A stretch of DNA of 64,000 bases, from the sequence record MN850601.1; one strand, given 5' to 3'. A model generated the notes under the pieces. That model made no database searches and was not told the DNA's origin. It saw nothing but the letters and a program-made list of their open reading frames with translations. Positions 1 through 64,000 of the stretch are shown in pieces. A program made the position numbers and the translations under genes. Origin of the DNA: Escherichia phage inny. Position 1 is the first letter of the stretch; every line of letters starts with the position of its first letter.

Positions 1-568
1 CATCTCCTTCGTTGGTGTGTATATTAATAAGGTCACAAAACAAAGTCAAGTGTTTTTGTGTTGGATGAAAACGATCTGCTCCTTGATAGATAGGATACTC
101 AAACACACCCTTATGGTAGGAAGCATTGAAGGTTGGCTTCGAACCTTTAACACAAACAATAGCCATCTCTTTAGCGTTACTAAGATAGTTAACACCACTG
201 TTGATGGGTACAGGGTTTGTTTTAATCCATTCGATAGTACGGAACATACGAAAACCAAGCGGTTCAAGGATTTCACGTAGCTCCTGGATCTTCCAGATAT
301 CATACCAAACTATGCAAGTACCACCTTTTCTAAGCACCCTGTAGGCTTCTTTGAATACTTCTTTAAAATAAGGAATATCTACAACATCCCAATCACCGAA
401 GTTGTAAGATACACGGAATCTATCCGTATCTTTTCCAGTAGGCTCTCCAGACTGAAAATTTGTGTCACGAGAAATAGCATATGGTGGGTCAGTAAGAATC
501 AAATCTACACTATTGCTTTCGAGGGTTTGCAGGTAGTTTAATGCAGTGTTGTTTACAAATTCGCTCAT
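1..568 (-). CDS. DNA methyltransferase, beta-class (N6-adenine/N4-cytosine type), partial; 3' end lies beyond window start
   Basis: Truncated by window edge so absent from ORF track; minus-strand ATG at 568 preceded by GAAGGAG; translation MSEFVNNTALNYLQTLESNSVDLILTDPPYAISRD... has DPPY motif near N-terminus, uninterrupted to position 1. Confidence 0.75.
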   Translation of the reverse strand, partial: MSEFVNNTALNYLQTLESNSVDLILTDPPYAISRDTNFQSGEPTGKDTDRFRVSYNFGDWDVVDIPYFKEVFKEAYRVLRKGGTCIVWYDIWKIQELREILEPLGFRMFRTIEWIKTNPVPINSGVNYLSNAKEMAIVCVKGSKPTFNASYHKGVFEYPIYQGADRFHPTQKHLTLFCDLINIHTNEGD

Positions 569-628
569 TATATCTCCTTCAAAGAAAAGGAGCCGTTAGG
601 CTCCTTATATTCACACAATACTTAACTA

Positions 629-1576
629 TTAGAAACAGTGCAGGAAGTTTCGACCATACTGCAAACCAATAGGAGCAAATGGGATATCATCATCGAAATC
701 TTGAACAACAGGTTCTGGTTCTTTCGGTGCTGGTTCTTTCTTCTCTACTTTTTTAGTTTCTTTCTTAACTTCTTGTACTGGGGTAGACATTCCACGGATA
801 GCAGCAGCTACTTTATCAGACAAAGCAAGAACTTCACGAGCAGCTTCAATAATCTCTTCTGCCGTTACAGTTTTACCTGTATGATCACGACAAGCGTTAA
901 GAATTGCGTGTCCAACTGAAGCACCAAGATCATAGTCAGTCACATCAACGCCACGATCTTTAGCAATTTCTGCTTTCAGAGTAACAGTTGCAGATTGTAC
1001 CACACCAGCCAAGTCGAAAGCATCACCTTTCACACCAGCACGTAGAAGCTCCAGAGCGCCGTTTACAGCGTGTCCTGTTTCAATCCCTACGGTATCACGT
1101 TTTTTGTAGTTAGGCTTGCTACCTTCGTTATTAGATGGCTTATTTCCACCTTTTGAAGAAGATTGTGCTTGCTGAACACCTTCTGTTGAAAGAATAGTGA
1201 TTTTACCTTTAGAGGAATTGTAGTATGTTTTGCCATTCCATTCAGAAGGTTTAACATCCATAGTTAGTTCTACACCTTTTTCGATAGTAACCCACTTATC
1301 ACCATCTTTAACTTGCAGGTTTTCATGTTCTGGGTGCAGTTTAACTTCACCTAGGCTAACCCAAACACCTTTATCATCAGCACCAGCACCTTTCTCTTTA
1401 ATAAGCAGGGATGCTTTGTGAGTTGATTCAATTTTCTTATCTGGTTGACCTGCAACCTTAATATAAGAGACTTTCATTTCATCAAACTTATCCAGTTTGA
1501 CATATTCAACGATACCTTCAGCCCAGAATGCTTCTTTTTTAGTACGACGGTCGATTTCAGAATTAATTACTGGCAT
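629..1576 (-). CDS. ssDNA-binding protein-like
   Basis: 315 aa; C-terminal region ...EPVVQDFDDDIPF matches E. coli SSB acidic tail motif (here followed by 15 more residues); Gly/Ser/Asn-rich linker. Confidence 0.45.
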   Translation of the reverse strand: MPVINSEIDRRTKKEAFWAEGIVEYVKLDKFDEMKVSYIKVAGQPDKKIESTHKASLLIKEKGAGADDKGVWVSLGEVKLHPEHENLQVKDGDKWVTIEKGVELTMDVKPSEWNGKTYYNSSKGKITILSTEGVQQAQSSSKGGNKPSNNEGSKPNYKKRDTVGIETGHAVNGALELLRAGVKGDAFDLAGVVQSATVTLKAEIAKDRGVDVTDYDLGASVGHAILNACRDHTGKTVTAEEIIEAAREVLALSDKVAAAIRGMSTPVQEVKKETKKVEKKEPAPKEPEPVVQDFDDDIPFAPIGLQYGRNFLHCF

Positions 1577-1592
1577 AAATTCTCCTCTATAA

Positions 1593-1991
1593 TTACATTA
1601 CTTTAACACAAAACTCTCGTAAAAGAGTAGCGTCAGTTTCTTCCAACAGGTATTTACCAAGACCAATACCAAATCCTATTTCACCACTTTCGAAATGGAG
1701 GATTTGTATCTTTTCTCCACCAAGATTAATTACTTTTGCTTTTCCAGGATTATCCAAAACATCTCGTATTGTATCCTGTAGTAACATAAGCTCACGTTTT
1801 GTGATAGTGGTTTCAGATATCTCTTTGTTTTCTACTCTCACTGTTAAACGATTGTATCCACCAAAGAGACATAGTATTTGAATAAAAAAGGTATTATCTT
1901 GAGGTTCAACATCTTTTTTGGTTAGCTCAAGACGATTAGTTTCTCTACTGTAGAACGTCTCGACTAAGATTTTAGAACGATTATCTGTCAT
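1593..1991 (-). CDS. hypothetical protein
   Basis: 132 aa ORF, co-directional with leftward block. Confidence 0.5.
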   Translation of the reverse strand: MTDNRSKILVETFYSRETNRLELTKKDVEPQDNTFFIQILCLFGGYNRLTVRVENKEISETTITKRELMLLQDTIRDVLDNPGKAKVINLGGEKIQILHFESGEIGFGIGLGKYLLEETDATLLREFCVKVM

Positions 1992-2034
1992 TCAAGTCCT
2001 CATAATAACACATAATTATAATGTTTGTCAACAC

Positions 2035-2628
2035 TTAAATTTTAAATTCTTCATTGTTAAATGAATCCAGTGTACGTACTTCTGGTTCTTTGGGAATGAA
2101 AACGTCTTTTACAAAACGGAACATAGGGAAACGTTCTGCCATTTTACGGACGTGTGCTTCTTTACCCGTGTATCGGTGATTAATAGTACAAATATTAGTT
2201 TTCAGTGCAAATTCAAAATCTGGATGATATACGTAATTTTGACCATCCCAGTAACACAAGCAAATAGCTACATCAAAGTTCCATACGATTTCACTGCGTA
2301 CACCTTCTTCCATGATCATAAAGTTAAACTTAAGATCTTTATAGTATGCTTCAAATACCCATTTCAAATGTGGTAGTTCGGCATAAGTGTGTTCTGTTTG
2401 CTTAGTAAGTTGTTTAACATTACGTGCACCAACACCCAACATCAAAAATTTCTCTACTAGTACGAGTGTATTGTGGTTAGGCATACGCAAGTAAATATCA
2501 ATATCTTGCGCAGGTTTCTCTAATCGCCAGTCACGTACAGCGCCGCCAGCTACAATTGCAAACGGATCTACCAGTTGGCACATACGTAATACTTCTAAAG
2601 CTCGTACTTTTTGATCTTCAATATTCAT
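2035..2628 (-). CDS. nucleotidyltransferase (Pol-beta superfamily; CCA-adding-enzyme head-like)
   Basis: 197 aa; motif IVAGGAVRDWRLEKPAQDIDIY (GGxVRD...DxD). Confidence 0.6.
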   Translation of the reverse strand: MNIEDQKVRALEVLRMCQLVDPFAIVAGGAVRDWRLEKPAQDIDIYLRMPNHNTLVLVEKFLMLGVGARNVKQLTKQTEHTYAELPHLKWVFEAYYKDLKFNFMIMEEGVRSEIVWNFDVAICLCYWDGQNYVYHPDFEFALKTNICTINHRYTGKEAHVRKMAERFPMFRFVKDVFIPKEPEVRTLDSFNNEEFKI

Positions 2629-2767
2629 ATTTTCTCCTATCTCTTATGGTCTTTGCGTTATTCTAGATGTTCAAACATCTAATTATGAAATGGTTTAAAA
2701 GTGCGGAACAACCTTGGCAATCACAGATTGTTCCACATAAAAACTCCTTATAAAACAATATGTTAGA

Positions 2768-5347
2768 CTAGTGACAAGACGCCCATGAGTTACCAACATC
2801 GTAACCAGCAGTGAGAGGTACATTAAGATTGTAATACTCACCAGCTTTATTAACAGCGATAGATGCTAATTCTCCAGCACGACTGTAGGCTGTAAACCAA
2901 CCACCTTTCGGAGATTCATGTACGTTAGCCCAAATCTTGCCAGTACGTTTCTCTTCCTCTTCTTTCCAGGCATTAACCTTATCCAAACATTCTTTATCAA
3001 TTTTCTTTTGTTCTTCTGGATCATCAACTTGAGTCCAACCTAAAGATTCTTTAGAAAACCATTTAAAATGCACCAGATCACGAGTTACTTCAAGCTGTGC
3101 TTCATCGTGATATGCAATCATTTGTTGAACGAATGACTTATTTTTCCAGTCATCAACAAAAAAGTCAACAGCTAATCCTTCTTCTTCGATAAGATCGTCG
3201 TAGATAACCATTGCTCTTTTTGCACAAATAACACCACCACTCTGGAACAGAGAGTTAAGTATTGCGTGTGCAGATCGTGTAGGTACTTTTCTACCATCAA
3301 TACCAAGAATGTATTTCTTACCTGTTTTAACCCAAAAATCATGCAGACGTTCTTTAAGAAGCGCAAGAGGTTTTGCAGCTTCCCAGAAAGCATCGTATAC
3401 AAGTTGTCCTGTATACATATCACTACCTATAGTTTTTGCTACTTTTGCAGCTTGAGCACCATAAGTAATACCATACTTAACAGATTTAGCAGGGCTTCGT
3501 TCAAACTTACGACCAATAGTGTCAGAAATACGTCGAGCCATCATTGTATGAACATCATTAGGTTTTTCCAATAATAGAGCATTACAATATTCGTGTGGTT
3601 CCTGCTCGTACCGCCAACAGTAGTGTGATTCTATTTTTGCCTCAAGAGAATCAAAGTCATAACCAATTTGGAAGTATTTTGGAACTTCTACACCAAATAA
3701 GTTACGCATTTCATATCCGTACAGAGATGTTACACGTGGGATATTTGCTACTAACCTATGTTTCATACGAGACGTAGCTGCATCACACGTTGCAGCAGGG
3801 GTTGGTATACGACCATCAGCCCTTACTGCCGCCAGATAACCTTTATCGTAATCCTCTTCATCTTCTTCCCAATCAGCACCACCACCTAGGATAGAGTTTC
3901 TACGATGTTTATACGTAAGATATTGCACAATCTGCGTAGCATAAGGAAACTTTTCACCCAGTGCTTCCAAGTTAGGACAAATATCTTTCTCTTGCCCTTT
4001 TGTAAAGGAAGGGTTAGTAAGCACTTTAACACCACGACCTTTAGCTTTAGCAATACGATCTCTTAGTTTCCATTCCAAAGTTTCTGGTGTGCACTCCAGA
4101 TGATCACATCTGTCCTGGCAGAAGTTAGATGCTAATGTTTGATCAACATAGTCACGAATAGCTTTCTCCATTTGTGCTTCATCTTTCTTAATCTTAGTGC
4201 CAGATTTAAGAGTGATATCTTTATCTTTATATTCAGATGGACTCCAACCTAAACCAACTAACCAGTTTTTAATATGTGTAGTGTCGTCTAAAGTAGCAGG
4301 TACTGTAGGATCACAAATAGGTTCTTCTGCTGGAATAGGGAGTTTAAACTCTTTACCTAATGCAAATAGCCACCAACCATCTTCTTTTTGTACAAGTTCA
4401 CCAGAATGTTTCTCTGCAAACTTTATCATGTTACTTGAAGGTTCACCATTCTTTTTAAACTGTAGTTTAGGTGGAATGAATGATTTCAAATAACCTTTAG
4501 TAGCAGGTTTAGGAGGTAACACAGGTTCTGCCTCTAAACGACATGCTTCCATTCGAGCATCCAGATCACGAATATTATCTTCTGCTTGTTTCATATTGAA
4601 AGCAAAGCCACGGTGCTCTTGACGTGTAATAATATCAGCTACACGTTGTTCTAAGTTAAAGGGTTCAGACCATTTATTATAATCACCCCACTCTTCCATC
4701 AAATAACGGAATACTGCGGTGTTAGCTTTGTTATCGTAAATACAGTAATACAGCATATCTGCTGCAAATGTTTTAAATCTTTCAGTTTCAGGAATGTTTT
4801 TTCTAAAATCAATTTTAACATCCCCTCCAGCTTTCTTAGATAACTCTGCCAGACTATGACCACCGAAGCGATCAGGGTTTAGTGTCTTACTTAAGATCAT
4901 AGTATCACAAATTTCAATGTTACTATTACCCCAAGTATTGTACTTAATACTGTAGTTGAGTTTAAAAAATAATTTAATTGCCAGTAAGTCAAAGTTAATG
5001 ATGTTATGTCCAACTACTTTGGTAATTTTATAGTTTGAATTACCTTTAAATTTACCTGTTCCATTTACAAAATCAGGAAAATCTTTAAGAGGGAAATGGG
5101 TATATTCTAAATGCTCATATTCCTCCAGTCGGTATTCATACTTTCCGTCAGTCTCAACATACGGACGACCATCGAAAAGATATTTATCACCATCATGGAA
5201 AGCAATAATCTCTCCAGTATCATGACTTTCGCACACAATACAGTGCATTGCAAAACTATCTTTTAAACGATATGGACTTGCCAAGTAATCTACACTTTCG
5301 TCATTAAGCAAGTTGTTACTTTCAATGTCGAAAGTAAAAGCTCCCAT
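2768..5347 (-). CDS. DNA polymerase, family A, with 3'-5' exonuclease domain
   Basis: 859 aa; exo motif FTFDIESNN at N-terminus; motif A-like GYDFDSLEAK, motif B RSPAKSVKYGITYG, motif C AYHDEAQ. Confidence 0.9.
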   Translation of the reverse strand: MGAFTFDIESNNLLNDESVDYLASPYRLKDSFAMHCIVCESHDTGEIIAFHDGDKYLFDGRPYVETDGKYEYRLEEYEHLEYTHFPLKDFPDFVNGTGKFKGNSNYKITKVVGHNIINFDLLAIKLFFKLNYSIKYNTWGNSNIEICDTMILSKTLNPDRFGGHSLAELSKKAGGDVKIDFRKNIPETERFKTFAADMLYYCIYDNKANTAVFRYLMEEWGDYNKWSEPFNLEQRVADIITRQEHRGFAFNMKQAEDNIRDLDARMEACRLEAEPVLPPKPATKGYLKSFIPPKLQFKKNGEPSSNMIKFAEKHSGELVQKEDGWWLFALGKEFKLPIPAEEPICDPTVPATLDDTTHIKNWLVGLGWSPSEYKDKDITLKSGTKIKKDEAQMEKAIRDYVDQTLASNFCQDRCDHLECTPETLEWKLRDRIAKAKGRGVKVLTNPSFTKGQEKDICPNLEALGEKFPYATQIVQYLTYKHRRNSILGGGADWEEDEEDYDKGYLAAVRADGRIPTPAATCDAATSRMKHRLVANIPRVTSLYGYEMRNLFGVEVPKYFQIGYDFDSLEAKIESHYCWRYEQEPHEYCNALLLEKPNDVHTMMARRISDTIGRKFERSPAKSVKYGITYGAQAAKVAKTIGSDMYTGQLVYDAFWEAAKPLALLKERLHDFWVKTGKKYILGIDGRKVPTRSAHAILNSLFQSGGVICAKRAMVIYDDLIEEEGLAVDFFVDDWKNKSFVQQMIAYHDEAQLEVTRDLVHFKWFSKESLGWTQVDDPEEQKKIDKECLDKVNAWKEEEEKRTGKIWANVHESPKGGWFTAYSRAGELASIAVNKAGEYYNLNVPLTAGYDVGNSWASCH

Positions 5348-5410
5348 TCTCCCTCCTTAAAATATTTCTAAAGTCTTAATTTGTTAATACTGTACCACAA
5401 ATTAATTGTT

Positions 5411-5437
5411 TTGTAAAGGGGCTTTCGCCCCTTCTTG
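5411..5437. terminator. GC hairpin (GGGGC-TTTC-GCCCC) just downstream of leftward gene; possible terminator
   Basis: Perfect 5-bp GC stem with 4-nt loop flanked by T-rich sequence, 6 nt after stop of 5438..5833. Confidence 0.35.
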
Positions 5438-5833
5438 TTATTTATTGTCAGCACTTAGTTGTACTTTAATAAGGCAATTAGGGACACCATTGGTATTTCT
5501 CAAGCCTACACGTTCAATTTTAACAGTGCCTGTCAAACCATTAAAAGTGGAAACAATGTTATTAATGTTTTCATCCTTACTAGTGATATCAAGAATAACT
5601 TTATCACTAACATTTTTCAACATACGATCTACAAGCTCTCCCACAAAACCACTGGTAGTTTGAATGAGAAGGTATAGACAACCATCTTCAAACCACAAAT
5701 GTTCACCATAAGCATAACCGTATGGTTCTAATTCTGATCCGTCTTGAAATTTAAACTTAGCAATAGTTTTCGTATAATCATACGCTAAAGCAGAAGGGCA
5801 TACCCCATAGAGGATATTTTCGTTGTCTTTCAT
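5438..5833 (-). CDS. hypothetical protein
   Basis: Track ORF 5438..5962 trimmed to internal ATG (MKDNENILYG...) preceded by AAGGAG, avoiding 119-nt overlap with upstream gene; 131 aa. Confidence 0.5.
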   Translation of the reverse strand: MKDNENILYGVCPSALAYDYTKTIAKFKFQDGSELEPYGYAYGEHLWFEDGCLYLLIQTTSGFVGELVDRMLKNVSDKVILDITSKDENINNIVSTFNGLTGTVKIERVGLRNTNGVPNCLIKVQLSADNK

Positions 5834-5843
5834 ATTTTTCTCC

Positions 5844-7616
5844 TTAATAAGAACCAGCAGAAATATTTTCTGGGTTACTTGTGTATTGATCGTAATCGTG
5901 AAGTGTAGCTGTTTTAATCTCATAAAAGAAACTACCTGCTGCACCAGTCTCTGAAAACTCACGGTTCTTTAGAATGTAGCAATATGTGCGGTTACGTTCC
6001 ATAGGATCTTCAGCTTGTTTATCACGCTCCAGCGCAATTGTGATACCAGCACCTTTAGCAAGGAAGCTACTACCCATTGCATCATCTTCTACAATATGTT
6101 CATTACTATTGTTAGAAGACTTTTTAACGTGTGAAATTACAACAATGGTTATTGCGTACTCTTTCATAATGCGTTTCAGCCACGTCGCAAGTTCCTCTTG
6201 TTGTGACACGTCCATACCAGAAAGCAAGTCAGAATAAGGGTCGATAACAAGAATGGTTACTCCGAAATAAATAATCATTTCCAGAACCTTCTCTTTAATC
6301 ACATCTACGTTAGCTCCACGATCATCACAAACATAGAAACGTGGTGTTCCATCTTCTCGTTCGTAAAAATCACGAATCTTTTCTTCATTATCTTTTAAAA
6401 TCTTTTCCTTCTCTTCTTTCGTTTTACGGTGAAGAGGGATATGCAAGAATGAAGACAGTAAGTTACGAGAATACTTCTTATACGTTGCCTCCAAAGATAA
6501 AATACCAAGAGTATGTTCTGGGTGTGCAAGAATAATGTGTTTCGTAATCTCGTTAACCAACAGTGTCTTACCGATACTTGTTTTTGCAAGTATAACAGTA
6601 ATTTCTTCTTCTACCAAGCCTCCACCTAACATATTTGAAGCAACACGCATGAATGGAGGAAGGGTGATCATTTTAGCTTCCAGGCATTCCAAGGCTGCTT
6701 CATACAGTACGTTAGAAGCGTAAACACCAGCAGGTGTGTACAGTTTAGCTTTGAAAAAGCGATCAATAAAATGATCAATTTTTCCTTCTACTAGTGCCTG
6801 GTTAGGATCTTTAACATCAGTTAGTTCCATCACGTAAACTTTATTACGTGGTAAGATTTTAACACATTTCTCAACTGCTGCACGTCCAGCTTCATCATTA
6901 TCCATACATAGAACAATCTTTTTAAATTGGTCTAAGAATTTATAACGATGTTGAAGCTGCTTATGCAGAGATGTTTCGCCACAAGTACCAGATACTACAG
7001 CAGGAACAGGATATTTACCACCCTTGTTATAATCTTTTAGCATCTGTGTTGCAGCCAGCATATCGTGTTCACCACCAACGATTAGAATAGTACCGCTGTG
7101 GTTACGATATTTAAACTCCCCAAAAAGATCACAATCCTTTCCTGTTTCACCGATAGGATGTGAGAAATCTTTTGGATCGATACGTTGTTTATACCCAGCA
7201 ATATTGTAATCTTTAGTTGTAGGGTATAGTGTTGAAATTACTTCGCCAGTAGCTTCATCGTACATATAACGTACACCGAAAGGCTTAGAGATATCTTCAC
7301 GAATACCGCGATAACCTTTTGGATTAGTTCCAGTGCTGGCTTTTAGTTTATCATGTACTTCTGGATTAAACTCACTACCCAAGATATCCTCCTCTTCAAT
7401 TTCTTCGCCGTGTGCATTTAACCATTTTTGATCAGGGATAGTAAAGCCACAAGAAAAACAATGTGCGCCTCGATGGTCTTCATCGGCATCTAAGCCATAT
7501 ACCATCAAATTGTTTTGTGATCGATCACGCCCTCCTTTCATACAACGAGGACACCCAGTATGTCCTTCTTGACTCAGATCAATGTTATACCCATATTTAT
7601 TTACAACATAAGACAC
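5844..7616 (-). CDS. DNA primase-helicase (T7 gp4-like, DnaG-type primase fused to DnaB-type helicase)
   Basis: 590 aa; N-terminal zinc finger CPRCMKGG...CFSCGF; TOPRIM-like VLCMDNDEAGR; helicase Walker A LAKTSIGKT. Confidence 0.9.
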   Translation of the reverse strand: MSYVVNKYGYNIDLSQEGHTGCPRCMKGGRDRSQNNLMVYGLDADEDHRGAHCFSCGFTIPDQKWLNAHGEEIEEEDILGSEFNPEVHDKLKASTGTNPKGYRGIREDISKPFGVRYMYDEATGEVISTLYPTTKDYNIAGYKQRIDPKDFSHPIGETGKDCDLFGEFKYRNHSGTILIVGGEHDMLAATQMLKDYNKGGKYPVPAVVSGTCGETSLHKQLQHRYKFLDQFKKIVLCMDNDEAGRAAVEKCVKILPRNKVYVMELTDVKDPNQALVEGKIDHFIDRFFKAKLYTPAGVYASNVLYEAALECLEAKMITLPPFMRVASNMLGGGLVEEEITVILAKTSIGKTLLVNEITKHIILAHPEHTLGILSLEATYKKYSRNLLSSFLHIPLHRKTKEEKEKILKDNEEKIRDFYEREDGTPRFYVCDDRGANVDVIKEKVLEMIIYFGVTILVIDPYSDLLSGMDVSQQEELATWLKRIMKEYAITIVVISHVKKSSNNSNEHIVEDDAMGSSFLAKGAGITIALERDKQAEDPMERNRTYCYILKNREFSETGAAGSFFYEIKTATLHDYDQYTSNPENISAGSY

Positions 7617-7628
7617 AGGATTCTCCTA

Positions 7629-7898
7629 CTAAAATGATTCGTTTGTCTCCATAATATATTGCATTTCCAAATCTTCCATATGTTTCTTAAATTGGTAAAC
7701 AATTTCCGATGGGGAAATATCTATATCAAAAAGTTCTTTTGTACCAGAATAAAATCTAATACCATCAACAATAAGACCACCATAATAATCCCAATCACTT
7801 TCTCGTGAGAAAGGGTTAGGTTCTTCATAATAGTAATCTACTTCAACAATAATAGGTTCTTTATTATCTTGTTTATACTCAAAATCAAAAGTGTTCAT
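7629..7898 (-). CDS. hypothetical protein
   Basis: 89 aa ORF in leftward block. Confidence 0.5.
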   Translation of the reverse strand: MNTFDFEYKQDNKEPIIVEVDYYYEEPNPFSRESDWDYYGGLIVDGIRFYSGTKELFDIDISPSEIVYQFKKHMEDLEMQYIMETNESF

Positions 7899-8842
7899 TA
7901 TAAATCCTCGATAAGCAGTCTGCGGGTTTCATTTAAATCATCAATATTGTAGTTATCTCTTACATACTTAGCAAGAGCCAATCCCTTCTCAATACAAACA
8001 TCAGGAGATTCGATTAAGTATTCTACAATATCTTTCCACTCTTTAACTGAATCAGCAAAGAAGATTAGATCTTTAAATTCTTCAGTATAATAGTTCTCTC
8101 GTGGTGAACAAACGAGTGGCAAACCTTTAGCACCAGCTTCAAGAATTTTTAAATTACTTTTGGCATTATTAAAATGATTATTTACTAATGGAGCTATGGA
8201 GATTTGATGACCATCGTATGCTTCCATATAACACTCATAAGGACGAATACCTTCATAAACACAATCTGGTTGAATATCTTCTTTAATTTGCAACCATTGA
8301 GCACTACTTAACTCTTCGTGATCTCTACGAAATCCACATAAAGTTAAATCTTTACCAAAACCAGGAAGAATTGCTAAATCATGTTTATGTGTTTCACTTC
8401 CCGCCCAAACTAGTGGACTTTTAGAATAACGGTCTTTCGTAAGAACAAACTGTCCTTCATCAAAAGGTAATCCGTTAGGCACAATATGTACATTATCATT
8501 GTATTGGCTTAATTCAACCTTTAATGCCGGAGTTGTTGTAGTTACAAGATCGCTTCTTTCAAGGAACCATTTTAGGTCATCTCGGATTTGATTTTCAAAT
8601 AGTCCTTCAAGCATATGCCCTTCAGGAATAATTAAAGAATCATCCAGATCCATTACCAATTTAAACCCAAGTTGTTTAAGAGCCAGGAAACCTGGCTTTC
8701 CACGTGTTGGTACTCCATTGAACACAAAAATATTATGCTTAGGATTAATTGTCAGTTTGCGTTTATATGGCAAAATGATTCTATGAAAATCACATATACT
8801 ATACTTTTCATTTCCGCGTGTGTCAAGAATAATATTAGGCAT
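7898..8842 (-). CDS. glycosyltransferase (GT-B fold-like)
   Basis: 314 aa; C-terminal KILEAGAKGLPLVCSP resembles GT-B donor-binding motif; paralog of next gene. Confidence 0.55.
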   Translation of the reverse strand: MPNIILDTRGNEKYSICDFHRIILPYKRKLTINPKHNIFVFNGVPTRGKPGFLALKQLGFKLVMDLDDSLIIPEGHMLEGLFENQIRDDLKWFLERSDLVTTTTPALKVELSQYNDNVHIVPNGLPFDEGQFVLTKDRYSKSPLVWAGSETHKHDLAILPGFGKDLTLCGFRRDHEELSSAQWLQIKEDIQPDCVYEGIRPYECYMEAYDGHQISIAPLVNNHFNNAKSNLKILEAGAKGLPLVCSPRENYYTEEFKDLIFFADSVKEWKDIVEYLIESPDVCIEKGLALAKYVRDNYNIDDLNETRRLLIEDL

Positions 8843-8853
8843 ATATCTCCTTG

Positions 8854-9828
8854 TTAAAGACTTTCAATAACTTGACGACGCAGTTCATTGGCATCTGCAA
8901 GATTATAATTAAGACGAACGTGTTCTGCAAGCATCATACCACGATCTTCTGTGTATCTAGGGTTCCTCATTAGCTTGACAACTTCATAATGCCAAGATGC
9001 TTTAGAGTCTGCATAGATAACAGCCTTTGCATCTACCGGATTGAAGTACGGCAGCACAGGAGAACAGATAATAGGAAGACCCTTTGCACCTGCTTCCAAA
9101 ATCTTCAAATTGCTTTTACAGTTGTTGAAGTCATTATCTACCAGGGGAGCAATTGCAATACTGTGACCGTCATACACAGACATATACTCACCTAAATTTT
9201 TAATAGCTGGTTTATACTGTGCATTTGGAATCTTACGTTTTATTTTAACCCACTCCGCAGTAGTTAGATACTGACTATTATTTCCAACAGGTGCAGAAGG
9301 ATACACTTCATACCCTGCAATTGTCAATAGTGTATCATCAAATGTATTAGCTACAAGAGATAAATCAGGTTCGTGGCTTGCTCCTCCAGCCCAGATAATA
9401 GGCGTGTCAGAATTACGGTCTTTTGTCAAAGTAAATTGACCTTCGTCGTAAGGTAGTGCGTTTCTAATAACGACAACATTACGATTTAAATGACGAATTT
9501 TGTAAGCTAGGTATTCTGTTGTTACAGTAACAACATCTGCTAACTTGACCATCTCTACAATAGTCTTTGAGTGATTAGTAAATACGCCAGCCATATAATG
9601 TTCAGGATTAAGTGAATAAAAATCATCTAAATCAACAATAATCTTAACACCTTGTGCCTTCAGGCGTTTAACCTCGTCTGCTCCACGAGAATACACTCTA
9701 TTAAAAACTAAAACGTCTTTCTTAGGTTTAAACGTATTTCCAGCAAATGGCATTACAATACGATGGTAATCACAACCACTGCCTAACTTATTATCACACT
9801 TAAGTACAGGAGTATTAGGATTTACCAT
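8854..9828 (-). CDS. glycosyltransferase (GT-B fold-like), paralog
   Basis: Track ORF 8854..9867 trimmed to ATG (MVNPNTP...) with GAGGAGG SD; shares FNRV/FNGV, DLDD and KILEAGAKGLP segments with 7898..8842. Confidence 0.55.
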   Translation of the reverse strand: MVNPNTPVLKCDNKLGSGCDYHRIVMPFAGNTFKPKKDVLVFNRVYSRGADEVKRLKAQGVKIIVDLDDFYSLNPEHYMAGVFTNHSKTIVEMVKLADVVTVTTEYLAYKIRHLNRNVVVIRNALPYDEGQFTLTKDRNSDTPIIWAGGASHEPDLSLVANTFDDTLLTIAGYEVYPSAPVGNNSQYLTTAEWVKIKRKIPNAQYKPAIKNLGEYMSVYDGHSIAIAPLVDNDFNNCKSNLKILEAGAKGLPIICSPVLPYFNPVDAKAVIYADSKASWHYEVVKLMRNPRYTEDRGMMLAEHVRLNYNLADANELRRQVIESL

Positions 9829-10501
9829 ATTTTTGAGCCTCCTCATAAGAGATAAAAGTTTTACCATTGCGAAGATCCTCCAGTGATTGTTTATATTGTT
9901 CCCAGTTTACACCAATCCCCTGTTCTTTCTCTTCTTTTGACAGATTCGCAAAAGGTAAAGGATTATCTCCAAATACATCATCAGGATGGATAAACGCCAT
10001 AATTCGAATAGGACATGGCACGCCTTGAATACCTCGGTTCAAACCTGCCAGTGGAACGCGATGAATCCACTCTGCATCTTCATATCCATAACCGTGGGTG
10101 TATGAGCGGAAATAGCCAGCTTTCTCAATAACTGCACGGGAATACATACCAAACTGGCACATACCTAGTTCCCAAATAACCACTTCCCCTTCAATACCTT
10201 TTACTTTATCTTTAAAGTATTCAGGCATACCAAAGAAATCCCAACCATTTTCCTTCGCCTGTTTTACAAAATATGTTTCCCAACCTTGAACAACAGGATA
10301 GCAATCATCATCAAAAATAAACCAGTAATCATACCCTTCATCATAAAACTTTTTCATCAGTTCATTACGAGCATATGCAACACCTTTTCGTTCACGATCA
10401 TACTGTACAACAAAAGTAGCATTAGGATCAGTCACAAGATAATCTTTAAGAGGACGCTTACCTACAGTAATAACACCAACACCAATTTTTGTATTTTCCA
10501 A
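9815..10501 (-). CDS. glycosyltransferase (GT-A fold-like, DXD motif)
   Basis: 228 aa; YWFIFDDDCYP acidic DXD-type motif typical of nucleotide-sugar transferases. Confidence 0.5.
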   Translation of the reverse strand: MENTKIGVGVITVGKRPLKDYLVTDPNATFVVQYDRERKGVAYARNELMKKFYDEGYDYWFIFDDDCYPVVQGWETYFVKQAKENGWDFFGMPEYFKDKVKGIEGEVVIWELGMCQFGMYSRAVIEKAGYFRSYTHGYGYEDAEWIHRVPLAGLNRGIQGVPCPIRIMAFIHPDDVFGDNPLPFANLSKEEKEQGIGVNWEQYKQSLEDLRNGKTFISYEEAQKYGKS

Positions 10502-10510
10502 AATAACTCC

Positions 10511-11074
10511 TTAAATAATTTTATTCATGTCTTGACAATGTAAAAGGTGTGAAACAGCTTTTCTAGGATCATCATTACCTAAACGGTAGGTGTGAAATAA
10601 ATATAACCCACGTAATAAACCTAGCCTTTTGTTGTTAGCATGTAATGCTTTAGAGAAAATTATATCAAACTGTATTGACCTTTCCTCAAAAGGGATTTCA
10701 TTCCACAGACTCTTACGAAAGAGAAGAAAGAATCCTGCTAAGATAGCATCTGTAGGTACTTCCTCTATTGAGTTTCCCCATTCTAGATGTGCTCTTTTTG
10801 CAATCTCAATGTGGTGTAATATATTCGGATCTTCACTTCTTTCATTATTAAATAATTGATATGTTGATCCCAATCTGTTACAAGATGCACCAAGAACATC
10901 AAAATCAGGATTTGAACGGACAATTGATTCCAGCCAAGCAGGTTGTTCTGGAAGAAGAAACATTGTATCAATGTCTCTTAGGCAAATCCAACTATCTTCT
11001 GGTAAGACACTTATTGTGTCATTGATACCTTTTCCAATATCTCCAGAAAGATAGGGAGTTATGTGAAATATCAT
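10511..11074 (-). CDS. hypothetical protein (possible nucleotide-sugar transferase)
   Basis: 187 aa; CLRDIDTMF DxD-like segment; adjacent to glycosyltransferase genes. Confidence 0.45.
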   Translation of the reverse strand: MIFHITPYLSGDIGKGINDTISVLPEDSWICLRDIDTMFLLPEQPAWLESIVRSNPDFDVLGASCNRLGSTYQLFNNERSEDPNILHHIEIAKRAHLEWGNSIEEVPTDAILAGFFLLFRKSLWNEIPFEERSIQFDIIFSKALHANNKRLGLLRGLYLFHTYRLGNDDPRKAVSHLLHCQDMNKII

Positions 11075-11131
11075 ACTCCCTCCGTATTATTACTTTAGCA
11101 TTTTTAGACTAAAAAGTCCAAATGGTTTTAC

Positions 11132-11326
11132 CTATTGATTACGTTTTGCGAGTTCCATTTGGATAGCTAAACTGTGATCTCGTGCTTCCATATACTCTTT
11201 ATATGTTTCATTAAGATGATCACAACAAACATCACGCAGTTTAATCAGTTTATCTGTAGGGATACCACTAAGATCATCCCAAGATTTTACAACTTCACCA
11301 GTATCATTGATCCCAATGGTTTTCAT
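11132..11326 (-). CDS. hypothetical protein
   Basis: 64 aa; strong SD (AAGGAGG) upstream of ATG. Confidence 0.5.
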   Translation of the reverse strand: MKTIGINDTGEVVKSWDDLSGIPTDKLIKLRDVCCDHLNETYKEYMEARDHSLAIQMELAKRNQ

Positions 11327-11534
11327 CTACAACCTCCTTAATTGCTACAGCACAGTTTTTGCAGATACACTGCCCTTTACCTTTAGAAATCTGAATGTAA
11401 GGTTCATTTTCATTTTCGCCCTTACGTGAGTCATATATTACAGTATTGAAGCACACAACGCAAATATTTTTTAAGATTGTATACTTATCAACTTTCTTTT
11501 TTGTTTTAAAGTTAACTTCAATAACATCAGCCAT
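11304..11534 (-). CDS. Cys-rich zinc-finger-like small protein
   Basis: Track ORF 11304..11582 trimmed to ATG overlapping upstream stop (ATGA); CVVC...CICKNC cysteine pairs. Confidence 0.45.
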   Translation of the reverse strand: MADVIEVNFKTKKKVDKYTILKNICVVCFNTVIYDSRKGENENEPYIQISKGKGQCICKNCAVAIKEVVDENHWDQ

Positions 11535-11812
11535 CAGTGTAACACTCCCAGTATGTTGCTTTGTGACATAACCATAGAACATTCAACATTATCGTGACTA
11601 CGTGAAAAACGTTCCCAAACCTCTTCATCGACTCGTAAAGCTATACAAGGATAGACGTTATCATTGATCATTTCAATTGAATAAACATCCATATTGTCTT
11701 CGTCTTCGATGAACATCATTGCAAACTGTTCTAAATGTTTCCTAATGTAATGTACATCCTCTTCTGTAAGACCAATAACAAGATAACTTGCAACGATAAC
11801 GCCATCTTTCAT
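11534..11812 (-). CDS. hypothetical protein
   Basis: 92 aa ORF in leftward block. Confidence 0.5.
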   Translation of the reverse strand: MKDGVIVASYLVIGLTEEDVHYIRKHLEQFAMMFIEDEDNMDVYSIEMINDNVYPCIALRVDEEVWERFSRSHDNVECSMVMSQSNILGVLH

Positions 11813-11822
11813 CTATATCTCC

Positions 11823-12332
11823 TTAGCGATAAAATTGATGTTCTTTGTAGCGGTACACTAGAACCATATCTTTTTCCCAGTGTGCTCTTATTGTAGATTT
11901 TTTAAAGTATAATGCTCCTTTTGTAATATCTAATGCAATTCGTAATTCTGGAAAATGCGTATCGAGATAAAGTAGACGTTCTGCTATAGCCTTAGCTTCC
12001 TTCCACTTATCACGTTCCATAACGTTGAATGTCTTTGTGTAAGAGAATTGTCCTTTTTGAAACAAAACTTCTTTTATAGTATCAGGGAAATATGAATCTC
12101 TAGCCCTATTCAATACTACATTACCAACAGCAGACATACCGCGCTTTCCTTGATTACGACTTTCTGCATAGATTGCACAAGCTAATAGATTTTCTTTACT
12201 ATCACGCTTTGTACACTTGTGAACTACTTTAGCAGTTTTTACGTTTGCAGCTTCGGCTTGCGCCACAACAGGTGTAAATGTAAAAGCAGTTAAGGATAGT
12301 AACGCAATTGCGACAAAGGTTTTTATTGACAA
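11823..12332 (-). CDS. secreted cell-wall hydrolase (SleB/CwlJ-like)
   Basis: 169 aa; N-terminal signal peptide MSIKTFVAIALLSLTAFTFTPVVAQA; LLACAIYAESRNQG...VGNVVLNRARDSYFPDTIKEVLFQKGQFS resembles Hydrolase_2 family. Confidence 0.55.
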   Translation of the reverse strand: MSIKTFVAIALLSLTAFTFTPVVAQAEAANVKTAKVVHKCTKRDSKENLLACAIYAESRNQGKRGMSAVGNVVLNRARDSYFPDTIKEVLFQKGQFSYTKTFNVMERDKWKEAKAIAERLLYLDTHFPELRIALDITKGALYFKKSTIRAHWEKDMVLVYRYKEHQFYR

Positions 12333-12425
12333 ACTTGCCTCCTATTTTGTTAAACGAACTTTTATTGTAACACAGAAGAGGCTGTTTTGCAAGTGGAGGG
12401 GGGATAATCCCCCTCTTAGACTCTG

Positions 12426-13028
12426 TTAGATATTGTAAACCTTTGTATGAGTTACTACACCATCTTCTACAAAATCAATACGTTCTTGATCCGTAACTAG
12501 TGCAGACAACACTTTAAATTTAATTTTTACACGTTCAAAAGCTGGTTGACCATCTTTAAGATAATTATGTTCGGTTGTCACTGTCTTGTTTACAAAATCA
12601 ACTTTCGCTTTACCGTTTTCGCGCAAGTGGAATGTTTTTCCTGCTTTATACACAATTTCAACATTACCTTCGAGAGTAATTCCTTCAAAAAGTTCACCCT
12701 CTTCTTCATTTTCTTCACTTTTGAACAGACGACGAAACTCTTCCATATCAAGATAAACAACATCTTCAGAATAACTATCAGTAAGGTATGTCTTACCATC
12801 CATTAACCCGAAATATTGCCAGATCGCAGAATAAACATCACTAGTTGATCCAAGGGTTTCTCTGAGTTTAGTTCCACGGATTACTTCATAAACTTCAAAA
12901 TTGAAACCAGACTGCAAAGCATCAAACAGTACATCACTAACTTCTACAGCATAATCTTGATTGTTGTCAACATCCACAAGAAAATTGCCGCTACGAATAA
13001 GTTTTTGACCTTCTAAAGTAATACCCAT
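12426..13028 (-). CDS. hypothetical protein
   Basis: 200 aa; GAGGAG SD upstream. Confidence 0.55.
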   Translation of the reverse strand: MGITLEGQKLIRSGNFLVDVDNNQDYAVEVSDVLFDALQSGFNFEVYEVIRGTKLRETLGSTSDVYSAIWQYFGLMDGKTYLTDSYSEDVVYLDMEEFRRLFKSEENEEEGELFEGITLEGNVEIVYKAGKTFHLRENGKAKVDFVNKTVTTEHNYLKDGQPAFERVKIKFKVLSALVTDQERIDFVEDGVVTHTKVYNI

Positions 13029-13040
13029 TGTTTTCTCCTC

Positions 13041-13072
13041 TTTTATTTAAAATATGCGCCCCGAAGGGCGCT
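13041..13072 (-). terminator. hairpin GCGCCC-CGAA-GGGCGC downstream of terD-like gene
   Basis: 6-bp GC stem followed by AT-rich tract on minus strand, between 13081 stop and next gene's RBS. Confidence 0.4.
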
Positions 13073-13080
13073 ATGATTTA

Positions 13081-13677
13081 TTACTCGAACCAATCGTCGC
13101 CAGCGCCAAACGCTTTAACTACATCGTAAATGTCAAGCCCAGCTTTACCCACACCATACGCTTTCAGTTTCCATTCGCTATCTTCTCGCACCAGGGAGGC
13201 AACGTGGCAAATGGTATTACCTGCAAGTTCTGGAGCTAAGAAATCAAAATCCAGCAGTTCAACGTTACGTTCATCATCGAAGATTTTAAGGAAACCTTCG
13301 GTAGCGTGACCAAGGCGTTTTTTACCCGTTTCGTCATCAATAGTAATTACGAATGCAATTTCCTGTGCTTCAGCAGAGATATTATCCAGCGTAACATCAA
13401 TCTGCTCCATCTGTCCTACACCGTCACGAACATCTTCACCTGCAAAAGTAGAACGTTCAGGATCAAATTTCTGTGCGTAGCATACCAGGTGGCGAGGAGA
13501 CAACAGTTCCGGCAGACCAGATGCATTGTGTCGGCAAATCAGAGCACTAACATCCAGATCCAGTTTTTCGTTAGATTTCCAAGAGAATTCCAGACGAATG
13601 CGTTTCAGTGCTGGTGCAATCTTTTTCAGAGAAACTTTTTCGCTAGAACCTTTTTTCAGGGAAATTTTCTGAGTCAT
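13081..13677 (-). CDS. terD: TerD-family protein (tellurium-resistance TerD/TerE/TerZ domain)
   Basis: 198 aa; ISLKKGSSEKVSLKK, DLDVSALIC, AFVITIDD, FLKIFDDERNVELLDFDF, EWKLKAYGVGKAGL align with canonical TerD from memory. Confidence 0.85.
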   Translation of the reverse strand: MTQKISLKKGSSEKVSLKKIAPALKRIRLEFSWKSNEKLDLDVSALICRHNASGLPELLSPRHLVCYAQKFDPERSTFAGEDVRDGVGQMEQIDVTLDNISAEAQEIAFVITIDDETGKKRLGHATEGFLKIFDDERNVELLDFDFLAPELAGNTICHVASLVREDSEWKLKAYGVGKAGLDIYDVVKAFGAGDDWFE

Positions 13678-13749
13678 AATTTATTATCTCCTTTGTTGTT
13701 AATTTACGTTGTCTATTTTACTAATCTTTTCTACAAAGTCAAGCGTTTT

Positions 13750-14544
13750 TTACGCTTTTGCTCCAAATTTTTTAACCCACTCGCCAAACTCTTCGGATAG
13801 CAGTTTATCGTAAAGTTCTTCGTCAGACAAGGACAAATCTGCAATACCGATAAAATCAACATTATCGTATTCTTTTGCCAAGTCTTTCAGGAATTTAAAG
13901 TTTGCATTACCTACACCAACCATAAACCAGTAAACAGGAGTGTTGCGGTGTTTGTTCAGCAAACTACGTACTGCTGAAGTATCCATGTTCTCCCCGTCAG
14001 TTTGGAAGAAAATCATTGCAGGAGTACGATCAACTTGTGCATCAGTATCTACAACCTGTTCTACAACAGTACGTGTAACTTCTACACGTTCTTTTTTACC
14101 AGTTAGTTTAGCAAGGAAGCCCTTAGCCGGAACTTCTTCATACTCAACGACTTCGCGTGTAATATTTTTCATAGGTACACTACCGAAGTATGTATCATAG
14201 ATCTCTTGCATTACTGGAGCATAAGCTGTACCACCATTGATGCAAACATTAGACATACAAGAGCCGACATAATCATCATATACATCAGCCGTTGCAGGAG
14301 GCAGTTCAAAAGAAGAACTATTGAAAGCCCACATGTCAATCTGTGCATTATCATCAAACTTCATACCAAACGGCAGCAGCTTACCTACAAAATCACTGAC
14401 AGTGCCATCACGATACAGCTCACACATACTACCCGAAATATCTAAGGCGCTACCTACACGAAGAACAACATCGTTAATCTTTTTCTTACGCAGGGATACA
14501 GTAAGAGTTTCTTGACGTTTTTTAAGACTGATTTTATTGGACAT
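13750..14544 (-). CDS. von Willebrand factor A (vWA) domain protein, TerY-like
   Basis: 264 aa; MIDAS motif VGSALDISGSM; N-terminus MSNKISLKKRQETLTVSLRKK echoes the TerD N-terminal motif. Confidence 0.7.
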   Translation of the reverse strand: MSNKISLKKRQETLTVSLRKKKINDVVLRVGSALDISGSMCELYRDGTVSDFVGKLLPFGMKFDDNAQIDMWAFNSSSFELPPATADVYDDYVGSCMSNVCINGGTAYAPVMQEIYDTYFGSVPMKNITREVVEYEEVPAKGFLAKLTGKKERVEVTRTVVEQVVDTDAQVDRTPAMIFFQTDGENMDTSAVRSLLNKHRNTPVYWFMVGVGNANFKFLKDLAKEYDNVDFIGIADLSLSDEELYDKLLSEEFGEWVKKFGAKA

Positions 14545-14545
14545 A

Positions 14546-14815
14546 TTATTTCTCCTTTCTGACTGTAATGTTAGTAACTTCTAAATCCACTTCTACCACT
14601 TCTGTATCATATAAAATACAGTTAAGTTGACCTCTTTGTGAACCGTTCAGACACATTGCTTGGTTTGTATTAACCTTAATAAACACTAAGTTTCTGAACG
14701 TATCTAAACCAGCATCTTGATAGGCAACATAATATACGAATGTATCACCTGTGTCAAGTTCTCCAAAACATTTAGGTTCATCTGATTTGTCGTCTTTGAT
14801 ATTAAATTTAAGCAC
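14546..14815 (-). CDS. hypothetical protein
   Basis: 89 aa ORF. Confidence 0.5.
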   Translation of the reverse strand: MLKFNIKDDKSDEPKCFGELDTGDTFVYYVAYQDAGLDTFRNLVFIKVNTNQAMCLNGSQRGQLNCILYDTEVVEVDLEVTNITVRKEK

Positions 14816-15371
14816 TGTCTTCTCCTTTACCTGCTCTCAAGCCTAAATAGAAAGCCTCTCTGGTGATCTTTTGCAACTCGTTTAAAGAGATAGTTACAAC
14901 TAAATCATCTTCAATTTCTAGCTTTGAGTCTTCTTCTGTCTCAATGCAAGTATTATGCACTTTGTGGTAAGGATTGTCAACACGTTTAAATTTATTATTT
15001 TCAGTGCTGAAGAAGCAATCTGGATCTTCTTCCCCATCACCCCAACCCTGGTTAGGATCTTCTTCAGATCTTTCTGTTGGGATCTCGCCTGTAAAGTGCT
15101 CTTCTAATACCAGAGCAATCCCATCTCCAAGATCGGAAGAGAACATCAAATTACAAACTTCTTCCCAAGGCATAGACCACTTAAATCTTTTACGATTGCC
15201 ATGTTTATCTTCTTCGTTAGAGAAAACACTACCATAGCTATCATAATTCCCATACATCTCTTCGACAACCTTACCACCTTTCAAAAGAAATAGGTAGCAA
15301 GGAGAGCCATCGAAAGAGGTAGAAAGAGCAGCATTACCAGACTCTTTGCACAAGAAACTAAAACACCCCAT
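14808..15371 (-). CDS. hypothetical acidic protein
   Basis: 187 aa ORF. Confidence 0.5.
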   Translation of the reverse strand: MGCFSFLCKESGNAALSTSFDGSPCYLFLLKGGKVVEEMYGNYDSYGSVFSNEEDKHGNRKRFKWSMPWEEVCNLMFSSDLGDGIALVLEEHFTGEIPTERSEEDPNQGWGDGEEDPDCFFSTENNKFKRVDNPYHKVHNTCIETEEDSKLEIEDDLVVTISLNELQKITREAFYLGLRAGKGEDSA

Positions 15372-15571
15372 TATACACCAGCCTTAAGATCAATTAAAGC
15401 CAAAGTTGTTTCAGAGTGTGTTTGCTCGTCTACAGGTGCAGTCATATGATAATACAAAAAATCTTCGGCATCATACCAATCTGATTCTTGACCTTGTTTC
15501 CAACCATCAATGAAAGCATCTTCCATAATGGTTTGCAATTCTTCACGAGTTAAGTGAATATCTTTACTCAT
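15371..15571 (-). CDS. hypothetical protein
   Basis: 66 aa ORF, overlapping stop/start with neighbours. Confidence 0.45.
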   Translation of the reverse strand: MSKDIHLTREELQTIMEDAFIDGWKQGQESDWYDAEDFLYYHMTAPVDEQTHSETTLALIDLKAGV

Positions 15572-15777
15572 TACACATTTTCCTCTTTTACCAATTCCAT
15601 TGTTGAATTGTCAAAACCATCTTTAGAAGAATAGGTATAGACAGCACGTAGTTCTCGCAGGACAGTGAATACATTAGGATCATCTAACCAAGCATCCTGG
15701 AGGAGAACATAACGATCTTCATTGTCATACTGGACAGCAATCATAGAGCCAGACAGTTTGTAAATTTTAATATTCAT
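15571..15777 (-). CDS. hypothetical protein
   Basis: Track ORF 15571..15804 trimmed to ATG (MNIKIYKL...) with AAGGAG SD. Confidence 0.45.
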   Translation of the reverse strand: MNIKIYKLSGSMIAVQYDNEDRYVLLQDAWLDDPNVFTVLRELRAVYTYSSKDGFDNSTMELVKEENV

Positions 15778-15790
15778 AATATATTTCTCC

Positions 15791-16894
15791 TTAAAGTAGA
15801 CCACGTTTAACAGTTTGAATCATACCATCTTCAAGAGATTGCACTTCTTGAATGTAATCAATACGAGCAGCACGGGCTTCAGTGTTGATTCGGTTAGTTT
15901 CTTCCAACATTTTAACTAAGTTTTCTTGATCACGACGCAATGTTTCAATATCCAATACTTGACGATTAGCAAGTTGTGTAGCTTCAATCTGGTTTTGTGC
16001 AGCCAGATCACTACCCATTGCAATAGCAGCATTAAATTCATTCAGTACGTTGTTCTGTGTATCGGCTGCTTTCTTCTGGCGCAGACTTTCAATATACATA
16101 GAAAAGTTTGCAGAGTAAGCAGGAATAACATTGTTCACAATATTACGGGCTGATCGCATCAAACTTGCAGATACTTTCTGCATACTTTGTACACGTGGCC
16201 CCATCTGAACGCACAGTAAGCGTAAGGCTTTCAGGTCTGCAATACGAATTTCAAGCAGATCCATAGTGTCACGAGTACGTTGACGCTCTTCTACTTCATT
16301 TTCAGGTAGTGTATTAAGGCGAACTTCTTCTTTTTCATAAGTAGCTGTTAGAAGCTCTATATCCCTGTTTAAGCTAAGAGCATATTTTGCAATAGCCTCC
16401 TCTAAACGTTGCAGATATCGTAAAGAATCTTCTTCTTTTTTCAAGTCTGTTTGGAGTGTCTTTACCAAACCCTCAATACGATTATTGATGGTGTCAAATT
16501 CTCCAAACAAATCTTCTTTCATACCTAATACTTTCTTAACTAACTTACCTAAACCTTTAGATTGTTTAATAGAATTAGGATCAAGTTGCTTTGCTTGCTT
16601 AATAAGTGCAGTTAAACGTTCACTCATTTCATCTCCCTGAGATGAACGCTGGTGTTTAAGCACTTCAGCATTAAGGTTACGAAGAGTAAGTCCTGCATCA
16701 GCACCAACTTGTTCAATCTCTTCACGAGACATTGGAGGCAGCATTTGTACAGGTCGTGCAACAGCAGGGGCATATACAGGACTTGCATCCATAGCACTTG
16801 GAGCAAACAAAGACTTACTTTTTTCTGTTGTTGCCGTGAATACACTCATTTCAGACGGTTTGCTTTTTACGGCACTGATAAAAGGACTGGACAT
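15791..16894 (-). CDS. TelA/KlaA-like toxic-anion-resistance family protein
   Basis: 367 aa, coiled-coil rich; KQLDPNS and C-terminal LDIETLRRDQENLVKMLEETNRINTEARAAR resemble TelA family as recalled; sits inside the Ter-like cluster. Confidence 0.6.
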   Translation of the reverse strand: MSSPFISAVKSKPSEMSVFTATTEKSKSLFAPSAMDASPVYAPAVARPVQMLPPMSREEIEQVGADAGLTLRNLNAEVLKHQRSSQGDEMSERLTALIKQAKQLDPNSIKQSKGLGKLVKKVLGMKEDLFGEFDTINNRIEGLVKTLQTDLKKEEDSLRYLQRLEEAIAKYALSLNRDIELLTATYEKEEVRLNTLPENEVEERQRTRDTMDLLEIRIADLKALRLLCVQMGPRVQSMQKVSASLMRSARNIVNNVIPAYSANFSMYIESLRQKKAADTQNNVLNEFNAAIAMGSDLAAQNQIEATQLANRQVLDIETLRRDQENLVKMLEETNRINTEARAARIDYIQEVQSLEDGMIQTVKRGLL

Positions 16895-16962
16895 TCAATT
16901 TCCTCCATATTCTTTAGTAGATGGTGATACCTCTGTACCACCATCATAACACAAATTAAGTA

Positions 16963-17814
16963 TTAAACAAACATATCTAAATAATTTGTAGTAATAAATG
17001 CTCCATCTGCTTCCAGATTAACATAACCAGTAGCATTAGTGGTTAAGAAATCCAGATCGAAGGACTCTTTAACACCCCGTACCTCAACACGAGAGATATC
17101 GAATACAGGTAGTGTAACAGCCTCTTCGTGCAATACCGTACCTTTGTAGGTTGCCTTAATGATAAACTTGATATTACCCGTTCCAGCATCATACAAAACA
17201 CTTTCAAACCCTTTGAGAGTATATTTATCACCAGAAGTGAAGTGCAAAGTTGCTTTGTTTACAGTACGTTTTTTACGAGGAGTTCCTTTCACACGTTTAT
17301 GATCACTACGTTTTTTGTATTTAGGAATGAATACAAACGATACACTCTCAAGAAAGGTATCAACATCAAGGATTTTAATATCCTCTGTTGCAGCAAATTT
17401 TGAAGTCGTTGCATCAAAATGCTTTTCCCTGCGATCATACATAAAGATATCAAACCGATCTTCTAAATCAAACAAATTATGTATTTTAATTTCAGAATGC
17501 TTGCGCATTGCAGCAACCTTGAACTCTTCAAAACGTGGGTGTTCTACAAGTTCTTCAAGTTTTACACCAAAGACAGTATATTGCTTCGAAGTCTTTTCTG
17601 GTGTTGGCATTACAGAAGCATAATCACCGATTGCGCTCTTAAAGCAAAATTGTTCTTGACCTGTATTTTTACCAACGAATTTACAGTATTCGTCATTGTG
17701 CATACTTTCCTTAGTAGTACCAACAAACTCAAAACCATCTTTATTCTTCTCAAGGATTTCTTGATTAAAGATCCAACCTTCCAGGCGATATACTTTACCA
17801 ACTTCTAGTTTCAT
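16963..17814 (-). CDS. hypothetical protein
   Basis: 283 aa ORF. Confidence 0.55.
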   Translation of the reverse strand: MKLEVGKVYRLEGWIFNQEILEKNKDGFEFVGTTKESMHNDEYCKFVGKNTGQEQFCFKSAIGDYASVMPTPEKTSKQYTVFGVKLEELVEHPRFEEFKVAAMRKHSEIKIHNLFDLEDRFDIFMYDRREKHFDATTSKFAATEDIKILDVDTFLESVSFVFIPKYKKRSDHKRVKGTPRKKRTVNKATLHFTSGDKYTLKGFESVLYDAGTGNIKFIIKATYKGTVLHEEAVTLPVFDISRVEVRGVKESFDLDFLTTNATGYVNLEADGAFITTNYLDMFV

Positions 17815-17849
17815 CTGTTTCTCCTTCTTATTTAATCTGTATTAAATTA

Positions 17850-18440
17850 TTAACGACGACGTGAGCTACTAAAACTACGTTTCGACGAAGAATAACTTTT
17901 CGAAGACTTACTATAAGAGCTAATAGGGCTTGAGTAAGACTTACGAGCAGAGTAATCACTATTCACTTTTGTTGTTGACGGGCGTGAATACGTTTGTACA
18001 CTTTGCTGCTTAATTGTGTTTTGTTTAGTGGTTGTATATTTATTTCCTTGTTTATCATAAAAACTATGCTTTTGTGTTGTATATGCTTTACTGTTAGTTG
18101 TAGGAGCAGCGTTGTTATTAATAATTGTTGTACTGCTACCACCATCTCTATAACCGCCACCGCCACTATTACCACTCAACATATGACCAAGAAGCATACC
18201 TGTAGCAAACTCACCTACACCAGAAGAACCACTGCCGCCTCCTTGCACAACAACTGTTGAAGGTTGTGCAGGTGCTGCTTGAACAACTTGAGGTGCAGGT
18301 TGATTTACATATTGTTCATCTACCATCTGATTTGGTGTTTGTTGGTAACGTTGATTTTGTACATTTTCAGAATCATCACAACCTACCAGCAATGCACTAC
18401 CTAATACAACTGCAACAATAAAAGATTTAATGTTTTTCAT
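17850..18440 (-). CDS. lipoprotein
   Basis: Track ORF trimmed to ATG (MKNIKSF...) with GAGGG SD; signal peptide + lipobox LLVGC; Gly-rich then S/Y-rich tail. Confidence 0.6.
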   Translation of the reverse strand: MKNIKSFIVAVVLGSALLVGCDDSENVQNQRYQQTPNQMVDEQYVNQPAPQVVQAAPAQPSTVVVQGGGSGSSGVGEFATGMLLGHMLSGNSGGGGYRDGGSSTTIINNNAAPTTNSKAYTTQKHSFYDKQGNKYTTTKQNTIKQQSVQTYSRPSTTKVNSDYSARKSYSSPISSYSKSSKSYSSSKRSFSSSRRR

Positions 18441-18633
18441 TTGTAACCCTCTCATTTAAAGTCTCAACACAATTTTTAAAATCCCTAGAGAAACAATACA
18501 TCTGTTCTCCGTTCCTGTTGATAGTAATTGTATGGTTATCAATATATGTTGTCAAGATAAAAATCAAACAAAACAACCCTAGAGCAAAACAAATATTTTC
18601 AAACAGAATCCAAAGAACACGTAAAACCACCAT
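18427..18633 (-). CDS. small hydrophobic protein
   Basis: 68 aa with hydrophobic stretch; short and overlapping. Confidence 0.3.
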   Translation of the reverse strand: MVVLRVLWILFENICFALGLFCLIFILTTYIDNHTITINRNGEQMYCFSRDFKNCVETLNERVTNEKH

Positions 18634-18672
18634 CAGATCACCTCAACAAAGCCCCCGAAGTGGCTTAATGAA

Positions 18673-19650
18673 TTAAGCAACAGTCTGGTCTTCTTTTTCA
18701 GGGAAGATTAAACTTGCAATAACACCCAACCCAAGAGTACCTAACACAATATACATACTGATCGTCGGATCAATGTGTGCTGGCAGGAAACTCACTTTTG
18801 CGTGCAGAGTTTCTGCAAACGGATGATACATCAGTTTTACACCCACAAACACCAGGACTACGATAACTGCTTTCTCCAGATGAACCAAATACTTCAGTGC
18901 AACACTAAGAACAAAGAACAGAGCACGTAAACCTAAGATTGCACAAAGCATCGAAGAGAACACCAGCAGAGGTTCTTGTGTCACTGCAATTACTGCTGGA
19001 ACAGAGTCTACTGCAAAGATTACGTCTACCATTTCCATTACAAACACACAAACCAGAGCCGGAGTTGCTACACGAACACCATTTTTGATTGTGAAGAACT
19101 TCTCACCATCCATCTGATCAGATACAGGGAACAGCTTACGAACAATACGAGTAGCCCAGTGTTTAGAGTAATCAATTTCTGCATCATTATCCCCAGCGAA
19201 TACCATTTTAGCCGCACAGAAAAGGATGACAGCACCGAAGAAGATATTAACATACCAGCCCAAACTCAACAAGTAAGTACCTACTGCTACAAACACACCT
19301 CGGAAGACAATTGCACCTGCAATACCCCAAAGTAGAATCTTGTGCTGCAAGTGTGTGCTTTTAATACCAAAACTTGCGAAGACTGCCACAAATACTACTA
19401 AGTTATCTACAGAAAGAGATTTCTCCAACACATAACCACTCAAGAACAAGCTCGCAAAATCAGCACCGTGTTGGAAGTATACAAAACCATAGTAGGCTAA
19501 TGATACCCCAATCCAGAAAATTGACCAACCAATTGCAGATTTAAATGAGATCTCTTTGTTTTCTCTGTGTCCAAAGAAGTCAATACAAATCGACAAGACT
19601 AAAATACCCACTAAAACAACCACATCAATAATTGGGAAACCCAGTTGCAT
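18673..19650 (-). CDS. terC: TerC-family integral membrane protein
   Basis: 325 aa polytopic; LEKSLSVDNLVVFVAVF and AVDSVPAVIAV repeat motifs. Confidence 0.8.
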   Translation of the reverse strand: MQLGFPIIDVVVLVGILVLSICIDFFGHRENKEISFKSAIGWSIFWIGVSLAYYGFVYFQHGADFASLFLSGYVLEKSLSVDNLVVFVAVFASFGIKSTHLQHKILLWGIAGAIVFRGVFVAVGTYLLSLGWYVNIFFGAVILFCAAKMVFAGDNDAEIDYSKHWATRIVRKLFPVSDQMDGEKFFTIKNGVRVATPALVCVFVMEMVDVIFAVDSVPAVIAVTQEPLLVFSSMLCAILGLRALFFVLSVALKYLVHLEKAVIVVLVFVGVKLMYHPFAETLHAKVSFLPAHIDPTISMYIVLGTLGLGVIASLIFPEKEDQTVA

Positions 19651-19664
19651 TCTTTTCTCCTCTT

Positions 19665-19690
19665 TAATGCGGAGGACAATCCTCCGCTCT
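19665..19690 (-). promoter_or_regulatory. hairpin GCGGAGG-N5-CCTCCGC in 5' leader of terC-like gene
   Basis: 7-bp inverted repeat 15 nt upstream of the terC-like start. Confidence 0.3.
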
Positions 19691-19727
19691 ATGTCTTATA
19701 CTATAAACTGTTTTTAAAGAAAGTCAA

Positions 19728-19976
19728 CTAGTTCAGTTCTGTAATTTTAAGTTTATCTTCTTTGTTAATGATAGGGAAAGCTACAGCATCACCTACGTCA
19801 TCAATAAAGCAAATAGCAATACCACCTTCCACTTTGCTAATCTGACCATTAAAGGCATGATACGGGGCAGGAACTTGATCTCCATCTTCAAGGAGAATAG
19901 CCTCGTAAACCTTGCCGATAGTACAATCACGAGTGTTTCTAAATTTTTCAAGCACTTCAACATTTACTTTACGCAT
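19728..19976 (-). CDS. hypothetical protein
   Basis: 82 aa ORF. Confidence 0.5.
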   Translation of the reverse strand: MRKVNVEVLEKFRNTRDCTIGKVYEAILLEDGDQVPAPYHAFNGQISKVEGGIAICFIDDVGDAVAFPIINKEDKLKITELN

Positions 19977-19990
19977 ATAAAAATCCTCTC

Positions 19991-20197
19991 TTATTTGTTA
20001 GATTGAAAGATACCACGAAGTACCGCAAGAATGAACGTCACACAGACTACACTCCAAAACGTTACAGGAACATGATGCCAGTCTAAACCGATAATGTCAA
20101 TCATATAGTTGTATGCTAAAAGCAGTAGCCAACTAGGGATTAACACAATCAAGAACACAACAATAAAACAACCTAATACTGCTAAAACACCTGCCAT
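19991..20197 (-). CDS. small membrane protein
   Basis: 68 aa, two hydrophobic helices. Confidence 0.5.
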   Translation of the reverse strand: MAGVLAVLGCFIVVFLIVLIPSWLLLLAYNYMIDIIGLDWHHVPVTFWSVVCVTFILAVLRGIFQSNK

Positions 20198-20206
20198 ACT
20201 TTCTCC

Positions 20207-20923
20207 TTATTTCAGTTTGTAAACAATTACATTTAAACCTTTGTTCACTAGAGTTTCTTCGATCATAAGTTTTACAATATTCCAAGAACCTCCAGCCAAA
20301 CCACAACCAAGCATTGGTAAACCTACAATTTTACCGCCTGAAGATACAACATCGTCTCCCATACTATCTAACGCATTGTAGATAGCTTCATAATTCAGGT
20401 CACGCTTACCTTCCTCACGACGACTATAACCATATTGTCCATATAAATTATAAATTGTCAAATTGTTTTCTGTATATTTGGTAAACGTACCTAATTTTTT
20501 ATAATCACCACGTTTAGTGGCACAATCTGCTTTAAACGCACCAGGCCACTTGCTTTTAATTTTTGGTGCAATACCACTACCCATAGTGCAAAAACAGTTA
20601 CAGCAGTGTGCTATAGCGTCTATATCGCCTCTCTCGGCTGCTGCTAAAAGATCACCGTATACCTCAATGATACCTGCCGGATAACTTGTTACAATTTCAT
20701 CTTCCCAATACATTTTCTCTACACCACCGATCAGTGCAAAGTTTTGTGTAATGCGATCATCAATATAGTTAAGACCTGAAACATACACAGCGTATTCATC
20801 CTGTGCTGTAATACCTTGCACACGAATTCTTAAGACACCATCTTTATCTGTTGCTACACGCCCAAAATCTTTTTCTGTAATATTGGTGATAGGATCTCCG
20901 AAAGTCATTACTTTATTAGACAT
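20207..20923 (-). CDS. macro-domain (ADP-ribose binding/processing) protein
   Basis: Track ORF trimmed to ATG (MSNKVMTF...) with AAGGGGA SD; IDAIAHCCNCFCTMGSGIA and LPMLGCGLAGGSW resemble macro motifs. Confidence 0.6.
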   Translation of the reverse strand: MSNKVMTFGDPITNITEKDFGRVATDKDGVLRIRVQGITAQDEYAVYVSGLNYIDDRITQNFALIGGVEKMYWEDEIVTSYPAGIIEVYGDLLAAAERGDIDAIAHCCNCFCTMGSGIAPKIKSKWPGAFKADCATKRGDYKKLGTFTKYTENNLTIYNLYGQYGYSRREEGKRDLNYEAIYNALDSMGDDVVSSGGKIVGLPMLGCGLAGGSWNIVKLMIEETLVNKGLNVIVYKLK

Positions 20924-21773
20924 AATAATCCCCTTTAACATTAGGTTTGTTGATAATGTTGCTTTCAAAAAATTGACGTAGGAAATCAAAGTTCTCTTTG
21001 TATTTTTCAATGTTATTGTAACCTTCTGCAAGGCAACCAAAGAACAGTTGTTCTACATAATACAAAGGAAGTTGTGAAAGTGCAATTTTAAAATCAACTT
21101 CGCTTTGACTCATTAGATACTTAATAGGACGAACCAAACATTTAGCATCAGCTTCTTGCTTAATCATTTTAATAAAAGCTGCCAGATTATTGATATAGTT
21201 GAAGTTAAGTGCAGCTTCGGTGTTGGCTTCTGTACCTTCATACTTTGCAAAGTACAGGAAAAACGTATCGTTTTCAACACCTTCTTTGTCTAAAATTTCA
21301 ATAAGTTTTTCTTCGTGTGTTCCTGTAATATTAACATCATCAATGAAAATCAGAGTTTTATTACCCCAGAAATCACGATTGATAGAGAAAGTGTCACCAT
21401 CGATCAAAGCCTTACGATCTTCTTTGCTAAGAAATCCATAATCATTGATATAGCTCACTTTACGATGAACGATATCCCACTCCACTGGTTTACCACCTTT
21501 GATAGAGATTAGGTAGTTGAGGTGATCTACAAAATGTTCAGATAACACTGTAGCTGCATTTTTCACATAGTTATATGGAGATGGAATAACAACAAAACTT
21601 TCATTTACCAGTCGTTCTTCATACTTAGAAAAGAAACTTTCAGCCAGAATGCGCCCCATTCTTTTTGCTGCCTGGTTACTACCAAACTTTAGTTTGGAAT
21701 AATCTGCAATGTTAAATTTTGCTTCCTTCAGGTTAGTAAAAGTATTAGCAAAATGTTGAATTTGATTACGCAT
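20916..21773 (-). CDS. phosphoribosyltransferase (PRTase)-like protein
   Basis: 285 aa; TLIFIDDVNITGTH resembles PRPP-binding motif. Confidence 0.5.
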   Translation of the reverse strand: MRNQIQHFANTFTNLKEAKFNIADYSKLKFGSNQAAKRMGRILAESFFSKYEERLVNESFVVIPSPYNYVKNAATVLSEHFVDHLNYLISIKGGKPVEWDIVHRKVSYINDYGFLSKEDRKALIDGDTFSINRDFWGNKTLIFIDDVNITGTHEEKLIEILDKEGVENDTFFLYFAKYEGTEANTEAALNFNYINNLAAFIKMIKQEADAKCLVRPIKYLMSQSEVDFKIALSQLPLYYVEQLFFGCLAEGYNNIEKYKENFDFLRQFFESNIINKPNVKGDYYV

Positions 21774-22422
21774 TAATAAGTTCCTCTTTTTTAAGTTTAG
21801 CCAACAAGTCTTCTGGATTAATAATATGACAGAACTTCATCCCTATGTCAACAGCTTTTCCATCATAAATCAAACTATCTCCAACGTGTAAAATCTCTTC
21901 TGGTGCGAGATCAAACGTCACCATTTCATCAAAAGAGAGTTTAAAAAACCTAGGATCTGGTTTACACAAGCAAAACTCGTCAGAAAAATGCATAAAGTCA
22001 AATGGTAATTTTGTTAAGCCAGAATATACAGCTAAGAAACTACCTGGTACAAAATTAGTATTGCTCTTAATACTCAAAGAGTAGGTTGAACTTAGCTCTT
22101 CCAACTTCTTGCAAAGTTCAGGATTCAATGTTGGAGGATGTTTTATAAACATTGCCAAACAATCTCTTTTTAACCCATCCACTTTATCAAGATCAATGTT
22201 CAAACGAGTAGAAAGTGTTACCCAAGCATCCTTAGACGTTCCACAAATGCCTTTTTCTGCTTTTAAATCCAAGAAAGTTTTTACCTCTTTGTATACGGTA
22301 GCTGCTTCTGCCTCAGAGCAAGAGGCATACTCGGCAATAACCTTGTTGCGCTCTTCTGCATACAAAGGGTTAGCAGTAATAAGAGTATTCCATACATCAA
22401 AAGAAATATGCTTAACAGTCAT
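21766..22422 (-). CDS. HAD-superfamily hydrolase
   Basis: Track ORF trimmed to ATG (MTVKH...) with GGAGGA SD; motif I ISFDVWNTL, motif IV HVGDSLIYDG. Confidence 0.55.
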   Translation of the reverse strand: MTVKHISFDVWNTLITANPLYAEERNKVIAEYASCSEAEAATVYKEVKTFLDLKAEKGICGTSKDAWVTLSTRLNIDLDKVDGLKRDCLAMFIKHPPTLNPELCKKLEELSSTYSLSIKSNTNFVPGSFLAVYSGLTKLPFDFMHFSDEFCLCKPDPRFFKLSFDEMVTFDLAPEEILHVGDSLIYDGKAVDIGMKFCHIINPEDLLAKLKKEELINA

Positions 22423-22591
22423 TTTTAATCCTCCGTCCAAAAGAATATCATCTGCTTAATTTTATTGATTTCTTGATGTAGTAACTTTCCAGCATGTGAT
22501 TGATCTTTAATATTGACAGCAAGAATTTCAAGTTCCGTTAGTTTTTCTTGGATAGCTTTATATTCATCATCTGTAAGCATTTTCTTCCCCT

Positions 22592-22783
22592 TTAGAATGG
22601 TAATCTTTGTATGTCACTTATCCCCACACCAAGAAGTCTAGCAATATCCTTATCTAAAAGCAACTCTTTTTGTTCTAAAATGTTAATCAGATCTCCTAAT
22701 ACTTCTTTAATGTCACGATCATTTTTAGCAACGTGACCACCTGCTGTATCAACTTTATCTTTAAAAACAAAGTAATGATCCAT
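22592..22783 (-). CDS. hypothetical protein
   Basis: Track ORF trimmed to ATG (MDHYF...) with GGAGGG SD; 63 aa. Confidence 0.45.
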   Translation of the reverse strand: MDHYFVFKDKVDTAGGHVAKNDRDIKEVLGDLINILEQKELLLDKDIARLLGVGISDIQRLPF

Positions 22784-22795
22784 AATACCCTCCAT

Positions 22796-22828
22796 ATAAA
22801 TAAAGGAGGCTTTCGCCTCCTTTTATCA
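22796..22828 (-). terminator. hairpin GGAGGC-N4-GCCTCC with flanking T tracts
   Basis: Perfect 6-bp stem immediately downstream of AAA ATPase gene stop. Confidence 0.45.
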
Positions 22829-22829
22829 C

Positions 22830-23990
22830 TTAGTAAGAACGACCACCAAACACATACTCTGTGTAGTTTTTACGTTCTTTGTTTTTAATAACAACTTCAA
22901 TGTTGTTGCCTTTATCATCGGTGAACACAAAGTGATAACCGTCACCACCCATTGTACGGATGTGTTTTTCATCATACGTCAGCAAGATACGGTCTACACC
23001 CCAGTAGTAGTCACCTTCTTCATCTTTGTCTTCTACTGTAACGACCCCTTCCATTTCAGGAAGATGCTCCTCTCCTAGCTTATGGTCTACAGCTACAACA
23101 TAACGATTACCGCTAAACAAACCCTGTGCTGTCATACCGTCAATATCGGTATCTGCCGAAACATCTCCTGTACGATCTACACCGTTAACTTTCAGGAGTT
23201 TAACTTCTTTTGCAGCATAGCGGTGTTCAGTAATACTGATACCCATTAATGCAAGTGCATCAGAGAATTTGTCATTAGGGTAACGGTTAAGTTCTTCTAC
23301 TAGTGACTGAACAATATCAAAGTTCAAGTCCACGGAAAGATTATAAAGCGTTTCAAAATCTGGTAAAAAGGCTTTGTTCTCCAGATTTTTAGCCAGATAG
23401 TCATCCATAGTAGCTTTAGGTAGTTTCTTATAGCTAAAACTGTAGAAAATACGGCTAGGACGATTACGCAAAAATTCTGATACATAACCATCATTTTTAG
23501 TCAATACAAACAGCTTGTCATAGCCACCTACACCATCCAGCAGAGTAAGCAAACCATCCTGTGCATCTTTTTCAGCATACAGTTTATCAAATTCATCGAT
23601 CATAATCATCACAGGTTGTGTGATTTTAGACATAAAATTGATAAAGCCTTCGCCATTAAAAGCACTACCGATAGAAATAGTAGGAATACCCATTTCACGA
23701 AGAGCAGAAGACAGCATTTTAGCTTGCAAAGTTTTACCACTACCCTTCGTACCCTCAAGGAGAACACCTGTGTTTTTACCTTTGCGGCTAAGGAACGTCT
23801 TGATAATACGTTCTGATTTATCATCAGTATCACCGTATGTTACTGAAGGGACTTCCATATCGTTTTTAGGATACAGGAAGAACTCACCACTTTGAGTAAC
23901 ACCTACACCAAAAGTTCCTGCTGGAATTTCTTCAATATCTGTACCAGATTTCTGACGCAGGAAGATTTGATTGCCGAATACTGTAAACAT
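22830..23990 (-). CDS. AAA+ ATPase (classic AAA clade)
   Basis: 386 aa; Walker A GTKGSGKT, Walker B IMIDEFDK, LLTLLDG, FLRNRPSRIFYSF; paralog of 39536..40663. Confidence 0.75.
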   Translation of the reverse strand: MFTVFGNQIFLRQKSGTDIEEIPAGTFGVGVTQSGEFFLYPKNDMEVPSVTYGDTDDKSERIIKTFLSRKGKNTGVLLEGTKGSGKTLQAKMLSSALREMGIPTISIGSAFNGEGFINFMSKITQPVMIMIDEFDKLYAEKDAQDGLLTLLDGVGGYDKLFVLTKNDGYVSEFLRNRPSRIFYSFSYKKLPKATMDDYLAKNLENKAFLPDFETLYNLSVDLNFDIVQSLVEELNRYPNDKFSDALALMGISITEHRYAAKEVKLLKVNGVDRTGDVSADTDIDGMTAQGLFSGNRYVVAVDHKLGEEHLPEMEGVVTVEDKDEEGDYYWGVDRILLTYDEKHIRTMGGDGYHFVFTDDKGNNIEVVIKNKERKNYTEYVFGGRSY

Positions 23991-24010
23991 AGTTTTCTCC
24001 TCTATTTAAT

Positions 24011-24481
24011 TTAGTCAGATTCCCAAATGTTGTCTTTCTTAACCCACATTCGTTGATTATCTGAACCTCTATAACGTTTCGTTGTTGGTTGATTCATATC
24101 ATACTTACCATCTATCACTATGTCAACCAGTTTTTTAATTTTCTCTGGAATTTCTTCAAAAAGATATCCTGTATATAAGACAATATCTTTTTTGTTTCCA
24201 AAACAATCTCTTACCTTCTCAAGAACATACTCTACAGTGTCAATGTTCTCTTTGTCAAGAGGTTCACCACCTAAAACTGTTAATCCTTTAATGAAAGGTC
24301 GAGATAAATCTTCCAAGATAAGATCTAATGTTTCAGTAGTGAACTCTTGTCCGTAGTTATACGACCAGGCTTTCTGGTTAAAGCAGCCACGGCAACCGTG
24401 GCTACAACCGCTCACCCACAAAGAGCATCTTACACCATCACCGTTGAGCATGTCAACAGGTTCATATCCGGCGTAATTCAA
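24011..24481 (-). CDS. nrdG: anaerobic ribonucleotide reductase activating protein (radical SAM)
   Basis: 156 aa; LNGDGVRCSLWVSGCSHGCRGCFN (CxxxCxxC cluster); directly downstream of nrdD. Confidence 0.9.
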   Translation of the reverse strand: MNYAGYEPVDMLNGDGVRCSLWVSGCSHGCRGCFNQKAWSYNYGQEFTTETLDLILEDLSRPFIKGLTVLGGEPLDKENIDTVEYVLEKVRDCFGNKKDIVLYTGYLFEEIPEKIKKLVDIVIDGKYDMNQPTTKRYRGSDNQRMWVKKDNIWESD

Positions 24482-26277
24482 AAATGTTTCTCCCTTTCTA
24501 GTACCTCTTGCATTTTACCTTTATTATAAGGGCGAGAGTTAGGGGCAGAAAGGTATCCTGACACTCTTCTGATTACAGATATAGATTCTTCCTCATGATT
24601 GCCACAACTTGGACACTCGAAGCCTTTAGCTGTTGCCTTAAATTCACCATGAAAACCACATTTGAAACACTGATCTACAGGTTGGTTCACGCCAAAATAA
24701 GGAATTTTGTTGTAGGCATAATCTACAAGAGTTTCCAGTGCTTGCAAGTTATTTTTAAGGTTTGGTGTTTCTACATAACCTATGTTCCCACCGTTACTGA
24801 TTTGTGCAAAACCTTCCTCATAATCCCACTTTTGGAACGGGGTAGTGTGCATCCACACAGGTTGATGGAAAGAGTTTGTCAAGTAGTCACGATCAATAGA
24901 ACCAGGATAGCGATCATTTAATGCTTTGGCAAATTTATAGCACAAGGATTCTGCTGGTGTTCCATACAAACTAAAAGCTAAACCAGAACGTTCTTTAAAT
25001 GTGCCACAGATATCCTTCATATATTGAAGGATGTTTTTACCCATTGCTTTTGGATTGGTGTTACCTGGGTATAAAATCTCCATAGCTTCTGCTAAACCTA
25101 CATAACCGATACTAATAGAGGCATAACCACCTTCAAATAGTTTACCAATCTCTTCATTAGCTTCTAGTCGAGCTAAAGCCCCTTCCATAAACAATGTAGG
25201 GTTTTGAGATGCTTTGGTATGTCTAATACGGTTAACACGTAGCATATGTGCCTTATACGCCATCTCCATATGTTGTTCCAACAGTTCAGTAAATAAGATG
25301 CCCTTTTCACGGGACTCTGCTGCAATGATAGGTAAGTTTAAAGAAACTACGCCTAAGTTGAAACGACCATCATATTTTTCACCTTGCTCTGTTGCATAGT
25401 ATGACAAGAAGCTACGGCAACCCATGCTTGTGACGCGACCATCTGAAGATCCTGTAACTTCTTTATTTAAAGGTACAGAGATAAAATCAGGATAAATGCG
25501 TTCAGCACAACACTCCATTGCCAGTTGCTTCAAATCATAGTTTGGATCGCCAGCTTTCATGTTAACACCATCTTCCAAGAAGAAGATAACTTTAGGAAAC
25601 ACAGGAGTTACCCTATCTTTTCCCAATCCTTGTTTGTGCACCATTAGGTAGTTTTTAGTGATCATTCTACCAAAAGCAGAGGTATCCAAACCTAAACTAA
25701 TTGTTATAAAAGGTGACTGACCATTTACACTCATTAGAGTGTTCACCTGGTAGATTAAAGTTTGCATTGCATCATAGACCTGTTTATCTACCATACGCAT
25801 AGCAATATCATAATCGCCAACATCGGCATATATTTTATTAAAACTTGCTTTAACGTATTGACTAAGCCCAGTATCAACATGTGCACAAGTTTGTCCACCA
25901 TATTGGCTAGAAGCTACTGCTTGAATAATTTGAGTTAGGACAGTAGTCGCTACACCGATAGATTTTGGTTTTTCAATATGTGCATTACCAATACGGAAAC
26001 CGTTCTCAAGCATATCTTGGTAATTTACCAGGCAACAATTAGTTAAAGGTGAGAGTAAATAATCTAAATCGTGAATGTGACCATACCCACTTTTATGCCA
26101 TTCTGCCAGATCTTCCGGTAAAATATGGGTCATTGCCATGTGCTTGCTTAGGATACCTGCTAGTAAGTCTCGGTGAGTATTAACAATCATTGCAGGTTTG
26201 TTTGCATTTTCACGAGTAAATTCTTCGGATGTTTGTTCGAGGAATCCGATTACATCCTCATATAGTTTTTGGGTCAT
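24478..26277 (-). CDS. nrdD: anaerobic ribonucleoside-triphosphate reductase
   Basis: Track ORF trimmed to ATG (MTQKLYED...) with GGAGGA SD; C-terminal zinc ribbon CFKCGF...CPSCGN and glycyl-radical region IRRVSGYLSAPNSRPYNKGK. Confidence 0.92.
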   Translation of the reverse strand: MTQKLYEDVIGFLEQTSEEFTRENANKPAMIVNTHRDLLAGILSKHMAMTHILPEDLAEWHKSGYGHIHDLDYLLSPLTNCCLVNYQDMLENGFRIGNAHIEKPKSIGVATTVLTQIIQAVASSQYGGQTCAHVDTGLSQYVKASFNKIYADVGDYDIAMRMVDKQVYDAMQTLIYQVNTLMSVNGQSPFITISLGLDTSAFGRMITKNYLMVHKQGLGKDRVTPVFPKVIFFLEDGVNMKAGDPNYDLKQLAMECCAERIYPDFISVPLNKEVTGSSDGRVTSMGCRSFLSYYATEQGEKYDGRFNLGVVSLNLPIIAAESREKGILFTELLEQHMEMAYKAHMLRVNRIRHTKASQNPTLFMEGALARLEANEEIGKLFEGGYASISIGYVGLAEAMEILYPGNTNPKAMGKNILQYMKDICGTFKERSGLAFSLYGTPAESLCYKFAKALNDRYPGSIDRDYLTNSFHQPVWMHTTPFQKWDYEEGFAQISNGGNIGYVETPNLKNNLQALETLVDYAYNKIPYFGVNQPVDQCFKCGFHGEFKATAKGFECPSCGNHEEESISVIRRVSGYLSAPNSRPYNKGKMQEVLEREKHF

Positions 26278-26290
26278 TAATCCTCCGTGG

Positions 26291-26318
26291 AAAATAAAAG
26301 CCAGCATTAAGCTGGCTT
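26291..26318 (-). promoter_or_regulatory. stem-loop AAGCCAGC-N5-GCTGGCTT + T tract abutting nrdD RBS (terminator/attenuator)
   Basis: 8-bp perfect stem followed on minus strand by TTTTATTTT, about 14 nt upstream of nrdD ATG. Confidence 0.5.
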
Positions 26319-26366
26319 TAGGGTGGATCTTTATTTTAAATCTTTTTCGTAAGATTGTCCTTGATC

Positions 26367-27317
26367 TTAGTCAAGGTTTTTGGTAATACGTGTACAACCA
26401 TCAGAAGTCAAACCGTCAACTTGAGTTTCCCAAGTGCCATGAATATTTCGGAACAATGTTGTTACACCTTTTGGTTCATTAATAATGATTGCCATAACAA
26501 GTTTAGGATCGATAACAGACATAATCTTTTCCTCAATACCCTCTGTAATAACATTATTACGCACAATATTAATTACATCTTCTTGTACAGAAAGGGTACT
26601 TACGTTCTTAAGAGTATATACCTGCTGCGTAGTGTAAATGATACGAACATAACTTACAGAACGAGTAGGCACAGGTTTACGCGGTCGGCGAAAACGTGGT
26701 TTTGGTGAAGATTCAGTCTTACTTTCATTTTTTGAATAATACTCCTCAAACAGTTTAGTAAATGTTTTTACATCAACTACAAACCGATCTTTCCTATATG
26801 GAGAATTCTTATGTGCACCATTAATACCACTGTTTTCATCGAAGAAAGTAATGTTTTCTTCAGTTGAATATGTTAGATAATGGTTTGCATCTTTCCAATG
26901 TGGTTGTGGACAATGCGGATTACAAACGGAAAGCAGATAACTAATATCTTCTTCCGTTGCACTAGTATCCAAGAAACACGTATTATGCACAGTCAGTTCT
27001 ACTTTTGCAACCATATCCATTTCTTTATCCTCATTGGCAAGATATTCAGTACGAATAATCTCCAGAAAACCTTCAGGTGTTACTTCCATAAATGTGTATT
27101 CAGGGTGAAGTTCCATATATTCAAATCCACAACCATCTAATTGCTGTAGGAAGTTAGGATAGAAGAACAAGTCATTAACACTATGAATCAGATCATTGAT
27201 TTCTGCTTCAGATGTGTAACCAAAACTTTTGTGAATTGCTTCATTAAGAATATGCAGGATACCCATCTCTTCTGCTGCTTTTTTAACTTCCAGTTTATTA
27301 GCGTAAAATGCAATCAT
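26367..27317 (-). CDS. hypothetical protein
   Basis: 316 aa ORF. Confidence 0.55.
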   Translation of the reverse strand: MIAFYANKLEVKKAAEEMGILHILNEAIHKSFGYTSEAEINDLIHSVNDLFFYPNFLQQLDGCGFEYMELHPEYTFMEVTPEGFLEIIRTEYLANEDKEMDMVAKVELTVHNTCFLDTSATEEDISYLLSVCNPHCPQPHWKDANHYLTYSTEENITFFDENSGINGAHKNSPYRKDRFVVDVKTFTKLFEEYYSKNESKTESSPKPRFRRPRKPVPTRSVSYVRIIYTTQQVYTLKNVSTLSVQEDVINIVRNNVITEGIEEKIMSVIDPKLVMAIIINEPKGVTTLFRNIHGTWETQVDGLTSDGCTRITKNLD

Positions 27318-27334
27318 TATGTTCTCCTTCTAAA

Positions 27335-27769
27335 TTAGTTTAAAATTTCTTTGGCAATGGTAGAAGCAAGTTTTCCATCATATTGATTAGGATACTCTGC
27401 TTTAAGGTGTTTCATCATATCTGGCATTTTCTTGCCTGTCAAGGCAAATTCTTCAGCAATCGCTCGAAGGTCATCTTCAGATAGCATTTCTGGTAAATAT
27501 TTTTCCAGAGTGGTGATATCACGCATAGCTCGCTCACATTTGCTAATGGAAGCATTAACTTTCTTAAGTGAGTCTAGCTCCTCTTTAGCGTGTGCAATAC
27601 CAATCTTAACAATGTTAATCATAATATCATCTTCTGATTTATTTAGATTTGCCTTTTGAGTACGAGCAAGGTCAAACTCACCAATAATATTAGTTAACAA
27701 AGCAAAAGCACCCTTATCGGTTGTACGTGCTAAGATACGATCTGCTTTCATTTGTGTCACAATAGACAT
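27335..27769 (-). CDS. GatB/YqeY-domain protein
   Basis: 144 aa; KYLPEMLSEDDLRAIAEEF...MKHLKAEYPNQYDGKLASTIAKEIL resembles YqeY family. Confidence 0.65.
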   Translation of the reverse strand: MSIVTQMKADRILARTTDKGAFALLTNIIGEFDLARTQKANLNKSEDDIMINIVKIGIAHAKEELDSLKKVNASISKCERAMRDITTLEKYLPEMLSEDDLRAIAEEFALTGKKMPDMMKHLKAEYPNQYDGKLASTIAKEILN

Positions 27770-27781
27770 TCTATTCTCCTC

Positions 27782-28354
27782 TTATTTGCTAATGCTTTGA
27801 ATCTTATTTACAACACGGTTTATTGCCAGTGAAGCCCTAGGCTCCGCAATACCTGTTGCATAGATATAAGGATGACCTTTTGGAGACTCCCTTATACCGA
27901 ATGAACCTAATTCTAAACCATATTCATCTTCTACGTCAACCCCAATATTAGTGGGTACTAAATATGTTTTAACTCCATAATAAGTAGAGAAGAAACAGCG
28001 CATAGAGTTAGCATACTCTTCAATTGTAGCATCAGGGTAGAACTCAATCAACTCCAATTTCAAGAAAATATTAAAATGAGTATCATCTAAATTTTCTTCT
28101 GTACGGTAACATGGTGTTAGTGCCATATAAGGATTACCTGCTGCAAATTCAAAACCATCCTTCTCCATTTGCAGGAAAGATTGTTCTGCACTGGCTACAT
28201 AGTATTTACCGTTAGGATGCCCTAATGGGCGATCCTCTTTATTTTCTGGTAGTGTGTACGCCAGTATATCAGCATCCACGAGATATGGAACTTCCAACAT
28301 CTGTGCAAACCGACCATAGTAATCAATAGCTTGAGCTATTACTTCAACATTCAT
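27782..28354 (-). CDS. hypothetical protein (possible class II aaRS-like minimal catalytic core)
   Basis: 190 aa; YRTEENLDDTHFNIF (motif-2-like fRxE...HxxxF) and GLELGSFGIRE (motif-3-like); tentative. Confidence 0.5.
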   Translation of the reverse strand: MNVEVIAQAIDYYGRFAQMLEVPYLVDADILAYTLPENKEDRPLGHPNGKYYVASAEQSFLQMEKDGFEFAAGNPYMALTPCYRTEENLDDTHFNIFLKLELIEFYPDATIEEYANSMRCFFSTYYGVKTYLVPTNIGVDVEDEYGLELGSFGIRESPKGHPYIYATGIAEPRASLAINRVVNKIQSISK

Positions 28355-28602
28355 GAGCGACCTCCATTGCGGAATGCACGTTTAGTAATGTTCGACATAG
28401 TGATCAAATCTTGAAGCGTCATATCAGGAAAATGCTGTTCAAGAACACCTTCAACAGCGCCTACAATATCTGATAACTCGATAAGTTGCATCAGCTTGCA
28501 ATCTTGATCAATAGCATCCTGAAGTTCATAAAGCTCTTCTTGAATTTTAGCAATAGAACCATATTCCTCTTTGCTAATCTCCTTCAAATGATACCCTGCC
28601 AC
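28351..28602 (-). CDS. hypothetical protein (possible MazG-like all-alpha NTP pyrophosphohydrolase)
   Basis: 83 aa; EEL.EL.DA and E.V.E glutamate-rich helices; C-terminus resembles 56277..56594 product. Confidence 0.4.
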   Translation of the reverse strand: MAGYHLKEISKEEYGSIAKIQEELYELQDAIDQDCKLMQLIELSDIVGAVEGVLEQHFPDMTLQDLITMSNITKRAFRNGGRS

Positions 28603-28612
28603 TTTAACCCCC

Positions 28613-30349
28613 TTAGTTTACCAGTTTATTTATATCTGGTAAAAGATTTATTTCACCTAAAAAATCACCTTCACCTTCCTCTAACCAACTCTCATATGCT
28701 TGTGCATGATTATAGTTACCATCAAAAGAATCTGCAACAAATTTTTCTACAGCTTTTCGAGATGTGCCAGTGCCAAATACACCAAGTTTAATACCATTGA
28801 TCGGTAAAGTGGTGCTTGTTGGTACTTTCTCTGTTGCAACACGGTTAATATCTATAATCTCCTGTACGGTTGTGTTCCATTGTAAGCATTTAACACAACG
28901 GGTATGCGCTACATACAGTAGGTTTCGCTCTGCCTCTTCCAGTCCTATCCATTGACCAGTCTTTTTATCATAGTTGGAAGGAAAATCATTAGCAACAATA
29001 ACCTGATCCCACTCCAAACCTTTAGACTTGTGTGCTGTAGTCAGTGTGACTTTTGCTGTAGGAGAATTTCTATGCGTTCTAAGTGTATGTGCTATAGTGT
29101 TTGCCTTACCAGAAACTACGATGTTTAACAAGCGTTTAGCATCTGGATCAGCCTCTGCACACTCAACAAATTCATTCCAGTCTGCGTAAGGTAATACAGT
29201 TTCATGTTTTACTTTCTCAATATCTCCTCTCCGAAGAGCATTAACACTATCTACCATAGAGATAAAATCCCTGGTATCTACGTTAATAATAATTTCTTCC
29301 CCATCTGCAATACGATCCATTGCCTCCATAAGCAAGGTTAAATTCTTGCGAAAGATGATAGTGTAAGGTTTTGTATAGTCTACAACATCTGATTTGTAGC
29401 TACCTACTACAGTATCAAAGCCTTTACCAACCAAAGGATGACGCAAAGGTTCTTTATCGCTTAAAATCATATTGGCAATGTTTGCCACTTTGGGGCCAAA
29501 ACGGAAGCAAGCAGTTAATGGAAGCTCTGCCCCATATGTAGAGGTTTCCTTCATCATATTTTGGCTTCCACGGAACTGGTAGATGCTCTGATATTCGTCA
29601 CCCACCACTACTACTTGTTTTGCAGATTTAGCATTTCGCAGAATAGACAAGAATGCAGGGTTAACATCCTGAAATTCATCACCAAAAATAATATCATAAC
29701 CAAGATCAGCACCAGATAATTCAAACAATTTTACATAGGTATCATGCGTCATCAAAGTATCTGTATTAGGATCGATGCGCTCTCGCCACAATTGTTTTGC
29801 ATACTTAACTACTTCTGTAATTAGTTTGTGTTCGTTAATACCTTTTCTTTTAATATCTGCAAGATGTACACTAGGAAAATGTTTACGGCTGATAAAAGGA
29901 TCATCCGAAAATTCAAACTTACCTACGGTTTGCTTGATCATTAAACCAATCATAGCACGAGTTAAAAGTGTTTTCCCTCGTTTATCAATAAGATTATTAA
30001 TCTTAAATTTCTTTGCTATCTCACTACCTGTACCTGCAACGTTAACATACTGTCCTTCTGGTCGTGACAGTTTTGCACGTAAACGATGATCCAGGAATTG
30101 ATAGCAAATAGAATGCAATGTACGGCATTCTACATTTAGTGGCATCTTACGTCGTGCTTCTTCTGCCATGCTTTTATTGAAAGCTAAGTAAAGAATGCGA
30201 TCTTCTGTACTGTTAGCCAGCAAATAAAGTGTTGACGTTTTGCCTGATCCAGATTTAGCTTGGATAGTTAAAAAGCGATGGTCTGGAAAAGCCTCCTTAA
30301 TAGCTGTTTGCTCTTCTGTTGGAGTGAAGCTCAACTCTTTCTTAGCCAT
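28613..30349 (-). CDS. UvrD/Rep-family superfamily 1 DNA helicase
   Basis: Track ORF trimmed to ATG (MAKKELSF...); Walker A AKSGSGKTS, motif II FGDEFQDVN. Confidence 0.8.
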   Translation of the reverse strand: MAKKELSFTPTEEQTAIKEAFPDHRFLTIQAKSGSGKTSTLYLLANSTEDRILYLAFNKSMAEEARRKMPLNVECRTLHSICYQFLDHRLRAKLSRPEGQYVNVAGTGSEIAKKFKINNLIDKRGKTLLTRAMIGLMIKQTVGKFEFSDDPFISRKHFPSVHLADIKRKGINEHKLITEVVKYAKQLWRERIDPNTDTLMTHDTYVKLFELSGADLGYDIIFGDEFQDVNPAFLSILRNAKSAKQVVVVGDEYQSIYQFRGSQNMMKETSTYGAELPLTACFRFGPKVANIANMILSDKEPLRHPLVGKGFDTVVGSYKSDVVDYTKPYTIIFRKNLTLLMEAMDRIADGEEIIINVDTRDFISMVDSVNALRRGDIEKVKHETVLPYADWNEFVECAEADPDAKRLLNIVVSGKANTIAHTLRTHRNSPTAKVTLTTAHKSKGLEWDQVIVANDFPSNYDKKTGQWIGLEEAERNLLYVAHTRCVKCLQWNTTVQEIIDINRVATEKVPTSTTLPINGIKLGVFGTGTSRKAVEKFVADSFDGNYNHAQAYESWLEEGEGDFLGEINLLPDINKLVN

Positions 30350-30350
30350 T

Positions 30351-30827
30351 TCAACCTCTCTTAATTTGTTTAACAAGCATAGGAACAAAATCTCGTTTTA
30401 AAATTTGTTCAATAATATGATCAGGTAGCTGTTGGAAATTATAATTAAAAGCTACTGTCTCACCTTTAGGTGTTTCTACCCGCACATATAACATGTTACG
30501 AAGTTTATCCACTTGTGCTGTATATTCTAAACCATGTAATTGATGCATTGCAAACATCAAGTCATCAGTTTCAGTTTGGAATCTATCATTTGCTTGCATT
30601 AAGGACAAGGTAAAAGGTAGATTTTCCCTAAGAGCCACCTTCTTAGGAACTAGTGAAGGAAAATACTCACCAATAACTTCCTGTGTAAGCTGGATACACT
30701 CTTTTTCAAGTTGGTTTTGTTCCTTAAGTTCACAAACACTTTTTTGTAAAGTGTTAACCTCTTTTTGCAAAGCTGCTAGTTGAGCACTTAACTTTCTTTT
30801 TTGATTACGACCAAAACGTTTAGACAT
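30351..30827 (-). CDS. hypothetical protein
   Basis: 158 aa; N-terminal coiled coil. Confidence 0.55.
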   Translation of the reverse strand: MSKRFGRNQKRKLSAQLAALQKEVNTLQKSVCELKEQNQLEKECIQLTQEVIGEYFPSLVPKKVALRENLPFTLSLMQANDRFQTETDDLMFAMHQLHGLEYTAQVDKLRNMLYVRVETPKGETVAFNYNFQQLPDHIIEQILKRDFVPMLVKQIKRG

Positions 30828-30835
30828 ATTTCCCC

Positions 30836-31351
30836 CTAGTAAAACCCTTTAACAATCTGTATTAACTCGGCACAACGGTTGACCAACTTTTCCTCATACA
30901 ATACACGTTGTGGCATATGTTGTATAATATACTCCATTTGCTCATGCCATGTCCACTTTTCTTTTTTGTCTGGGATAACATCACTAGCACGAGAATTATC
31001 TTTTAATGTTTGTATAATCCAATTGCTTGGAAAGTGCTCTCCACCTTTCTTAAATGGTTTATAGTGGCCTAGAGTGAATTGAGAATCCCCTGTTAGAGCA
31101 CCCAATTTATTTAAATGGATAATCAAACTACGAAACACGTAGTATTCATAGATGTTATCCACCGTATAGCAAGCATAATATTTCAAGATGCCCTTATCTC
31201 GCGGATACTTACCAACATCCAGATTGCACCAGTTGACATTTTCTGGATCATAGTGGTGTTCCTTAAGCCATATTTCTCTTTCATCAAAGTCTGGATATAT
31301 TACCGCCCTGCTTACAGAGTCAACAAGTGGAAATTGAGCATCAAAAAACAT
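30836..31351 (-). CDS. hypothetical protein
   Basis: 171 aa ORF. Confidence 0.55.
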   Translation of the reverse strand: MFFDAQFPLVDSVSRAVIYPDFDEREIWLKEHHYDPENVNWCNLDVGKYPRDKGILKYYACYTVDNIYEYYVFRSLIIHLNKLGALTGDSQFTLGHYKPFKKGGEHFPSNWIIQTLKDNSRASDVIPDKKEKWTWHEQMEYIIQHMPQRVLYEEKLVNRCAELIQIVKGFY

Positions 31352-31372
31352 TATATTTTCCTTATTGGTTTG

Positions 31373-31738
31373 TTAAACGTTTTCTAAATCTTTTAAGGCA
31401 TTACCCAACGTTAGAACAATAACATCGTTTGCTGCCTCTTCCCCATTGATATTGGTGAAATTTGGTGTGACAAAAGTAACCATATAAAACTCGTCTACCT
31501 GGAAGACAGCAATAACACCATCCATCTTAACATCTTGACGAAAGGAAAAACCAATCATCTTCTCTTGCAAAGGCATATCCCCTTCCTTCATTACCGCTAG
31601 GGAGTTTTCAGGAATGTTATATTTATCTGCTCCGATGTAGATGTACGTAATGTTATCTTTATCGTGATGATACAGGGTTGCTTTTTCCATATCTAAACCT
31701 GACAGATCAAATACGTTAATTTCTTGTGTAGTCTTCAT
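31373..31738 (-). CDS. hypothetical protein
   Basis: Track ORF 31373..31813 trimmed to ATG (MKTTQEINVF...) with GGGAGGA SD. Confidence 0.5.
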   Translation of the reverse strand: MKTTQEINVFDLSGLDMEKATLYHHDKDNITYIYIGADKYNIPENSLAVMKEGDMPLQEKMIGFSFRQDVKMDGVIAVFQVDEFYMVTFVTPNFTNINGEEAANDVIVLTLGNALKDLENV

Positions 31739-32102
31739 AAATATCCTCCCAAATCCAATAATCATCTGTGTAAGTAGGATGCCTTTTATCCCACTCTGTT
31801 CTAGCCCAAGCAACCGCTGCTACTAACACATCACCATGACAAGGTTGAGGTGAGCAGAAGCAAACTAAGTCTTTCCCTTCTAATTCTAACAAATCCTCAA
31901 GAGTGATTTTACCACAACGAATTTGTTCCCACAACCACTCTTTATATCTTTGTATAGTTGACCCTCGTGGTTCATCATCCTTTAACTTAAAAGGATTTGC
32001 AAACTTTGAGGCTTTTAACCCCATATGAGGCATAGCTCTGCCAATGTAAACTGCACCTTCAGGTATTACTTTACCTAAGTGGTAAAAATTTAATACTTTC
32101 AT
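31716..32102 (-). CDS. conserved hypothetical protein with CxC...PxPCHxD motif
   Basis: Track ORF trimmed to first ATG (MKVLNFYH...); motif GKDLVCFCSPQPCHGDVL. Confidence 0.5.
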   Translation of the reverse strand: MKVLNFYHLGKVIPEGAVYIGRAMPHMGLKASKFANPFKLKDDEPRGSTIQRYKEWLWEQIRCGKITLEDLLELEGKDLVCFCSPQPCHGDVLVAAVAWARTEWDKRHPTYTDDYWIWEDIYEDYTRN

Positions 32103-32103
32103 A

Positions 32104-32454
32104 TTAACCCAAACACATCTGTGCAATCAAGCCCTGTATAAATTTATTAGCTTCTTTACTGTCGTAGTCAGTCTCTTCTGGATATCCATCTTCATCGTAC
32201 ACAACTGTACCTTCAATATACCCTGCCTCAATTAAGGCGCGGATCATATCAAATTGCCAGCATGAGTTACCAAATGGACGTTTACCATTAAAACACTCTT
32301 CTTCTCTCCATAACGTAGAGAGTAGTTGTCGGAAATATTCCCGTACAGTGACAGTACCAAGATCTGAATCCTCAAACATAACATCCAAGGCATCAGGATT
32401 GCTTTTCTCTACATAAGGAATATATTTAACACCATTAATAGTTACATCAAGCAT
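32104..32454 (-). CDS. hypothetical protein
   Basis: 116 aa ORF. Confidence 0.5.
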   Translation of the reverse strand: MLDVTINGVKYIPYVEKSNPDALDVMFEDSDLGTVTVREYFRQLLSTLWREEECFNGKRPFGNSCWQFDMIRALIEAGYIEGTVVYDEDGYPEETDYDSKEANKFIQGLIAQMCLG

Positions 32455-32817
32455 TTATTTCTCCTTATCATCATATTCTAGGAACATATCTGCACGATAT
32501 GCTTTACGCTCTTCAAACTTAGCAGGATCTACAACAATAAGCAATACAAGGTTAACATCTAAATACTTCTTAACAAATAGAAATAAATCTTTTCCACAGT
32601 TAAAACCTACACCAGTATAGGCATCCCCATATTGATCTACTGATTTAATCTTCTTACTAACCGTACACTCTATGCTATTCTTTTCTTCTTGGTATAAGGC
32701 TTTCCCACCCCAATATGTAAAGAATTTAGTACCGTCAGCACCAAGTTTAAAACCCTCTGTTGCATGTCCCGCAAATGAAAGTAAACATAACCAAGTGATC
32801 ATCAGGTACTTTAGCAT
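32455..32817 (-). CDS. secreted/periplasmic hypothetical protein
   Basis: Track ORF trimmed to ATG (MLKYLMITWLCLLSFAGHA...), signal-peptide-like N-terminus. Confidence 0.5.
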   Translation of the reverse strand: MLKYLMITWLCLLSFAGHATEGFKLGADGTKFFTYWGGKALYQEEKNSIECTVSKKIKSVDQYGDAYTGVGFNCGKDLFLFVKKYLDVNLVLLIVVDPAKFEERKAYRADMFLEYDDKEK

Positions 32818-32818
32818 T

Positions 32819-33301
32819 TTAACCACCCAATTGCAAATGTTTAGAAAGAACAATATCCCACTGATCACCACAACCGTTATCTATGCGGAACATAATGTAC
32901 GTATCATCTTCTTCTACAACATACCGTACCTCATAGGAGTTACAACAGCCTTCCCAATTTTTAACGGCTTCTGGTGTATGATGTGTAAGAATTTCATTAC
33001 CATCATATGACCAAAACAAAGGGGTAAGGTTTTCGAAGGTCAGTGAAGTAGGGTTTACTTCGTCTTTAACTGCTTCCTCATATTCCTTATGCGTTTGTAC
33101 TGCTTTAGTTAGTGTACTCATGTCTATCTCCTTTTCTCCTTCTTGACTATAGAGGATAGCGAACTCTCTAAACTCCACTTCACGCCATGTTTTCAGGTAG
33201 TGCTTTATAATTTTATCAACATCTGCCTGTTCAACATTACTTTTCAAGCAATAGTAGTCATGGTCTTCACCCATTCTACCCCATATGCTATACATTATCA
33301 T
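32819..33301 (-). CDS. hypothetical protein
   Basis: 160 aa ORF. Confidence 0.55.
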   Translation of the reverse strand: MIMYSIWGRMGEDHDYYCLKSNVEQADVDKIIKHYLKTWREVEFREFAILYSQEGEKEIDMSTLTKAVQTHKEYEEAVKDEVNPTSLTFENLTPLFWSYDGNEILTHHTPEAVKNWEGCCNSYEVRYVVEEDDTYIMFRIDNGCGDQWDIVLSKHLQLGG

Positions 33302-33569
33302 CTGATTGATCCTTCACATTGCTCTTGGCATACACAGGAATAACATCATGGTGATCTTTATTACTTTCGTCTGTTAAAGCCCAAAACAACTTACCTGCCG
33401 GATGTTTAAAGATGTAAGCAATAGGTTCCTCTTCCTGTGCCTCTTTGCTACGGATGCCATCCCGCCAGGCAAGCCAAGTGTAGATCATCATCTCTTGACG
33501 TTCTTCTTCATTAGGCCACAGATGGGGTAGAAAGTTTTTATCAAACCATTGCTTAAATTCTTCAGTCAT
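33288..33569 (-). CDS. hypothetical protein
   Basis: 93 aa ORF. Confidence 0.5.
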   Translation of the reverse strand: MTEEFKQWFDKNFLPHLWPNEEERQEMMIYTWLAWRDGIRSKEAQEEEPIAYIFKHPAGKLFWALTDESNKDHHDVIPVYAKSNVKDQSDDNV

Positions 33570-33579
33570 AGTCTACTCC

Positions 33580-33744
33580 TTAGCGTACAAAATTAACTTC
33601 TGCTTCTTTCAGCTTTGACACTTCTACATAACCACCATGATCATCTTTAATCCATTCTTTTCCTTTACGGATGATAACAGGATATGTAGAGTGAGTAAGT
33701 TTAGGTACAGATCTTTTTGTTTTAGTGATAGAAATGTTTTGCAT
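33580..33744 (-). CDS. small hypothetical protein (about 54 aa)
   Basis: Below ORF-track size cut-off; ATG preceded by AAGGAG; MQNISITKTKRSVPKL...; coordinates approximate. Confidence 0.35.
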   Translation of the reverse strand: MQNISITKTKRSVPKLTHSTYPVIIRKGKEWIKDDHGGYVEVSKLKEAEVNFVR

Positions 33745-33804
33745 AGTAATCTCCTTAGTAAACTTTACATAGAGTTTAGATTATTTAGTAGGTAGAGTCA
33801 ATAA

Positions 33805-34071
33805 CTAATTACTGTTAGATCTGTATTCTGTCTTCCATTCACAATGGTAAACTTCAACAGGTTCTAACTTCCAATGTTCAGGAACTAATTCAGGGCAATA
33901 TCTACAAAAGAGAAATAGATAGATAACTAAGACAGGTATTAAATAGTAAAATGGTATACGATCATAACCATACTTACGAGATAACATGTAGACATATAGA
34001 TAGGGTATAACAATTAATCCTATAACTATAAGTAAGAAGAGAAGTATAAACCTTAGTGTAGTAACACCCAT
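33805..34071 (-). CDS. small membrane protein
   Basis: 88 aa, two hydrophobic helices. Confidence 0.5.
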   Translation of the reverse strand: MGVTTLRFILLFLLIVIGLIVIPYLYVYMLSRKYGYDRIPFYYLIPVLVIYLFLFCRYCPELVPEHWKLEPVEVYHCEWKTEYRSNSN

Positions 34072-34235
34072 AGCATTCTCCTATACAGTAATATACTCTG
34101 TTCCTGCCCCTCCATGAGTGACAGGAACAATATCTATAGAGAATACTAACTCGCTTCGCTCGTCACCTTTCAGGTTTAGGGTAGCATGTTTTTCTGAAAA
34201 AGTCAATACTCTCCACAAAACTTTACAAAATACTT

Positions 34236-34508
34236 TTACATAGGTACAACAGAGTCTGTTTTGAAGTCGTACATATGATTTACACCTGTGATTTTTGACA
34301 TAGAGATTGCACGTTTAGCACCTGCAATTACCTGGTCTGTCTTCTTAATCTCTTCACGGAACTTACGTACAGTTAAAGAGAAGAAACGATGATCCATCCA
34401 TTGACGATTCACACGATCACGCTTGAAGTGACGGAAATCTTCAATCTGTTTATTGCGCAATCGGCGCAGTACATGCAATAGTTTATAGTAAGGGTGTTTA
34501 TTTTTCAT
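34236..34508 (-). CDS. hypothetical basic protein
   Basis: 90 aa, Arg/Lys-rich. Confidence 0.5.
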   Translation of the reverse strand: MKNKHPYYKLLHVLRRLRNKQIEDFRHFKRDRVNRQWMDHRFFSLTVRKFREEIKKTDQVIAGAKRAISMSKITGVNHMYDFKTDSVVPM

Positions 34509-34511
34509 AAT

Positions 34512-34940
34512 TTATTCTCCAAATCGAAAATCGTCAATATCATCAAACCATACACAATGGCGAGTCCTTTCTTTTTCTGTTGCAGACATTGTTTCAACAG
34601 CTTTAGGACTAAGCACAACAGGAATGTAACGAACAGGTCGTTCATAATAGTAGCCATACTTTTCTGTATTAGCTGCCTCAAAGACTTTACGGCGTTCTTC
34701 AAGATCTTCTATGGTGAATCCTACCATATAACCATCATGTTTGCTACCCCATCCTTCCTCACTTTCAACAATCGGGATATAAAAGCCGTTACGCGTCCCT
34801 GACGCTGGTTCTTCTTGAGCCTGAAGGCAAGCCTCCCATCCTGCTTTAAAGACGTTATAGAGCGATTTACGCACGTTATGAGTGCCGCTTTCGCTTGCTG
34901 GATAGAGTTCATTAAATTTGTCTTGGATTTGTTGTGTCAT
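34512..34940 (-). CDS. hypothetical protein
   Basis: 142 aa ORF. Confidence 0.55.
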   Translation of the reverse strand: MTQQIQDKFNELYPASESGTHNVRKSLYNVFKAGWEACLQAQEEPASGTRNGFYIPIVESEEGWGSKHDGYMVGFTIEDLEERRKVFEAANTEKYGYYYERPVRYIPVVLSPKAVETMSATEKERTRHCVWFDDIDDFRFGE

Positions 34941-35083
34941 ACTCGCCCCTTAGTGATTATTTGACCAGCTAAACAAATAGCTTGTAGTACAATAAAGAAG
35001 TAGCCTAATTTTACACTACCCAATACCCAGAATGCAATGTTTGCAAACAAACAAAAAGCAATATTAAGTCTAAAGAATAACAT

Positions 35084-35284
35084 TTAATCCCCTTCATATT
35101 TAGGTAAAGGCATATATGCCACAATAGGAGGGTAATCAAAGTGAAAATGATGGTTCACCACAATAATCTTACCAGACATACTTTTATGCACTTCACAATA
35201 CCCTTTTCCACCATCTTCCATTACCACCACATACTCACCTAGTGGGATATCGTATGGGTCTTCTACTTTTACCCATTCTGTCAT
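35084..35284 (-). CDS. hypothetical protein
   Basis: 66 aa ORF. Confidence 0.45.
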   Translation of the reverse strand: MTEWVKVEDPYDIPLGEYVVVMEDGGKGYCEVHKSMSGKIIVVNHHFHFDYPPIVAYMPLPKYEGD

Positions 35285-35550
35285 TTTGGAAACACCTCTT
35301 GTCCATCTTCATGCATTTGTAGTAAAGTTTCACAGATTTCATACACATCTTGATATGTTACAACTGAGAGATCAGATTCTTGATCTTCGACAAGCATAGC
35401 ACAAAGAGCTTTAATGTCAATACCTTTACAATGTTCCGTAGCTATACGGTACATTTCACCATCCTCCCAAACAATTGGTTGCGGAAGCAAAACGTCTGTA
35501 CCATCTTCACAAGTTACAATGTAGTCTGCAATATTATCACGAATTTTCAT
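35281..35550 (-). CDS. hypothetical protein
   Basis: 89 aa ORF. Confidence 0.5.
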   Translation of the reverse strand: MKIRDNIADYIVTCEDGTDVLLPQPIVWEDGEMYRIATEHCKGIDIKALCAMLVEDQESDLSVVTYQDVYEICETLLQMHEDGQEVFPK

Positions 35551-35804
35551 TGTACTACCCCCTTAAATCCAGATGTGCTGCCAGTTTTAACTTTTGCTTT
35601 AAGATGTTCCAACTCTACCATAGGTGTTGCTACTTGTATAGGATTTTCCTCAACCTCATGGATATAATATTCATAATAAGCATACTTACCAATAGAGTGC
35701 AGATACTTAATTGCATGTTCAGGCGAATCTGCTTCGACATACCCTAAATCTTTTGTGGTACGACCTTCGCAATCACCTTCGGTAGTTACATGATAAAGTG
35801 TCAT
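35547..35804 (-). CDS. hypothetical protein
   Basis: 85 aa ORF. Confidence 0.5.
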   Translation of the reverse strand: MTLYHVTTEGDCEGRTTKDLGYVEADSPEHAIKYLHSIGKYAYYEYYIHEVEENPIQVATPMVELEHLKAKVKTGSTSGFKGVVQ

Positions 35805-35953
35805 AAAACCTCCTCATAGTAAGGTAAAGCCTTGATCAGTTGTTCTGAAGTGCCATTTTGTACCCACGTAACACCATTGTCAACAGAAACATACCCTTTT
35901 TTGTCAATAAATTTACGCAGACAGCCAGTGAACTTATTTTTGTAGATAACCAT
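35801..35953 (-). CDS. small hypothetical protein (about 50 aa)
   Basis: Below track cut-off; GGAG upstream of ATG; stop overlaps next start (ATGA); coordinates approximate. Confidence 0.35.
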   Translation of the reverse strand: MVIYKNKFTGCLRKFIDKKGYVSVDNGVTWVQNGTSEQLIKALPYYEEVL

Positions 35954-35962
35954 GTTTACTCC

Positions 35963-37066
35963 TTAATCAATTTTTTCACTAACAAAATTTTTTATATTTT
36001 CATAATCTTCTAGATTATATGTTTCTGTATATCCATCCGGTAGCCACTCTTTTAAGCATAAAGAGCGGTTAAAACATTTTTTAACTTCTTTCTCCAAAGC
36101 GAAAATAGTAGCATAATCTCCACTGAAACTGTCAAGTAGATAATGCTTAAACATGCTGTTTTTACTTTGCTCTTTGATTCTACGATCAATATCTACCGTA
36201 ATCCCTGCTTTCAAGCAGGTATAAAACGGAGAAACCAATTTTTGTATATAAAAACACCAATTTGATTGTTGGTTTTCGGTGTACGGAATTTCTTTTACTC
36301 TTTTTTGCTTTTTAACATTCATCTCTGTAAAGGGTAATGCTTTATAGAGTGATGTTTGACCGTGGCGTGTCTCTACAGAAAGAACTCCCATATCAACAAA
36401 CATATTTATAATATTGCGTACCTGACGATCACTAACCATTCCAATATTAGCTAATGTTTTTTGAGTAGCGTAACATTCTTGCCCTTGTTCATTGAATCCA
36501 GCTATATAGCTATAGATTTCAACGGCTGGCAGTGTAGCGGTGTATTCATTACCAGATGGTGAATACCATTTTTTAAACATTTTCCATTCTGTAGGGGGAA
36601 GCTGTTCAGGAACAGCTTTAACAGTAGATACTTGCTCTGTCTGTGGCTTTTCTGCATTTACAGAGGCTTTCGCTTCTCTTGGGGGAGTAATATGTGCATC
36701 TGTGAGAGGTAGCGCACGTAATTTTAAAGGACGTTTTGGAATTCGTTCTCCGACCTCTTCTAAAAGACCGATTTTAATCATAATACCAATCAATTCATTA
36801 ACTGTCTTACGGCTACAGCTACAAACTTTACTTAACTTCGTTTGTGTTTCAAAACATATTCCCCCTGATTTATCCCAATCTGAAACATAGCAATATAATT
36901 TTTGCATTTCTACACTAAACTTAACTTTTCCACCACCAACACTTGAGGAGTAGATAAACTCAATCTCACAAAAGTAATGAGGTATATTCAAAGTTCGGTC
37001 TTTAATTTCTCCTGTTTGTTTATCAACATACTGGTATTTTTCACGAATCAATTTAATTTTAGACAT
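35963..37066 (-). CDS. putative DNA-binding protein with two helix-turn-helix-like segments
   Basis: Track ORF trimmed to ATG (MSKIKLIREK...) with AGGAG SD; HTH-like SRKTVNELIGIMIKIGLL and SDRQVRNIINMFVDMGVL. Confidence 0.5.
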   Translation of the reverse strand: MSKIKLIREKYQYVDKQTGEIKDRTLNIPHYFCEIEFIYSSSVGGGKVKFSVEMQKLYCYVSDWDKSGGICFETQTKLSKVCSCSRKTVNELIGIMIKIGLLEEVGERIPKRPLKLRALPLTDAHITPPREAKASVNAEKPQTEQVSTVKAVPEQLPPTEWKMFKKWYSPSGNEYTATLPAVEIYSYIAGFNEQGQECYATQKTLANIGMVSDRQVRNIINMFVDMGVLSVETRHGQTSLYKALPFTEMNVKKQKRVKEIPYTENQQSNWCFYIQKLVSPFYTCLKAGITVDIDRRIKEQSKNSMFKHYLLDSFSGDYATIFALEKEVKKCFNRSLCLKEWLPDGYTETYNLEDYENIKNFVSEKID

Positions 37067-37103
37067 TAGAATAATCTCCTTATAAATCACGCTTAATGCG
37101 CTA

Positions 37104-37286
37104 CTAAAGTGAATGAGGATCATTTACCTTTTTTTGTTTGATATTCTCTGCTGCTTCAGTAATGATTTCTAACATCAAATCACTGACCATAATTTGCCTT
37201 TTCTTGGCTTCAGCAAATAAAACCTTGAAGATTTCAGGGTCAACGTGTAGGTAAGTGCGCGGAATTGGTTTCTTAGTTTCGCTCAT
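37104..37286 (-). CDS. ribbon-helix-helix (CopG/Arc-like) small DNA-binding protein
   Basis: Track ORF trimmed to ATG (MSETKKPIPRTYLHVDPEIFKVL...) with AAGGAG SD; beta-strand + two helices pattern. Confidence 0.45.
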   Translation of the reverse strand: MSETKKPIPRTYLHVDPEIFKVLFAEAKKRQIMVSDLMLEIITEAAENIKQKKVNDPHSL

Positions 37287-37299
37287 AGTTTTCTCCTTA

Positions 37300-37653
37300 T
37301 TACATCCACAGATTATGGAAATACTTAGCAAACAAAATACGACCTTCTAAACGATCTTGCCGCTGTTTTTCATTAACTTCTTCTGGTGGAGTTGAGTCCT
37401 TAAAAGAAGACTCCATTTTTTCAAGAATTTCTAACCAGTGTTCTGCTGCTCGTTCTTCCATATAAGGTAGATAGTCACCTTTAGCGTGTGGGTACATCCG
37501 ACGAAGTAACCCACTAGGAATTTTAACATTGTTTGTGGCTATCACTTTTGCACGATATGCAGAAAGTGCATTGTAGATCAGTTTACTTAGTGTCACATCT
37601 AGATCAAGAAGATCACTCTCTTCAAATTGAATTTCATCGTGTACAATTTTCAT
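37300..37653 (-). CDS. hypothetical protein
   Basis: 117 aa ORF. Confidence 0.5.
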   Translation of the reverse strand: MKIVHDEIQFEESDLLDLDVTLSKLIYNALSAYRAKVIATNNVKIPSGLLRRMYPHAKGDYLPYMEERAAEHWLEILEKMESSFKDSTPPEEVNEKQRQDRLEGRILFAKYFHNLWM

Positions 37654-37664
37654 ATCACTCTCCT

Positions 37665-37955
37665 TTATAGTAAAACACGTTTTGCACTGCTTGGTGCATT
37701 GTCGAACATGTTTATCACTTTGTCAAGTTTGTGTATTAACTCGTTCGTAATGTTCCACTCTTTGTATGATCTCCATTGTTTCTTATTCTCACCTACCTGG
37801 TGTAAAACTTTGATTGGTGCATTCAAACGTACATTGCGTTCTTTGTCCTCTTCAAAAGAGGCTAACCATTTTTCGTTATGCCCATGAACAGCAATAATAA
37901 TGCCAAAACCATCAAAAGTTTCTGTAATATTCTTAGTTGCTAGTGTGATGTTCAT
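37665..37955 (-). CDS. hypothetical protein
   Basis: 96 aa; first gene of leftward block. Confidence 0.5.
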   Translation of the reverse strand: MNITLATKNITETFDGFGIIIAVHGHNEKWLASFEEDKERNVRLNAPIKVLHQVGENKKQWRSYKEWNITNELIHKLDKVINMFDNAPSSAKRVLL

Positions 37956-38014
37956 ATCTAACCTCTTTTGTTACGATGCACACAGAGTACCAGAAATTAA
38001 TTTCAGATCAAGTA

Positions 38015-38042
38015 TTGACATACTGTTTTATTGTGCTAATCT
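38015..38042 (+). promoter_or_regulatory. sigma70-like promoter (TTGACA-N16-TAATCT) at strand-switch region
   Basis: Consensus -35 with spaced -10-like hexamer about 35 nt upstream of first rightward gene. Confidence 0.4.
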
Positions 38043-38074
38043 TAATGCATACACAAATGAGAGGAGATAAACGA

Positions 38075-38626
38075 ATGCAAAACATCGATCTGACTTGGAT
38101 AGAAGCCAAAGAAGCAATGTTAAAAGGCAAACGCGTTAAACATAAATACTTCTGCGAAGGAGAATGGTTTGAAATGTGTAACCGATCCATTGTAGATGAA
38201 AAAGGGAATGACATGCAACAATGGTTCAAAAATGAAATTTGGCAGGGAACAGGTTGGTCTATAGTTGAAGAGCAGCCTAGCTCAAGCGCACTGTTTAGCC
38301 CTATTATGTATCGCGTTATCGGTGCTTTAGTTGTTGATCACGGGATTGCAGTGGAAAAAGAATGCTGGGAAGAGGTATCTTTTTTCAACCTGGCTTCTTA
38401 TGCAAAAAGCCATATGCACTTGTTTGAAGAAGGGGATGAATTTGTTCTTCGTATGCGATATGGCAAAGAATTCAGATTACCACTTGATAACGATGTAGAC
38501 ACTGTTGTAAAATGGTTAGCAGAGCATTACGCTTACGATGCAATTTGTGGTCGCAGCTTCGGCAACGAACGCTGGGACATGATTTGTGAAAAATATGATT
38601 TTGAGCCGGAGTACGGAGTTTTATAA
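38075..38626 (+). CDS. hypothetical protein
   Basis: Track ORF 37976..38626 trimmed to ATG (MQNIDLTW...) with GAGGAG SD. Confidence 0.55.
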   Translation: MQNIDLTWIEAKEAMLKGKRVKHKYFCEGEWFEMCNRSIVDEKGNDMQQWFKNEIWQGTGWSIVEEQPSSSALFSPIMYRVIGALVVDHGIAVEKECWEEVSFFNLASYAKSHMHLFEEGDEFVLRMRYGKEFRLPLDNDVDTVVKWLAEHYAYDAICGRSFGNERWDMICEKYDFEPEYGVL

Positions 38627-38877
38627 TGTTAAGTATCAAACCTAAAATGATAACAGAAGACGAAGCAGACTTTATTTTCAAATGTGGACGTGTATGGAGA
38701 GAATTCACAAAAGGGAATGAAGTGGTGGTTGTTGTCGAACACAAGATATCTATCCAGGATCTGTTTGGACAATATGTTGATGTTATTAAATTAGGTATTG
38801 ACAAGGGTTTAGTTGAGGTGTTAACATTAGATCAAGTTGAAGCAGAGCACCTCGACAAAGTAGTGGTTGAATTTTAA
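38626..38877 (+). CDS. hypothetical protein
   Basis: 83 aa ORF. Confidence 0.5.
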   Translation: MLSIKPKMITEDEADFIFKCGRVWREFTKGNEVVVVVEHKISIQDLFGQYVDVIKLGIDKGLVEVLTLDQVEAEHLDKVVVEF

Positions 38878-38897
38878 AATACAGATGGGAGAAAGGT

Positions 38898-39071
38898 ATG
38901 AGTTTCTTTGTTACAGTATTTATGGCTATCTGGATTGTAGTCTCACTCGTTCTTTTCCTGGTGGGTTGTCTGGAAGAGATTAAGAAAGCGGTTATTTGCG
39001 GTTTCTTTGGCTTTATTATCTCTCCTGCCTGGATGTGGTTCTTCATTATGATTGGTTTCCTTAAAAGGTAA
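38898..39071 (+). CDS. small membrane protein (57 aa)
   Basis: Below track cut-off; GGGAGAAAGGT upstream of ATG; MSFFVTVFMAIWIVVSLVLFLVGCLEE... Confidence 0.4.
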   Translation: MSFFVTVFMAIWIVVSLVLFLVGCLEEIKKAVICGFFGFIISPAWMWFFIMIGFLKR

Positions 39072-39085
39072 GTGAGGAATAAAGA

Positions 39086-39523
39086 ATGAGTAAAACAAAC
39101 GCAATCGCAGATAAAGCAACTGATGTACTTCTGAACATGGTTAACGTCACTATTCAAACAATGAGTGATGTTGTAGAGTTTGGAAAACAACAAATTCCAG
39201 AAGTAATTCATCAATTATTAATGTGGAAAGCAGTATCCGCAGGTTTATGGCAACTTTTTAGTATTTGCTTTATGTTTATTACTTTTATTGTTGTGCGGAA
39301 CCTCATAAAAGCAATTAAAGATAAAGAATGTCTGTGGTCACGAGATCGCTATGGTGAGGTATCTGCTTTGCCTATTGTTGGTCTTGTTGTCTGTGCTTTC
39401 TTTTTCTTTTTAGGATTTGTTATTTTCTTTTCGAATTTCGATTGGCTAAAAATTATTATTGCACCAAAAGTGTATCTGATTGAATTTGCTGCTGATTTAA
39501 TTCGTTCATCTCAACAAAGATAA
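39086..39523 (+). CDS. membrane protein (two TM helices)
   Basis: 145 aa; GAGGAA SD; hydrophobic segments. Confidence 0.55.
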   Translation: MSKTNAIADKATDVLLNMVNVTIQTMSDVVEFGKQQIPEVIHQLLMWKAVSAGLWQLFSICFMFITFIVVRNLIKAIKDKECLWSRDRYGEVSALPIVGLVVCAFFFFLGFVIFFSNFDWLKIIIAPKVYLIEFAADLIRSSQQR

Positions 39524-39535
39524 AAGGGGTTTAAA

Positions 39536-40663
39536 ATGAAATACACGATTTATGGTGATATTGTAAGTGTAAATAAAGATATGGGCGTGGAATCTAACTA
39601 TCTTCCACCTGGATTCTATACTGTTAGTCGTGATCCCCTTGGCAATTACTTTTTAAGCCGTGGTAATCTAACAGGTGTACCGGATGTTCTGTATGGTGAA
39701 ACAGAAAAACGAGCAAATCACGTTATTCGTACATTCCATCGCCGGAGTGCACAAGGTAAAAACACAGGTTTGCTCCTGACAGGCACTAAGGGCAGTGGTA
39801 AAACTATGTTAGCCAAACTCATTAGTCGTGACCTTGTAGAAGAAGGTATTCCAACTATTATGGTTACTCAAGCCTACAGCGATGCTAATTTCATTGAACT
39901 TATTAGCAAGATCACCGACAAAGCAGTGATTATTTTTGACGAGTTTGATAAAGTATATGAGAAGAAACAAGATCAAGAAGCACTTCTCACTTTGTTAGAT
40001 GGTACTGGCAGTGGTAATAAACTGTTTATTCTAACTAAAAACAGTGGCTTTATCTCTGAATTCTTTCTAAATCGTCCTAGTCGTGTGTTTTATAATTTTA
40101 ATTATGATAAAATCTCACTAGAAACTATGATTGACTATTTAGATAAAAACCTGGATAACAAAGCACACTTTGATAATTTCCAAAGGCTTTGGGATGTAAG
40201 TTTAGAGTTGTCCTTTGATGTGATCCAAGGTATAGTAGAAGAACTTAATTTCTACCCTGATTTATCCTTTAAAGAATGCATCTCTATGATGGGCGTTTCT
40301 TTGGGTGGTGGTAATAAGTGGGATATCAGCAGCGTTGTTATTAATGGGAAACTTCAGAAAGTTAGCTGGGTATCTAGTTGGCATAACTTCACACCTGCAA
40401 TCTTTTTAGGTGGCTCGTGCACACTAGACGTGTACTTGTCATCTCCAAGTGATGCAGACTCTAAAGAAGCCCTTGCTAATAGCTCTTACGTGGTTTTTGA
40501 TGATGAAGGAGATGCTCGAATTCCATTGAATGCGACAAAAATGAAAGCAGATCTTATTACAGGCGGTAAAATCGTTGTGTTTAGTGATGATCCAGAAGAT
40601 TCTTTCCGTATTGTTCTGGAACCAACTATCACCAATGGTGCAACTTTGGCAAGCGTGTTTTAA
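39536..40663 (+). CDS. AAA+ ATPase (classic AAA clade), paralog of 22830..23990
   Basis: 375 aa; Walker A GTKGSGKT, Walker B IIFDEFDK, LLTLLDG, FLNRPSRVFYNF. Confidence 0.75.
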   Translation: MKYTIYGDIVSVNKDMGVESNYLPPGFYTVSRDPLGNYFLSRGNLTGVPDVLYGETEKRANHVIRTFHRRSAQGKNTGLLLTGTKGSGKTMLAKLISRDLVEEGIPTIMVTQAYSDANFIELISKITDKAVIIFDEFDKVYEKKQDQEALLTLLDGTGSGNKLFILTKNSGFISEFFLNRPSRVFYNFNYDKISLETMIDYLDKNLDNKAHFDNFQRLWDVSLELSFDVIQGIVEELNFYPDLSFKECISMMGVSLGGGNKWDISSVVINGKLQKVSWVSSWHNFTPAIFLGGSCTLDVYLSSPSDADSKEALANSSYVVFDDEGDARIPLNATKMKADLITGGKIVVFSDDPEDSFRIVLEPTITNGATLASVF

Positions 40664-40679
40664 GTAAGCCAGCAAATAA

Positions 40680-40702
40680 AAACCCGCTCCGGCGGGTTTT
40701 CT
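40680..40702 (+). terminator. rho-independent terminator
   Basis: AAACCCGC-TCCG-GCGGGTTT followed by TCTTG, 17 nt after ATPase stop. Confidence 0.6.
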
Positions 40703-40737
40703 TGTATTGATGCCAGATTTAATAAGAGGAGTAATAG

Positions 40738-41910
40738 ATGACAGCACCAAAATCATGGGAACAATATAAAGAAGAATTAACACCCCTTGCTAAAAATCGC
40801 AATATTCAAATCCGGGGTTATGTTGGTGAATGGAAAGGGAACAAGACTAAACTTAAGCTATCTTGCCCTAAACATGGAGAGTGGAACACCACGAACATTA
40901 ATGATTTTAAGAAGGGACGTGGTTGTCCTATCTGTTCTGGTAAGAAGCCGTTAACATGGGAAACAGAATTGCCGATCTTGGAAGAGATAGCACAGAAGAG
41001 GGGGTATCAGGTGTTAGGGTACGTGGGAGAATGGAAAGGGAATAAAACAAAACTTGATTTGTTGTGTCATTGTGGTAATAAATGGGATACTACAAGTATT
41101 AACAATTTTAAACGTGGTAGCGGTTGTCCACAATGTAAGAGGGAGAGACAAACAATGTCCGACGATCAACATATTGCAGATTTCTTTTCTACAGGGGAAT
41201 TTAAGGAAGGCACTATCTTCACCAATACAGGGAAACGTAACAAGCGTGATGCAGTATGGATGGTTGAGTGTCCTGTTTGCTCCCATGATGAATATGTTCA
41301 AGCAGGTGTTTGTGATGGTAAATTTTACTCTGCAGGACATAACCTTAAACAAGGGTATATTCCGTGTCGTTGTGGGAACTATCAGTATACAGAAGACCAG
41401 ATCACCTATAGGGTAAAAAAGGAAGTAGAAGGGAAAGGGTATGTCTGGGTAGATTGGATTACCAAACCCTCTTCTATAGGTAAGTTTAAATATCTTTGTC
41501 TTGTGCATGGTGAGCAGATAGGGAGTGCTCGTAATTTATTAAGCCTCGGTCAAGGTTGTCCACAGTGTGCTGGTCATAATCAACAGCAATTATATATTAA
41601 TATTGTTAAAGATAATGATATTATAGTTGCTCTTAAGTTTGGTATATCTAAAGATAGCGATAGACGATTAAACGGTCAAAATAGCCGTAATCTGTTTTTT
41701 ATGGAGCGTATTTGTTTATATGATTTTAGCACAGTGAAACAATGTAGGGCTGCTGAAAGAGCTATAAAGAAAAAATTAAAAACTGGTATTTTAACGGCAA
41801 GAGAGTTGAAAGATGGTTATACAGAAACAGTAAGTGTTTCTGATTTGGAAAATCTTCAAAAAATTATTACACAATATGGTGGCAAATTAGTATACAGTAA
41901 GGAGATGTAA
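40738..41910 (+). CDS. multi-zinc-ribbon repeat protein (possible nucleic-acid-binding/nuclease)
   Basis: 390 aa; four repeats of GYVGEWKGNKTKL...W.TT.IN.FK.G.GCP.C type; CxxC pairs. Confidence 0.55.
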   Translation: MTAPKSWEQYKEELTPLAKNRNIQIRGYVGEWKGNKTKLKLSCPKHGEWNTTNINDFKKGRGCPICSGKKPLTWETELPILEEIAQKRGYQVLGYVGEWKGNKTKLDLLCHCGNKWDTTSINNFKRGSGCPQCKRERQTMSDDQHIADFFSTGEFKEGTIFTNTGKRNKRDAVWMVECPVCSHDEYVQAGVCDGKFYSAGHNLKQGYIPCRCGNYQYTEDQITYRVKKEVEGKGYVWVDWITKPSSIGKFKYLCLVHGEQIGSARNLLSLGQGCPQCAGHNQQQLYINIVKDNDIIVALKFGISKDSDRRLNGQNSRNLFFMERICLYDFSTVKQCRAAERAIKKKLKTGILTARELKDGYTETVSVSDLENLQKIITQYGGKLVYSKEM

Positions 41911-42462
41911 ATGCGGATTACTGATAAGTATGTGTTCTTCTTCTCGGCAAAAGATGAATTTAGCAACTGGTATCTATCATCTTTTATTGAACCTTTAGCT
42001 CCCAAGTATAATAATTCTATTACAAGTTCTGTTGAATTTACTTGTGTGGAACAATATATGATGTGGAGAAAAGCATGTTTGTTTTATGATTACAACATTG
42101 CATCTTCTATTTTAACCGGAGATCTAAGATATACAGGAGAAAAAGAACAGGCATATTATAAGCGACTAGGTAGATTAGTTAAAGATTACGATGAAGCTAC
42201 TTGGACTTCTTTACGGGAGAAGATTGTCAAGCGTGGTTTGTATCTTAAATACACACAAAATGAAGATCTCAAAAATAAACTTATCGCTTACGCAGATAAG
42301 GAGTTCGTAGAGGCAAGCCCTTATGATTCTATTTATGGTATCAAAATGGGAATGTGGGATCGTGATGTGGAAAATAAGGACTGTTGGAAAGGACAAAATC
42401 TTTTAGGAAAATGGCATACAGACCTTGCTGTTTATCTAAAAGCACAATCTGATATTTCCTGA
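41911..42462 (+). CDS. NADAR (YbiA-like, DUF1768) domain protein
   Basis: 183 aa; FFFSAKDEFSNWY, FTCVEQYMMWRKA, EASPYDSIYGIKMG, WKGQNLLGKW align with YbiA as recalled. Confidence 0.7.
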   Translation: MRITDKYVFFFSAKDEFSNWYLSSFIEPLAPKYNNSITSSVEFTCVEQYMMWRKACLFYDYNIASSILTGDLRYTGEKEQAYYKRLGRLVKDYDEATWTSLREKIVKRGLYLKYTQNEDLKNKLIAYADKEFVEASPYDSIYGIKMGMWDRDVENKDCWKGQNLLGKWHTDLAVYLKAQSDIS

Positions 42463-42678
42463 TATTTTGAAAATTTTTATTTTTATAAAAAGGGGTGTGG
42501 GTTTCATGTACGGAAATCCACCCTCTGAATAATATATCCAGAGTAAATATTATTCTGTACTCTGTTAATAAAGTATTTAATTTGTTTGTTTGACTATGGT
42601 ATCTGATCTTTAAAAGACATACTATCTCTTAACTACTACTTATAACAGAACAGTAAAATCATTTTTATAAAAAGTACA

Positions 42679-42885
42679 AAATTATTTAAAGTTTTTACAG
42701 ATTTTTGGGTACAAATTTTGAAAATGAAAAGTTCAAGTTTGGTCAAAATTATTTAAAGTTTTTGTACGTATTTCTGTCCAGATTTTGAAAATGAAAACTT
42801 CAATTTTTTAAAAATTCCCCAGTTTATTTAAAGTTTTTTTGCCTTTTTCCGTAGAAAAATCAAAAATGAAAAGTTCAATTTCGTG
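42679..42885. repeat. three tandem copies of a ~66-bp unit (ATTTAAAGTTTTT ... TTTGAAAATGAAAAGTTCAA)
   Basis: Direct repeats seen at about 42679, 42746, 42811. Confidence 0.7.
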
Positions 42886-42899
42886 TTTTTATAGGTGTG

Positions 42900-43015
42900 T
42901 TAATGAGAATCATTTTCGTTTGTAAATGAGAATCATTATCATTTAACTATGTAAGTGATAATCATTCTCAGTAAGAGAATGAGAATCATTAGCAAATGAG
43001 AATTTTCTCATTTAG
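42900..43015. promoter_or_regulatory. cluster of five ATGAGAATCATT-type palindromic boxes (Fur-box-like)
   Basis: atgagaatcatt x2, gtgataatcattctca, aatgagaatcatt, aatgagaattttctcatt; ATGAGAATCATTATC matches 14/15 of the Fur consensus core. Confidence 0.45.
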
Positions 43016-43244
43016 AGAATAACGCGCAGGGGCGGTGTTTGTCTCGCGCTCCCGTGTCCCCTCGCCATACAATAAGAATAGCATAACCAACAACAAAAGC
43101 AAGCGATTATTTTTATCTTTACATTTCTTTACAAATTTATTTTAGACGAGCTACCGGCGATCAACCTTCCAACCAGTGCCCCCTGGTATGTTAGCCCCGC
43201 CTTTACGCCGTGGGGGTGGCGTTTCCTCTTCTGTATGTAAAACA

Positions 43245-43272
43245 GTATAAGCCCGATCCCTGGGCTTGTCAA
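43245..43272 (-). promoter_or_regulatory. orphan sigma70-like promoter (TTGACA-N17-TATACT) reading leftward into GC-rich non-coding DNA
   Basis: Reverse complement of tgtcaa...agtata; no ORF with plausible start downstream. Confidence 0.35.
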
Positions 43273-43274
43273 GA

Positions 43275-43541
43275 TTATTTTTTGTTTTCTTGCCAGGATA
43301 GGACACCTAACCAAAAATACATGTCGCCCCGCGCCCCTGGCGGGATCTTGCTTTCCCCGCCGCCACTACAAGCCCATAGATAACCATTAGCGAACGGATC
43401 AAAATGATCTATTTCTTCCACCTTATGATCGCCCAGGTTGAGAACGGTTTCAACCTTTAAGCCCGTTGCGCTTGCTACCTGGTGCACCGTGCCGCCTTGC
43501 CAGCCTAATGAGTGCATGAGGTGTAGAGTAGTATTTGTCAT
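43275..43541 (-). CDS. hypothetical protein
   Basis: 88 aa; led on minus strand by hairpin + CATCAAAGAAAGGG RBS like the rightward cassettes. Confidence 0.5.
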   Translation of the reverse strand: MTNTTLHLMHSLGWQGGTVHQVASATGLKVETVLNLGDHKVEEIDHFDPFANGYLWACSGGGESKIPPGARGDMYFWLGVLSWQENKK

Positions 43542-43544
43542 GGT

Positions 43545-43640
43545 ATCGCCCTTTCTTTGATGTGCGCCCTGGTTGGCGCGGTAGAAAGATAATAGCCCTT
43601 TCCTTTATAGATAGCAAGCAAAAAAAAGAAATGAAAAAAA
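43545..43640 (-). promoter_or_regulatory. promoter + stem-loop cassette (minus-strand copy)
   Basis: On minus strand: TTGCTT-N17-TATTAT, then hairpin GCGCC-N6-GGCGC, then ACATCAAAGAAAGGG. Confidence 0.4.
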
Positions 43641-43664
43641 GATTAAAAAAGGGGTTGACGTTCC

Positions 43665-43693
43665 TCACCTGGTAGCGTATTATTCATCTTGTC
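43665..43693 (+). promoter_or_regulatory. sigma70-like promoter (TTGACG-N17-TATTAT)
   Basis: Divergent from minus-strand cassette. Confidence 0.4.
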
Positions 43694-43810
43694 GAGGGGG
43701 GCGAGGCACAACGACAATAAACAAAAGGAGGGCGCAATGTAGGACGGGCAAAGGTGAGGATCTCCATAATCCACCGTCACAATAACATTACTTATAAAAG
43801 GTTGATAACG

Positions 43811-43906
43811 ATGATCAAGAAAGAAAACAGCTTGACGGTTGGAACGATTAACGCTATCATTCTTGCCGTTCCATTTTGGATTGTAGTTGCGGTTATTATT
43901 TTTTAA
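43811..43906 (+). CDS. tiny hydrophobic peptide (31 aa), speculative
   Basis: MIKKENSLTVGTINAIILAVPFWIVVAVIIF; weak SD. Confidence 0.25.
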   Translation: MIKKENSLTVGTINAIILAVPFWIVVAVIIF

Positions 43907-43914
43907 AAATATTC

Positions 43915-43970
43915 TTGACAACGTTTTTTAATCTGATAAGATGTATCACATAGGGCGGCAATAGTGCCGC
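43915..43970 (+). promoter_or_regulatory. early promoter + 5' stem-loop cassette
   Basis: TTGACA-N16-TAAGAT, then CATAGG + hairpin GCGGCA-ATAG-TGCCGC. Confidence 0.55.
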
Positions 43971-43994
43971 TCATAACAGAAGAGAGAAATAATC

Positions 43995-44267
43995 ATGGCA
44001 TCATATAGCGCATCAATGATCGTAATGGGCATCACTGGTAAACCTATGCGCGGTGGCGGATCTTTCGCTAACATCAATATTGATGGGCGTTTATCCCTGG
44101 ATGCAGCGATCACCGTGGCACGGGAAACATTTAAAAAAGAATGTAATTTCAATAAACAAGATTATCTCGGTTTCGCTATTGAAAAAACCGCGCGATTTGT
44201 GGATTATAAAAGCCCGAAAATGATCGACACTACACTAAAAGCGCAAGATGTAGCGTTTTTGCTTTAA
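43995..44267 (+). CDS. hypothetical protein
   Basis: 90 aa; follows cassette. Confidence 0.55.
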   Translation: MASYSASMIVMGITGKPMRGGGSFANINIDGRLSLDAAITVARETFKKECNFNKQDYLGFAIEKTARFVDYKSPKMIDTTLKAQDVAFLL

Positions 44268-44269
44268 GT

Positions 44270-44330
44270 CTTGACACTGAAAAATAATTTGGTAATATAT
44301 ACTCCATAAGGCGGGAAATGGTTTCCCGCC
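44270..44330 (+). promoter_or_regulatory. early promoter + 5' stem-loop cassette
   Basis: TTGACA-N16-TAATAT, hairpin GGCGGGAAA-TGG-TTTCCCGCC, then CATCAAAGAAAGGG. Confidence 0.55.
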
Positions 44331-44355
44331 AGGCCATCAAAGAAAGGGTAACACA

Positions 44356-44718
44356 ATGAGCAAGCAAATCAATACTATCATGTTAAACCTGGTATCTTTC
44401 CGCGACGACGTGAAAAATCTTCCACGTGATGCAGTGGATGCACGGATCGAAAGCTATCGCTCACAGATCGCAACGCTACCGCTAAAACGTGATCAACATG
44501 CCGCTAATATGATGCTTAATGCTATGCTTAAAAAGATGATTCAATGTGATCTTACCCTGGCTTATGAATATGCTGGCGATCTCTTTGTAACATATAGCAA
44601 GCCCGTACCAGGTATGAGCACAACGGAAGAATTGCATGCCTTAAATCTGCGACAAGATGCATGGGATAACATGCGCCGTGTTATGGTATGGGTAGAAAGC
44701 GGTAAAATTTACGAATAA
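44356..44718 (+). CDS. hypothetical protein
   Basis: 120 aa; follows cassette. Confidence 0.55.
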   Translation: MSKQINTIMLNLVSFRDDVKNLPRDAVDARIESYRSQIATLPLKRDQHAANMMLNAMLKKMIQCDLTLAYEYAGDLFVTYSKPVPGMSTTEELHALNLRQDAWDNMRRVMVWVESGKIYE

Positions 44719-44724
44719 AAACGG

Positions 44725-44778
44725 TTGACATTGCACTAAAACCTGATAAGCTATCTTAAAGCGGGAATAGTTCCCGCT
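44725..44778 (+). promoter_or_regulatory. early promoter + 5' stem-loop cassette
   Basis: TTGACA-N16-TAAGCT, hairpin GCGGGAA-TAG-TTCCCGC. Confidence 0.5.
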
Positions 44779-44796
44779 TACATAGGATAAAACTTT

Positions 44797-44943
44797 ATGA
44801 AACAATATGTAATGAGTATTCACACCAAAAACGGCGCTACTGTTACGACTCCGGCACGGTTTGCACTTGTAAACCGTTGCAAGAGACTAAAACGAGAGCT
44901 AAAAAACAACCGTGCAACGGGCTTTAAACGCTGGGGAGGATAA
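44797..44943 (+). CDS. small basic protein (about 48 aa)
   Basis: Below track cut-off; MKQYVMSIHTKNGATVTT...KRLKRELKNNRATGFKRWGG; coordinates approximate. Confidence 0.4.
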   Translation: MKQYVMSIHTKNGATVTTPARFALVNRCKRLKRELKNNRATGFKRWGG

Positions 44944-44945
44944 TC

Positions 44946-45206
44946 TTGTTTTTTCTAAAAGTTTTTGATAATGTGATCGCTTTTGAACATGCTACAACGT
45001 TCAACCTGGCGAGATACGCTATCAGGTTTAAAGATAATGTTTATCCCCGTGCTGGCGGCGGTTACACTATTTTTAATCATCGTAATGCGCAACTAACAGA
45101 TATAACGAATCCAGATCCTGGGGTGTATCGCATAGGCTGGCTACCGTCAAAAGACGCGGCAAGCATGTTTAAGGTATGTAAACTACTAACAGAAGAGGCG
45201 AACTAA
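44946..45206 (+). CDS. hypothetical protein (TTG start)
   Basis: 86 aa; GGAGGA 5 nt upstream of TTG, coupled to previous stop. Confidence 0.4.
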   Translation: MFFLKVFDNVIAFEHATTFNLARYAIRFKDNVYPRAGGGYTIFNHRNAQLTDITNPDPGVYRIGWLPSKDAASMFKVCKLLTEEAN

Positions 45207-45207
45207 C

Positions 45208-45762
45208 ATGGGGCGTGAATATGTGATCCAGTCCTGGGTAAAGCATGATGCTAATGATCCGCGCATAATACCAGATGACATGATCGATCACATGGTAGGA
45301 TATAGCGGGGAGCAGATAGGAAATCGAGCGGCAAAGAGCAACGGCAACACAAAGGCGCGATCCGTTCGCCCTGGTTGGCTGGCAAATGGTAACGCTGACA
45401 TTGCAAGCGCCGCAGATCCAAGCGATGACGCTAAAAATAATCCCTTATACAGCATTGATCCGGCTTTTAAGGTGTTAGAAGAGTATCCCGCTAAATTAGC
45501 CGCACTAGATAAGGCATACGAAGAAAAGCGCATGGCATGGACTGTATACAACACCGCTAAAATGGTGCTAGATGCAAAATTGATTAAAGCCCAGGAGAAG
45601 ATCAATAAACTTGTTGCAGTAGCGCAAGAGGAAGACCAGGACGACCAGGAGGAAGAGGAAGAAATCATGCCTACCCTGGAAGAGGAAGAGATCCAGCCAT
45701 ACATGCCGACGGAAGAGGAAAAAAGACAAGCCCTAAAAAATTATGAAAATTGTATTGTGTAA
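45208..45762 (+). CDS. hypothetical protein with strongly acidic C-terminal region
   Basis: 184 aa; QEEDQDDQEEEEEIMPTLEEEEIQPYMPTEEE. Confidence 0.55.
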   Translation: MGREYVIQSWVKHDANDPRIIPDDMIDHMVGYSGEQIGNRAAKSNGNTKARSVRPGWLANGNADIASAADPSDDAKNNPLYSIDPAFKVLEEYPAKLAALDKAYEEKRMAWTVYNTAKMVLDAKLIKAQEKINKLVAVAQEEDQDDQEEEEEIMPTLEEEEIQPYMPTEEEKRQALKNYENCIV

Positions 45763-45765
45763 GGC

Positions 45766-45871
45766 TTGACATATGCAAACAAGCCCCGTAATATGTACCA
45801 CATAAAGCGGGGCAACGCCCCATAAGGTGAAATAAAAAATCACTTGACACCTGAAATCAGTAAGCTATAAT
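45766..45871 (+). promoter_or_regulatory. tandem early promoters, first with stem-loop
   Basis: TTGACA-N17-TAATAT + hairpin GGGGC-AAC-GCCCC; then TTGACA-N16-TATAAT. Confidence 0.5.
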
Positions 45872-45908
45872 GCTTATATAGATTGAAACATTACTAAGGA
45901 ATAAAAGC

Positions 45909-46088
45909 ATGGCTATTATTGCAAATACTGAGATCGTAGGTTTAGATTCTATCATCCTGGCATATGAGGAAGCTATAGAAATGTATGTGGTTTCCTATGG
46001 TGATTATATCCGTGAATATAAATCTATTGATCTAGCTTTTGAATGTTATATTCGCCAGGTCAATAAAGCCTATGATGATTATCGTTAA
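45909..46088 (+). CDS. small hypothetical protein (59 aa)
   Basis: Below track cut-off; AAGGA upstream; MAIIANTEIVGLDSIILAYEEAIEMYV... Confidence 0.4.
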   Translation: MAIIANTEIVGLDSIILAYEEAIEMYVVSYGDYIREYKSIDLAFECYIRQVNKAYDDYR

Positions 46089-46107
46089 AAGTTTTAGTCT
46101 TGTGCTA

Positions 46108-46136
46108 TTGACAACGAACGATAGTACAAGCATAAT
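46108..46136 (+). promoter_or_regulatory. sigma70-like promoter (no stem-loop)
   Basis: TTGACA-N17-CATAAT. Confidence 0.4.
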
Positions 46137-46183
46137 AACTTTTATCGGGAATACTCCTAACTAATCAAAAGAGATTAAAGACT

Positions 46184-46549
46184 ATGGCTAAAAATATCAA
46201 TGTTTCTGCTTATGCTACCCTGGCTAACACTGCTAAAATTGAACTATCCAGCATTGAAGCGGTACATATTAGCGCCCGTCGCTGGTTTCAAAAGTCTTAT
46301 GGTAATACTTATTTCTCTTTGATGGTTGACGTTGAGATCGGCGGTAAACTGATTGAAGTCGTTAACGTTCCGTTTCAATATGGTTATGGTGATCATTTTG
46401 ATACCGTTGCCCTAGAAGAGTTTAGCAAGGTTATCAACCTGGAAGGTAAAGACTTTTCAAATTATGCTTACCTTTCCCGTTTTTGCCGTGACAATGGGAT
46501 CGCTGTATACAGTCATGCAAGCGATGTTAAACGTAAAAAAGATCTATAA
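46184..46549 (+). CDS. hypothetical protein
   Basis: 121 aa ORF. Confidence 0.55.
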   Translation: MAKNINVSAYATLANTAKIELSSIEAVHISARRWFQKSYGNTYFSLMVDVEIGGKLIEVVNVPFQYGYGDHFDTVALEEFSKVINLEGKDFSNYAYLSRFCRDNGIAVYSHASDVKRKKDL

Positions 46550-46555
46550 AAAGCA

Positions 46556-46612
46556 TTGACAACAGAAAGAAAAAGAGTAAACTGTATCACATCAGGACGG
46601 GGAACGGTTTCC
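46556..46612 (+). promoter_or_regulatory. early promoter + 5' stem-loop cassette
   Basis: TTGACA-N16-TAAACT, hairpin GGGGAA-CGGT-TTCCCC, then CTAACAAAGAGAG. Confidence 0.5.
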
Positions 46613-46638
46613 CCCTCCTAACAAAGAGAGAAATAAAA

Positions 46639-46821
46639 ATGGCTAAATGCACTATCTGTAAGAAAGAAATAGTATTAGTTCCAAGCGCCCGTGAACGTGC
46701 CGCTAAGTTCGGTGGCAAACCGTCAGACTATACGAAAATGTTTACTACCCATGCAGCTTGTCAGGTAGCAAAACGTTCACAAGAAAGCGTAGAATTAATG
46801 CGTAAACTTTCCAAAAAATAA
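46639..46821 (+). CDS. hypothetical protein
   Basis: 60 aa; follows cassette. Confidence 0.5.
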   Translation: MAKCTICKKEIVLVPSARERAAKFGGKPSDYTKMFTTHAACQVAKRSQESVELMRKLSKK

Positions 46822-46823
46822 TA

Positions 46824-46883
46824 TTGACAAAGTATTTTATTACTATATAATGGTTTACATCGAGAGCGGGAATAGTTCCCGCC
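46824..46883 (+). promoter_or_regulatory. early promoter + 5' stem-loop cassette
   Basis: TTGACA-N16-TATAAT, hairpin GCGGGAA-TAG-TTCCCGC. Confidence 0.55.
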
Positions 46884-46906
46884 TCACTGAAAAAGAGATT
46901 AACATC

Positions 46907-47146
46907 ATGGCTAAATCAAAAATGTTCTTAGGTCACAAAAATAAAACTCATTGGAATGTAAGCCTTTGGATCAACAACGATGAAGGTTTTTATAATCTTG
47001 CGCGTGAATTTATCGCAGCTAACACCAATAAGAATGACGCAGCGCGGGATATGATGTTATTCCTTGAAAGTATGGATCAAGATAAAACGCCAGACGGTTA
47101 CAAGTTCAGTAAAACTGCAATCCGTGCCGCTATGGTAGGAATGTAA
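46907..47146 (+). CDS. hypothetical protein
   Basis: Track ORF 46850..47146 trimmed to ATG after cassette (MAKSKMFLGH...). Confidence 0.5.
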   Translation: MAKSKMFLGHKNKTHWNVSLWINNDEGFYNLAREFIAANTNKNDAARDMMLFLESMDQDKTPDGYKFSKTAIRAAMVGM

Positions 47147-47155
47147 TAAAATAGC

Positions 47156-47216
47156 TTGACACTGTTTTTTATTCTGGTATAGTTTATCACATAGGGCGGG
47201 AAATGGTTTCCCGCCA
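47156..47216 (+). promoter_or_regulatory. early promoter + 5' stem-loop cassette
   Basis: TTGACA-N17-TATAGT, CATAGG + hairpin GGCGGGAAA-TGG-TTTCCCGCC, AAATCAAAGAAAGG. Confidence 0.55.
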
Positions 47217-47237
47217 AATCAAAGAAAGGTTATTATT

Positions 47238-47465
47238 ATGGCTATCGTTATTGTTCGCGTATCCGGTACGGTTGGAAGCTCCCAAGTAGTAGCAGTTATC
47301 ACCGAGAAGAAAGGGGATGATCTTCACTCTTCCTTGAATAGCTGGGCGGTCGCTAACTTCGGGCAATGGTCGAGCGTTGAGTACATCGAATCCTACCAGG
47401 TGCCAACGATTAGCCTAACAGATCTGAATGTTGATCGCTTGTTGTGCCTGGATGGATTAAACTAA
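47238..47465 (+). CDS. hypothetical protein
   Basis: 75 aa; follows cassette. Confidence 0.5.
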   Translation: MAIVIVRVSGTVGSSQVVAVITEKKGDDLHSSLNSWAVANFGQWSSVEYIESYQVPTISLTDLNVDRLLCLDGLN

Positions 47466-47473
47466 AAATAATC

Positions 47474-47530
47474 TTGACAAGATAACTAAAATCAGTAAAA
47501 TGTAATGCATAGGGCGGCAATAGTGCCGCT
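47474..47530 (+). promoter_or_regulatory. early promoter + 5' stem-loop cassette
   Basis: TTGACA-N16-TAAAAT, CATAGG + hairpin GCGGCA-ATAG-TGCCGC. Confidence 0.55.
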
Positions 47531-47552
47531 CATAGTAAGAGAGATTATCAAA

Positions 47553-47768
47553 ATGGCTAATATCCGCACACTGTTAAAAAATGCAAGTCAAGTTTTATTT
47601 TCAGATGACGAGTATTTCAACAAAGACATTACAGGCGTGAAAAATTTAAAAGACGTGAAGGATGTTATCGGTATCCGTGGATCTTTACGTAAAGGTGACA
47701 TATACGGTAACAAGGTGCAATATAAACTGTCAAAAGATTATGATTTTACTTTGACAATTATTTCATAA
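47553..47768 (+). CDS. hypothetical protein
   Basis: Track ORF 47505..47768 trimmed to ATG after cassette (MANIRTLL...). Confidence 0.5.
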   Translation: MANIRTLLKNASQVLFSDDEYFNKDITGVKNLKDVKDVIGIRGSLRKGDIYGNKVQYKLSKDYDFTLTIIS

Positions 47769-47774
47769 AACCGC

Positions 47775-47836
47775 TTGCAATACTGCAAAAATAAAGTAAA
47801 CTGTATTCATCAAGGCGGTGGAATAGCCCACCGCCT
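47775..47836 (+). promoter_or_regulatory. early promoter + 5' stem-loop cassette
   Basis: TTGCAA-N17-TAAACT, hairpin GGCGGTGG-AATAGC-CCACCGCC. Confidence 0.5.
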
Positions 47837-47859
47837 AACAAAGAGAAGAGGAAAACATC

Positions 47860-48030
47860 ATGATCACTTTCGCTACCCGTGAAGCCGCTCGCAACGTTGC
47901 ACGTAAAGTTAACGCCGCCAACCTGGGCGCTACGCTTAAAGCCCCGGTAAAAGATGAATCAGGTAAATGGATCTTCCCTGGTTTGCGTCACGCTGATAAG
48001 CTGGGAACGTTAACGTTAAAAAATAAATAA
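47860..48030 (+). CDS. small hypothetical protein (about 56 aa)
   Basis: Below track cut-off; MITFATREAARNVARKVNAANLGATLKAPVKDESGKW...; coordinates approximate. Confidence 0.4.
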   Translation: MITFATREAARNVARKVNAANLGATLKAPVKDESGKWIFPGLRHADKLGTLTLKNK

Positions 48031-48037
48031 TATCCGC

Positions 48038-48098
48038 TTGACAGTAGCATGATTTATAAGTAAAGTAACAACAACGGCGGGAAATGGTTTCCCGCCAT
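48038..48098 (+). promoter_or_regulatory. early promoter + 5' stem-loop cassette
   Basis: TTGACA-N17-TAAAGT, hairpin GGCGGGAAA-TGG-TTTCCCGCC. Confidence 0.55.
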
Positions 48099-48116
48099 CA
48101 ATAAAGAGATAAGATT

Positions 48117-48476
48117 ATGAAATCAGCAAAAGCAATTAAAACTTATATTGTGTCGGCTATTTCTTTTGAAGGTACTACAACCGAAAAAGAAAAGATCACC
48201 GAACTGATGCGCCGTTTTAACTCTGAATACTGGTATCCCGATAATCAAAAACGTTACAATTATAACGTGATCAAGGCGATAGCCTCATGGTTACAAGGTT
48301 TACCGTCAGAAATCAATATTGCTTTTGATTATAACGAGATCGATCACTTATTAATTGAATGGAAGTACATAAAAGAAACAAGCAAAGAAACAACCGTTAC
48401 CCGTGAGCGGGAAAATTATTGGTTATATATTGCAAGCATGATCGTAATCCTGGCAAAACAGCATAACGTGGCGTAA
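48117..48476 (+). CDS. hypothetical protein
   Basis: 119 aa; follows cassette. Confidence 0.55.
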   Translation: MKSAKAIKTYIVSAISFEGTTTEKEKITELMRRFNSEYWYPDNQKRYNYNVIKAIASWLQGLPSEINIAFDYNEIDHLLIEWKYIKETSKETTVTRERENYWLYIASMIVILAKQHNVA

Positions 48477-48490
48477 TTAAGAGGAAAAAC

Positions 48491-48628
48491 ATGAACGCAT
48501 CACAGCAGATCGAAAAATTCAACCGCAGCAAGGCGCGTAAAGATTGGAACGAAGAGATCACCAAAAAAGGCGACAAGCGGAACAAAACAAAGAGAGATCG
48601 CAGCACAAAAAGATACTGGAACGAATAA
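48491..48628 (+). CDS. small basic protein (about 45 aa)
   Basis: Below track cut-off; AAGAGGAAAAAC upstream; MNASQQIEKFNRSKARKDWNEEITKKGDKRNKTKRDR... Confidence 0.35.
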   Translation: MNASQQIEKFNRSKARKDWNEEITKKGDKRNKTKRDRSTKRYWNE

Positions 48629-48633
48629 CAAAA

Positions 48634-48656
48634 AAGGGCGCTTATTGCGCCCTTTT
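48634..48656 (+). terminator. rho-independent terminator
   Basis: AAGGGCGC-TTAT-TGCGCCCTTTT. Confidence 0.6.
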
Positions 48657-48746
48657 AGCTTATATAGAGGCTTGTTACCCATAGGCAATGGTAACGCCAG
48701 GATAAGCCTATAAACCACGTTAGACAGCTTTACAGGAGCTTTAAAA

Positions 48747-48929
48747 ATGAAATTAGAAGAAATAAGCAAGGCACTAGCCCAGGGGCAAAGGTTAAACGCC
48801 CGTTATCGTGATCAATATGGCTTCATAACCAGCGGCGTGATCCTGGGGATTGAAGGCAATAAGATTTTTATTGACACGTTGAAAAACGTTGTATATAGTG
48901 ACAATATAATCTCAATAAAACATATATGA
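48747..48929 (+). CDS. hypothetical protein
   Basis: 60 aa; AGGAG SD. Confidence 0.45.
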   Translation: MKLEEISKALAQGQRLNARYRDQYGFITSGVILGIEGNKIFIDTLKNVVYSDNIISIKHI

Positions 48930-48937
48930 GGCAAGAA

Positions 48938-49339
48938 ATGAAAAAATTATTGATCGCTGGTTTAATCTCTTTTGGCATGGTTGGAACATCTAGCGCGGCG
49001 ATATCCTCCACAGTAGCAGAATTAAGCGCCGTTGATGCAATGGAAAACGTGATGCTTATTAATAATGCGATCCCCGATGAAATCATGGAGGATTCACACA
49101 TGATCGCTTATGGTGCTGTTACACAACTAACGGCAAAAATAGATAAATCTATTGTTAATGGCTTAAATGAAGATGTACCATGTGAAATTATTACCAGTGT
49201 GCTCACTACTCAAAATTTTACGCCGTGGTTAAAAAGTATTCAAAAAGTACACAGTACAGCCGCAGATCGTAGCAATGAAAAACTAGTGTCAGCACTTGCA
49301 ACGTATACCCTGGCAAAATGCACCGAGATAAAAGATTGA
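48938..49339 (+). CDS. secreted hypothetical protein
   Basis: Track ORF trimmed to ATG (MKKLLIAGLISFGMVGTSSAA...), signal-peptide-like. Confidence 0.55.
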   Translation: MKKLLIAGLISFGMVGTSSAAISSTVAELSAVDAMENVMLINNAIPDEIMEDSHMIAYGAVTQLTAKIDKSIVNGLNEDVPCEIITSVLTTQNFTPWLKSIQKVHSTAADRSNEKLVSALATYTLAKCTEIKD

Positions 49340-49364
49340 CAACATAGAAAGCACGTTATAAGAT
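49336..49364 (+). promoter_or_regulatory. sigma70-like promoter (no stem-loop)
   Basis: TTGACA-N17-TAAGAT. Confidence 0.4.
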
Positions 49365-49386
49365 ACACACAACAAAGGAGAACTAC

Positions 49387-49689
49387 ATGAACGGCATAGC
49401 TAAAACGTTTTTTCTTTTTTCTGGTGTAAATGATCCATCAATAAAAGTCGATAGTGTAAAAGAAAACAATACTATCACCGCTAAATTGTTTCAAGATGAA
49501 ACAAATAACGTGCTAATCATTAATCTTAAAGAAATAACGAAAGGTTATTGTACTATTGCTTACCATGCAATCTATCATGCTGGTACTAGTGAGGAAGTGC
49601 AAACAAGCAACAACGAAAGCGCGGCGCTACCTGGTGATCTGGTGCTGGGCGTTATCAGTTTAATTGTCAATGATTTTTTTAAGGAGTAA
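49387..49689 (+). CDS. hypothetical protein
   Basis: 100 aa; AAAGGAG SD. Confidence 0.55.
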   Translation: MNGIAKTFFLFSGVNDPSIKVDSVKENNTITAKLFQDETNNVLIINLKEITKGYCTIAYHAIYHAGTSEEVQTSNNESAALPGDLVLGVISLIVNDFFKE

Positions 49690-49693
49690 AACC

Positions 49694-49789
49694 ATGCCCT
49701 ATTTACATTTATTTTTCGGGATCTTATTGTCAGGATCTTTTTTCTTCTGTATACTTGTTTCTATTGTAAACCACGTTTTAAGACATTAA
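49694..49789 (+). CDS. tiny hydrophobic peptide (31 aa), speculative
   Basis: AAGGAG SD; MPYLHLFFGILLSGSFFFCILVSIVNHVLRH. Confidence 0.25.
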   Translation: MPYLHLFFGILLSGSFFFCILVSIVNHVLRH

Positions 49790-49798
49790 GGAAACAAC

Positions 49799-49918
49799 AT
49801 GAAAATTATTCCCGTACAGTATAGCGTAATAAATCCAGCATATGAGGAAGGAAGGAAAACAAGCATGGTTTTATGTTATATTGCTACTATAGCCATGTTG
49901 TTATATATTGTGTTTTAA
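49799..49918 (+). CDS. tiny membrane peptide (39 aa), speculative
   Basis: MKIIPVQYSVINPAYEEGRKTSMVLCYIATIAMLLYIVF. Confidence 0.25.
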   Translation: MKIIPVQYSVINPAYEEGRKTSMVLCYIATIAMLLYIVF

Positions 49919-49947
49919 TAGGTTTTATAGTTGTACGCTTTAAAGGC

Positions 49948-49975
49948 TTGACAATTTTTTGTTATGCTTTAAAAT
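49948..49975 (+). promoter_or_regulatory. sigma70-like promoter (no stem-loop)
   Basis: TTGACA-N16-TAAAAT. Confidence 0.4.
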
Positions 49976-50018
49976 ATATCTTGAAAACGGCAAAGGCCGC
50001 AAACAAAAGGGTAAAATT

Positions 50019-50342
50019 ATGAAATCTGTGATAGGTGTTTATTTGGATAACTCTGATTTTTTCTATCATCGCGCGCGTTTACTTGATGCTATTGAAATGA
50101 TAGAATCAGGCTTTAAAGAGTATCGCCTTGCACATGATGACCTGGAAGCATTACAGGGCAATAGTGTTTTTACATTGCAAGCGAAAGCACTATGCAAAAG
50201 CCGGATCGAGATTGCGAGCAAAAAGATAGAACGCGGCATGTCCTGGTTGCGCACCGCAGAAATCAACATGGGGCAATGGTACGGCGAAAACTTAGAAAAT
50301 AAACATACTTTTGTCAATGTAGAAAATATTGAAGATTATTGA
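50019..50342 (+). CDS. hypothetical protein
   Basis: Track ORF 49959..50342 trimmed to ATG (MKSVIGVY...). Confidence 0.5.
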   Translation: MKSVIGVYLDNSDFFYHRARLLDAIEMIESGFKEYRLAHDDLEALQGNSVFTLQAKALCKSRIEIASKKIERGMSWLRTAEINMGQWYGENLENKHTFVNVENIEDY

Positions 50343-50343
50343 T

Positions 50344-50406
50344 TGACAGCACACCGAACGGGTAGTATATTGTATCTCATAGAGCGGGGAAATGGTTTCC
50401 CCGCCT
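50344..50406 (+). promoter_or_regulatory. early promoter + 5' stem-loop cassette
   Basis: TTGACA-N17-TATATT, CATAGAG + hairpin GCGGGGAAA-TGG-TTTCCCCGC. Confidence 0.55.
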
Positions 50407-50424
50407 TAAAAGAAGAGATAAGCT

Positions 50425-50709
50425 ATGAAGATCACAAAAGCACTTTCCAACTATGCAGCACGTCGCGGCTTATGTTTAACCGTTGAAAACTTAGGGAAAG
50501 AAGATTTTTTGTGCTTTTGGGAGCTTGAGAATGATAATGAGTGGATCTTCTCTTATTCTATCTGCGAAGATCAAAACGGTTGTTTATTAACCTGGCGCGG
50601 TAATATCTATCTACCGGAAGAAATCAAAGAAGAATTACCAGGCACGATCATGACTGAGAAACAGCTTAAGGAAGTGATTAATTTTGTAGGGCAAAACATT
50701 AAAAAATAA
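50425..50709 (+). CDS. hypothetical protein
   Basis: 94 aa; follows cassette. Confidence 0.55.
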   Translation: MKITKALSNYAARRGLCLTVENLGKEDFLCFWELENDNEWIFSYSICEDQNGCLLTWRGNIYLPEEIKEELPGTIMTEKQLKEVINFVGQNIKK

Positions 50710-50710
50710 T

Positions 50711-50771
50711 TTGACACTAGGCAAACAACGTAGTAAAGTTTATCACATAGGGCGGCAATAGTGCCGCTCAT
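50711..50771 (+). promoter_or_regulatory. early promoter + 5' stem-loop cassette
   Basis: TTGACA-N17-TAAAGT, CATAGG + hairpin GCGGCA-ATAG-TGCCGC (near-identical to 43915 and 47474 copies). Confidence 0.55.
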
Positions 50772-50790
50772 AACAGAAGAGAAACAAATC

Positions 50791-50961
50791 ATGATCCCGA
50801 CTATGTTTTATGTATCGCGCAAAGGTCACAATATTTTTTGGTCTGAAGATTTAAATGAAGCCATGACGTTTGCCCGTGATCGTGTAGCTATCGGTGGCGT
50901 TAACATCACCGTAACCGATGAAAACGGCATTGAATACTATAACGGCGACGATGAAGAGTAA
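50791..50961 (+). CDS. hypothetical protein
   Basis: Track ORF 50761..50961 trimmed to ATG after cassette (MIPTMFYVSRKGHN...). Confidence 0.45.
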   Translation: MIPTMFYVSRKGHNIFWSEDLNEAMTFARDRVAIGGVNITVTDENGIEYYNGDDEE

Positions 50962-50965
50962 TTAA

Positions 50966-50992
50966 TGAGGCGGGGGAGTATTCCCCGCCGTC
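50966..50992 (+). promoter_or_regulatory. 5' stem-loop without obvious own promoter
   Basis: GGCGGGG-N-CCCCGCC hairpin then GTCAATAAAGAGG before ATG of 51009. Confidence 0.4.
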
Positions 50993-51008
50993 AATAAAGA
51001 GGTAAATC

Positions 51009-51278
51009 ATGAAAATATCTTTGGACGTTGCAATCAAGGCCATCGAATCCGGTTACACCCTGGTAAAAGATGATAAGGCTAAAACCGTGCACCACGTTAA
51101 CAAGGAAACAGGCGAAAGCATGATCACATATAAAGCCGCCTACTTTCTCCAATCAGTAGCAGATCCGCGCGTACAACGCCAGGTTACGGCGGCTATTGCT
51201 AAAAAATTATGTGCTTTACAGGGTACAAGTTTTAACGAGATCGCCCCGTGTTTTGACTGGTCGAGCTTGAAAAAATAG
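51009..51278 (+). CDS. hypothetical protein
   Basis: 89 aa ORF. Confidence 0.55.
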   Translation: MKISLDVAIKAIESGYTLVKDDKAKTVHHVNKETGESMITYKAAYFLQSVADPRVQRQVTAAIAKKLCALQGTSFNEIAPCFDWSSLKK

Positions 51279-51280
51279 TT

Positions 51281-51340
51281 TGACAATACGCGGTTATCTG
51301 GTAAAGTGTACGACATAGGGCGGGGCAATAAGGCAACGCC
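51281..51340 (+). promoter_or_regulatory. early promoter + 5' stem-loop cassette
   Basis: TTGACA-N16-TAAAGT, CATAGG + GC-rich hairpin (GGGCGGGGCAATAAGGCAACGCCC). Confidence 0.5.
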
Positions 51341-51360
51341 CATTAATGAGGGTAGAATCA

Positions 51361-51465
51361 TGTTAGAGAAAATTTTCACGGTTGTAGTAGTGGGCCTGGC
51401 GTTATCGGTTGGAGTGGTTGCAACTATGGCTAACATGATCCTATCTTCCCACGGTATTGGATAAG
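51361..51465 (+). CDS. tiny membrane peptide (about 34 aa), speculative
   Basis: MLEKIFTVVVVGLALSVGVVATMANMILSSHGIG; coordinates approximate. Confidence 0.3.
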
Positions 51466-51474
51466 GTGAATCAA

Positions 51475-51690
51475 ATGATCACGAATAAGACAGGTAAAAC
51501 GGAATTCTTGCGCGGCTTGCAAATAGGTAAACCTGAGATCTGGCATTGCACTAAATCCGCGCATAATGAAATGAAAGATTTTACCGCTACTTTACAACGT
51601 GTTAAAATATCTATCACGCAGAAAAAAGCCTTGTTAGTAGTAGAAAACGAGATACCGCAAACCATTATTATTGTCGAGCGTACAGCATGA
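51475..51690 (+). CDS. hypothetical protein
   Basis: Track ORF 51457..51690 trimmed to first ATG (MITNKTGK...). Confidence 0.45.
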   Translation: MITNKTGKTEFLRGLQIGKPEIWHCTKSAHNEMKDFTATLQRVKISITQKKALLVVENEIPQTIIIVERTA

Positions 51691-52073
51691 AAACTGAAAT
51701 CATTATTGAAATCATCAACGGTTATAAAGAAGCCTTTATTTTTGCTGAATCAGCCAGGGATCATGAAGGTAATTTTATAGATGACATGACTGATCATGAG
51801 TTTTCAGATCAAGCCCATCAGCGGATCATACATGACGTGGCGGCGTTTTGTGATGCCAATGATGCCGCTATCTCTGAGGCAATGAGCGACGGCGCTACAG
51901 CAAACCAGATCGGGAATGACTTACATTTCACCCGTAACGGTCACGGTGTAGGCTTTTGGGATCGCCCTGAAATATACACTACTAACACCGCCAACCGCCT
52001 AACAAATGCAGCTAAATTAATGCCATCGGTGCATGCTTACATTGGTGAAGATAATTTGATTTATATTGAATAA
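51687..52073 (+). CDS. hypothetical protein
   Basis: 128 aa; start overlaps previous stop. Confidence 0.55.
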   Translation: MKTEIIIEIINGYKEAFIFAESARDHEGNFIDDMTDHEFSDQAHQRIIHDVAAFCDANDAAISEAMSDGATANQIGNDLHFTRNGHGVGFWDRPEIYTTNTANRLTNAAKLMPSVHAYIGEDNLIYIE

Positions 52074-52079
52074 AAAGTA

Positions 52080-52137
52080 TTGACACCGATCCCCAATATG
52101 GTACTATTTACCACGTAGGCGGGAAGTGGTTTCCCGC
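52080..52137 (+). promoter_or_regulatory. early promoter + 5' stem-loop cassette
   Basis: TTGACA-N16-TACTAT, hairpin GGCGGGAAG-TGG-TTTCCCGCC. Confidence 0.5.
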
Positions 52138-52161
52138 CAGGTAATCAAAAAGGTAAATACT

Positions 52162-52551
52162 ATGCGCAACCTGGTTTCTGTTTCTAACGTTGAAAAATTT
52201 CAATCTTTACAGGGTATCGTTAACAACGTAGCGCCTTTTTTAGTCAACGGCTTGATTGCAAAGATGAAAAATAAACATCATGCGGCATGGTCTGCTTACT
52301 GCTTTGATAATGATGAAAAAGCGGCTGAAATGATGTTAAATATGCTGTTAGACAGTGTAGAATCATCTTTACCGGAAAACATCGCAGAAGAGATCACCTA
52401 TCGTTATAATATGGCGATCACTTACCAGGAGGTTGCGCAATTCAACATGATGGATGATGACGAACAACAGGATCAGGAAATGTTTTGGGAGTATGCAGAT
52501 CGTCAATCGGCTTTTGATGAAAAATTAGCGATGTATTATAACGAATATTAA
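52162..52551 (+). CDS. hypothetical acidic protein
   Basis: Track ORF 52126..52551 trimmed to ATG (MRNLVSVS...); acidic MMDDDEQQDQEMFWEY. Confidence 0.55.
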   Translation: MRNLVSVSNVEKFQSLQGIVNNVAPFLVNGLIAKMKNKHHAAWSAYCFDNDEKAAEMMLNMLLDSVESSLPENIAEEITYRYNMAITYQEVAQFNMMDDDEQQDQEMFWEYADRQSAFDEKLAMYYNEY

Positions 52552-52566
52552 TACACGGTAAAAGAA

Positions 52567-52592
52567 AGGGGCGCACTAAGCGCCCTTTTTTG
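52567..52592 (+). terminator. rho-independent terminator
   Basis: GGGGCGC-ACTAA-GCGCCCTTTTTTG. Confidence 0.6.
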
Positions 52593-52936
52593 TATTCTTT
52601 TTTCACGATGGAAGTAACACGTAAAGAATAGGCGTAAAGGTGGCGTAAAACAGCCTAAAACCGATTATAACCGCTTAAACAAGGTAATAATGATTAATCA
52701 CCTTGCCAGGATGAAAAAGCTGTTATAAAGCTATTTAGAGCGTTTAAAGCACATAGGAAATAATTTGCTTTTTATCTTGCCTTTTATCCTGCTTTTGATT
52801 ATTATTATGGAACGGGCGGCACCTGGGAGCAGGGGAAGATAATCACCGGACGATCTTATTATATATTGATAGCTTCCACCTATCAAATAACAAAACATCA
52901 AAGAAATAAACTATCAAATCTTTACAATTCTACCTA

Positions 52937-52996
52937 TTGACACCGGATCGCCCTTATACTAAGATGTATCACGTAAGGCGGGAAGTGGTTTCCCGC
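52937..52996 (+). promoter_or_regulatory. early promoter + 5' stem-loop cassette
   Basis: TTGACA-N17-TAAGAT, hairpin GGCGGGAAG-TGG-TTTCCCGC. Confidence 0.55.
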
Positions 52997-53015
52997 TCAA
53001 TATAGGAATCATATC

Positions 53016-53246
53016 ATGATCGAACAAATTAAACGCGCTGAAGCTATTAACGGCAATGTGATCTATTCTGTCAGCAATAACGAAAAAGGCGTACCCTATG
53101 CAGCGGTGATAGTACAGCCTGACGGTGATTATTGGTTTACTGTATACGGATCTTATTCTTTTGGGCGTCCAGTACATGATAAAATTTTGAAAGTAGCTAA
53201 TCCCACTGGGAAGAATATCACAGTAGAAAAATTTTTTGAAAAATAA
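53016..53246 (+). CDS. hypothetical protein
   Basis: 76 aa; follows cassette. Confidence 0.5.
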   Translation: MIEQIKRAEAINGNVIYSVSNNEKGVPYAAVIVQPDGDYWFTVYGSYSFGRPVHDKILKVANPTGKNITVEKFFEK

Positions 53247-53321
53247 CTTGCTTTATAGCCTCTGTTAACTTATAGTTATCGTGTAGGGCAAATCATTTTA
53301 AACGGTAAACGAGGAATCACC

Positions 53322-53705
53322 ATGAGCAATATCATCAACCTGGCGGCTACTGTAAACGGTAAAGATTTTAACGGCGCTGTAGATCGTGATCCTATGTGGT
53401 GCTTATCAGTGTTTAAAGGTGACTTGGTTGAAGTTAGAACAACCGAAGGGTATAGCGATGATTATAAATGCGAGATCCATTTACATAACTGGTACACGGG
53501 TAAAACTTATGCGCTGAATCACGCGTTTATCGGGAAAATTGAATATCGCGAGATGATCGACGAAGAAACGGGGCAAGATTTTAGCCAGCATGTTTATATT
53601 CGTTCCGAAACATTAGCCGAACGTTTGATCGAGAAAATGAAAGCAAAAAATAAAATTAATTTATCTCATTGGATTGATATAACAAACGATCCGGCTTATA
53701 AGTAA
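53322..53705 (+). CDS. hypothetical protein
   Basis: 127 aa; GAGGAA SD. Confidence 0.55.
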   Translation: MSNIINLAATVNGKDFNGAVDRDPMWCLSVFKGDLVEVRTTEGYSDDYKCEIHLHNWYTGKTYALNHAFIGKIEYREMIDEETGQDFSQHVYIRSETLAERLIEKMKAKNKINLSHWIDITNDPAYK

Positions 53706-53719
53706 ATAACATTTCACAC

Positions 53720-53748
53720 CAGGGCGCACAAAGCGCCCTTTCTTTTTA
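53720..53748 (+). terminator. rho-independent terminator
   Basis: GGGCGC-ACAAA-GCGCCCTTTCTTTTT. Confidence 0.55.
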
Positions 53749-53951
53749 CCTAAAGAAAGATGATAGCTTTTACCTATCAAAAACGTTCACCGAAAAAAGT
53801 GAATAGATCGCGGTATCGAGCTAATCAAGGAGCAGATGAACAACCATACCATGAAGATCATAAGGCGCTTACAACGTGTTTTAGACCGCTTATTTTTAAT
53901 TTCTTCATGCAACTATCTGGCAAAAACAGCCTTTTTCTTGTCTTTCCCCTT

Positions 53952-54025
53952 AAATGATAATCATTCTTATCTATAGCTGATTATTTATGCAATAAATTGC
54001 ATAATGCAATAATGATAATCATTCC
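53952..54025. promoter_or_regulatory. two Fur-box-like palindromes
   Basis: AAATGATAATCATTCTTATC and ATAATGATAATCATTC against consensus GATAATGATAATCATTATC. Confidence 0.45.
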
Positions 54026-54319
54026 TAACTTAAGACCATCTAACCTATAAAATAATAAGTTATCTAACTAAATTAAAACTAATTATCTCACTTTTATTTA
54101 TAACTTACTGTTACTATCTCATTGATAACATTGTATTAAACAACAATAACTAATATAAATCATTACTAAGCTAAATATAATCTATCTAACCCTTAAAACT
54201 ACAATTATAATCTATCGAATTGTTGCACAAAGTAACTATTAAATTGTTAGTAACATTACTAAATAATTCACATCCTATCTATTTATGATCTAATCTTTAC
54301 CTTCCTATCTATTACTTAG

Positions 54320-54371
54320 ATAATCATTTCATACAGTAACCATTTCATGTAGTAATCATTCCATACAATAA
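54320..54371. repeat. three tandem ~17-bp iteron-like repeats
   Basis: taatcatttcatacagtaac / catttcatgtagtaat / cattccatacaataac. Confidence 0.6.
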
Positions 54372-54503
54372 CTATAACAAGAAATATAATTCGCAAGCGT
54401 ATCATTAGCAGCCTATGCCGGACACATAGGCGGCTAATAATAACGCAACTACACACCCCACATAATAACCATCACCGATAGTCATTATTTGTGCTTATGT
54501 AGC

Positions 54504-54563
54504 TTGCAACAACTGCAAGCGCAACAATATACAATTGTATATTGTATCCCTTACATTGTTGCG
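54504..54563. repeat. nested inverted repeats around a perfect 20-bp palindrome
   Basis: TTGCA-ACAAC-TGCAA; GCAACAAT ... ATTGTTGC flanking CAATATACAATTGTATATTG. Confidence 0.6.
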
Positions 54564-54892
54564 GTGCGTTATTATTAGCTAATGTTTAGAACATTGGCTA
54601 TAATATAAGCTAAATAATAAGCTATACAATAATAAACATCGTGAATAATGATGCTGATGATCATAATGCGCCACCTTCCAGGGGGCGCTATGTGAACACA
54701 AAGAAATCTTTCTTGTCAAGAAAAATATTAACACTATTGCGCAAAATTATTTATATATGAATAGATGGTTTTTCATACTATTGTTATTATTTATCGGGCA
54801 TAGTTATAGCCTATTTGTTGAGCCTACTCTTTTAAAAGCGCAATAAAGTAGAATTATCTTGATTTTTAGTCGGTTTTATAGTACAGAAAGTA

Positions 54893-54915
54893 TGCAAATG
54901 ATAATCATTATCAAC
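54893..54915. promoter_or_regulatory. near-consensus Fur-box-like palindrome
   Basis: AAATGATAATCATTATC matches 16/17 of Fur consensus TAATGATAATCATTATC. Confidence 0.5.
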
Positions 54916-55078
54916 TATCTTCCACGGGTGGCACTATTTCACGCCAGATCATTTCATTTGGCAAGGTGTATATAGATGTTTAGACTTGCCAAGCCATTGA
55001 TTTACTTAGAATTTATCTGTTTTGTTGTGAGTAGTACCTTTCTTGCTCAGAAAATAATCAAAAGTCTTATAAGTCATT

Positions 55079-55110
55079 GAATGATAATGCAAATGATAAT
55101 TATTCTCATT
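55079..55110. promoter_or_regulatory. tandem Fur-box-like half-sites
   Basis: GAATGATAATGCAAATGATAATTATTCTCATT. Confidence 0.4.
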
Positions 55111-55229
55111 GATATTTGAGGGGGACGGTCGGCAGAAATCGGGGGGGCGCTGAAAATCGCGTTAAGCACCTCTCGCAAGCGAGCAGTGTTTTGCGGCAAG
55201 TTATTGATATTATTGACTTTACGCTTATG

Positions 55230-55342
55230 AAAAGGGGGTGTGTCGAAATAAATCGGGTATACCGGAAAATTTTTGTGGCATAGATATTTATTTGTCTATA
55301 TTATGTACAAAGGGGTGTGTTAAAAATAATAGGTATATATAG
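55230..55342 (+). promoter_or_regulatory. two copies of conserved motif AAAGGGG(G)TGTGT-N11-12-GGTATA upstream of rightward late-type block
   Basis: aaagggggtgtgtcgaaataaatcgggtata and aaaggggtgtgttaaaaataataggtatata; partial third copy near 42489. Confidence 0.35.
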
Positions 55343-55470
55343 AATAATTGATAGGGAAATCCTATACTAATCCCTCCATTAATGATGTTCCTAGATTACT
55401 GTTCTTGTAATAGATGAAAAGACGCTGTATAATGTGTGGCATGAAACGTAAACTTATAAAGGAGTCTGAT

Positions 55471-55848
55471 ATGTGTGTCCCTCTCAGCAGTCCACTGCTG
55501 TTAGAATTTTACAAAGCATGGATGGAAGATCATTCCTCAATGCATCGTGAGAATGTTGGTTTGTGTATTTGCCTTATGGATTATCTGGCAACCACTATGT
55601 CAAAGAAAAAACCTACGCAAGAAGATATAGAACATTTCAAGATGGTTCGTAGTAAAACGTTAGAAGAGATGAAATTGCAATTCACGTGTGCTGGGCTATC
55701 CTCCTTCCTGCCCTTTAATGATGACCTTCTGTGTTATGAAGATGAAGGTAAGAAACATTCTTGCCATACTAACCCAGGGAGATTGCAGTGGGTGAAAGAT
55801 CGTATTGCCGATTCATGTTTGGTGTTAGGGGGTGGTAATGAAAAGTAA
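55471..55848 (+). CDS. hypothetical protein, paralog family A (LLEFYKAW...CHTN..RLQWVKDRI)
   Basis: Track ORF 55414..55848 trimmed to ATG with AAGGAG SD (MCVPLSSPLLLEFYKAWMEDH...). Confidence 0.55.
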   Translation: MCVPLSSPLLLEFYKAWMEDHSSMHRENVGLCICLMDYLATTMSKKKPTQEDIEHFKMVRSKTLEEMKLQFTCAGLSSFLPFNDDLLCYEDEGKKHSCHTNPGRLQWVKDRIADSCLVLGGGNEK

Positions 55849-56206
55849 TATTCCGTTGAGTAGTGCAGCTTTAATACGATTCTATAAAGCATGGATTGCC
55901 AACCATCCGGCAATGAATCGCACAACGAGTGGCTTGTGTGGTTGTCTGGTAGATTATGTAGATGATTTTGTTGGCGAGGTAACTAGAGAAGAAGATAAAA
56001 GATGGCGTGATCGTTTGTTGGATAGTTTGAAATACGAAATGAGGAAACAATTTACATGTGCAGGACTGGACTACAATCTTCCGTTCAATGTAGATTGCAT
56101 GGATTACCTTTCAGAGTGTATAGACTTGGCGTGTCATACCAACACGTTACGTCTTCAATGGGTGAAAGACAGAATCGAAGATGCAAATAATGCTTGCATT
56201 GAATAG
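55838..56206 (+). CDS. hypothetical protein, paralog family A
   Basis: Track ORF trimmed to ATG (MKSNIPLSSAALIRFYKAWIANH...); shares GLCGCLVDY, FTCAGL, LPFN, CHTNTLRLQWVKDRIED. Confidence 0.55.
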   Translation: MKSNIPLSSAALIRFYKAWIANHPAMNRTTSGLCGCLVDYVDDFVGEVTREEDKRWRDRLLDSLKYEMRKQFTCAGLDYNLPFNVDCMDYLSECIDLACHTNTLRLQWVKDRIEDANNACIE

Positions 56207-56276
56207 AAATGTCTGTACACTGTGTTCCATAAGATATGCAATATCGCGCATAACAAACTACTAATGAGAGGTGTAA

Positions 56277-56594
56277 ATGAGAACCTTAGCTTTGTATATT
56301 GATCCTCACTCCATTCGAGAAATGCGAGATGTACAACAGGACTATGAATTCTACCCAGAAATTTGTGAACGCTATGAAACTATTCTTAGTTCTGTAGAAG
56401 ATCCAGATACTAGTGAAACAGGTGTTTCCCACTTACTGTGGATGTTGAATGAAATTCAGGATGGGTGTAATGGTATGTCTGAAACCAAACGCCATCGTTG
56501 GCTAGGCTATATTCAGGGTGTTATGGTTATGAAAAACCTTATTACAGTGAATGATGAACGTAATGCTACACGCCCTGTCTTTAATGGAGCATAA
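56277..56594 (+). CDS. hypothetical protein
   Basis: 105 aa; GAGAGG SD. Confidence 0.55.
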   Translation: MRTLALYIDPHSIREMRDVQQDYEFYPEICERYETILSSVEDPDTSETGVSHLLWMLNEIQDGCNGMSETKRHRWLGYIQGVMVMKNLITVNDERNATRPVFNGA

Positions 56595-56595
56595 C

Positions 56596-56811
56596 ATGAA
56601 AAGCATTCAGGTGTGTATTGAAAATAATTGTGGTTATCTGGGGTTGACACACGTTGCTTTCCCTCTTATGTTAGATGCCGATATCGCTTACAGCGGAGTT
56701 GCTTATGTGTCATTCAAGACAATGAGCCAAGTACCTGGCTGGAAGTGGGAAGTAGTTGATGTTGTTGAAGGAGAAGACTATGTTTTCCTTCCACACGAAT
56801 ATACTGTTTAA
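56596..56811 (+). CDS. hypothetical protein
   Basis: Track ORF 56551..56811 trimmed to ATG (MKSIQVCIENN...). Confidence 0.5.
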   Translation: MKSIQVCIENNCGYLGLTHVAFPLMLDADIAYSGVAYVSFKTMSQVPGWKWEVVDVVEGEDYVFLPHEYTV

Positions 56812-56826
56812 AAAGAGGAAAAGAAG

Positions 56827-57003
56827 ATGGATAAACAAACTACTGTATACTTAGTAACAAAGAATACCCCAGGCTGGAGCCAATGCAGCACTGTACCTTA
56901 CAAAATCTGTGCAACATTAGAACTAGCACAACGTGCAGAAGCAGAAGTGAATGCCATGCAATACAGCTATGGTGAAATCATTCCTTTTACTCTTGAACAA
57001 TAA
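56827..57003 (+). CDS. small hypothetical protein (about 58 aa)
   Basis: Below track cut-off; AAGAGGAAAAGAAG upstream; MDKQTTVYLVTKNTPGWSQCSTVPYKI... Confidence 0.4.
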   Translation: MDKQTTVYLVTKNTPGWSQCSTVPYKICATLELAQRAEAEVNAMQYSYGEIIPFTLEQ

Positions 57004-57014
57004 GGAGTTGTGTA

Positions 57015-57467
57015 ATGTTTGAAATTGGTAAAGTGTATCGTTTTAAGAACCCATCTTATATCCGTAAGTTTGCTAACGTGTCTGAGTGCAATAGCAGGAT
57101 TGCTTCTTTTTTAGGTGATTCCTATTTTCGTGTATTAGATGTGGATGACTGGTATGGTGTCACTGCTTTGCAATCCTTAGCAGGAGAACAAGAAATTATC
57201 GCTCAAAATGAAGGAGACTTTCTTCAGTGTTACACGTTACTTGCAAAAAGTGAGTTTGAGTATTTTGTAGAAGTCTTAGAGGAAGCACCAAAAAGTAAAC
57301 ACGAAGAGAAATACCTGCTTGTAGTGGATGGAGTTCCGATCATGGAAACCATCTCCCGTGAGGAAGTTGAAAAAGAGGCGAAACGTTACAAGCTGGATCG
57401 TACACAGAGTGTAGTTGAAGTCTATTCTCTTGTTGGTGTTGCAGATATTAGTGTGAACATCGTATAA
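57015..57467 (+). CDS. hypothetical protein
   Basis: 150 aa; AAGGAG SD. Confidence 0.55.
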   Translation: MFEIGKVYRFKNPSYIRKFANVSECNSRIASFLGDSYFRVLDVDDWYGVTALQSLAGEQEIIAQNEGDFLQCYTLLAKSEFEYFVEVLEEAPKSKHEEKYLLVVDGVPIMETISREEVEKEAKRYKLDRTQSVVEVYSLVGVADISVNIV

Positions 57468-57470
57468 TAT

Positions 57471-57683
57471 ATGTGTAATGACAGATACATTCTTCGTGTA
57501 TCTGATAAGTCTCCTATGTTTGACTGGCGGGGCTGGTGGCTACTAGCTCCGATGCAAGGTCTGACAGACGTGGAAAAGGAGGCTTATGTGTATACAAAAG
57601 AAGAGATAGAAGATAGCCTTTATTTGACAGATAACATTAAGAATGGTATCTTTGAGTGTAAATTGAAAGGAGAGGAAGAATGA
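57471..57683 (+). CDS. hypothetical protein
   Basis: 70 aa; no clear SD. Confidence 0.4.
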   Translation: MCNDRYILRVSDKSPMFDWRGWWLLAPMQGLTDVEKEAYVYTKEEIEDSLYLTDNIKNGIFECKLKGEEE

Positions 57684-57979
57684 CTATTACAGAAAAACTG
57701 CGCTGTATTGCAAAGCAAAGTGGAGAAGGTTTATGGTTTCCTATTGAGGAAATTATTCAGGACTGTTATGATCAGGCTAAGACTGGCAAATACTCCAAAG
57801 CATTTAAACCGTCTGTTTTCGGTTTGGATGACTATCCAAAAAATGAACAAGCAAAGAAACGACAAGTTGATTTGATTGATCTTGCTATGGAAGCACTACG
57901 AGAGCATGGGCTTAGTAAGGTGTATGCTTTAAACACCAAAGAGGGTTTTGTAGATTCAGTGATCGTAGATTGGTATTAA
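57680..57979 (+). CDS. hypothetical protein
   Basis: 99 aa; AAAGGAGAGG SD. Confidence 0.55.
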   Translation: MTITEKLRCIAKQSGEGLWFPIEEIIQDCYDQAKTGKYSKAFKPSVFGLDDYPKNEQAKKRQVDLIDLAMEALREHGLSKVYALNTKEGFVDSVIVDWY

Positions 57980-57988
57980 GGAGAGATC

Positions 57989-58207
57989 ATGCAAGACAAC
58001 AGTGGATGTAACCTGACTGTAGGTGATACTGTTATTTACACACCGATGAAACCCAATGATTTTCCTATGCTCGGTACTGTTGTAGATATTACAGACCGTT
58101 TTGTCACCATCTCTACAGGAGATATGCAGGTTGTACGTGATCGCAGAAATATCACCCGCTTTACGGACACTAAAACAACATCTGAGAAGTGGTATCCTGT
58201 ACACTAA
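57989..58207 (+). CDS. hypothetical protein
   Basis: 72 aa; AAGGAGAG SD. Confidence 0.5.
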   Translation: MQDNSGCNLTVGDTVIYTPMKPNDFPMLGTVVDITDRFVTISTGDMQVVRDRRNITRFTDTKTTSEKWYPVH

Positions 58208-58221
58208 AAGGAGTGTGTAAC

Positions 58222-58563
58222 ATGAAAAGCAGCCCCTATTTGCTAGAATTTTATAAGTGGTGGTTAGAACAAGAAGATACAAACTTTAGCAAAAAGCATT
58301 ATGGTCTTTGCACGTGTCTTGTAGACTTCTTATACAATATTGCTTGGATAAAAGATGTTGAGAGTGTATCAAAGCTCCAATCCTCTGTACGAGAGGAAAT
58401 GAAGGAACAGTTTAAGAAAGCGGGTTTGAACCATTTACATCCGTTTAATACGGATTTCTCGCACTACTTTACGGAAACAGAACTAGGCATTGCACACCTT
58501 AATAAAGAACGTGTACAATGGGTGATTGATCGTATTCGTGATATGGAGGAATACAATGGTTAA
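58222..58563 (+). CDS. hypothetical protein, paralog family A
   Basis: Track ORF trimmed to ATG (MKSSPYLLEFYKWWLEQ...); GLCTCLVDF, LHPFN, RVQWVIDRIRD. Confidence 0.55.
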   Translation: MKSSPYLLEFYKWWLEQEDTNFSKKHYGLCTCLVDFLYNIAWIKDVESVSKLQSSVREEMKEQFKKAGLNHLHPFNTDFSHYFTETELGIAHLNKERVQWVIDRIRDMEEYNG

Positions 58564-58765
58564 GTTTAAAACTTTCTGTGCAATCACTGTTTGTCTTATT
58601 CTTGCATACGTGTTATTCTCTAGTATCATTCGTTTAGGTGAGTATATGGCAAGAGAAGCTCGTGAAAGTGAAGCTAAAAAAGAACAGTGCATCGTGTTAA
58701 AGCACCAAAGGGATGCTGAAAAATTTCTTGAACAGGATTGTGGGCGCTATGTGAATTATAATTAG
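58556..58765 (+). CDS. small membrane-anchored protein, paralog family B
   Basis: Track ORF trimmed to ATG (MVKFKTFCAITVCLILAYVLF...); C-terminus KEQCIVLKHQRDAEKFLEQDC matches 63553..63777. Confidence 0.5.
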   Translation: MVKFKTFCAITVCLILAYVLFSSIIRLGEYMAREARESEAKKEQCIVLKHQRDAEKFLEQDCGRYVNYN

Positions 58766-58774
58766 GAGGGAAGT

Positions 58775-59023
58775 ATGTTAGATATTTTTACCTTTGATCG
58801 TGTTGGTACACCGATTACCGAAGAAGAACGTACCAAAATTGAACAAGAATTGGATGCTTTACGTGCGTCTCTTACAGACACAGCCTCACTACAACGTGAA
58901 GCTGCACATCTCACAGAGATCACTGGTATTCAGTGGAACACGGAGTGGGTTGTAATTACAATTGAAGCGGATATTTGGGGACATGAAGAGACGCTACGTA
59001 CCGGAGTAGTAACGGTTTGGTGA
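58775..59023 (+). CDS. hypothetical protein
   Basis: 82 aa; AGGAGGG SD. Confidence 0.55.
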   Translation: MLDIFTFDRVGTPITEEERTKIEQELDALRASLTDTASLQREAAHLTEITGIQWNTEWVVITIEADIWGHEETLRTGVVTVW

Positions 59024-59069
59024 TAGATGTTATTCTTTTGTGTTTCTTGATATATAAATAGGAGGGTTT

Positions 59070-59294
59070 ATGGTAAAACGTCTGGAATGGGATGCGTGTA
59101 CTGCTCACGCTTGTCACTGTGATATTGTTGAAGATCCTAATGGAGAGATGGTGTATTATGAGGATTACGAAGCATTGCACAATGCTGTGATTGCTTTACT
59201 GGATGATATTAGCTCACGCTATCCAGGACAACAATTCACGTGTCCACATATCCAACTATTAGCCGAACTTACGGAGTATCCAAGTGTTCCATAA
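59070..59294 (+). CDS. hypothetical Cys/His-rich protein
   Basis: 74 aa; AGGAGGG SD; CTAHACHCD ... CPH. Confidence 0.5.
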   Translation: MVKRLEWDACTAHACHCDIVEDPNGEMVYYEDYEALHNAVIALLDDISSRYPGQQFTCPHIQLLAELTEYPSVP

Positions 59295-59295
59295 T

Positions 59296-59463
59296 ATGGG
59301 TGTCCCTGAACAACTGCTCTTTATTGTAGGATTAGTAGGCTTATTGGCGGCTGGCGCTAAAGCCGCTTCTCACACGCATTACATAATGTTAAGATTTCTG
59401 TTCCTACTCCCTTCTATCCTTGTATTATTAGTCATATTGATTGATAACATTTTTCACAATTAA
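59296..59463 (+). CDS. tiny membrane protein (about 55 aa), speculative
   Basis: MGVPEQLLFIVGLVGLLAAGAKAASHTHYIMLRFLFLLPSILVLLVILIDNIFHN. Confidence 0.3.
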   Translation: MGVPEQLLFIVGLVGLLAAGAKAASHTHYIMLRFLFLLPSILVLLVILIDNIFHN

Positions 59464-59472
59464 GGAGAGGTT

Positions 59473-60057
59473 ATGAGTAAAATTATACCAAGCAGTTATG
59501 AATTATTGCAGTTTTATGTATATTACTTAGACTGGGTTAATAGATCGAATGTTAAAGACAATGCGATGTTTAGTAAAAACATCTGTTTAACAGAAAGTAT
59601 CTTCCGTTATTGGCACACAGGCAGAAAGTGTACACACAGTGAAGCTATGCGCATTGTAGGTGAATACCTGGAGCAATTGCAAAAAGCAGAACTTCCTGTC
59701 CTTCACCCATTCAACGAATCTAAAGAAGAATTAGAACAAGAGTGTAGAGAAGGTAAGTGCCATTTAAATGAAAAACGTATCGAATGGGTGAGGCAACGTT
59801 TAGCCGATGCAGGGAATCCTCCTAGTGACTCTGACTATACGTGGTATGATGTAGAGGGTTTAGTTCAAGGTTTTGAGGCTTGTGCTATAGGTAATACCAA
59901 CTTTGCCAAAGTTTTATGCGAGGTTTATGATCTGGCAGATAAAATCCGAAATCACGGATGGAAACAAGAGCATAAAGAATCATATGAACGCCTTGACAAG
60001 ATTTTCAAACAGATCTATTCTAACCACAAAGAGATGTTCCAAATGGAGGATGTGTAA
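59473..60057 (+). CDS. hypothetical protein, distant member of paralog family A
   Basis: 194 aa; AAGGAGAGG SD; LLQFYVYYLDW, LHPFN, RIEWVRQRLAD. Confidence 0.55.
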   Translation: MSKIIPSSYELLQFYVYYLDWVNRSNVKDNAMFSKNICLTESIFRYWHTGRKCTHSEAMRIVGEYLEQLQKAELPVLHPFNESKEELEQECREGKCHLNEKRIEWVRQRLADAGNPPSDSDYTWYDVEGLVQGFEACAIGNTNFAKVLCEVYDLADKIRNHGWKQEHKESYERLDKIFKQIYSNHKEMFQMEDV

Positions 60058-60743
60058 TGAAAGAGATTATGTTTGAAGGGCATCGTTACGAAGTTCCAGA
60101 CAATGCAAATTTCATGGCTCGTGATATCACTGGAGATGTGTTCTGGTTTGAAGATGAACCTGTGTTTTCTTCGAACAAACACTGGTTTTCACAACAATCT
60201 TCTTCGGAAAATATGACTTTTGGCTACGTAGAGCCTAAAGTGCGCTGCAAAGCAGCTTCTTCTTTGGTAAAAATTTCCCAAGATGATCAAGAAAATACTC
60301 CAGATGTTGTTAGTGCACTACTGAAGTACATTGCAGAACTTGAGAAGAAAATTAAAGAAGCAGAAACTAAGGTGAAAGCACGATCAGCCATCATTGAAGC
60401 TATGTCTGAACGTATCTTAGAGCTAGAAGATTTGTGTGGAGAGGCTTATCAAGTGGTTGGTGCGCTGGCTTGTGAAGCACAAATGTTTGAAACTTCAGAA
60501 CAAGTTTCACATATGTTAGATAATTTGAGTGAATGTAAAATGATTCATGATGATGTATTGCCATTTTGTTGCAATGTTAACAAAACAGAGCAAACACAAG
60601 ATTCAGAAACAGTTTATGTTCCGCTAATGTGTGTTCCAGATCATCTAAAAGGTGTATTCTCTTGTAAATGGTCGCTGTTGAGCGTTACTAATTGTGGTGA
60701 AAACTATTCTGCCAACATTGAATTGCTAAAACACGTTAAATAA
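60057..60743 (+). CDS. hypothetical Cys-rich protein
   Basis: 228 aa; GGAGGA SD; coiled-coil centre. Confidence 0.55.
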   Translation: MKEIMFEGHRYEVPDNANFMARDITGDVFWFEDEPVFSSNKHWFSQQSSSENMTFGYVEPKVRCKAASSLVKISQDDQENTPDVVSALLKYIAELEKKIKEAETKVKARSAIIEAMSERILELEDLCGEAYQVVGALACEAQMFETSEQVSHMLDNLSECKMIHDDVLPFCCNVNKTEQTQDSETVYVPLMCVPDHLKGVFSCKWSLLSVTNCGENYSANIELLKHVK

Positions 60744-60753
60744 GGAGAGTAAT

Positions 60754-61158
60754 ATGTGGTCTGTTAAAATCAAATATAATGCGCAGTATTATGGTGGAAA
60801 GCCTTACGAAGTTGTTATTTGTGACTGTATCTCTAAAGAAGTTGCACAGCTTTGTGGCGCTGGTGTTAGTGAAGCTATGAACAAAATGCATAACTCGACT
60901 GTGCGTTACCTGGATCAAGATATTCCAGAAGATGTAAATGACTATGCTTACGAAGTTATTTACAGTGAAGGTAAGAAGCTCTCTATTGAAGATGCACTTA
61001 AAGCACTACCTGCTATGTGCAGCCCAACGCCAGAAGCAGTTAAAGAGGTTTTACCAGAATCCAACCCCGATGAATATGCTTCTATGGTTGCTTCAGATAT
61101 GTGGAATCTCTGTCGAGAAACTATGATTAAAAATCTTGTGGAAATGGCGCATGAGTAA
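60754..61158 (+). CDS. hypothetical protein
   Basis: 134 aa; AAGGAGAG SD. Confidence 0.55.
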   Translation: MWSVKIKYNAQYYGGKPYEVVICDCISKEVAQLCGAGVSEAMNKMHNSTVRYLDQDIPEDVNDYAYEVIYSEGKKLSIEDALKALPAMCSPTPEAVKEVLPESNPDEYASMVASDMWNLCRETMIKNLVEMAHE

Positions 61159-61369
61159 AACACACTTTATACATCCGTTTGATCCAAAGAACAAGGCGGT
61201 TATACACCGCCGTTGGACTGAAACGCGCATTACAAAATGTCCTGTGCCAGCAGCACAGGAATATAACAAAACATATAAAGCAGAATTTGTGGAGTACACC
61301 TTTGTAAATAACAAAGGGAAGGAGGTTTATGTTCCAGAATACTGCCTTTGGATAAAATGGGAGGAATAA
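61151..61369 (+). CDS. hypothetical protein
   Basis: Track ORF 61136..61369 trimmed to ATG (MSKTHFIHPF...). Confidence 0.5.
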   Translation: MSKTHFIHPFDPKNKAVIHRRWTETRITKCPVPAAQEYNKTYKAEFVEYTFVNNKGKEVYVPEYCLWIKWEE

Positions 61370-61536
61370 TGCAAACATTTTTTATCGACAAGTTCAATAA
61401 AAGTATGAACACGTGGATGGCAACATTCACTATGCAATTTGCGTCATTTAAAGAAGCTCAAGAATGGTGCGATCAACACAAGGATTTTGATTTTTACTAT
61501 CAAGTTAATGCAAACCTTTCTCCAGAGGAGAAATAA
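61369..61536 (+). CDS. small hypothetical protein (55 aa)
   Basis: Track ORF 61348..61536 trimmed to ATG with GGGAGGA SD (MQTFFIDKF...). Confidence 0.45.
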   Translation: MQTFFIDKFNKSMNTWMATFTMQFASFKEAQEWCDQHKDFDFYYQVNANLSPEEK

Positions 61537-61537
61537 T

Positions 61538-61882
61538 ATGTTGGCTGATATTGAAATCCTTATGTACCGACAAGGTATGATCAAAATGTGGTTAGATTCT
61601 TTTAGCAACATATACTGCACAGTACGATCAGCAGACGAGCGTAAAACGCTTATTTTATCTGCTATTGTTGATAAACAACGTTTCTTCAAAGAAATTTTGC
61701 AAACAGGCTTCTCCGATGCAGGAGTAGAAATTGCAACTCTTAGTCTTGGGGTGCTGTCTTACTTGGAATCTGTTGTTTTATATGTCTTCTCTTTAGAGGA
61801 AGACTTGCAATTCGAAGCATTAAAACTTATCTTAGATGCTGCAATTGACATAGAACAAAATCGAATTGATTCTTTTGAATAA
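61538..61882 (+). CDS. hypothetical protein
   Basis: Track ORF 61439..61882 trimmed to ATG with GGAGAAATAAT upstream (MLADIEIL...). Confidence 0.5.
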   Translation: MLADIEILMYRQGMIKMWLDSFSNIYCTVRSADERKTLILSAIVDKQRFFKEILQTGFSDAGVEIATLSLGVLSYLESVVLYVFSLEEDLQFEALKLILDAAIDIEQNRIDSFE

Positions 61883-61897
61883 AATAAGGAGAAAACT

Positions 61898-62356
61898 ATG
61901 AAAGAGGTTAAACATTATCCACATGGTCGTAGTTTTGTAGCTGTATGGCATGTTCCTGCTCGTAATGAACTATTTTGTGCATCTTTTCATTACAAAGATG
62001 GACAATATTTCACCTATGACGAGACGATGGATGATTTTATCCCAGAGTGCGATCATGGGTATACACCAATGTTCTTTAAACGTATGAAAGCTCGTTTCTT
62101 CGTTACAGATGTTGATGGTGAACCTACTTGGCACATCGAAGAAGATTGGCAAGATTCTGTGGATATTAAAGAAGCCCCAGAATGGGCTACACTACTGGTA
62201 CACGTCAAAACCCCTACTCTTGACGTTATGGCGTGGGTTAATCATGATGATACCCATTACCAATACATAAATGGTAGCACAGAGATTTCTGGTGAGATTA
62301 TTGGTCGTTGGAAGCCTACGAATCAGGTTGCTATTGTCGGGTATAAGACAGTATAA
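61898..62356 (+). CDS. hypothetical protein
   Basis: 152 aa; AAGGAG SD. Confidence 0.55.
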   Translation: MKEVKHYPHGRSFVAVWHVPARNELFCASFHYKDGQYFTYDETMDDFIPECDHGYTPMFFKRMKARFFVTDVDGEPTWHIEEDWQDSVDIKEAPEWATLLVHVKTPTLDVMAWVNHDDTHYQYINGSTEISGEIIGRWKPTNQVAIVGYKTV

Positions 62357-62357
62357 T

Positions 62358-62552
62358 ATGAAAAATAGTGTAGATTGGGATGATTTATCCGATTTTGAAA
62401 AATGGTTCTTAGGTAGTGGTTGTTATGCAGATGGGGATCTCGAAAGAGATCCTTCTGGAAACTACACTATGCCATTAACCCAAGGTTTTTATGAGTGCTG
62501 GTGCGCAGCACAAAACAACGTACTGAATAAGGAGACAACACAATGCAATTAA
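62358..62552 (+). CDS. hypothetical protein
   Basis: Track ORF 62271..62552 trimmed to ATG (MKNSVDWDDL...). Confidence 0.45.
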   Translation: MKNSVDWDDLSDFEKWFLGSGCYADGDLERDPSGNYTMPLTQGFYECWCAAQNNVLNKETTQCN

Positions 62553-62782
62553 ACATCGGACAACCAATTTTTGATGCAGATACTGGTCAATATGCAGTGA
62601 TTGTTGCTCGTATGAGCGGTGATGACCTTATTGTTTCAGAACTACTCGGATCAGATCCGCAACTGCGCGTAGTATGTGACCTATATCTTCGAGACGAAAG
62701 TGATCGCATTGCACTGAAAGAAGATGGTATGCTCTACTATACCTGGACTAGAGATCCTGGGGTAACGGAGGTAGAGGTATAA
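62543..62782 (+). CDS. hypothetical protein
   Basis: 79 aa; AAGGAGA SD. Confidence 0.5.
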   Translation: MQLNIGQPIFDADTGQYAVIVARMSGDDLIVSELLGSDPQLRVVCDLYLRDESDRIALKEDGMLYYTWTRDPGVTEVEV

Positions 62783-63081
62783 TGGTAAGGAATAGGGGTT
62801 TACATAAAAGAAGACACCTTACTTACTGGCATCGTAAAGTACATGAACCTGTATCAAAGAAAGAATGGCAATATCTGCCTTATGGGAAGGAGCGAAGAAA
62901 GTATCTGTTAGCTCATTTAAGGGTACATGGTTCTCTTCCTGTTAACAGTAAGTGGCAATTGCAAACAGCTTATGACGAAGATATGAAATATCTGTTAAAG
63001 AGAGGCATTATTTGCCTTGTTAAGATAGGGCGATGGAAATCTCGTCAATCTTATATCGTACTTAAACAGGAGAAACCATGA
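62782..63081 (+). CDS. hypothetical basic protein (possible winged-helix DNA binding)
   Basis: 99 aa, Arg/Lys-rich; GGAGGTAGAGG upstream. Confidence 0.5.
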   Translation: MVRNRGLHKRRHLTYWHRKVHEPVSKKEWQYLPYGKERRKYLLAHLRVHGSLPVNSKWQLQTAYDEDMKYLLKRGIICLVKIGRWKSRQSYIVLKQEKP

Positions 63082-63329
63082 ATATCAAAGATGTTGTAGC
63101 ATATGTAGAAGATGAAGTTAAAAACCATACAAGTTTACTGAAAGTAATGGTTGTGGTTAAAGATGGTATTGGACAAGTAAACGTACAACATGTCTTATCT
63201 GACACTGTATACAATGTGTTTGAATGTAAAGAAACACCTCATGGAGTACGTGTGGTTTATATTGATAACAATTTCAAAGAATGTGTGAGACATACCTTAG
63301 AAGATGAACTAAGGATCACAATCTTATGA
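63078..63329 (+). CDS. hypothetical protein
   Basis: 83 aa; AGGAGAAACC SD. Confidence 0.5.
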   Translation: MNIKDVVAYVEDEVKNHTSLLKVMVVVKDGIGQVNVQHVLSDTVYNVFECKETPHGVRVVYIDNNFKECVRHTLEDELRITIL

Positions 63330-63499
63330 GTTATTATGTTGTACCTTATGCCAATAAGTGGAGAGTAAGAGAAACTTGTTTTCTATTCTCCTGGTGGGCT
63401 ACGTTCGGAGATGGTTGTGGAAATGATACAGGAAAGCCTGTAGAGTACGACACAAAAGAAGAATGTGAACAATGGATAAAATTAACACAAAGATGTTGA
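63326..63499 (+). CDS. small hypothetical protein (about 57 aa)
   Basis: Below track cut-off; MSYYVVPYANKWRVRETCFLFSWWATFGDGCGND...; coordinates approximate. Confidence 0.35.
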   Translation: MSYYVVPYANKWRVRETCFLFSWWATFGDGCGNDTGKPVEYDTKEECEQWIKLTQRC

Positions 63500-63552
63500 C
63501 ACGATCTTAACTTCTTGTTAGTATCAATGTGTACTAACGATAAGGAGGGTTT

Positions 63553-63777
63553 ATGAAGTCTGTAAACAAGTTGCAACAATTTTTGTTATCAACAGCAATC
63601 TCTTTGCTTTTGTTAATTGGTATTCTGTATGGTGCATCTAACTTGTACAATCTACATAATGATGTAGAACAGAACAAAGAGAAGTGCATCATTCTAAAAC
63701 ACAATAAACAAGCAGAAGATTTCTTAAAGAATAAGTGTTACAACTACATTGATTATGAGGAGACAAACAATGATTAA
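63553..63777 (+). CDS. small membrane-anchored protein, paralog family B
   Basis: 74 aa; AAGGAGGG SD; TM helix then KEKCIILKHNKQAEDFLKNKC. Confidence 0.5.
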   Translation: MKSVNKLQQFLLSTAISLLLLIGILYGASNLYNLHNDVEQNKEKCIILKHNKQAEDFLKNKCYNYIDYEETNND

Positions 63778-64000
63778 AGAATTAGGTATGCGAGTATACA
63801 GTGAGTGGACTCCAAGCAATGGCCCAGGAGTTGTTGCAGCTAAATGTATCAATGGTCGTATTGAGTACCTGGAAGGGTATGAAGATAATGAAGAGTTAGT
63901 AGATTATGCTAAATCTTTTATTGAAGATGATACAGACTTTATTGTATTATATGATACAGGAGAGTTAGAGTATGGATATGATGGAGATGGGGATATCTTT
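63770..64000 (+). CDS. hypothetical protein, partial (3' end beyond window)
   Basis: GAGGAGACAAACA upstream of ATG; MIKELGMRVYSEWTPSNGPGVVAAKCINGR... open to window end; coordinates approximate. Confidence 0.4.
   Translation, partial: MIKELGMRVYSEWTPSNGPGVVAAKCINGRIEYLEGYEDNEELVDYAKSFIEDDTDFIVLYDTGELEYGYDGDGDIF

Follow-up and report, generated by a model that had tools for sequence, protein, structure and literature searches.

Each promoter-hairpin cassette in this array of small phage genes appears, on balance, to be a self-contained module, similar to the PeSL elements, that expresses one small accessory gene and makes it portable by recombination, with a hairpin in the 5′ leader that probably stabilizes or insulates the mRNA. 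The window, meaning the whole 64,000-nucleotide stretch of DNA that was analyzed, is from a Justusliebigvirus (phi92-like) coliphage. The array and the two terminators called within it are as follows.

43811..53246, + strand: small-gene array, 29 ORFs with plausible starts (ORF list, start choice), 31–184 aa, three transcription blocks
48632..48656, no strand assigned: terminator-like hairpin closing block 1, called by the scanner on the − strand, with a T-run on either side
52563..52591, + strand: intrinsic terminator closing block 2, called by the scanner on the + strand

As originally predicted, the array genes are small, mutually unrelated and unassignable, with 25 of the 29 matching a PHROG, each a different one and all but one of unknown function, and the other four matching none. 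Significant Pfam matches were obtained for only two of the 29 (DUF7249 and the T7 gp1.1 family), and gene 53322, which adjoins the array, matches T4 gp30.8. An early host-takeover or anti-defence role is suggested by the sigma-70 promoters, the position near the genome end and the two homologues of small genes from the T7 and T4 early regions.

Searches for the exact promoter TTGACA-N16/17-TAnnnT yielded 31 matches in the window compared to 3.2 expected from shuffles, and 18 matches lie on the + strand within the array. A strong G+C hairpin is found 6–14 nt past the −10 in 12 of these 18, where 1–2% would be expected by chance, and behind none of the 13 promoter-like sites elsewhere in the window. 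Counting four weaker or variant copies, at 45766, 47775 (TTGCAA −35), 51280 (interrupted stem) and 49948 (4-bp stem), 15 or 16 array promoters carry the hairpin. The predicted cassette array is present, but it does not lead each gene, as 13 of the 29 have no hairpin cassette. The cassettes of the array, together with one hairpin that has no promoter, are listed here.

43915..43994, +: cassette, TTGACA-16-TAAGAT, hairpin 43953-43972 (GGGCGGCA-AUAG-UGCCGCUC), RBS, gene 43995-44267
44271..44355, +: cassette, hairpin 44310-44330 (GGCGGGAAA-UGG-UUUCCCGCC), gene 44356-44718
44725..44796, +: cassette, hairpin 44759-44779, 6 nt past the −10, CATAGG 3′ of the hairpin, gene 44797-44943
45766..45843, +: orphan cassette, promoter and 5-bp hairpin 45809-45821, no gene, second promoter next
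46556..46638, +: cassette, hairpin 46594-46619, gene 46639-46821 (60 aa)
46824..46906, +: cassette, hairpin 46862-46885, gene 46907-47146 (DUF7249)
47156..47237, +: cassette, hairpin 47195-47215, gene 47238-47465
47474..47552, +: cassette, hairpin 47512-47531, gene 47553-47768
47775..47859, +: cassette with TTGCAA −35, hairpin 47813-47836 (AGGCGGUGG-AAUAGC-CCACCGCCU), gene 47860-48030
48038..48116, +: cassette, hairpin 48076-48096, genes 48117-48476, 48491-48628 (T7 gp1.1 family)
49948..50018, +: cassette with weak 4-bp hairpin 49988-49999, gene 50019-50342
50343..50424, +: cassette, hairpin 50384-50404, gene 50425-50709
50711..50790, +: cassette, hairpin 50750-50769, gene 50791-50961
50969..51008, +: promoterless hairpin 50969-50989 and RBS, gene 51009-51278
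51280..51359, +: cassette, interrupted hairpin 51318-51341, gene 51360-51464
52080..52161, +: cassette, hairpin 52118-52138 with G.U closing pair, gene 52162-52551
52937..53015, +: cassette, hairpin 52977-52997, gene 53016-53246

Three further promoters lead array genes with no hairpin or only a degenerate one, and a promoter-like match at 48871, inside gene 48747, also has no hairpin.

45844..45908, +: perfect-consensus promoter without hairpin, gene 45909-46088, common to rV5-like phages and missing in phi92
46108..46183, +: promoter with CATAAT −10 and degenerate hairpin remnant, gene 46184-46549
49336..49386, +: promoter without hairpin, 16-nt leader, gene 49387-49689

The order within a cassette is promoter, G+C-rich hairpin, then an A-rich linker that contains a weak purine RBS, and finally ATG, and 14 of the intergenic spacers in the array measure 78–95 nt, with the upstream stop codon adjoining an A-tract and the −35. 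The distance from the −35 to the start of the hairpin is 38–41 nt in 14 of 16 copies, and the hairpin, uniformly 9–12 nt past the −10 and always downstream of it in the transcribed leader, begins at about +3 to +5 relative to the nominal (predicted) start site, in agreement with the 5′-proximal stem-loop that had been claimed for the predicted transcripts. The CATAGG-type lead and A-rich purine RBS were also found as described, the lead being conserved among cassettes as CA(T/C)(A/G)(T/A)AGG, and the start codon context is often AUGGCUA. The description of the cassettes as near-identical did not hold, as only 7 of 120 cassette pairs share an exact stretch of at least 20 nt (the longest being 42 nt) and their hairpins are of several subtypes.

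Structural selection acts on the hairpin. Folding of the leaders gave dG values of −13 to −19 kcal/mol with z-scores of −1.9 to −6, below −3 in 12 of 14, with the hairpin as the MFE element and the SD-AUG region mostly unpaired. In the odd-loop hairpin class, 95.8% of cells are paired, compared to 79% in shuffles and about 60% in slid controls, with double-sided changes at seven of nine pairs; in the even-loop class, 93% are paired compared to 75% in shuffles. Pairing collapses at once just outside the stem. At sites picked by CDS orthology, independently of the hairpin, the hairpin was kept at all of them, and at the site before gene 50791 five different hairpin cores are found among relatives with conserved flanks. 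Elsewhere in one relative's genome, unrelated hairpins occupy the same leader position behind other promoters. A strand-specific preference for wobble pairs is only weakly visible, as interior mismatches in unique hairpins comprise 13 G.U and 6 A.C, a difference that is not significant and drawn from counts that are not independent. In PD114, two hairpins are exactly reverse-complemented, with the loop thereby altered, and as such flipped hairpins are tolerated, selection at the RNA level is not separated from selection for a palindrome in the DNA.

Cassette-mediated shuffling, which the original prediction proposed looking for in related genomes, was borne out, as 23 of 27 indel breakpoint clusters against nine relatives fall within cassettes, whose share of the array is 21.5% (p=3e-12); intergenic breakpoints are partly expected because selection purges gene-breaking recombinants. 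Cassettes appear to be where whole genes enter, leave or replace one another, and one gene in common with unrelated giant phages suggests that exchange of these units can cross phage families.

46639..46821, +: 60-aa gene, 94–96% identical to jumbo Asteriusvirus phages

This gene is found in about 30 jumbo phages and only a few Justusliebigvirus; it is missing in the six relatives that align across the site and replaced in ESCO32. The cassette at 46556 is Asteriusvirus-like from the hairpin onward, marking the left junction of the acquired module, and the cassette at 46824 has an Asteriusvirus-like promoter half, turns phi92-like upstream of its hairpin, at about the ACATCGAG segment, and stays so through the hairpin, marking the right junction; the empty site in phi92 is one chimeric cassette. 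A second hairpin-bounded module, missing in phAPEC8, has its left junction at the promoterless hairpin at 50969..51008, and the cassette at 51280 is an insertion point in ESCO32 and Nernie. phAPEC8 also has promoterless hairpins with an RBS, there in tandem, and so do many sites in Vequintavirus. Asteriusvirus has the same cassette design, and Vequintavirus more loosely so.

The transcription start, the early timing and the hairpin's stabilizing or insulating role are predictions. In the proposed mechanism, unmodified host polymerase would read the near-consensus sigma-70 promoter, which comes with its A-tract right after the upstream stop codon. Transcription is predicted to begin in a conserved CA(C)AUAGG, 2–5 nt 5′ of a stable 6–10 bp G+C hairpin, beyond which lie about 20 nt of A/C-rich unstructured leader, a weak purine-rich Shine-Dalgarno and the AUG. 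In E. coli, mRNA is stabilized by 5′ secondary structure, as both RppH and RNase E require single-stranded 5′ ends (review PMC3997798), and the 5′-proximal hairpin could likewise restrict their access to the 5′ end; the predicted 2–5 unpaired nucleotides may still allow this access, and RNase E is also capable of direct entry (PMC3997798). The hairpin may also prevent the ribosome site from pairing with upstream or downstream sequence, so that any ORF behind it would be expressed. As hairpins with an RBS occur without a promoter, a strictly 5′-terminal role cannot explain everything. Because the modules are repeated and have 20–70 nt in common around the hairpin, they also provide recombination homology, and the hairpin-RBS-gene-stop-promoter segment is the unit inserted, deleted or replaced between cassettes, with exchange probably occurring via homologous recombination. 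The original prediction had named mRNA stabilization or factor recognition as the hairpin's function, and both stand as putative roles.

There is a minor but real chance that the hairpin acts only in DNA, as a palindrome or cruciform recombination hotspot. It would then be a selfish mobility signal, maintained because it helps its flanking genes to spread, and would do nothing in the mRNA. The junctions of acquired and lost modules lie in or beside hairpins, one deletion in A110a ends within the G-run of a hairpin arm, PeSL crossovers are located at the stem-loop, and the exact flips in PD114 imply palindrome events in DNA. Against this, the spacing to the −10 is fixed, several stems require sense-strand G.U pairs (e.g., GGGCGGC...GCCGCUC, AAG/UUU) and unrelated hairpins occupy the same position in other leaders, which together favour constraint on the transcript; the two roles are not exclusive. 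Recognition of the hairpin by an RNA-binding factor of phage or host origin, such as a translational regulator or nuclease turning all the early genes on or off together, is unlikely. Regulating about 16 genes jointly in this way would be economical, the CAUAGG lead 5′ of the hairpin is conserved, and AAU(G/A)GU is the favoured apex of both hairpin classes as well as of Asteriusvirus cassettes, but common descent and gene conversion can account for this bias. The loops vary (CAC, UGU, UUG, ACAAG, AAC), those in Vequintavirus are unrelated, the two flipped PD114 hairpins and the five cores at one site point the same way, and no candidate protein was identified.

An attenuator or terminator that damps upstream read-through, leaving each gene mainly on its own promoter, is quite unlikely. 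PeSL stem-loops reduce lacZ expression as strongly as rrnB T1 (PMC2839356), GenBank record ASO2A labels a cassette hairpin as a terminator, and promoterless hairpins are also found between genes. However, the hairpin lies 3′ of its own promoter and would attenuate its own transcript too. The terminator scan made no call among the + strand cassette hairpins, unlike the two real array terminators, and the 8 nt past the stem are A/C-rich rather than U-rich; without a U-tract, the hairpin is not an intrinsic terminator. Hardly tenable is the reading of the conserved 20-mer as a phage-specific promoter, perhaps for a phage RNA polymerase. Its TCACATAGGG superficially resembles TCACTATAGGG, the start region of the T7 promoter consensus, and phAPEC8 is annotated in GenBank with "putative promoter determined with PHIRE". 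The motif always stands at a fixed distance behind a sigma-70 promoter, and it covaries as a stem and is not conserved in sequence. No T7-like or N4-like RNA polymerase was found among the ten ORFs of at least 550 aa in a 95%-identical complete genome, seven of which were assigned by eye (DNA polymerase, helicase, RNR, primase-helicase, structural proteins) and three, otherwise unassigned, scanned against Pfam (two with virion domains, and one of 958 aa without a family). The reading as a phage-specific promoter is largely refuted.

The portable module with a leader hairpin most resembles, in its behaviour, the PeSLs of RB49/phi1, PST and nt-1 (PMC2839356, PMC4122927), in which a stop codon in an AT-rich tract, an early promoter of sigma-70 consensus, a G/C-rich stem-loop and a 3′ SD with start codon are likewise clustered among small ORFan genes, and cassettes bound the indels and replacements that distinguish close relatives, with crossovers in or beside the stem-loop. 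In RB49/phi1 the stem-loop acts as a terminator, and its usual place is between the −35 and −10, over them, or upstream (PMC2839356). The likeness to PeSLs that had been predicted does not extend to the placement and terminator role of the stem-loop, as the array hairpin is always past the −10, with no U-tract or sign of terminator function, or to the hosts of the element, which are T4-type phages there and Stephanstirmvirinae, Asteriusvirus and Vequintavirinae here. The leader of T7 gene 10 starts with a hairpin. The E. coli ompA and papA mRNAs have 5′-terminal stabilizing stem-loops (Emory, Bouvet, Bricker, Belasco, as cited in PMC3997798). All of these share with the array a stable hairpin a few nucleotides from the predicted 5′ end and then an accessible ribosome site, on transcripts needing high expression; unlike them, the array hairpin is a repeated, exchangeable module before about 16 unrelated genes, its effect on half-life is putative, and its predicted 5′ overhang of 2–5 nt is at the upper limit for protection. 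Integron gene cassettes, with their attC hairpin sites, offer an analogy only: small unrelated genes are arrayed, each with an imperfect palindrome where units come and go, whereas the array has no integrase, every unit carries a promoter of its own and the hairpins are far shorter than attC. Comparable early regions include the SPO1 host-takeover module and the T5 pre-early terminal region. Sigma-70 promoter arrays are also described in early small-ORF regions of rV5 (PMC3606486) and Certrevirus CB7 (PMC7344957). These regions share with the array many strong host-type promoters with UP-like A-tracts, clustered in one block of short hypothetical genes, and no phage RNA polymerase, whereas the leader hairpin and cassette-mediated exchange are absent from their descriptions.

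Finally, the minus-strand copy that had been predicted is real, and a second one lies isolated outside the array.

43542..43617, −: cassette, TTGCTA (43617)-17-TATTAT, hairpin 43564-43579 (GCGCC-AACCAG-GGCGC), ATCAAAGAAAGGG, ATG 43541, gene 43275-43541
19651..19727, −: isolated extra-array cassette, TTGACT-18-TAGTAT starting at 19727, CATAGA, hairpin 19669-19687, SD, ATG 19650

The leader cassette is a real and well-delimited feature of the array, which comprises 29 genes of 31-184 aa placed at 43811-53246. The pattern TTGACA-N16/17-TAnnnT has 31 matches in the window against 3.2 expected, and 18 of these lie on the + strand within the array. A strong G+C hairpin is found 6-14 nt past the -10 (mostly 9-12) at 12 of the 18 exact promoters and at 0 of the window's 13 remaining promoter-like sites; the same criterion picked out 1.1% of shuffled downstream segments and 2.4% of random window 42-mers. 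In 14 of 16 copies, 38-41 nt separate the -35 from the start of the hairpin; 14 intergenic spacers measure 78-95 nt, and the upstream stop codon (TAA) passes straight into an A-tract and the -35.

The original prediction had each gene led by a near-identical cassette. Many cassettes are indeed present, but 13 genes have none, being either tightly packed behind the preceding gene or equipped with a stronger Shine-Dalgarno of their own, and the cassettes are better described as a family with several hairpin subtypes, in which only 7 of 120 pairs show 20 nt or more of exact identity. The minus-strand copy that had been claimed at 43545-43640 was recovered, with a different hairpin and the same ribosome site (ATCAAAGAAAGGG). 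The variant and outlying copies are listed here with the hairpins called by the terminator scan and the non-coding stretch beyond the array.

45766: weaker or variant cassette copy
47775: variant copy with a TTGCAA -35
49948: variant copy with a 4-bp stem
50969-51008: hairpin and RBS without a promoter
51280: variant copy with an interrupted stem
19727, - strand: further cassette copy, outside the array
48632-48656, - strand: terminator-like hairpin (terminator scan)
52563-52591, + strand: terminator (terminator scan)
53740-55164: AT-rich non-coding stretch of 1.1 kb, then a terminal-repeat match

The hairpins at 48632-48656 and 52563-52591 divide the array into three blocks. After the former lies a structured leader (48660-48746; GTTACC-CATAGGCAAT-GGTAAC inside AGGCTT...AAGCCT) in which the cassette motifs CATAGG and AATGGT are present and a consensus promoter is absent, and which is perhaps what is left of a decayed cassette. 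No credible open reading frame was seen in the ~340 nt (52592-52936) that separate the block-2 terminator from the cassette at 52937; relatives have insertions at this cassette, or small minus-strand ORFs annotated across the equivalent stretch. At the array head, a start-stop mini-ORF (ATG TAG, 43738-43743) sits right behind a strong AAGGAGG, with a promoter-like site upstream at 43655.

PHROG matches were obtained for 25 of the 29 array products, each to a different family and all but one of these families of unknown function, leaving four without a match. Only two products matched Pfam, one to DUF7249 (gene at 46907) and one to the T7 gp1.1 family (48491), and the next gene downstream of the array, at 53322, matches the T4 gp30.8 family. 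Given the promoter type, the position and the two homologues (T7 gp1.1 and T4 gp30.8), it is a reasonable guess that the array genes are early genes of host takeover or anti-defence.

Apex-anchored ungapped alignments were built from cassettes of the window, six Stephanstirmvirinae relatives and one jumbo phage; one covariance model for all hairpins was abandoned because odd- and even-loop registers were incompatible in the MAFFT alignment. Paired cells make up 95.8% of the odd-loop class, compared with 79% in shuffles and ~60% in slid controls, and 7 of its 9 pairs show both-sided changes; in the even-loop class 93% are paired, compared with 75% in shuffles. Pairing falls to background directly outside the stem. 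As these alignment sets were chosen with a hairpin finder, a second set was collected purely by downstream-CDS orthology, and there the hairpin was kept in every ortholog. Ahead of the 56-aa gene at 50791, five different hairpin cores are found among the phages at one site with conserved flanks, and in phage PD114 two hairpins, orthologous to window 47512-47531 and 50750-50769, match the hairpins of relatives exactly once reverse-complemented (for example, GGGCGGCACTATTGCCGCCC versus GGGCGGCAATAGTGCCGCCC). The five cores, the flips and the orthologs that keep their hairpins indicate that structure, not sequence, is maintained and that the loop sequence is not essential. A palindromic operator for a dimeric DNA-binding repressor was rejected, since the arms covary across unrelated sequences and no single half-site is kept.

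The hairpin begins past the nominal, predicted transcription start. If transcription starts 7-8 nt after the -10, a single-stranded 5' overhang of 2-5 nt would remain, contributed by the conserved CA(C)AUAGG. Predicted folding energies of the leaders range from -13 to -19 kcal/mol, with z scores between -1.9 and -6, 12 of the 14 being below -3, and in the predicted fold the leader is A-rich 3' of the hairpin and the SD-AUG region is mostly unpaired. Shine-Dalgarno complementarity is weaker in hairpin-led genes than in other array genes (-4.4 vs -6.0 kcal/mol, p=0.05).

The best-supported reading of the cassette is a portable expression and recombination module. Its expression side may include stabilisation of the message: in E. 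coli, 5' structure blocks RppH and RNase E access (PMC3997798), and the 5' hairpin would limit this access to the array mRNAs, with which the array geometry is compatible. In stabilising 5'-terminal stem-loops of the ompA type the hairpin sits at the 5' end of the transcript or a few unpaired nucleotides from it, and prolongs the half-life of the mRNA in dependence on RNase E and RppH; the predicted start would leave the array hairpins 2-5 nt from the 5' end. This stabiliser part carries moderate confidence, because promoterless copies occur, the overhang is 2-5 nt and the start sites are predicted only. A competing explanation is that the hairpin acts as a transcription attenuator, and one GenBank record does label it a terminator; the bases 3' of the stems are A/C-rich, no + strand cassette hairpin scored as terminator-like, and no U-tract follows the cassette hairpins, on which ground an intrinsic (Rho-independent) terminator was rejected. 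As for a lambda-type nut site, in which boxA and a boxB hairpin serve terminator read-through, the boxA-like GCUCAUAACA was seen, by eye, only in GCGGCA-type cassettes, where it overlaps the 3' arm; the resemblance was judged coincidental, and no terminators were called between cassette genes.

A hairpin that serves as a factor-binding site is another rival, for which there is a commonest apex, AAU(G/A)GU, to be set beside the dispensable loop sequence. It could also be a purely DNA-level palindrome hotspot, and the PD114 flips do imply hairpin or cruciform events in DNA; several stems, on the other side, need G.U pairs on the sense strand, and interior G.U mismatches outnumber A.C mismatches by 13 to 6 among unique hairpins, a trend only and not decisive for strand. 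Such a DNA-level role may coexist with an RNA role.

The recombination side of the portable module is seen at its junctions. Alignment breakpoints in BLAST comparisons of the array with nine relatives form 27 clusters, 23 of which fall in cassettes that make up 21.5% of the array (binomial p=3e-12), although individual junctions weigh more than this count, which selection against gene-breaking events inflates. The 60-aa gene at 46639-46821 is absent from the six relatives that align across the site and is replaced in phage ESCO32. Its flanking alignments overlap by ~70 nt, the signature of a direct-repeat cassette, and in a multiple alignment the phi92 "empty site" is a single chimeric cassette. 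The window's left cassette from the hairpin on, and the promoter half of its right cassette, match the cassettes flanking the same gene in SP27 (Asteriusvirus), with the crossovers within a common ACATC(G/A)AG-hairpin segment. The gene is 94-96% identical in ~30 jumbo phages, has 72% relatives in K64-1-like phages and occurs in only a handful of Justusliebigvirus, a distribution that points to transfer from a jumbo phage. At a second module, which consists of the hairpin at 50969, its RBS, an 89-aa gene and the promoter at 51280, phAPEC8 lacks the whole unit and its two hairpins adjoin. The 59-aa gene at 45909, common to rV5-like phages, is deleted ATG-to-ATG in phi92, and six consecutive genes (45909-47555) start with ATGGCTA (Met-Ala-Lys/Ile/Asn), as do Asteriusvirus cassette-led genes, so the conserved module seems to reach into the first codons.

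In a full-length genome that shares 95% identity with the window, canonical cassettes are restricted to this array and to the counterpart of the minus-strand copy at 19727, and several other promoters there have unrelated hairpins at the same leader position. Asteriusvirus arrays share the design (TTGACA-16-TATAAT, TTTACATCAA, GGGGAGAA-UAG-UUCUCCCC, CUAACAAAGAGAGA, AUGGCUA), and a looser form occurs in Vequintavirus, where the promoters are weaker and the loops unrelated. An IMG/VR pattern scan returned the same three phage groups and scattered single matches indistinguishable from chance. No cassette match was found in 5,426 E. coli genomes, so the cassette is not a host or prophage repeat. 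Rfam gave no window match at the gathering threshold or at an E of 1 or less, and its only two sub-threshold matches in the array are at chance level.

The GenBank record of phAPEC8 annotates a "host dependent promoter" and, directly behind it, the hairpin as a "putative promoter determined with PHIRE". Among the ORFs of at least 550 aa in the 95%-identical full genome (the largest 1182 aa), no phage RNA polymerase was assigned; seven were assigned by eye and three scanned in Pfam, where none matched RNA polymerase and a 958-aa ORF matched no family. With no phage RNA polymerase found in the lineage, a phage-specific promoter (T7-type or N4 hairpin) was rejected and the "phage promoter" label is very unlikely. 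Literature outside subscription on phi92, phAPEC8 and PBECO4-type phages yielded sigma-70 promoter lists only and no hairpin cassette, and the descriptions of rV5-like phages (PMC3606486; PMC7344957) give lists and arrays of sigma-70 promoters only.

The closest known system is the promoter-early stem-loop (PeSL) cassette of T4-type phages. Both combine a sigma-70-like early promoter and an AT-rich upstream region holding the upstream stop codon with an adjacent G/C-rich stem-loop in a composite motif, here with covariation support, and both occupy an ORFan-rich hyperplastic region with indels or replacements between relatives, here with junctions resolved at two modules. The PeSL stem-loop is found for the most part inside the promoter or upstream of it, and has been shown to act as a terminator (PMC2839356; PMC4122927); PeSL cassettes are also excised as mini-circles. 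The array hairpin, in contrast, starts 3' of the -10 and takes none of the PeSL positions (over the two promoter boxes or in the gap between them, upstream of them, or immediately ahead of the start site). The array hairpins lack a U-tract and were not called terminator-like. This leader position within the transcript is a geometry different from that of PeSL, and the idea of regulatory cassettes driving gene shuffling now reaches large coliphages outside the T4-like group, in two or three further families at least. The clearest advance is the resolved exchange between families, with gene flow between 147-kb and 350-kb phage families traced at sequence level through cassette homology, together with the uniform leader placement of the hairpin. 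The findings also correct the database labels of the hairpin as phage promoter or terminator. As fast-evolving early or counter-defence genes are expected in the array, the cassettes should help to find and delimit such genes, and each offers phage engineering a naturally occurring, compact expression unit made up of promoter, 5' hairpin and RBS.

A broader proposal, which we consider doubtful, is that the cassette is a shared "currency" of large virulent enterobacterial phages that are unrelated to one another (phi92-like, PBECO4-like jumbo and rV5-like): a common promoter-hairpin-RBS socket would ensure small-ORF expression and supply homology, perhaps also a palindrome hotspot, by which early accessory or counter-defence genes would pass from one family to another in co-infection, and the 5' hairpin might further mark phage early mRNAs resistant to phage-accelerated, 5'-end-dependent decay of host mRNA.

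The 9-kb array region is 94-98% identical to that of Justusliebigvirus (phi92-like, Stephanstirmvirinae) coliphages of ~147 kb, with 285 phage records matching and 97.6% identity in phage Nernie; annotated relatives carry it as "hypothetical protein" genes within a ~30-kb block of small + strand genes. The 343-bp direct terminal repeat of phi92 maps to window 54821-55164 at 97% identity, which places a physical genome end inside the window, the array ending ~1.6 kb from this right end and being transcribed towards it. A Fur-box-like repeat (AATGATAATCATTnTC; 13 matches at up to 2 mismatches vs 0.6 expected) clusters at 42902-42993 and 53953-55110, in both long non-coding regions flanking the array, the second cluster overlapping the terminal-repeat region; they may be iterons, or sites for host Fur or for a phage protein. 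The window strongly avoids GGCC (10 vs 64-79 expected), and also CTGCAG (1 vs 8-11) and CCGG, with no avoidance of GATC or CCWGG; one relative has an annotated cytosine methyltransferase. The same cassettes, with the rare 60-aa gene module among them, also occur on the uncultivated-virus contig 3300045988_074297 of IMG/VR (97 kb), which thus represents a virus very closely related to the phage of the window. Compared with the window, the relative A110a has ~1-kb insertions in DNA polymerase (1182 vs 859 aa) and helicase (924 vs 578 aa), at sites corresponding to ~3457-3470 and ~29560-29593, which look like inteins.

Follow-up and report, generated by a model that had tools for sequence, protein, structure and literature searches.

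Hairpin-led units in an array of small genes

The window (the whole 64,000-nucleotide stretch analysed, from sequence record MN850601.1 of Escherichia phage inny) belongs to a phi92/phAPEC8-type coliphage, a Stephanstirmvirinae-type myovirus that is 96-97% identical to ESCO8 and ZYD. It contains a promoter-dense array of small ORFan genes, presumed to be early from the promoter consensus. The preliminary description had placed this array at 43915-53705 and these limits are right: the array opens with its first perfect TTGACA promoter at the former position and closes with the end of its final gene at the latter. Pfam matches in the leftward comparison block include the NrdD, UvrD, DnaB, PolA and Ter families.

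About half of the array genes are single-gene cassettes built on one common plan (Table 1): a sigma-70 promoter close to consensus, then a conserved stretch at the start of the transcript (gtatcaCATA), a GC hairpin, a leader and the ATG. The hairpin has 6-9 bp and in most units begins 9-12 nt past the -10 hexamer, so that only 2-4 unpaired nucleotides would precede it if the transcript starts 7-8 nt downstream of the -10, the predicted start. The hairpins have no U-tract, and terminator prediction on the + strand called none of them; a search of Rfam gave no matching family. The leader of 18-25 nt between hairpin and ATG is A-rich, unstructured and almost devoid of pyrimidines between -16 and -9. 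All ten hairpin-led proteins tested against PHROG families matched full length from residue 1, which supports the start codons of these genes; residues 1-90 of the unit 1 protein align to positions 1-90 of the PHROG 8099 profile.

Table 1 Hairpin-led units, other array genes and comparison blocks (SD, Shine-Dalgarno; energies in kcal/mol).
Feature	Coordinates	Strand	Promoter	Hairpin	Leader	Start and gene	SD energy or core
Comparison block	1..37955	-				Replication and nucleotide-metabolism genes, Ter-like genes	strong SDs
Unit 1	43915..43997	+	43915-43942 (TTGACA-16-TAAGAT, TGn)	43953-43972, GGGCGGCA/atag/TGCCGCTC	43973-43994, ataacagaagagagaaataatc	ATG 43995, CDS to 44267	-5.0 (core GAG only)
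Unit 2	44271..44358	+	44271-44298	44310-44330, GGCGGGAAA/tgg/TTTCCCGCC	aggccatcaaagaaagggtaacaca	ATG 44356, CDS to 44718	-4.5 (AAGG)
Unit 3	44725..44799	+	44725-44752	44759-44779	acataggataaaacttt	ATG 44797	
Downstream of unit 3	44946					TTG start	normal; GGGGAGG, -11.3
Downstream of unit 3	45208						normal; GAGG
Unit 4	46556..46641	+	46556-46583	46595-46620 (core 46599-46614)	ctcctaacaaagagagaaataaaa	ATG 46639, 60-aa CxxC protein	-4.9
Unit 5	46824..46909	+	46824-46851 (TTGACA-16-TATAAT)	46866-46882	ctcactgaaaaagagattaacatc	ATG 46907 (DUF7249)	-2.9
Unit 6	47156..47240	+	47156-47185	47195-47215	aaatcaaagaaaggttattatt	ATG 47238	-3.6
Unit 7	47474..47555	+	47474-47501	47512-47531	atagtaagagagattatcaaa	ATG 47553	-5.4
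Unit 8	47775..47862	+	47775-47802 (TTGCAA-16-TAAACT)	47813-47836	aacaaagagaagaggaaaacatc	ATG 47860	-6.0
Unit 9	48038..48119	+	48038-48066	48076-48096	atcaataaagagataagatt	ATG 48117	-2.9
Downstream of unit 9	48491						AAGAGG
Terminator after gene 48491	48632-48656						
Array genes without GC hairpin	48720..49918	+				48747; 48938	ordinary; AGGAG, -6.6; GAGG, -5.6
Array gene without GC hairpin	49387	+	49336-49364 (own)				AAGGAG, -8.7
Array genes without GC hairpin	49694; 49799	+					TAAGGAG, -8.7; TAAGGA, -6.1
Unit 10	50343..50427	+	50343-50371	50384-50404	cttaaaagaagagataagct	ATG 50425	-2.9
Unit 11	50711..50793	+	50711-50739	50750-50769	ataacagaagagaaacaaatc	ATG 50791	-2.9
Next gene after unit 11	51009		none	upstream			GAGGT, -7.1
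Unit 12	51280..51362	+	51280-51307	~51318-51341 (interrupted)	ends ..attaatgagggtagaatc	ATG 51360	-6.1 (GAGG)
Downstream of unit 12	51475; 51687					Coupled to unit 12 gene	
Unit 13	52080..52164	+	52080-52107	52118-52138	aggtaatcaaaaaggtaaatact	ATG 52162	-3.9
Terminator 3' of unit 13	52563-52591						
Unit 14	52937..53018	+	52937-52965	52977-52997	caatataggaatcatatc	ATG 53016	-4.2
Last array gene	53322-53705	+				T4 gp30.8 family	GAGGA
Terminator	53721-53739						
Comparison block	55414..64000	+				Small ORFs, closely packed	strong SDs

Shine-Dalgarno strength within and outside the array

SD strength was expressed as the duplex energy of the -20..-1 region with the 16S tail ACCUCCUUA and compared between 29 curated array genes and 92 outside genes (60 + 7 + 25). 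The array genes had a median of -5.0 kcal/mol, with 34% at or below -6 and 28% having an SD core of at least 5 nt. Median energies elsewhere were -8.7 in the left block (n = 60; 82% at or below -6), -7.3 in the 37976-42462 block (n = 7) and -9.1 in the 55414-64000 block (n = 25). Pooled, the outside genes gave a median of -8.7, with 79% at or below -6 and a core of at least 5 nt in 65% (60/92). Hence, the difference between blocks that the preliminary description had proposed was found upon tabulation of these genes (Mann-Whitney p = 8.3e-6), rather than the absence of any difference. Hexamer counts followed the same division: AAGGAG occurred 33 times against 12 expected in the left block, 15 against 2.8 in the right block and 2 against 2.5 in the array, where AAGAGA was found 14 times against 3.2 expected (z = 6.1). 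When the alternative start with the best SD was allowed for each ORF, 33% of the array ORFs reached -6 versus 88-100% elsewhere (98% in the left block), and thus the choice of start codon does not explain the contrast.

The two initiation designs are therefore distinct, as had been proposed, but the weak type is not array-wide. Sites of the AAGAGA, AAAGG or AGGA type are confined to the 14 genes directly 3' of a promoter and GC hairpin, plus gene 46184. The 14 hairpin-led genes had a median energy of -4.1, units 8 and 12 being the two strongest, and none had a core of at least 5 nt. The other 15 array genes were intermediate (median -6.0), and 8 of these 15 had such a core, e.g. GGAGG before 44946, AGGAG before 48747, AAGGAG before 49387 and 49694 and GAGGT before 51009. 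The hairpin-led genes differed from the outside genes in core length (Fisher p = 2.3e-6) and from the other array genes in SD energy (Mann-Whitney p = 0.003), although several leaders are near-copies (e.g. 43995 and 50791; also 47553), so that the effective n is below 14 and these p-values overstate independence. The suggested link of the weak site to the 5' hairpin thus holds statistically within the array, and the promoter-hairpin units collected from this and other phages agree with it.

The leaders are degenerate in their SDs, not devoid of them. In each, a vestigial core of GAG, AAGG or AGGA has its centre at -10/-9, and the mean SD energy of -4.23 compares with -2.15 in composition-matched shuffles, 0 of 300 of which were as strong. 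G was present at -10 in 10 of 14 leaders (p = 1e-5) and at -9 in 8 of 14 (p = 8e-4) given 17% G overall. Because this G-containing purine core persists at a fixed position, we regard the leaders as weak-SD rather than SD-less. Pyrimidines between -16 and -9 averaged 0.64 per hairpin-led leader versus 2.42 outside (p = 4e-5), and A was enriched at -3 (12/14 versus 47/92, p = 0.02) and at -6 (11/14 versus 35/92, p = 0.007).

The same design recurred in 53 unique promoter-hairpin units drawn from the window, ZYD, ESCO37, IMG/VR contigs, the rV5-like phage LL12 and the unrelated jumbo phage PBECO4, with a median SD energy of -4.9 and 17% at or below -6. Among the 50 units tabulated by position, A-3 was present in 45 and purines occupied each of -12 to -10 in at least 49. 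The equivalent array of LL12 uses AAGAGG(T) with a median of about -7.2, and since these sites are stronger, only the lineage of the window phage has the very weak form.

Folding of the initiation regions and competing explanations

Opening the -18..+10 region was predicted to cost 3.2 kcal/mol in the hairpin-led genes (4.7 in readthrough context) versus 7.5 in the outside genes (p = 2.5e-4). When SD and opening energies were summed, the classes became indistinguishable in what is a crude model of free-energy bookkeeping (-1.0 hairpin-led versus +0.1 outside, p = 0.91). As the sums are equal, the sequence alone demands neither weaker translation nor regulation of the hairpin-led genes, and the contrast is one of architecture and not necessarily of regulation. 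This compensation exists only between classes, as no trade-off between SD strength and the cost of unfolding was seen among the 92 outside genes (rho = +0.14).

Given these energies, we lean, if only slightly, toward two architectures with similar predicted initiation free energy. On the hairpin-led mRNAs, 30S subunits would be recruited mainly because the site is accessible and lies in an A-rich context (S1 and Kozak-like determinants), assisted by an SD contact of 3-4 bp. The hairpin may sequester GC-rich bases so that they stay clear of the initiation region and, by analogy with ompA-type 5' stem-loops, probably shields the 5' terminus against RppH and RNase E. In genes that lie within long operons or come second or third in an array unit, AAGGAG or GGAGG would pay for a more structured context. 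Accessibility does not account for everything. Outside genes with at least 60 nt of non-coding DNA upstream still had strong SDs (median -9.1), and hence a free leader by itself does not give a weak SD and the cause must be specific to the cassettes. Moreover, placing AAGGAGG in the leaders in silico raised the opening cost by only 1.2 kcal/mol for a pairing gain of 7.5. Folding of the RNA leaves room for a strong SD, and accessibility does not explain why one is consistently missing.

That absence could be selected, as in passive temporal control, whereby weak-SD mRNAs, produced by strong promoters in an early burst and well translated as long as free ribosomes are available, are outcompeted once strong-SD middle and late mRNAs accumulate, giving shut-off without a dedicated factor. 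Hairpin-led and outside genes differ in SD energy by about 4.5 kcal/mol, a large and consistent gap, and the design is kept across phage lineages, but the predicted overall initiation energies are equal, and later genes of array units (44946, 45208 and 48491) have normal SDs and would escape shut-off. We consider such control unlikely.

We hold it equally unlikely that the weak SD is a neutral trait that hitch-hikes with a promoter-hairpin-leader module spreading by duplication or recombination, like the PeSL cassettes discussed below. Breakpoints of homology between the window and ESCO37 fall inside the cassettes (in the promoter spacer, just past the -10 or at the ATG), and the leaders of 43995, 47553 and 50791 are near-identical copies. 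The module is shared with Asteriusvirus jumbo phages, both with and without its gene; in unit 4 the hairpin, leader and gene are common to PBECO4 and WPEC3 at 88-89% nucleotide identity. Against neutrality, the spacers are randomised in units that retain the leader positions. Compared with shuffles, promoter spacers (z = 2.4) and upstream DNA (z = 1.5) within the genome are no more alike; likeness exceeds shuffles in the initial transcribed region (z = 11.5), hairpin (23.6), leader (5.6) and first 21 nt of the coding sequence (8.4). Orthologous leaders are likewise better conserved between the window and ESCO37 than spacers (90% versus 79%), one difference being the change of gagagag in unit 7 to gagggat (-6.3) in ESCO37, and in the 50 unique units G keeps to -10/-9 and A to -3/-6. 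As leader positions are kept while spacers vary, the leader is probably under selection, which does not imply selection for weakness itself.

Rather less probable is an operator, in which a trans-acting phage or host RNA-binding protein or nuclease would bind the hairpin and purine-rich leader and switch all cassettes together. The parallel would be with the logic of T4 RegA; RegB would compare only in that there is a common target. The conservation does exceed the needs of ribosome binding (gtatcaCATA, the recurrent loops tgg, tag and atag, the purine-only tract), and the same module is present in unrelated phages. However, the analysis yielded no candidate factor and no Rfam family, and the 53 unique units contain 34 distinct hairpins with 17 loop types, which fits selection for structure better than a specific binding site.

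The preliminary description had also raised avoidance of a GGAG-specific endoribonuclease such as T4 RegB, and this we regard as very improbable, although the refutation is weak. GGAG (but not GAGG) was below dinucleotide-shuffle expectation in the array (14 versus 23.3, z = -2.0), but the array coding sequences showed no significant depletion relative to synonymous-codon shuffles (8 versus 13.4, p = 0.065) and four array genes retain GGAG within the SD (at 44935, 48735, 49377 and 49683). A tblastn search with T4 RegB (100% query match to T4) gave 1138 records, and all 25 evenly spaced matches listed were T4-like (23 genomes of 160-172 kb and two smaller records). The 19 relatives of the window phage labelled 'Campylobacter' were absent from the organism tally, where matches would have ranked, and the RegB family was not among the 25 of 30 Pfam families listed for the window's 92 proteins encoded outside the array. 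The T4 arrangement is also the opposite of avoidance, as RegB acts on early mRNAs that carry GGAG. Least credible of all is that misplaced start codons or spurious ORFs create the contrast: these reading frames are short and without assigned function and the starts were picked by eye, but the contrast survives alternative starts, the PHROG matches begin at residue 1 and the hairpin-to-ATG distance is constant (17-25 nt).

Relation to known systems

Among the closest known systems are the promoter-early stem-loop (PeSL) cassettes of T4-type phages, in which the stem-loop lies mostly between -35 and -10 or overlaps the -10, serves for termination or attenuation, and belongs to a unit ending in an SD (Arbiol, Comeau & Krisch 2010, PMC2839356; Comeau et al. 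2014, PMC4122927). In both, a G-run/C-run stem-loop precedes the ribosome site and ATG of a small ORFan, and both serve as recombination joints, here seen in the breakpoints within cassettes and the modules common to unrelated jumbo phages. Unlike PeSLs, the window hairpins always lie downstream of the -10, and hence would be transcribed at the predicted mRNA 5' end; they lack a U-tract, the SD is degenerate and the phage is not T4-type.

The T7 phi10 leader found in pET vectors is a 5'-terminal stem-loop stabiliser of mRNA, as reportedly is the 5' UTR of E. coli ompA (Emory, Bouvet & Belasco 1992). The window units resemble both in placing a stable hairpin a few unpaired nucleotides from the predicted 5' end ahead of a single-stranded initiation region, and by this analogy may be stabilised likewise; unlike the window leaders, those of phi10 and ompA have good SDs.

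A/U-rich enhancers dependent on S1 are reported by Komarova et al. In Baez et al. (2019, PMC6847099), A-3 and A-6 are positive, Kozak-like determinants of initiation in E. coli. Low folding near the start codon, A-richness and A at -3/-6 are features that the window leaders share with weak-SD or SD-independent A-rich leaders. They differ in keeping the fixed, G-containing purine core at -10/-9, and only one class of genes in the window phage has them, its other genes being strongly SD-led.

In T4, RegA is a translational repressor of early mRNAs and RegB a GGAG endoribonuclease. The likeness is one of idea, in that a sequence common to the initiation regions of early mRNAs permits joint control. 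T4 early mRNAs contain GGAG, whereas the array mRNAs avoid it only in the hairpin-led leaders; tblastn and the organism tally gave no RegB homologue in the group of the window phage, and no repressor is known or emerged from the analysis. The hairpin-led leader is real and conserved, and probably just an ordinary counterpart of the strong AAGGAG sites elsewhere in the genome; its units, whose function is putative, would join three known kinds: a PeSL-like cassette, a 5' stabiliser hairpin and an open leader with a weak SD.

Layout of the window and of the promoter-dense array

By Megablast, the window belongs to the phi92/phAPEC8 group of E. coli myoviruses (286 records match), and vB_EcoM_ESCO8, ZYD, Nernie and others are 96-97% identical to it over 97-98% of 43.9-53.7 kb. 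Amid its replication and nucleotide-metabolism genes, the left block also encodes proteins of the tellurite-resistance type (TerC, TerD, TelA, vWA-TerF-like, ComF-like PRTase) and a NADAR domain protein (Pfam).

Features of the window, in order of position
Feature	Coordinates	Strand	Remarks
Left block	1-37955	-	Pfam matches include NrdD, NrdG-type activase, UvrD, DnaB/primase, DNA polymerase A and Ter-family proteins
Gene of the sole promoter-hairpin unit found outside the array	18673-19650	-	Start at 19650
Short gene block	37976-42462	+	
AT-rich then GC-rich stretch	about 42.5-43.9 kb		Mostly non-coding
Fur-box-like repeats	42899-42993; 53954-54023; 54894-54912		
GC-rich island	43000-43600		44-54% GC vs 25% directly upstream
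88-aa ORF in GC-rich island	43275-43541	-	PHROG 19316 (unknown function)
Promoter-like site and 'start-stop' ORF	43655-43745		
Array	43915-53705	+	
Module shared with Asteriusvirus	46589-46898		Hairpin, leader, 60-aa CxxC gene, next promoter
Intrinsic terminator	48632-48656		
64-nt match inside array gene 50425-50709	50587-50650		81-84% identity to ~50-kb coliphages Phunderstruck, tonnikala, JK16 and others
Intrinsic terminator	52563-52591		
AT-rich non-coding stretch	53.7-55.4 kb		
Intrinsic terminator	53721-53739		
Right block	55414-64000	+	Tightly packed small ORFs

On either side of the array, the non-coding stretches have features of their own. Transcription of the ORF in the GC-rich island is directed away from the array, and downstream of the promoter-like site (TTGACG-17-TATTAT) come a strong Shine-Dalgarno sequence (SD) and a two-codon ORF (aaaaggagggcgcaATGTAG). 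Both stretches carry Fur-box-like repeats, with looser copies near 42950 and at 55080-55115 found by eye. The motif ATGA(G/T)AATCATT occurs there in six exact copies (0.05 expected), and the E. coli Fur box GATAATGATAATCATTATC has four window sites at no more than three mismatches, the best being 54894 with two. These repeats may bind or titrate Fur, serve as origin iterons or form a phage operator.

Within 43.9-53.0 kb there are about 19 perfect TTGACA-N16-18-TAnnnT sites on the + strand, versus seven in the other 54 kb. Several array promoters have an extended -10, and the DNA upstream of their -35 elements is A/T-rich. All array proteins tested matched PHROGs of unknown function. Fourteen of the 29 curated array genes, which we call class H, directly follow a sigma-70 promoter and a 6-9 bp GC hairpin and start 17-25 nt after that hairpin. 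In the 13 units having a continuous stem, the distance from the -10 hexamer down to the hairpin start is 6-15 nt, in most of them 9-12. The remaining array genes stand second or third in a unit or follow a promoter that lacks a GC hairpin, and the gene at 51009 has a hairpin without a promoter. We placed the transcription start at the conserved CA of gtatcaCATA, 7-8 nt after the -10, a position that is predicted rather than mapped; given this start, nearly all of the 14 minimum-free-energy folds show 2-4 unpaired nucleotides ahead of the stem.

The class H hairpins are not intrinsic terminators, as they lack a T-run and were not called on the + strand. Searches of the window with Rfam (at gathering thresholds) and for tRNAs gave no match. 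Upon inspection by eye, the triplet register of the Hfq (ARN)n motif breaks in the class H leaders and the hairpin loops contain no GGA of the CsrA type. The promoter-hairpin unit found in the left block differs from the array units in having a strong SD (hairpin GCGGAGGAttgTCCTCCGC, leader attaaagaggagaaaaga, dG -9.1).

Weak SD sequences and the hairpin-led genes

Two measures of SD strength were used, the ViennaRNA duplex energy of positions -20 to -1 with ACCUCCUUA and the longest exact match (core) to TAAGGAGGTGA with 3-13 nt of spacing. Array genes were compared with the 92 window genes of the three other blocks (outside genes).

SD strength by gene set
Gene set	n	Median dG (kcal/mol)	dG <= -6	SD core >=5 nt
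Array, all curated genes	29	-5.0	34%	28%
Class H	14	-4.1	14%	0/14
Other array genes	15	-6.0	53%	8/15
Outside, pooled	92	-8.7	79%	60/92 (65%)
Left block	60	-8.7	82%	68%
37976-42462 block	7	-7.3	86%	29%
55414-64000 block	25	-9.1	72%	68%

The preliminary description had proposed two initiation regimes, a weak AAAGAGA in the array versus AAGGAG elsewhere, with the weak sites perhaps dependent on the 5' hairpin. It named a tabulation without a difference between blocks as its refutation; tabulated gene by gene, the difference holds (Mann-Whitney p=8.3e-6, array versus outside, a value that overstates independence as the leaders are related copies). It does not extend to the whole array: the weak sites belong to class H (p=0.003 by Mann-Whitney against the other array genes, again among related leader copies), and the suggested link to the hairpin is statistically borne out by this comparison. 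For cores of at least 5 nt, class H differs from the outside genes with a Fisher p=2.3e-6, which likewise treats related leaders as independent. Seven class H leaders have a 4-nt core and seven have only GAG. As a class they fall short of a canonical SD, taken as at least 4-5 nt complementary to the CCUCC core and lying 5-10 nt ahead of the start codon, which 65% of outside genes possess. The other array genes include ones with conventional sites: GGAGG at 44946 (dG -11.3), AGGAG at 48747, AAGGAG at 49387 and 49694, and GAGGT at 51009. Motif counts agree with the tabulation in that AAGGAG is strongly over-represented in the left (z=5.9) and right (z=8.0) blocks and not in the array (z=-0.3), whereas AAGAGA is over-represented in the array only (14 versus 3.2 expected, z=6.1). 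The SD difference is real and marks the hairpin-led cassette genes, not the whole block.

Several simple causes of the contrast were rejected. Choosing for each ORF the start with the best SD brought only 33% of array ORFs to -6 versus 88-100% elsewhere, so the choice of start codon is not responsible; array start codons are also backed by PHROG profile matches. Small gene size is not the reason, since the 55.4-64 kb block also consists of small ORFs and yet has the strongest SDs. A free leader is not a sufficient cause, given that the 17 outside genes with an upstream gap of at least 60 nt have a median of -9.1. A last possibility was that a G-rich SD would pair wrongly with the hairpin's C-rich 3' arm. 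When AAGGAGG was placed in silico at -13 to -7 of all 14 leaders, opening cost rose by a mean of 1.2 kcal/mol, pairing improved by 7.5 and the hairpins remained intact. In this modeling, the weak SD is not forced by folding.

Design of the class H leaders

The class H leaders are nearly all purine in positions -16 to -9, with 0.64 pyrimidines per leader versus 2.42 outside (p=4e-5). G is found at -10 in 10 of the 14 (p=1e-5) and at -9 in 8 (p=8e-4), against 17% G over the leader as a whole. Their mean pairing energy of -4.23 exceeds that of shuffles of the same 20 nt (-2.15; none of 300 shuffles was as strong) and that of random array positions (mean -2.0). Given pairing stronger than both controls, these leaders have degenerate SDs at normal spacing rather than no SD.

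A makes up 52% of positions -20 to -1. It occupies -3 in 12 of 14 class H leaders (51% outside, p=0.02) and -6 in 11 of 14 (38% outside, p=0.007); A at either position is reported to promote initiation in E. coli (PMC6847099). ATG GCT opens four of the 14 genes, and in two of these AAA comes next. By a simple energy model, opening -18 to +10 costs 3.2 kcal/mol from the predicted start and 4.7 kcal/mol in a -60 to +40 readthrough context, versus 7.5 kcal/mol for outside genes (p=2.5e-4). When SD pairing and opening energies are summed, the values are -1.0 for class H, +0.1 for the other array genes and +0.1 outside (p=0.91, class H versus outside). On this simple model, both designs would reach equal initiation energy by different routes. 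The compensation lies between the classes and is not a general rule in this genome, as the outside genes show no correlation between SD strength and opening energy (rho=+0.14). We distinguish a leader architecture in which an open, A-rich context would offset a weak SD, and consider this the best-supported account. Start sites, timing, mRNA stability and translation rates of class H are predicted quantities, and the energies are those of a simple model.

Recurrence, exchange and known systems

Without recourse to gene annotation, we scanned for a promoter followed within 20 nt by a GC hairpin and after that by a first ATG that starts an ORF of at least 30 codons. The scan gave 53 unique units, drawn from the window, ZYD, ESCO37, three IMG/VR contigs, LL12 and PBECO4, with a median dG of -4.9 (17% at or below -6, 4% at or below -8). 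Among 50 of these units taken by position, A was found at -3 in 45 and at -6 in 38, and purines at -12 to -10 in at least 49. The whole ESCO37 array has a median dG of -5.5, and a comparison there of hairpin-led with other genes (p=0.39) used an arbitrary split, as nearly all genes follow hairpins, often imperfect ones. In the rV5-like phage LL12 the array leaders are AAGAGG(T)/AAAGGAG, with a median dG of about -7.2 versus -8.2 to -8.8 in its other blocks. LL12 thus shares the purine-rich style, and the very weak form is lineage-specific.

The 14 units are alike in some parts only, a pattern that speaks for selection on the leader over hitch-hiking with the module. Relative to shuffles, likeness is high in the initial transcribed region (z=11.5), hairpin (z=23.6), leader (z=5.6) and first 21 nt of coding sequence (z=8.4), with no excess in the promoter spacers (z=2.4) or the 20 nt upstream of the -35 (z=1.5). 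For the six units that align with ESCO37 over their full length, leaders are 90% identical and spacers 79%. On the other side, homology to ESCO37 is interrupted within the cassette in 8 of 14 units, at the spacer, directly after the -10 or at the ATG. The shared module has 75-89% nucleotide identity to PBECO4 (counterpart at 6001-6330), WPEC3, SP27 and 121Q, and occurs in 5-12 places per genome in these jumbo Asteriusvirus phages. Given the breakpoints and this sharing, the module is exchanged as are the PeSLs (promoter-early stem-loop units) of T4-type phages, and its presence in Asteriusvirus suggests that such exchange of modules crosses phage families. Leader similarity may be owed in part to concerted evolution.

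Class H could also be regulated by competition or by a trans-acting factor. In LL12, a protein annotated 'sigma 54 modulation factor' (8192-8509) is encoded behind a promoter-hairpin unit; the annotation denotes the family of ribosome hibernation factors. If translation shifts between the leader classes, a phage factor that binds ribosomes would be one candidate cause. Among the Pfam matches listed for the window (25 families), none belongs to the sigma 54 modulation factor family. In a broader proposal, the 5' hairpin, purine-only leader and vestigial SD would form a dedicated control element common to unrelated coliphages (Stephanstirmvirinae and Asteriusvirus), by which a phage or host factor, or the changing ribosome pool, switches early ORFans on together and later off, with the absence of strong SDs being selected; we consider this unlikely.

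Avoidance of GGAG through a RegB-like endoribonuclease, raised in the preliminary description, did not survive and seems highly improbable. Compared with dinucleotide shuffles, the array has a modest shortage of GGAG (14 versus 23.3, z=-2.0), but the deficit in coding sequence against synonymous-codon shuffles is not significant (8 versus 13.4 expected, p=0.065) and four array SDs retain GGAG. A tblastn search with T4 RegB recovered T4 itself at 100% and matched 1138 records; the 25 evenly spaced matches listed were all T4-like, 23 being genomes of 160-172 kb and two smaller records. Nineteen relatives of this phage labelled 'Campylobacter' were absent from the organism tally, the smallest entry of which was 15, and thus they would have ranked had they matched. 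This search covered, via the relatives, the ~83 kb of genome outside the window. RegB was absent from the 25 Pfam families listed, with five more beyond the listing, for the 92 non-array window proteins, and the array proteins tested gave no RegB match. Hence, neither component of the T4 system, a RegB gene or systematic GGAG avoidance, was found in these data.

If the preferred account of an open, A-rich context offsetting a weak SD is correct, two initiation-site designs stand side by side in one phage group, one of them belonging to a mobile promoter-hairpin-leader module that unrelated jumbo coliphages carry as well. The roughly 50 natural variants could then be used to ask how far an open A-rich leader plus 5' hairpin replaces SD pairing in E. 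coli. Gene callers that weight ribosome-binding sites would tend to mis-start or miss ORFs of this type, and gene annotation is inconsistent across the relatives. Phage engineers have in the module a ready-made, insulated cassette for gene expression.

The paper on the rV5 genome gives 33 sigma-70 promoters and describes neither hairpins nor SD classes; that paper aside, we found no transcriptome or 5'-UTR description in the literature searched on rV5-, phi92- and phAPEC8-type phages. The closest described system is the PeSL, which has in common with the array its promoter arrays, G/C stem-loops, ORFans and shuffling. The PeSL stem-loop lies between the -35 and -10 or overlaps the -10 and works as a terminator/attenuator of upstream transcription, and the unit ends in the SD and start codon of the downstream gene (PMC2839356). 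In contrast, the array hairpin starts downstream of the -10 and is predicted to be transcribed at the 5' end, and the array units end in a start codon preceded by a degenerate SD only. Modular shuffling is seen in both, here as in-cassette breakpoints and modules shared with Asteriusvirus. The predicted position of the array hairpin near the 5' end matches the geometry of the ompA-type 5' stem-loop stabilizers. Such stabilizers carry the hairpin about 0-4 unpaired nucleotides from the transcript end and extend half-life through a block on decay that depends on the 5' end (RppH, RNase E), which the array hairpins may also do. Class H also has the low structure and the A-3 and A-6 of weak-SD, open, A-rich initiation sites (Kozak-like A-3, S1-type), and its translation may, as there, rely on S1 or on an accessible site more than on pairing of the SD. 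Weak-SD open leaders, 5' stabilizer hairpins and PeSL-like cassettes are all already known; the design is a variant on these known kinds and overturns nothing on its own.

Follow-up and report, generated by a model that had tools for sequence, protein, structure and literature searches.

The window (the whole stretch of DNA analyzed in this study, 64,000 nucleotides of Escherichia phage inny) comes from a Justusliebigvirus, a phi92-like myophage, and shares 93–97% identity with approximately 46 Justusliebigvirus genomes over the region described here. A Gp30.8-like gene (53322-53705), which corresponds to the phi92 gp248 annotation, precedes the intrinsic terminator of the last right-arm operon, and a 46-aa ORF and a gene desert follow. 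The preliminary description had reported a stretch with no ORF of at least 60 aa, and this was confirmed: none was found in 53977-55471, and none on either strand inside 53958-55413. Gene deserts of approximately 1.5–2 kb were found by synteny at the equivalent place in phAPEC8, phiWec188, and KP13-26. There were no tRNAs in the window. The features of the region are as follows.

53721-53739, plus strand: intrinsic terminator of the last right-arm operon, a 7-bp stem with 6 GC pairs, then TTCTTTTT
53836-53976, plus strand: 46-aa ORF with a hydrophobic stretch, annotated in EmilieFrey and PaulScherrer
53950-54026: pair of Fur-like boxes 58 bp apart, 53950-53968 (14/19) and 54008-54026 (15/19)
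53977-54820: probable untranslated right genome end, AT-rich (GC 0.285 over 53950-54820)
53977-54320, plus strand: AT-rich spacer, GC about 0.27, with ATCTAW words
54321-54372: 16-bp tandem repeat
54397-54582, minus strand: multi-hairpin element with a closing helix of 14-15 bp, GCTAATAATAACGCA / TGCGTTATTATTAGC
54644-54668: degenerate double Fur-like box (14/19), then a hairpin GCGCC...GGCGC at 54669-54689
54811-54823, plus strand: predicted left cut site CTATTTGTTG^AGC, with GTTGAGC across the terminus
54821-55164, plus strand: probable direct terminal repeat (DTR), one collapsed copy, homologue of phi92 DTR-L and DTR-R
54894-54913: strongest Fur-like box (17/19), 73 nt inside the left terminus
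55083-55113: overlapping Fur-like boxes (14-15/19), 50-80 nt inside the right terminus
55118-55200, plus strand: GC-rich island with the predicted right cut site ...AAAATCGCGTTA^AGCAC, GTTAAGC at 55161-55167
55165-55471, plus strand: probable untranslated left-end leader before the first early gene
55405-55433, plus strand: sigma-70-like site TTGTAA-17-TATAAT in the leader

The 46-aa ORF is probably a real gene. It aligned over its full length in Phapecoctavirus loci with 37–42% amino-acid identity and had no PHROG family. It covers the first 27 nt of the region as first delimited, and at its 3' end it runs into the first Fur-like box. Ten candidates for small ORFs within the desert had no PHROG family either. 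The records of some relatives annotate 7–11 "hypothetical proteins" in the desert, and other records annotate none.

Stephanstirmvirinae genomes are described as having direct terminal repeats at their ends (PMC12695924). In the phi92 record (NC_023693), two 343-bp repeats are annotated, PHI92_DTR-L at 1-343 and PHI92_DTR-R at 148270-148612. Both copies aligned end to end with 54821-55164 of the window at approximately 95% identity, the similarity to the right end of phi92 ending exactly at 55164 and the similarity to its left end beginning exactly at 54821. The same boundaries were found in other records. In the BME3 record, the first 342 nt are identical to the last 342 nt, with boundaries as in the window, and a 342-bp DTR was determined for this phage by PhageTerm (PMC12210895). 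The DTR feature in the BME3 record is drawn 73 nt off the true identical ends, and the identical ends themselves were used here. That record also has an odd additional duplication near its end. Mt1B1_P17 (Phapecoctavirus) has 328 identical terminal bases, which aligned to both boundaries in the window, and the record of Klebsiella phage phi1_175008 terminates in ...CGCGTT, with its end at the shared boundary. The termini are thus fixed, with boundaries equal within 1 nt in four records from three clades. A scan of IMG/VR with a 23-mer of the DTR gave no match.

Compared with the DTRs of phi92 and other Stephanstirmvirinae, the length of the repeat is within 1–2 bp, and the flanking desert and the first and last genes are shared; nothing structural differs. 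The word CTATTTGTTG before the left cut is an indel hot spot (range 1–5), being single in the window and present in 2–5 copies in relatives. The repeat stands once in the window because of the assembly and the point at which the genome was opened. Because the window holds one repeat copy and comes without reads, the own virion ends of its phage would be placed at 54821 and 55164 by homology with these relatives. With a probability of roughly 85%, we believe that the gene-free stretch is the junction of both physical chromosome ends of a phi92-like virion, in an assembly that carries the terminal repeat once. Of the two readings in the preliminary description, a replication origin and a packaging or terminal-repeat boundary, comparison with related phages supports the second, because 54821-55164 is a homologue of the annotated phi92 DTR and the right terminus lies in the GC-rich island.

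The same motif was found at both boundaries. GTTRAGC is present at each in the same orientation, and there are only 8 occurrences in the 64 kb when both strands are counted. By itself, GTTRAGC is too short for specifying a cut. The cut motif GTTR^AGC is common to both termini and to the three clades. The GC-rich island noted earlier was real, with a GC of 0.59 over 55130-55200 against 0.31 for the whole region (0.61 over 55118-55200), and it contains the right terminus. Another candidate reading of the island was a small RNA under Fur control that ends in a terminator. It was rejected; the fold z-score was +0.98 relative to shuffles, and the conserved part of the island is the terminus.

The ends of T7 and T3 have repeats of 160–230 bp, are cut sequence-specifically, and have the repeat duplicated during packaging. 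If the phage follows the T7-type DTR phages, its replication would give head-to-tail concatemers in which successive unit genomes are separated by a single DTR. Its terminase would cut sequence-specifically, at GTTG^AGC on the left boundary and at GTTA^AGC on the right, and the repeat would be duplicated, so that the virion carries a DTR at both ends. In this scheme, the element of approximately 185 nt, 240 bp to the left of the repeat, may act as a folded single strand (the minus strand, as RNA or ssDNA), and the control region would include sites resembling host Fur operators, of which two are within the repeat and another two lie at the left edge. The likeness to T7 and T3 consists of a short, exact, non-permuted repeat, early genes just inside the left end, and inverted repeats to the left of the concatemer junction. 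A T7 hairpin at such a repeat was reportedly proposed as a packaging intermediate by Chung, Nardone and Hinkle in 1990. In contrast to T7 and T3, the phage is an unrelated myovirus of approximately 147 kb, and its element favors the minus strand; the plus strand would be the one expected for a fold-back primer of rightward synthesis.

The non-coding DNA of the region evolves slowly. Among 10 relatives, the identity was 0.94–1.00 for the non-coding DNA, 0.86–0.92 for the left gene, and 0.42–0.72 for the right genes. This indicates that the constraint on the non-coding DNA around the repeat is stronger than that on the neighboring genes. We infer that the DNA surrounding the repeat controls, in cis, the processing of the ends, packaging, and transcription near the ends. 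The short DTR and its non-coding surroundings are already documented for the type phage phi92. The GTTR^AGC motif, the slow non-coding evolution, the folded element, and the position-conserved Fur-like sites go beyond the annotations of the records, and for the folded element and the Fur-operator look-alikes there is apparently no earlier description.

The leader contains two copies of GGGGTGTGT-N-AAATAA-N-GGTATA, at 55232-55256 and 55309-55333. Across genera, conservation extends to the second copy with its right flank and not to the first copy. A sigma-70 scan found 15 promoter-like sites in the region against a shuffled expectation of 15.0, so promoters are not callable from the sequence here. 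The word AAGGGGTGTG was tried as a phage promoter motif and dropped, since its 5 matches were not significant against 2.5 expected.

The nested palindrome of the preliminary description was confirmed as a perfect palindrome CAATATACAATTGTATATTG at 54525-54544, with outer arms GCAACAAT at 54521-54528 and ATTGTTGC at 54555-54562. It is one hairpin of the folded element at 54397-54582. The fold z-score of this element was −8.6 for the minus and −6.0 for the plus strand. In alignment A3, 51 pairs were predicted, 11 of them with compensatory changes, and 714 of 714 cells were paired; none of the 500 shuffles reached this covariation, and slid controls were 22–54% paired. When metagenome clades were added (alignment A5, 17 sequences), there were 45 pairs, 13 of them compensatory, and the few broken cells were all in one hairpin. 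These results indicate that the secondary structure of the element is conserved. In nine pairs, the minus strand has G-U where the plus strand would have an A.C mismatch; no pair shows the reverse. A covariance model found one copy in the window, scoring 167.5 bits for the minus and 34.7 bits for the plus strand. Scanning IMG/VR and metagenomes with the element pattern gave 16 loci, of which 3 were chance matches.

One explanation, which we hold to be a serious possibility at somewhat below even odds, is that 54397-54582 is a leftward (minus-strand) non-coding RNA gene for a structured RNA that serves, for example, packaging, anti-defence, or regulation. The covariation, with no broken pairs in A3 and those of A5 confined to one hairpin, favors this explanation, as do the nine G-U pairs with none on the opposite reading and the stronger fold and model score of the minus strand. 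The GC skew of 54001-55000 is also negative, opposite to that of the surrounding plus-strand genes. The transcript could possibly start from minus-strand sites resembling −35 and −10 elements, which lie over both Fur-like boxes of the DTR (54934->54907 and 55109->55081). These sites match at 9/12; promoter-like sites are as frequent in the region as expected from shuffling, and convincing conservation was seen for none of them. Upstream of the element in 14 loci, no consistently placed promoter was found. A −10-like hexamer abuts the helix in some clades, where transcription would therefore begin inside the helix. There was no minus-strand intrinsic terminator downstream of the element. An Rfam 15 scan of 53000-56000 (E up to 10) gave nothing better than a noise match of E = 0.86 and nothing on the element, and the literature search found no transcriptome for this phage group. 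In view of these negative results, the element may instead be a folded ssDNA. The data also fit a DNA structure, because the loops of several hairpins are 3 nt long and folded ssDNA likewise tolerates G.T pairs. The phi29 pRNA, a packaging RNA of approximately 174 nt encoded at the genome end, resembles the element in its position next to a genome end and in size only. The pRNA is in Rfam and gave no match in the scan of 53000-56000, and its packaging system is different.

The Fur-like boxes mentioned in the preliminary description were supported statistically. Six non-overlapping sites matched GATAATGATAATCATTATC at 14/19 or better, against 0.31 expected, and none of 1000 dinucleotide-model simulations reached six; three sites were at 15/19 or better, against 0.05 expected. 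The core AATGAKAATCATT, at one mismatch or fewer, had 14 matches in the 64 kb against 0.77 expected. In comparison with Escherichia coli Fur operators (GATAATGATAATCATTATC; TGATAATnATTATCA in the 7-1-7 reading), the box at 54894-54913 matches at 17/19 and the other five match at 14–16/19. Within this box, TGATAATCATTATCA (54899-54913) is a perfect 7-1-7 operator match inside the DTR. Its position is conserved in phAPEC8, phiWec188/181, ZCKP1, and nepoznato. Within the DTR, the boxes at 55083-55113 form the block with the highest conservation across genera, and the pair with 58-bp spacing is also present in the Klebsiella phages phi1_175008 and KP13-26. Overlapping or adjacent arrays of this kind are found at natural Fur-repressed promoters. 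Unlike E. coli operators, the putative sites of the window lie in the terminal repeat of a virulent phage, not before an iron-uptake gene, and no sigma-70 promoter could convincingly be associated with them. On Fur boxes in virulent coliphages, literature searches returned nothing relevant, and a preprint on a receptor screen of 255 phages does not mention fur.

It is also conceivable, though in our view doubtful, that the repeated AATGATAATCATT palindromes are operators of a phage regulator or a terminase subunit, or AT-rich promoter elements, rather than Fur sites. They cluster at the genome ends, where the small terminase subunit or an early repressor would act, GATAAT resembles TATAAT, and a gene annotated as "putative transcription factor" (57680-57979) lies approximately 2.6 kb downstream. 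The conservation of the first box may be due in part to coding, since this box reaches into the end of the 46-aa ORF. However, the match exceeds the 13-bp core and extends over the full 19-bp consensus (17/19, and 16/19 in relatives), with the perfect 7-1-7 match. The AATGAGAATCATT variant in the second cluster is also the sequence of the natural Fur site of aerobactin (iucA). In addition, T5-like phages, which are unrelated but share the hosts, carry similar arrays, so a host factor fits better than a lineage-specific phage protein.

The T5-like phages provide a parallel for a desert of this kind. The long-terminal-repeat boundary with the injection stop (iss) of these phages has a desert of approximately 1.7 kb that is better conserved than the neighboring genes and contains direct repeats, palindromes, and host-factor sites, according to an analysis that makes no mention of Fur (Davison preprint 10.1101/866236). 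The window is similar in having a desert at a terminal-repeat boundary, conserved above its genes and rich in repeats, palindromes, and putative host-factor sites. The region of T5_ev219 has 5–6 Fur-like boxes and 76% identity to the other Fur-box array of the window. In contrast to the window, T5 has paired DnaA boxes, a repeat of approximately 10 kb, and two-step injection, and the covariance model did not find the folded element in the T5 locus.

Iterons and AT-rich palindromes had been the basis for proposing a replication origin. The spacer contains nine ATCTAW words on the plus strand and one on the minus strand, forming an oriented array, and the repeated motif TAATCTATC reported earlier has two exact copies in this array, at 54178 and 54208. 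The plus strand of the spacer is A/C-rich in all clades, and the repeated words are clade-specific. The three iterons of about 17 bp proceed from a genuine tandem repeat (54321-54372, 3.2 copies, 75% matches), the period of which is 16 bp and not 17 bp according to Tandem Repeats Finder. There is 1 copy of this repeat in ECGD1, 2 in phi92, and 3 in the window (1–3 in close relatives). The repeat was not seen in sister genera, where the AT-rich spacer has other repeated words, and the "repeat_region" annotated in phage arall is merely this 16-bp repeat. Iterons are direct repeats conserved in sequence and number, and the tandem repeat is not. Both it and the palindrome lie outside the DTR, 250–500 bp to its left. 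There were no DnaA boxes in the region even at one mismatch, compared with 0.5 per kb elsewhere in the window, and the two IHF sites in the region were not informative. GC skew, which had been suggested as a check, showed no turn at the desert. The sole turn of the window, the cumulative minimum at about 38 kb, is at a gene-strand switch, and at 54–55 kb there was a local negative blip only. In rV5, the skew turn likewise coincides with the strand switch (PMC3606486).

An iteron-type origin at 53977-54400, with the neighboring folded element as a single-strand priming or loading site, would agree with the low GC, the tandem repeat and strand-biased short-word array, the very high conservation of the region, and the adjoining strand-specific hairpin cluster (3-nt-loop hairpins are typical of single-strand initiation signals). 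Nevertheless, we consider it very improbable, given the missing DnaA boxes, the repeat copies and words that vary between phages and genera, the distant skew turn, the lack of an annotated initiator gene adjoining, and a second desert at 42.5–44.0 kb, with 67-bp tandem repeats, that is at least as origin-like.

Returning to the junction of the chromosome ends, the reading that we prefer, the practical meaning is that it gives the point at which to open the genome and shows that the assembly is short of one copy of the repeat. Beyond this, we speculate, as an idea with rather little probability at present, that Stephanstirmvirinae (and T5-like phages in the case of the Fur sites) may wire the host iron sensor into their ends. 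Host Fur would bind operators within the terminal repeat and next to it, and might gate end-proximal transcription, including a leftward transcript of the element, or serve as an architectural factor in end processing, as IHF does at lambda cos; or approximately ten sites per replicating genome might titrate Fur and de-repress the iron uptake of the host. On this idea, the folded element would represent a new class of end-associated structured RNA or ssDNA signal that DTR myophages need for packaging or replication. If Fur truly binds, this would be a rare virulent phage that reads the iron status of its host or uses a metalloregulator structurally at its ends, and the same clue in the long-enigmatic injection-stop region of T5 would become testable.

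The gene-free stretch at approximately 53950–55410 of the window belongs to the short direct terminal repeat (DTR) ends of phi92-like phages, a kind already known, and of the two alternatives in the preliminary description, the packaging or terminal-repeat boundary was the right one. The match between this region and the phi92 reference record runs up to the final base of the record, where a "right end direct terminal repeat" is annotated; the annotated repeats measure 343 bp, one per end. Both ends of phi92 were aligned to the window and placed the repeat at 54821–55164, with the left-end record beginning at 54821 and the right-end record ending at 55164. PhageTerm analysis of reads of phage BME3 yielded a repeat of 342 bp (PMC12210895); the BME3 record begins and ends with the same 342 nt, whose boundaries map onto the same two window positions. 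The record ends of Mt1B1_P17, from another genus (Phapecoctavirus), are identical over 328 bases and align to these boundaries as well, and one Klebsiella phage record terminates at the same ...CGCGTT. According to PMC12695924, members of Stephanstirmvirinae have direct terminal repeats at the genome ends. By homology, we infer with high confidence that 54821 and 55163/55164 are the virion DNA ends of the window phage and that the virion contains the repeat twice.

In the BME3 record (PP239276.1, 146400–147371), the "DTR-L" feature at 146957–147298 is misplaced by 73 nt relative to the true identical ends, and part of the right-end region is present in an additional, non-colinear copy immediately before the final 415 nt; the offset and the extra copy are probably annotation or assembly artefacts.

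By sequence similarity, the window phage is a Justusliebigvirus, a phi92-like myophage of Stephanstirmvirinae. The region is 93–97% identical to about 46 complete Justusliebigvirus genomes, with EmilieFrey as the top-matching phage. Across 10 Justusliebigvirus genomes, identity in the non-coding 53750–55350 was 0.94–1.00 in most 50-nt bins, and the flanking genes were less alike (left gene, 0.86–0.92; right genes, 0.42–0.72). A gene desert of 1.5–2 kb occupies the equivalent position in phAPEC8, phiWec188, and Klebsiella phage KP13-26. Because the desert is conserved beyond its neighbouring genes and kept in position in relatives, we conclude that it is functional DNA, not junk. Two sets of records deserve mention. 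The metagenome or assembly contig ERZ1026999 NODE-11 (147,732 bp) carries the folded element described below and its flanks identical to those of the window, with an equal covariance-model score, and is probably the same phage. Records MG065639, MG065645, MG065656, and MG065689 (hits H16–H19 and H36–H37) are about 94% identical to the region over its full length; these four to five records are named "Campylobacter phage", with C. jejuni as the host, and are probably mislabelled or contaminant genomes.

All of the features named in the preliminary description were present in the sequence, and no ORF of at least 60 aa was found on either strand at 53958–55413. The features are as follows:

53950 and 54008: pair of Fur-like boxes at the left edge of the desert, spacing 58 bp
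54178 and 54208: two copies of the repeated TAATCTATC, within an array of nine ATCTAW words, all in one orientation
54321–54372: tandem repeat (Tandem Repeats Finder)
54397–54582, minus strand: folded element of about 185 nt with several hairpins
54525–54544: perfect 20-bp palindrome flanked by the arms GCAACAAT / ATTGTTGC
54894–54912: Fur-like box (17/19), of which 54899–54913 is a perfect TGATAATnATTATCA, 73 nt inside the left terminus
55083–55113: second set of Fur-like boxes, overlapping, 50–80 nt inside the right terminus
55130–55200: GC island, GC 0.59 vs 0.31 for the region

The cut sites read ...CTATTTGTTG^AGCC on the left and ...AAAATCGCGTTA^AGCACC on the right; the Phapecoctavirus counterparts are TGTTG^AGCA and CGCGTT^AAGCAC, respectively, and therefore GTTR^AGC is common to both boundaries in the same orientation. 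The 7-mer GTTRAGC occurs eight times in the 64-kb window, both strands summed. Directly left of the left cut, CTATTTGTTG is reiterated 2–5 times in relatives vs once in the window, which makes it the main indel hot spot of the region. The GC island is conserved sequence surrounding the right terminus, and its fold as RNA did not surpass that of shuffled sequence. On the model of T7-type phages, replication would yield concatemers with one repeat per junction, which would be cut at GTTR^AGC, and the repeat would be duplicated.

The block 54401–54524 was the sole part of the region detected by plain BLASTN in about 65 more distant genomes, and the 206 nt around it folded far better than shuffles (z = -8.6 on the minus strand and -6.0 on the plus strand). 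In a first alignment of 15 sequences from four clades, the minus-strand structure had 51 pairs, 11 with both sides changed and none broken; all of the 714 cells were paired (100%), a value equalled by 0 of 500 column shuffles, and pairing fell to 22–54% when the partners were slid. A wider alignment, which added clades from IMG/VR and metagenomes, gave 13 compensatory pairs. Nine pairs are G-U on the minus strand and would be A·C mismatches on the plus strand, with no reverse case, and the covariance model scored 167.5 bits on the minus strand vs 34.7 bits on the plus strand, with one copy of the element per genome. The reported palindrome is one hairpin of this element; its stem is kept in relatives with a variable loop (AATT, CATG, GAGA, CGA), and it is wholly absent from Phapecoctavirus and Klebsiella phages. 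Rfam contained no matching family. The compensatory changes argue for a folded single strand rather than duplex protein-binding palindromes. That strand may be single-stranded DNA, with which the three-base loops of several hairpins agree, or RNA, against which stand the lack of a consistently placed promoter and of a minus-strand terminator.

In statistical terms, no feature of the region is stronger than the Fur-like boxes. Scored against the 19-bp E. coli consensus, with expectation from a dinucleotide model of the AT-rich region, six non-overlapping sites reached at least 14/19 vs 0.31 expected (0 of 1000 simulations), and three reached at least 15/19 vs 0.05 expected. With at most one mismatch, the 13-bp core occurs 14 times in the window vs 0.77 expected, 13 of these being in this region or the second desert at 42.9 kb. 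Both box sets in the DTR hold the same positions in phAPEC8, phiWec188/181, ZCKP1, and nepoznato, despite intervening DNA that has fallen to about 60% identity, and the left-edge pair recurs in Klebsiella phages with identical 58-bp spacing. The box at 53950 overlaps the stop-proximal codons of a conserved 46-aa ORF (53836–53976), the sole small ORF kept full-length across genera; 10 small-ORF candidates in and around the desert matched no PHROG family, and annotation of the region varies with the pipeline from 0 to 11 "hypothetical proteins". On the minus strand, hexamers resembling -35/-10 elements lie over both DTR boxes in a classical repressor layout, but promoter-like sites are no commoner in the region than in shuffled sequence. 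From site quality and conservation, we infer that host Fur may bind the predicted boxes; its role would be repression of end-proximal transcripts, an architectural part in end processing, or titration of Fur by replicating genomes. Our literature search returned no paper describing Fur sites of this kind.

The replication origin, the other alternative of the preliminary description, is unsupported: the region has no DnaA boxes, the proposed 17-bp iterons are a 16-bp unit in 3.2 copies whose number varies (one in ECGD1, two in phi92, three in the window) and whose place is taken by other words in sister genera, and the turn in cumulative GC skew lies not at the desert but at about 38 kb, together with the switch of coding strand. 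The same conclusion on the GC-skew turn was reached for rV5 (PMC3606486). Nothing specific supports an origin at the desert, which is unlikely but possible. At 37900–38000, gene strand and GC skew change sign (divergent transcription), and the window has no other minimum of cumulative skew.

A second gene desert of about 1.5 kb lies at 42463–43990 and looks at least as origin-like (42.5–44.0 kb) as the region studied here. It holds, in order:

42677–42807: 67-bp tandem repeat
42899–43010: Fur-like array of 4–5 boxes AATGAGAATCATT, each 15–16/19
thereafter: GC-rich stretch

Within 43110–43300 (plus strand), the segment 43116–43241 is shared at 84–88% identity with phages from many further genera, for example, Klebsiella BIS47, Proteus Mydo, Cronobacter CR3, Pectobacterium phiTE, and Salmonella SSE121. 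The fold gave z = -2.56 on the plus strand and -0.45 on the minus strand, with a plus-strand closing helix and a hairpin plus U-run near 43255–43290; Rfam returned no match, and 43116–43241 is a candidate conserved non-coding RNA. A left-end leader repeat, GGGGTGTGT-N-AAATAA-N-GGTATA, occurs at 55232–55256 and 55309–55333, and also at 42489–42499. Conservation across genera extends over the second copy and its right flank, as far as about 55360, and the 10-mer core shows no enrichment in the window. The repeat could act as a promoter or binding site specific to the phage.

Outside the family, the closest analogue comes from T5-like phages: their non-coding LTR-boundary (iss) region also surpasses the adjacent sequences in conservation and is rich in repeats, palindromes, and host-factor sites. 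In the LTR-boundary/injection-stop region of T5_ev219 (NC_134263.1, 9800–10400), we counted 5–6 Fur-like boxes beside DnaA boxes, the latter being absent from the window region; window 42910–42990 matches this locus. A covariance-model search of a T5 locus did not find the folded element, and an in-silico study of the T5 iss region does not mention Fur (10.1101/866236). The DTR ends are already known, and what is new here is the folded element and the Fur-like sites, both of them well supported as observations; speculatively, the element and Fur may be part of end processing or end-proximal regulation.
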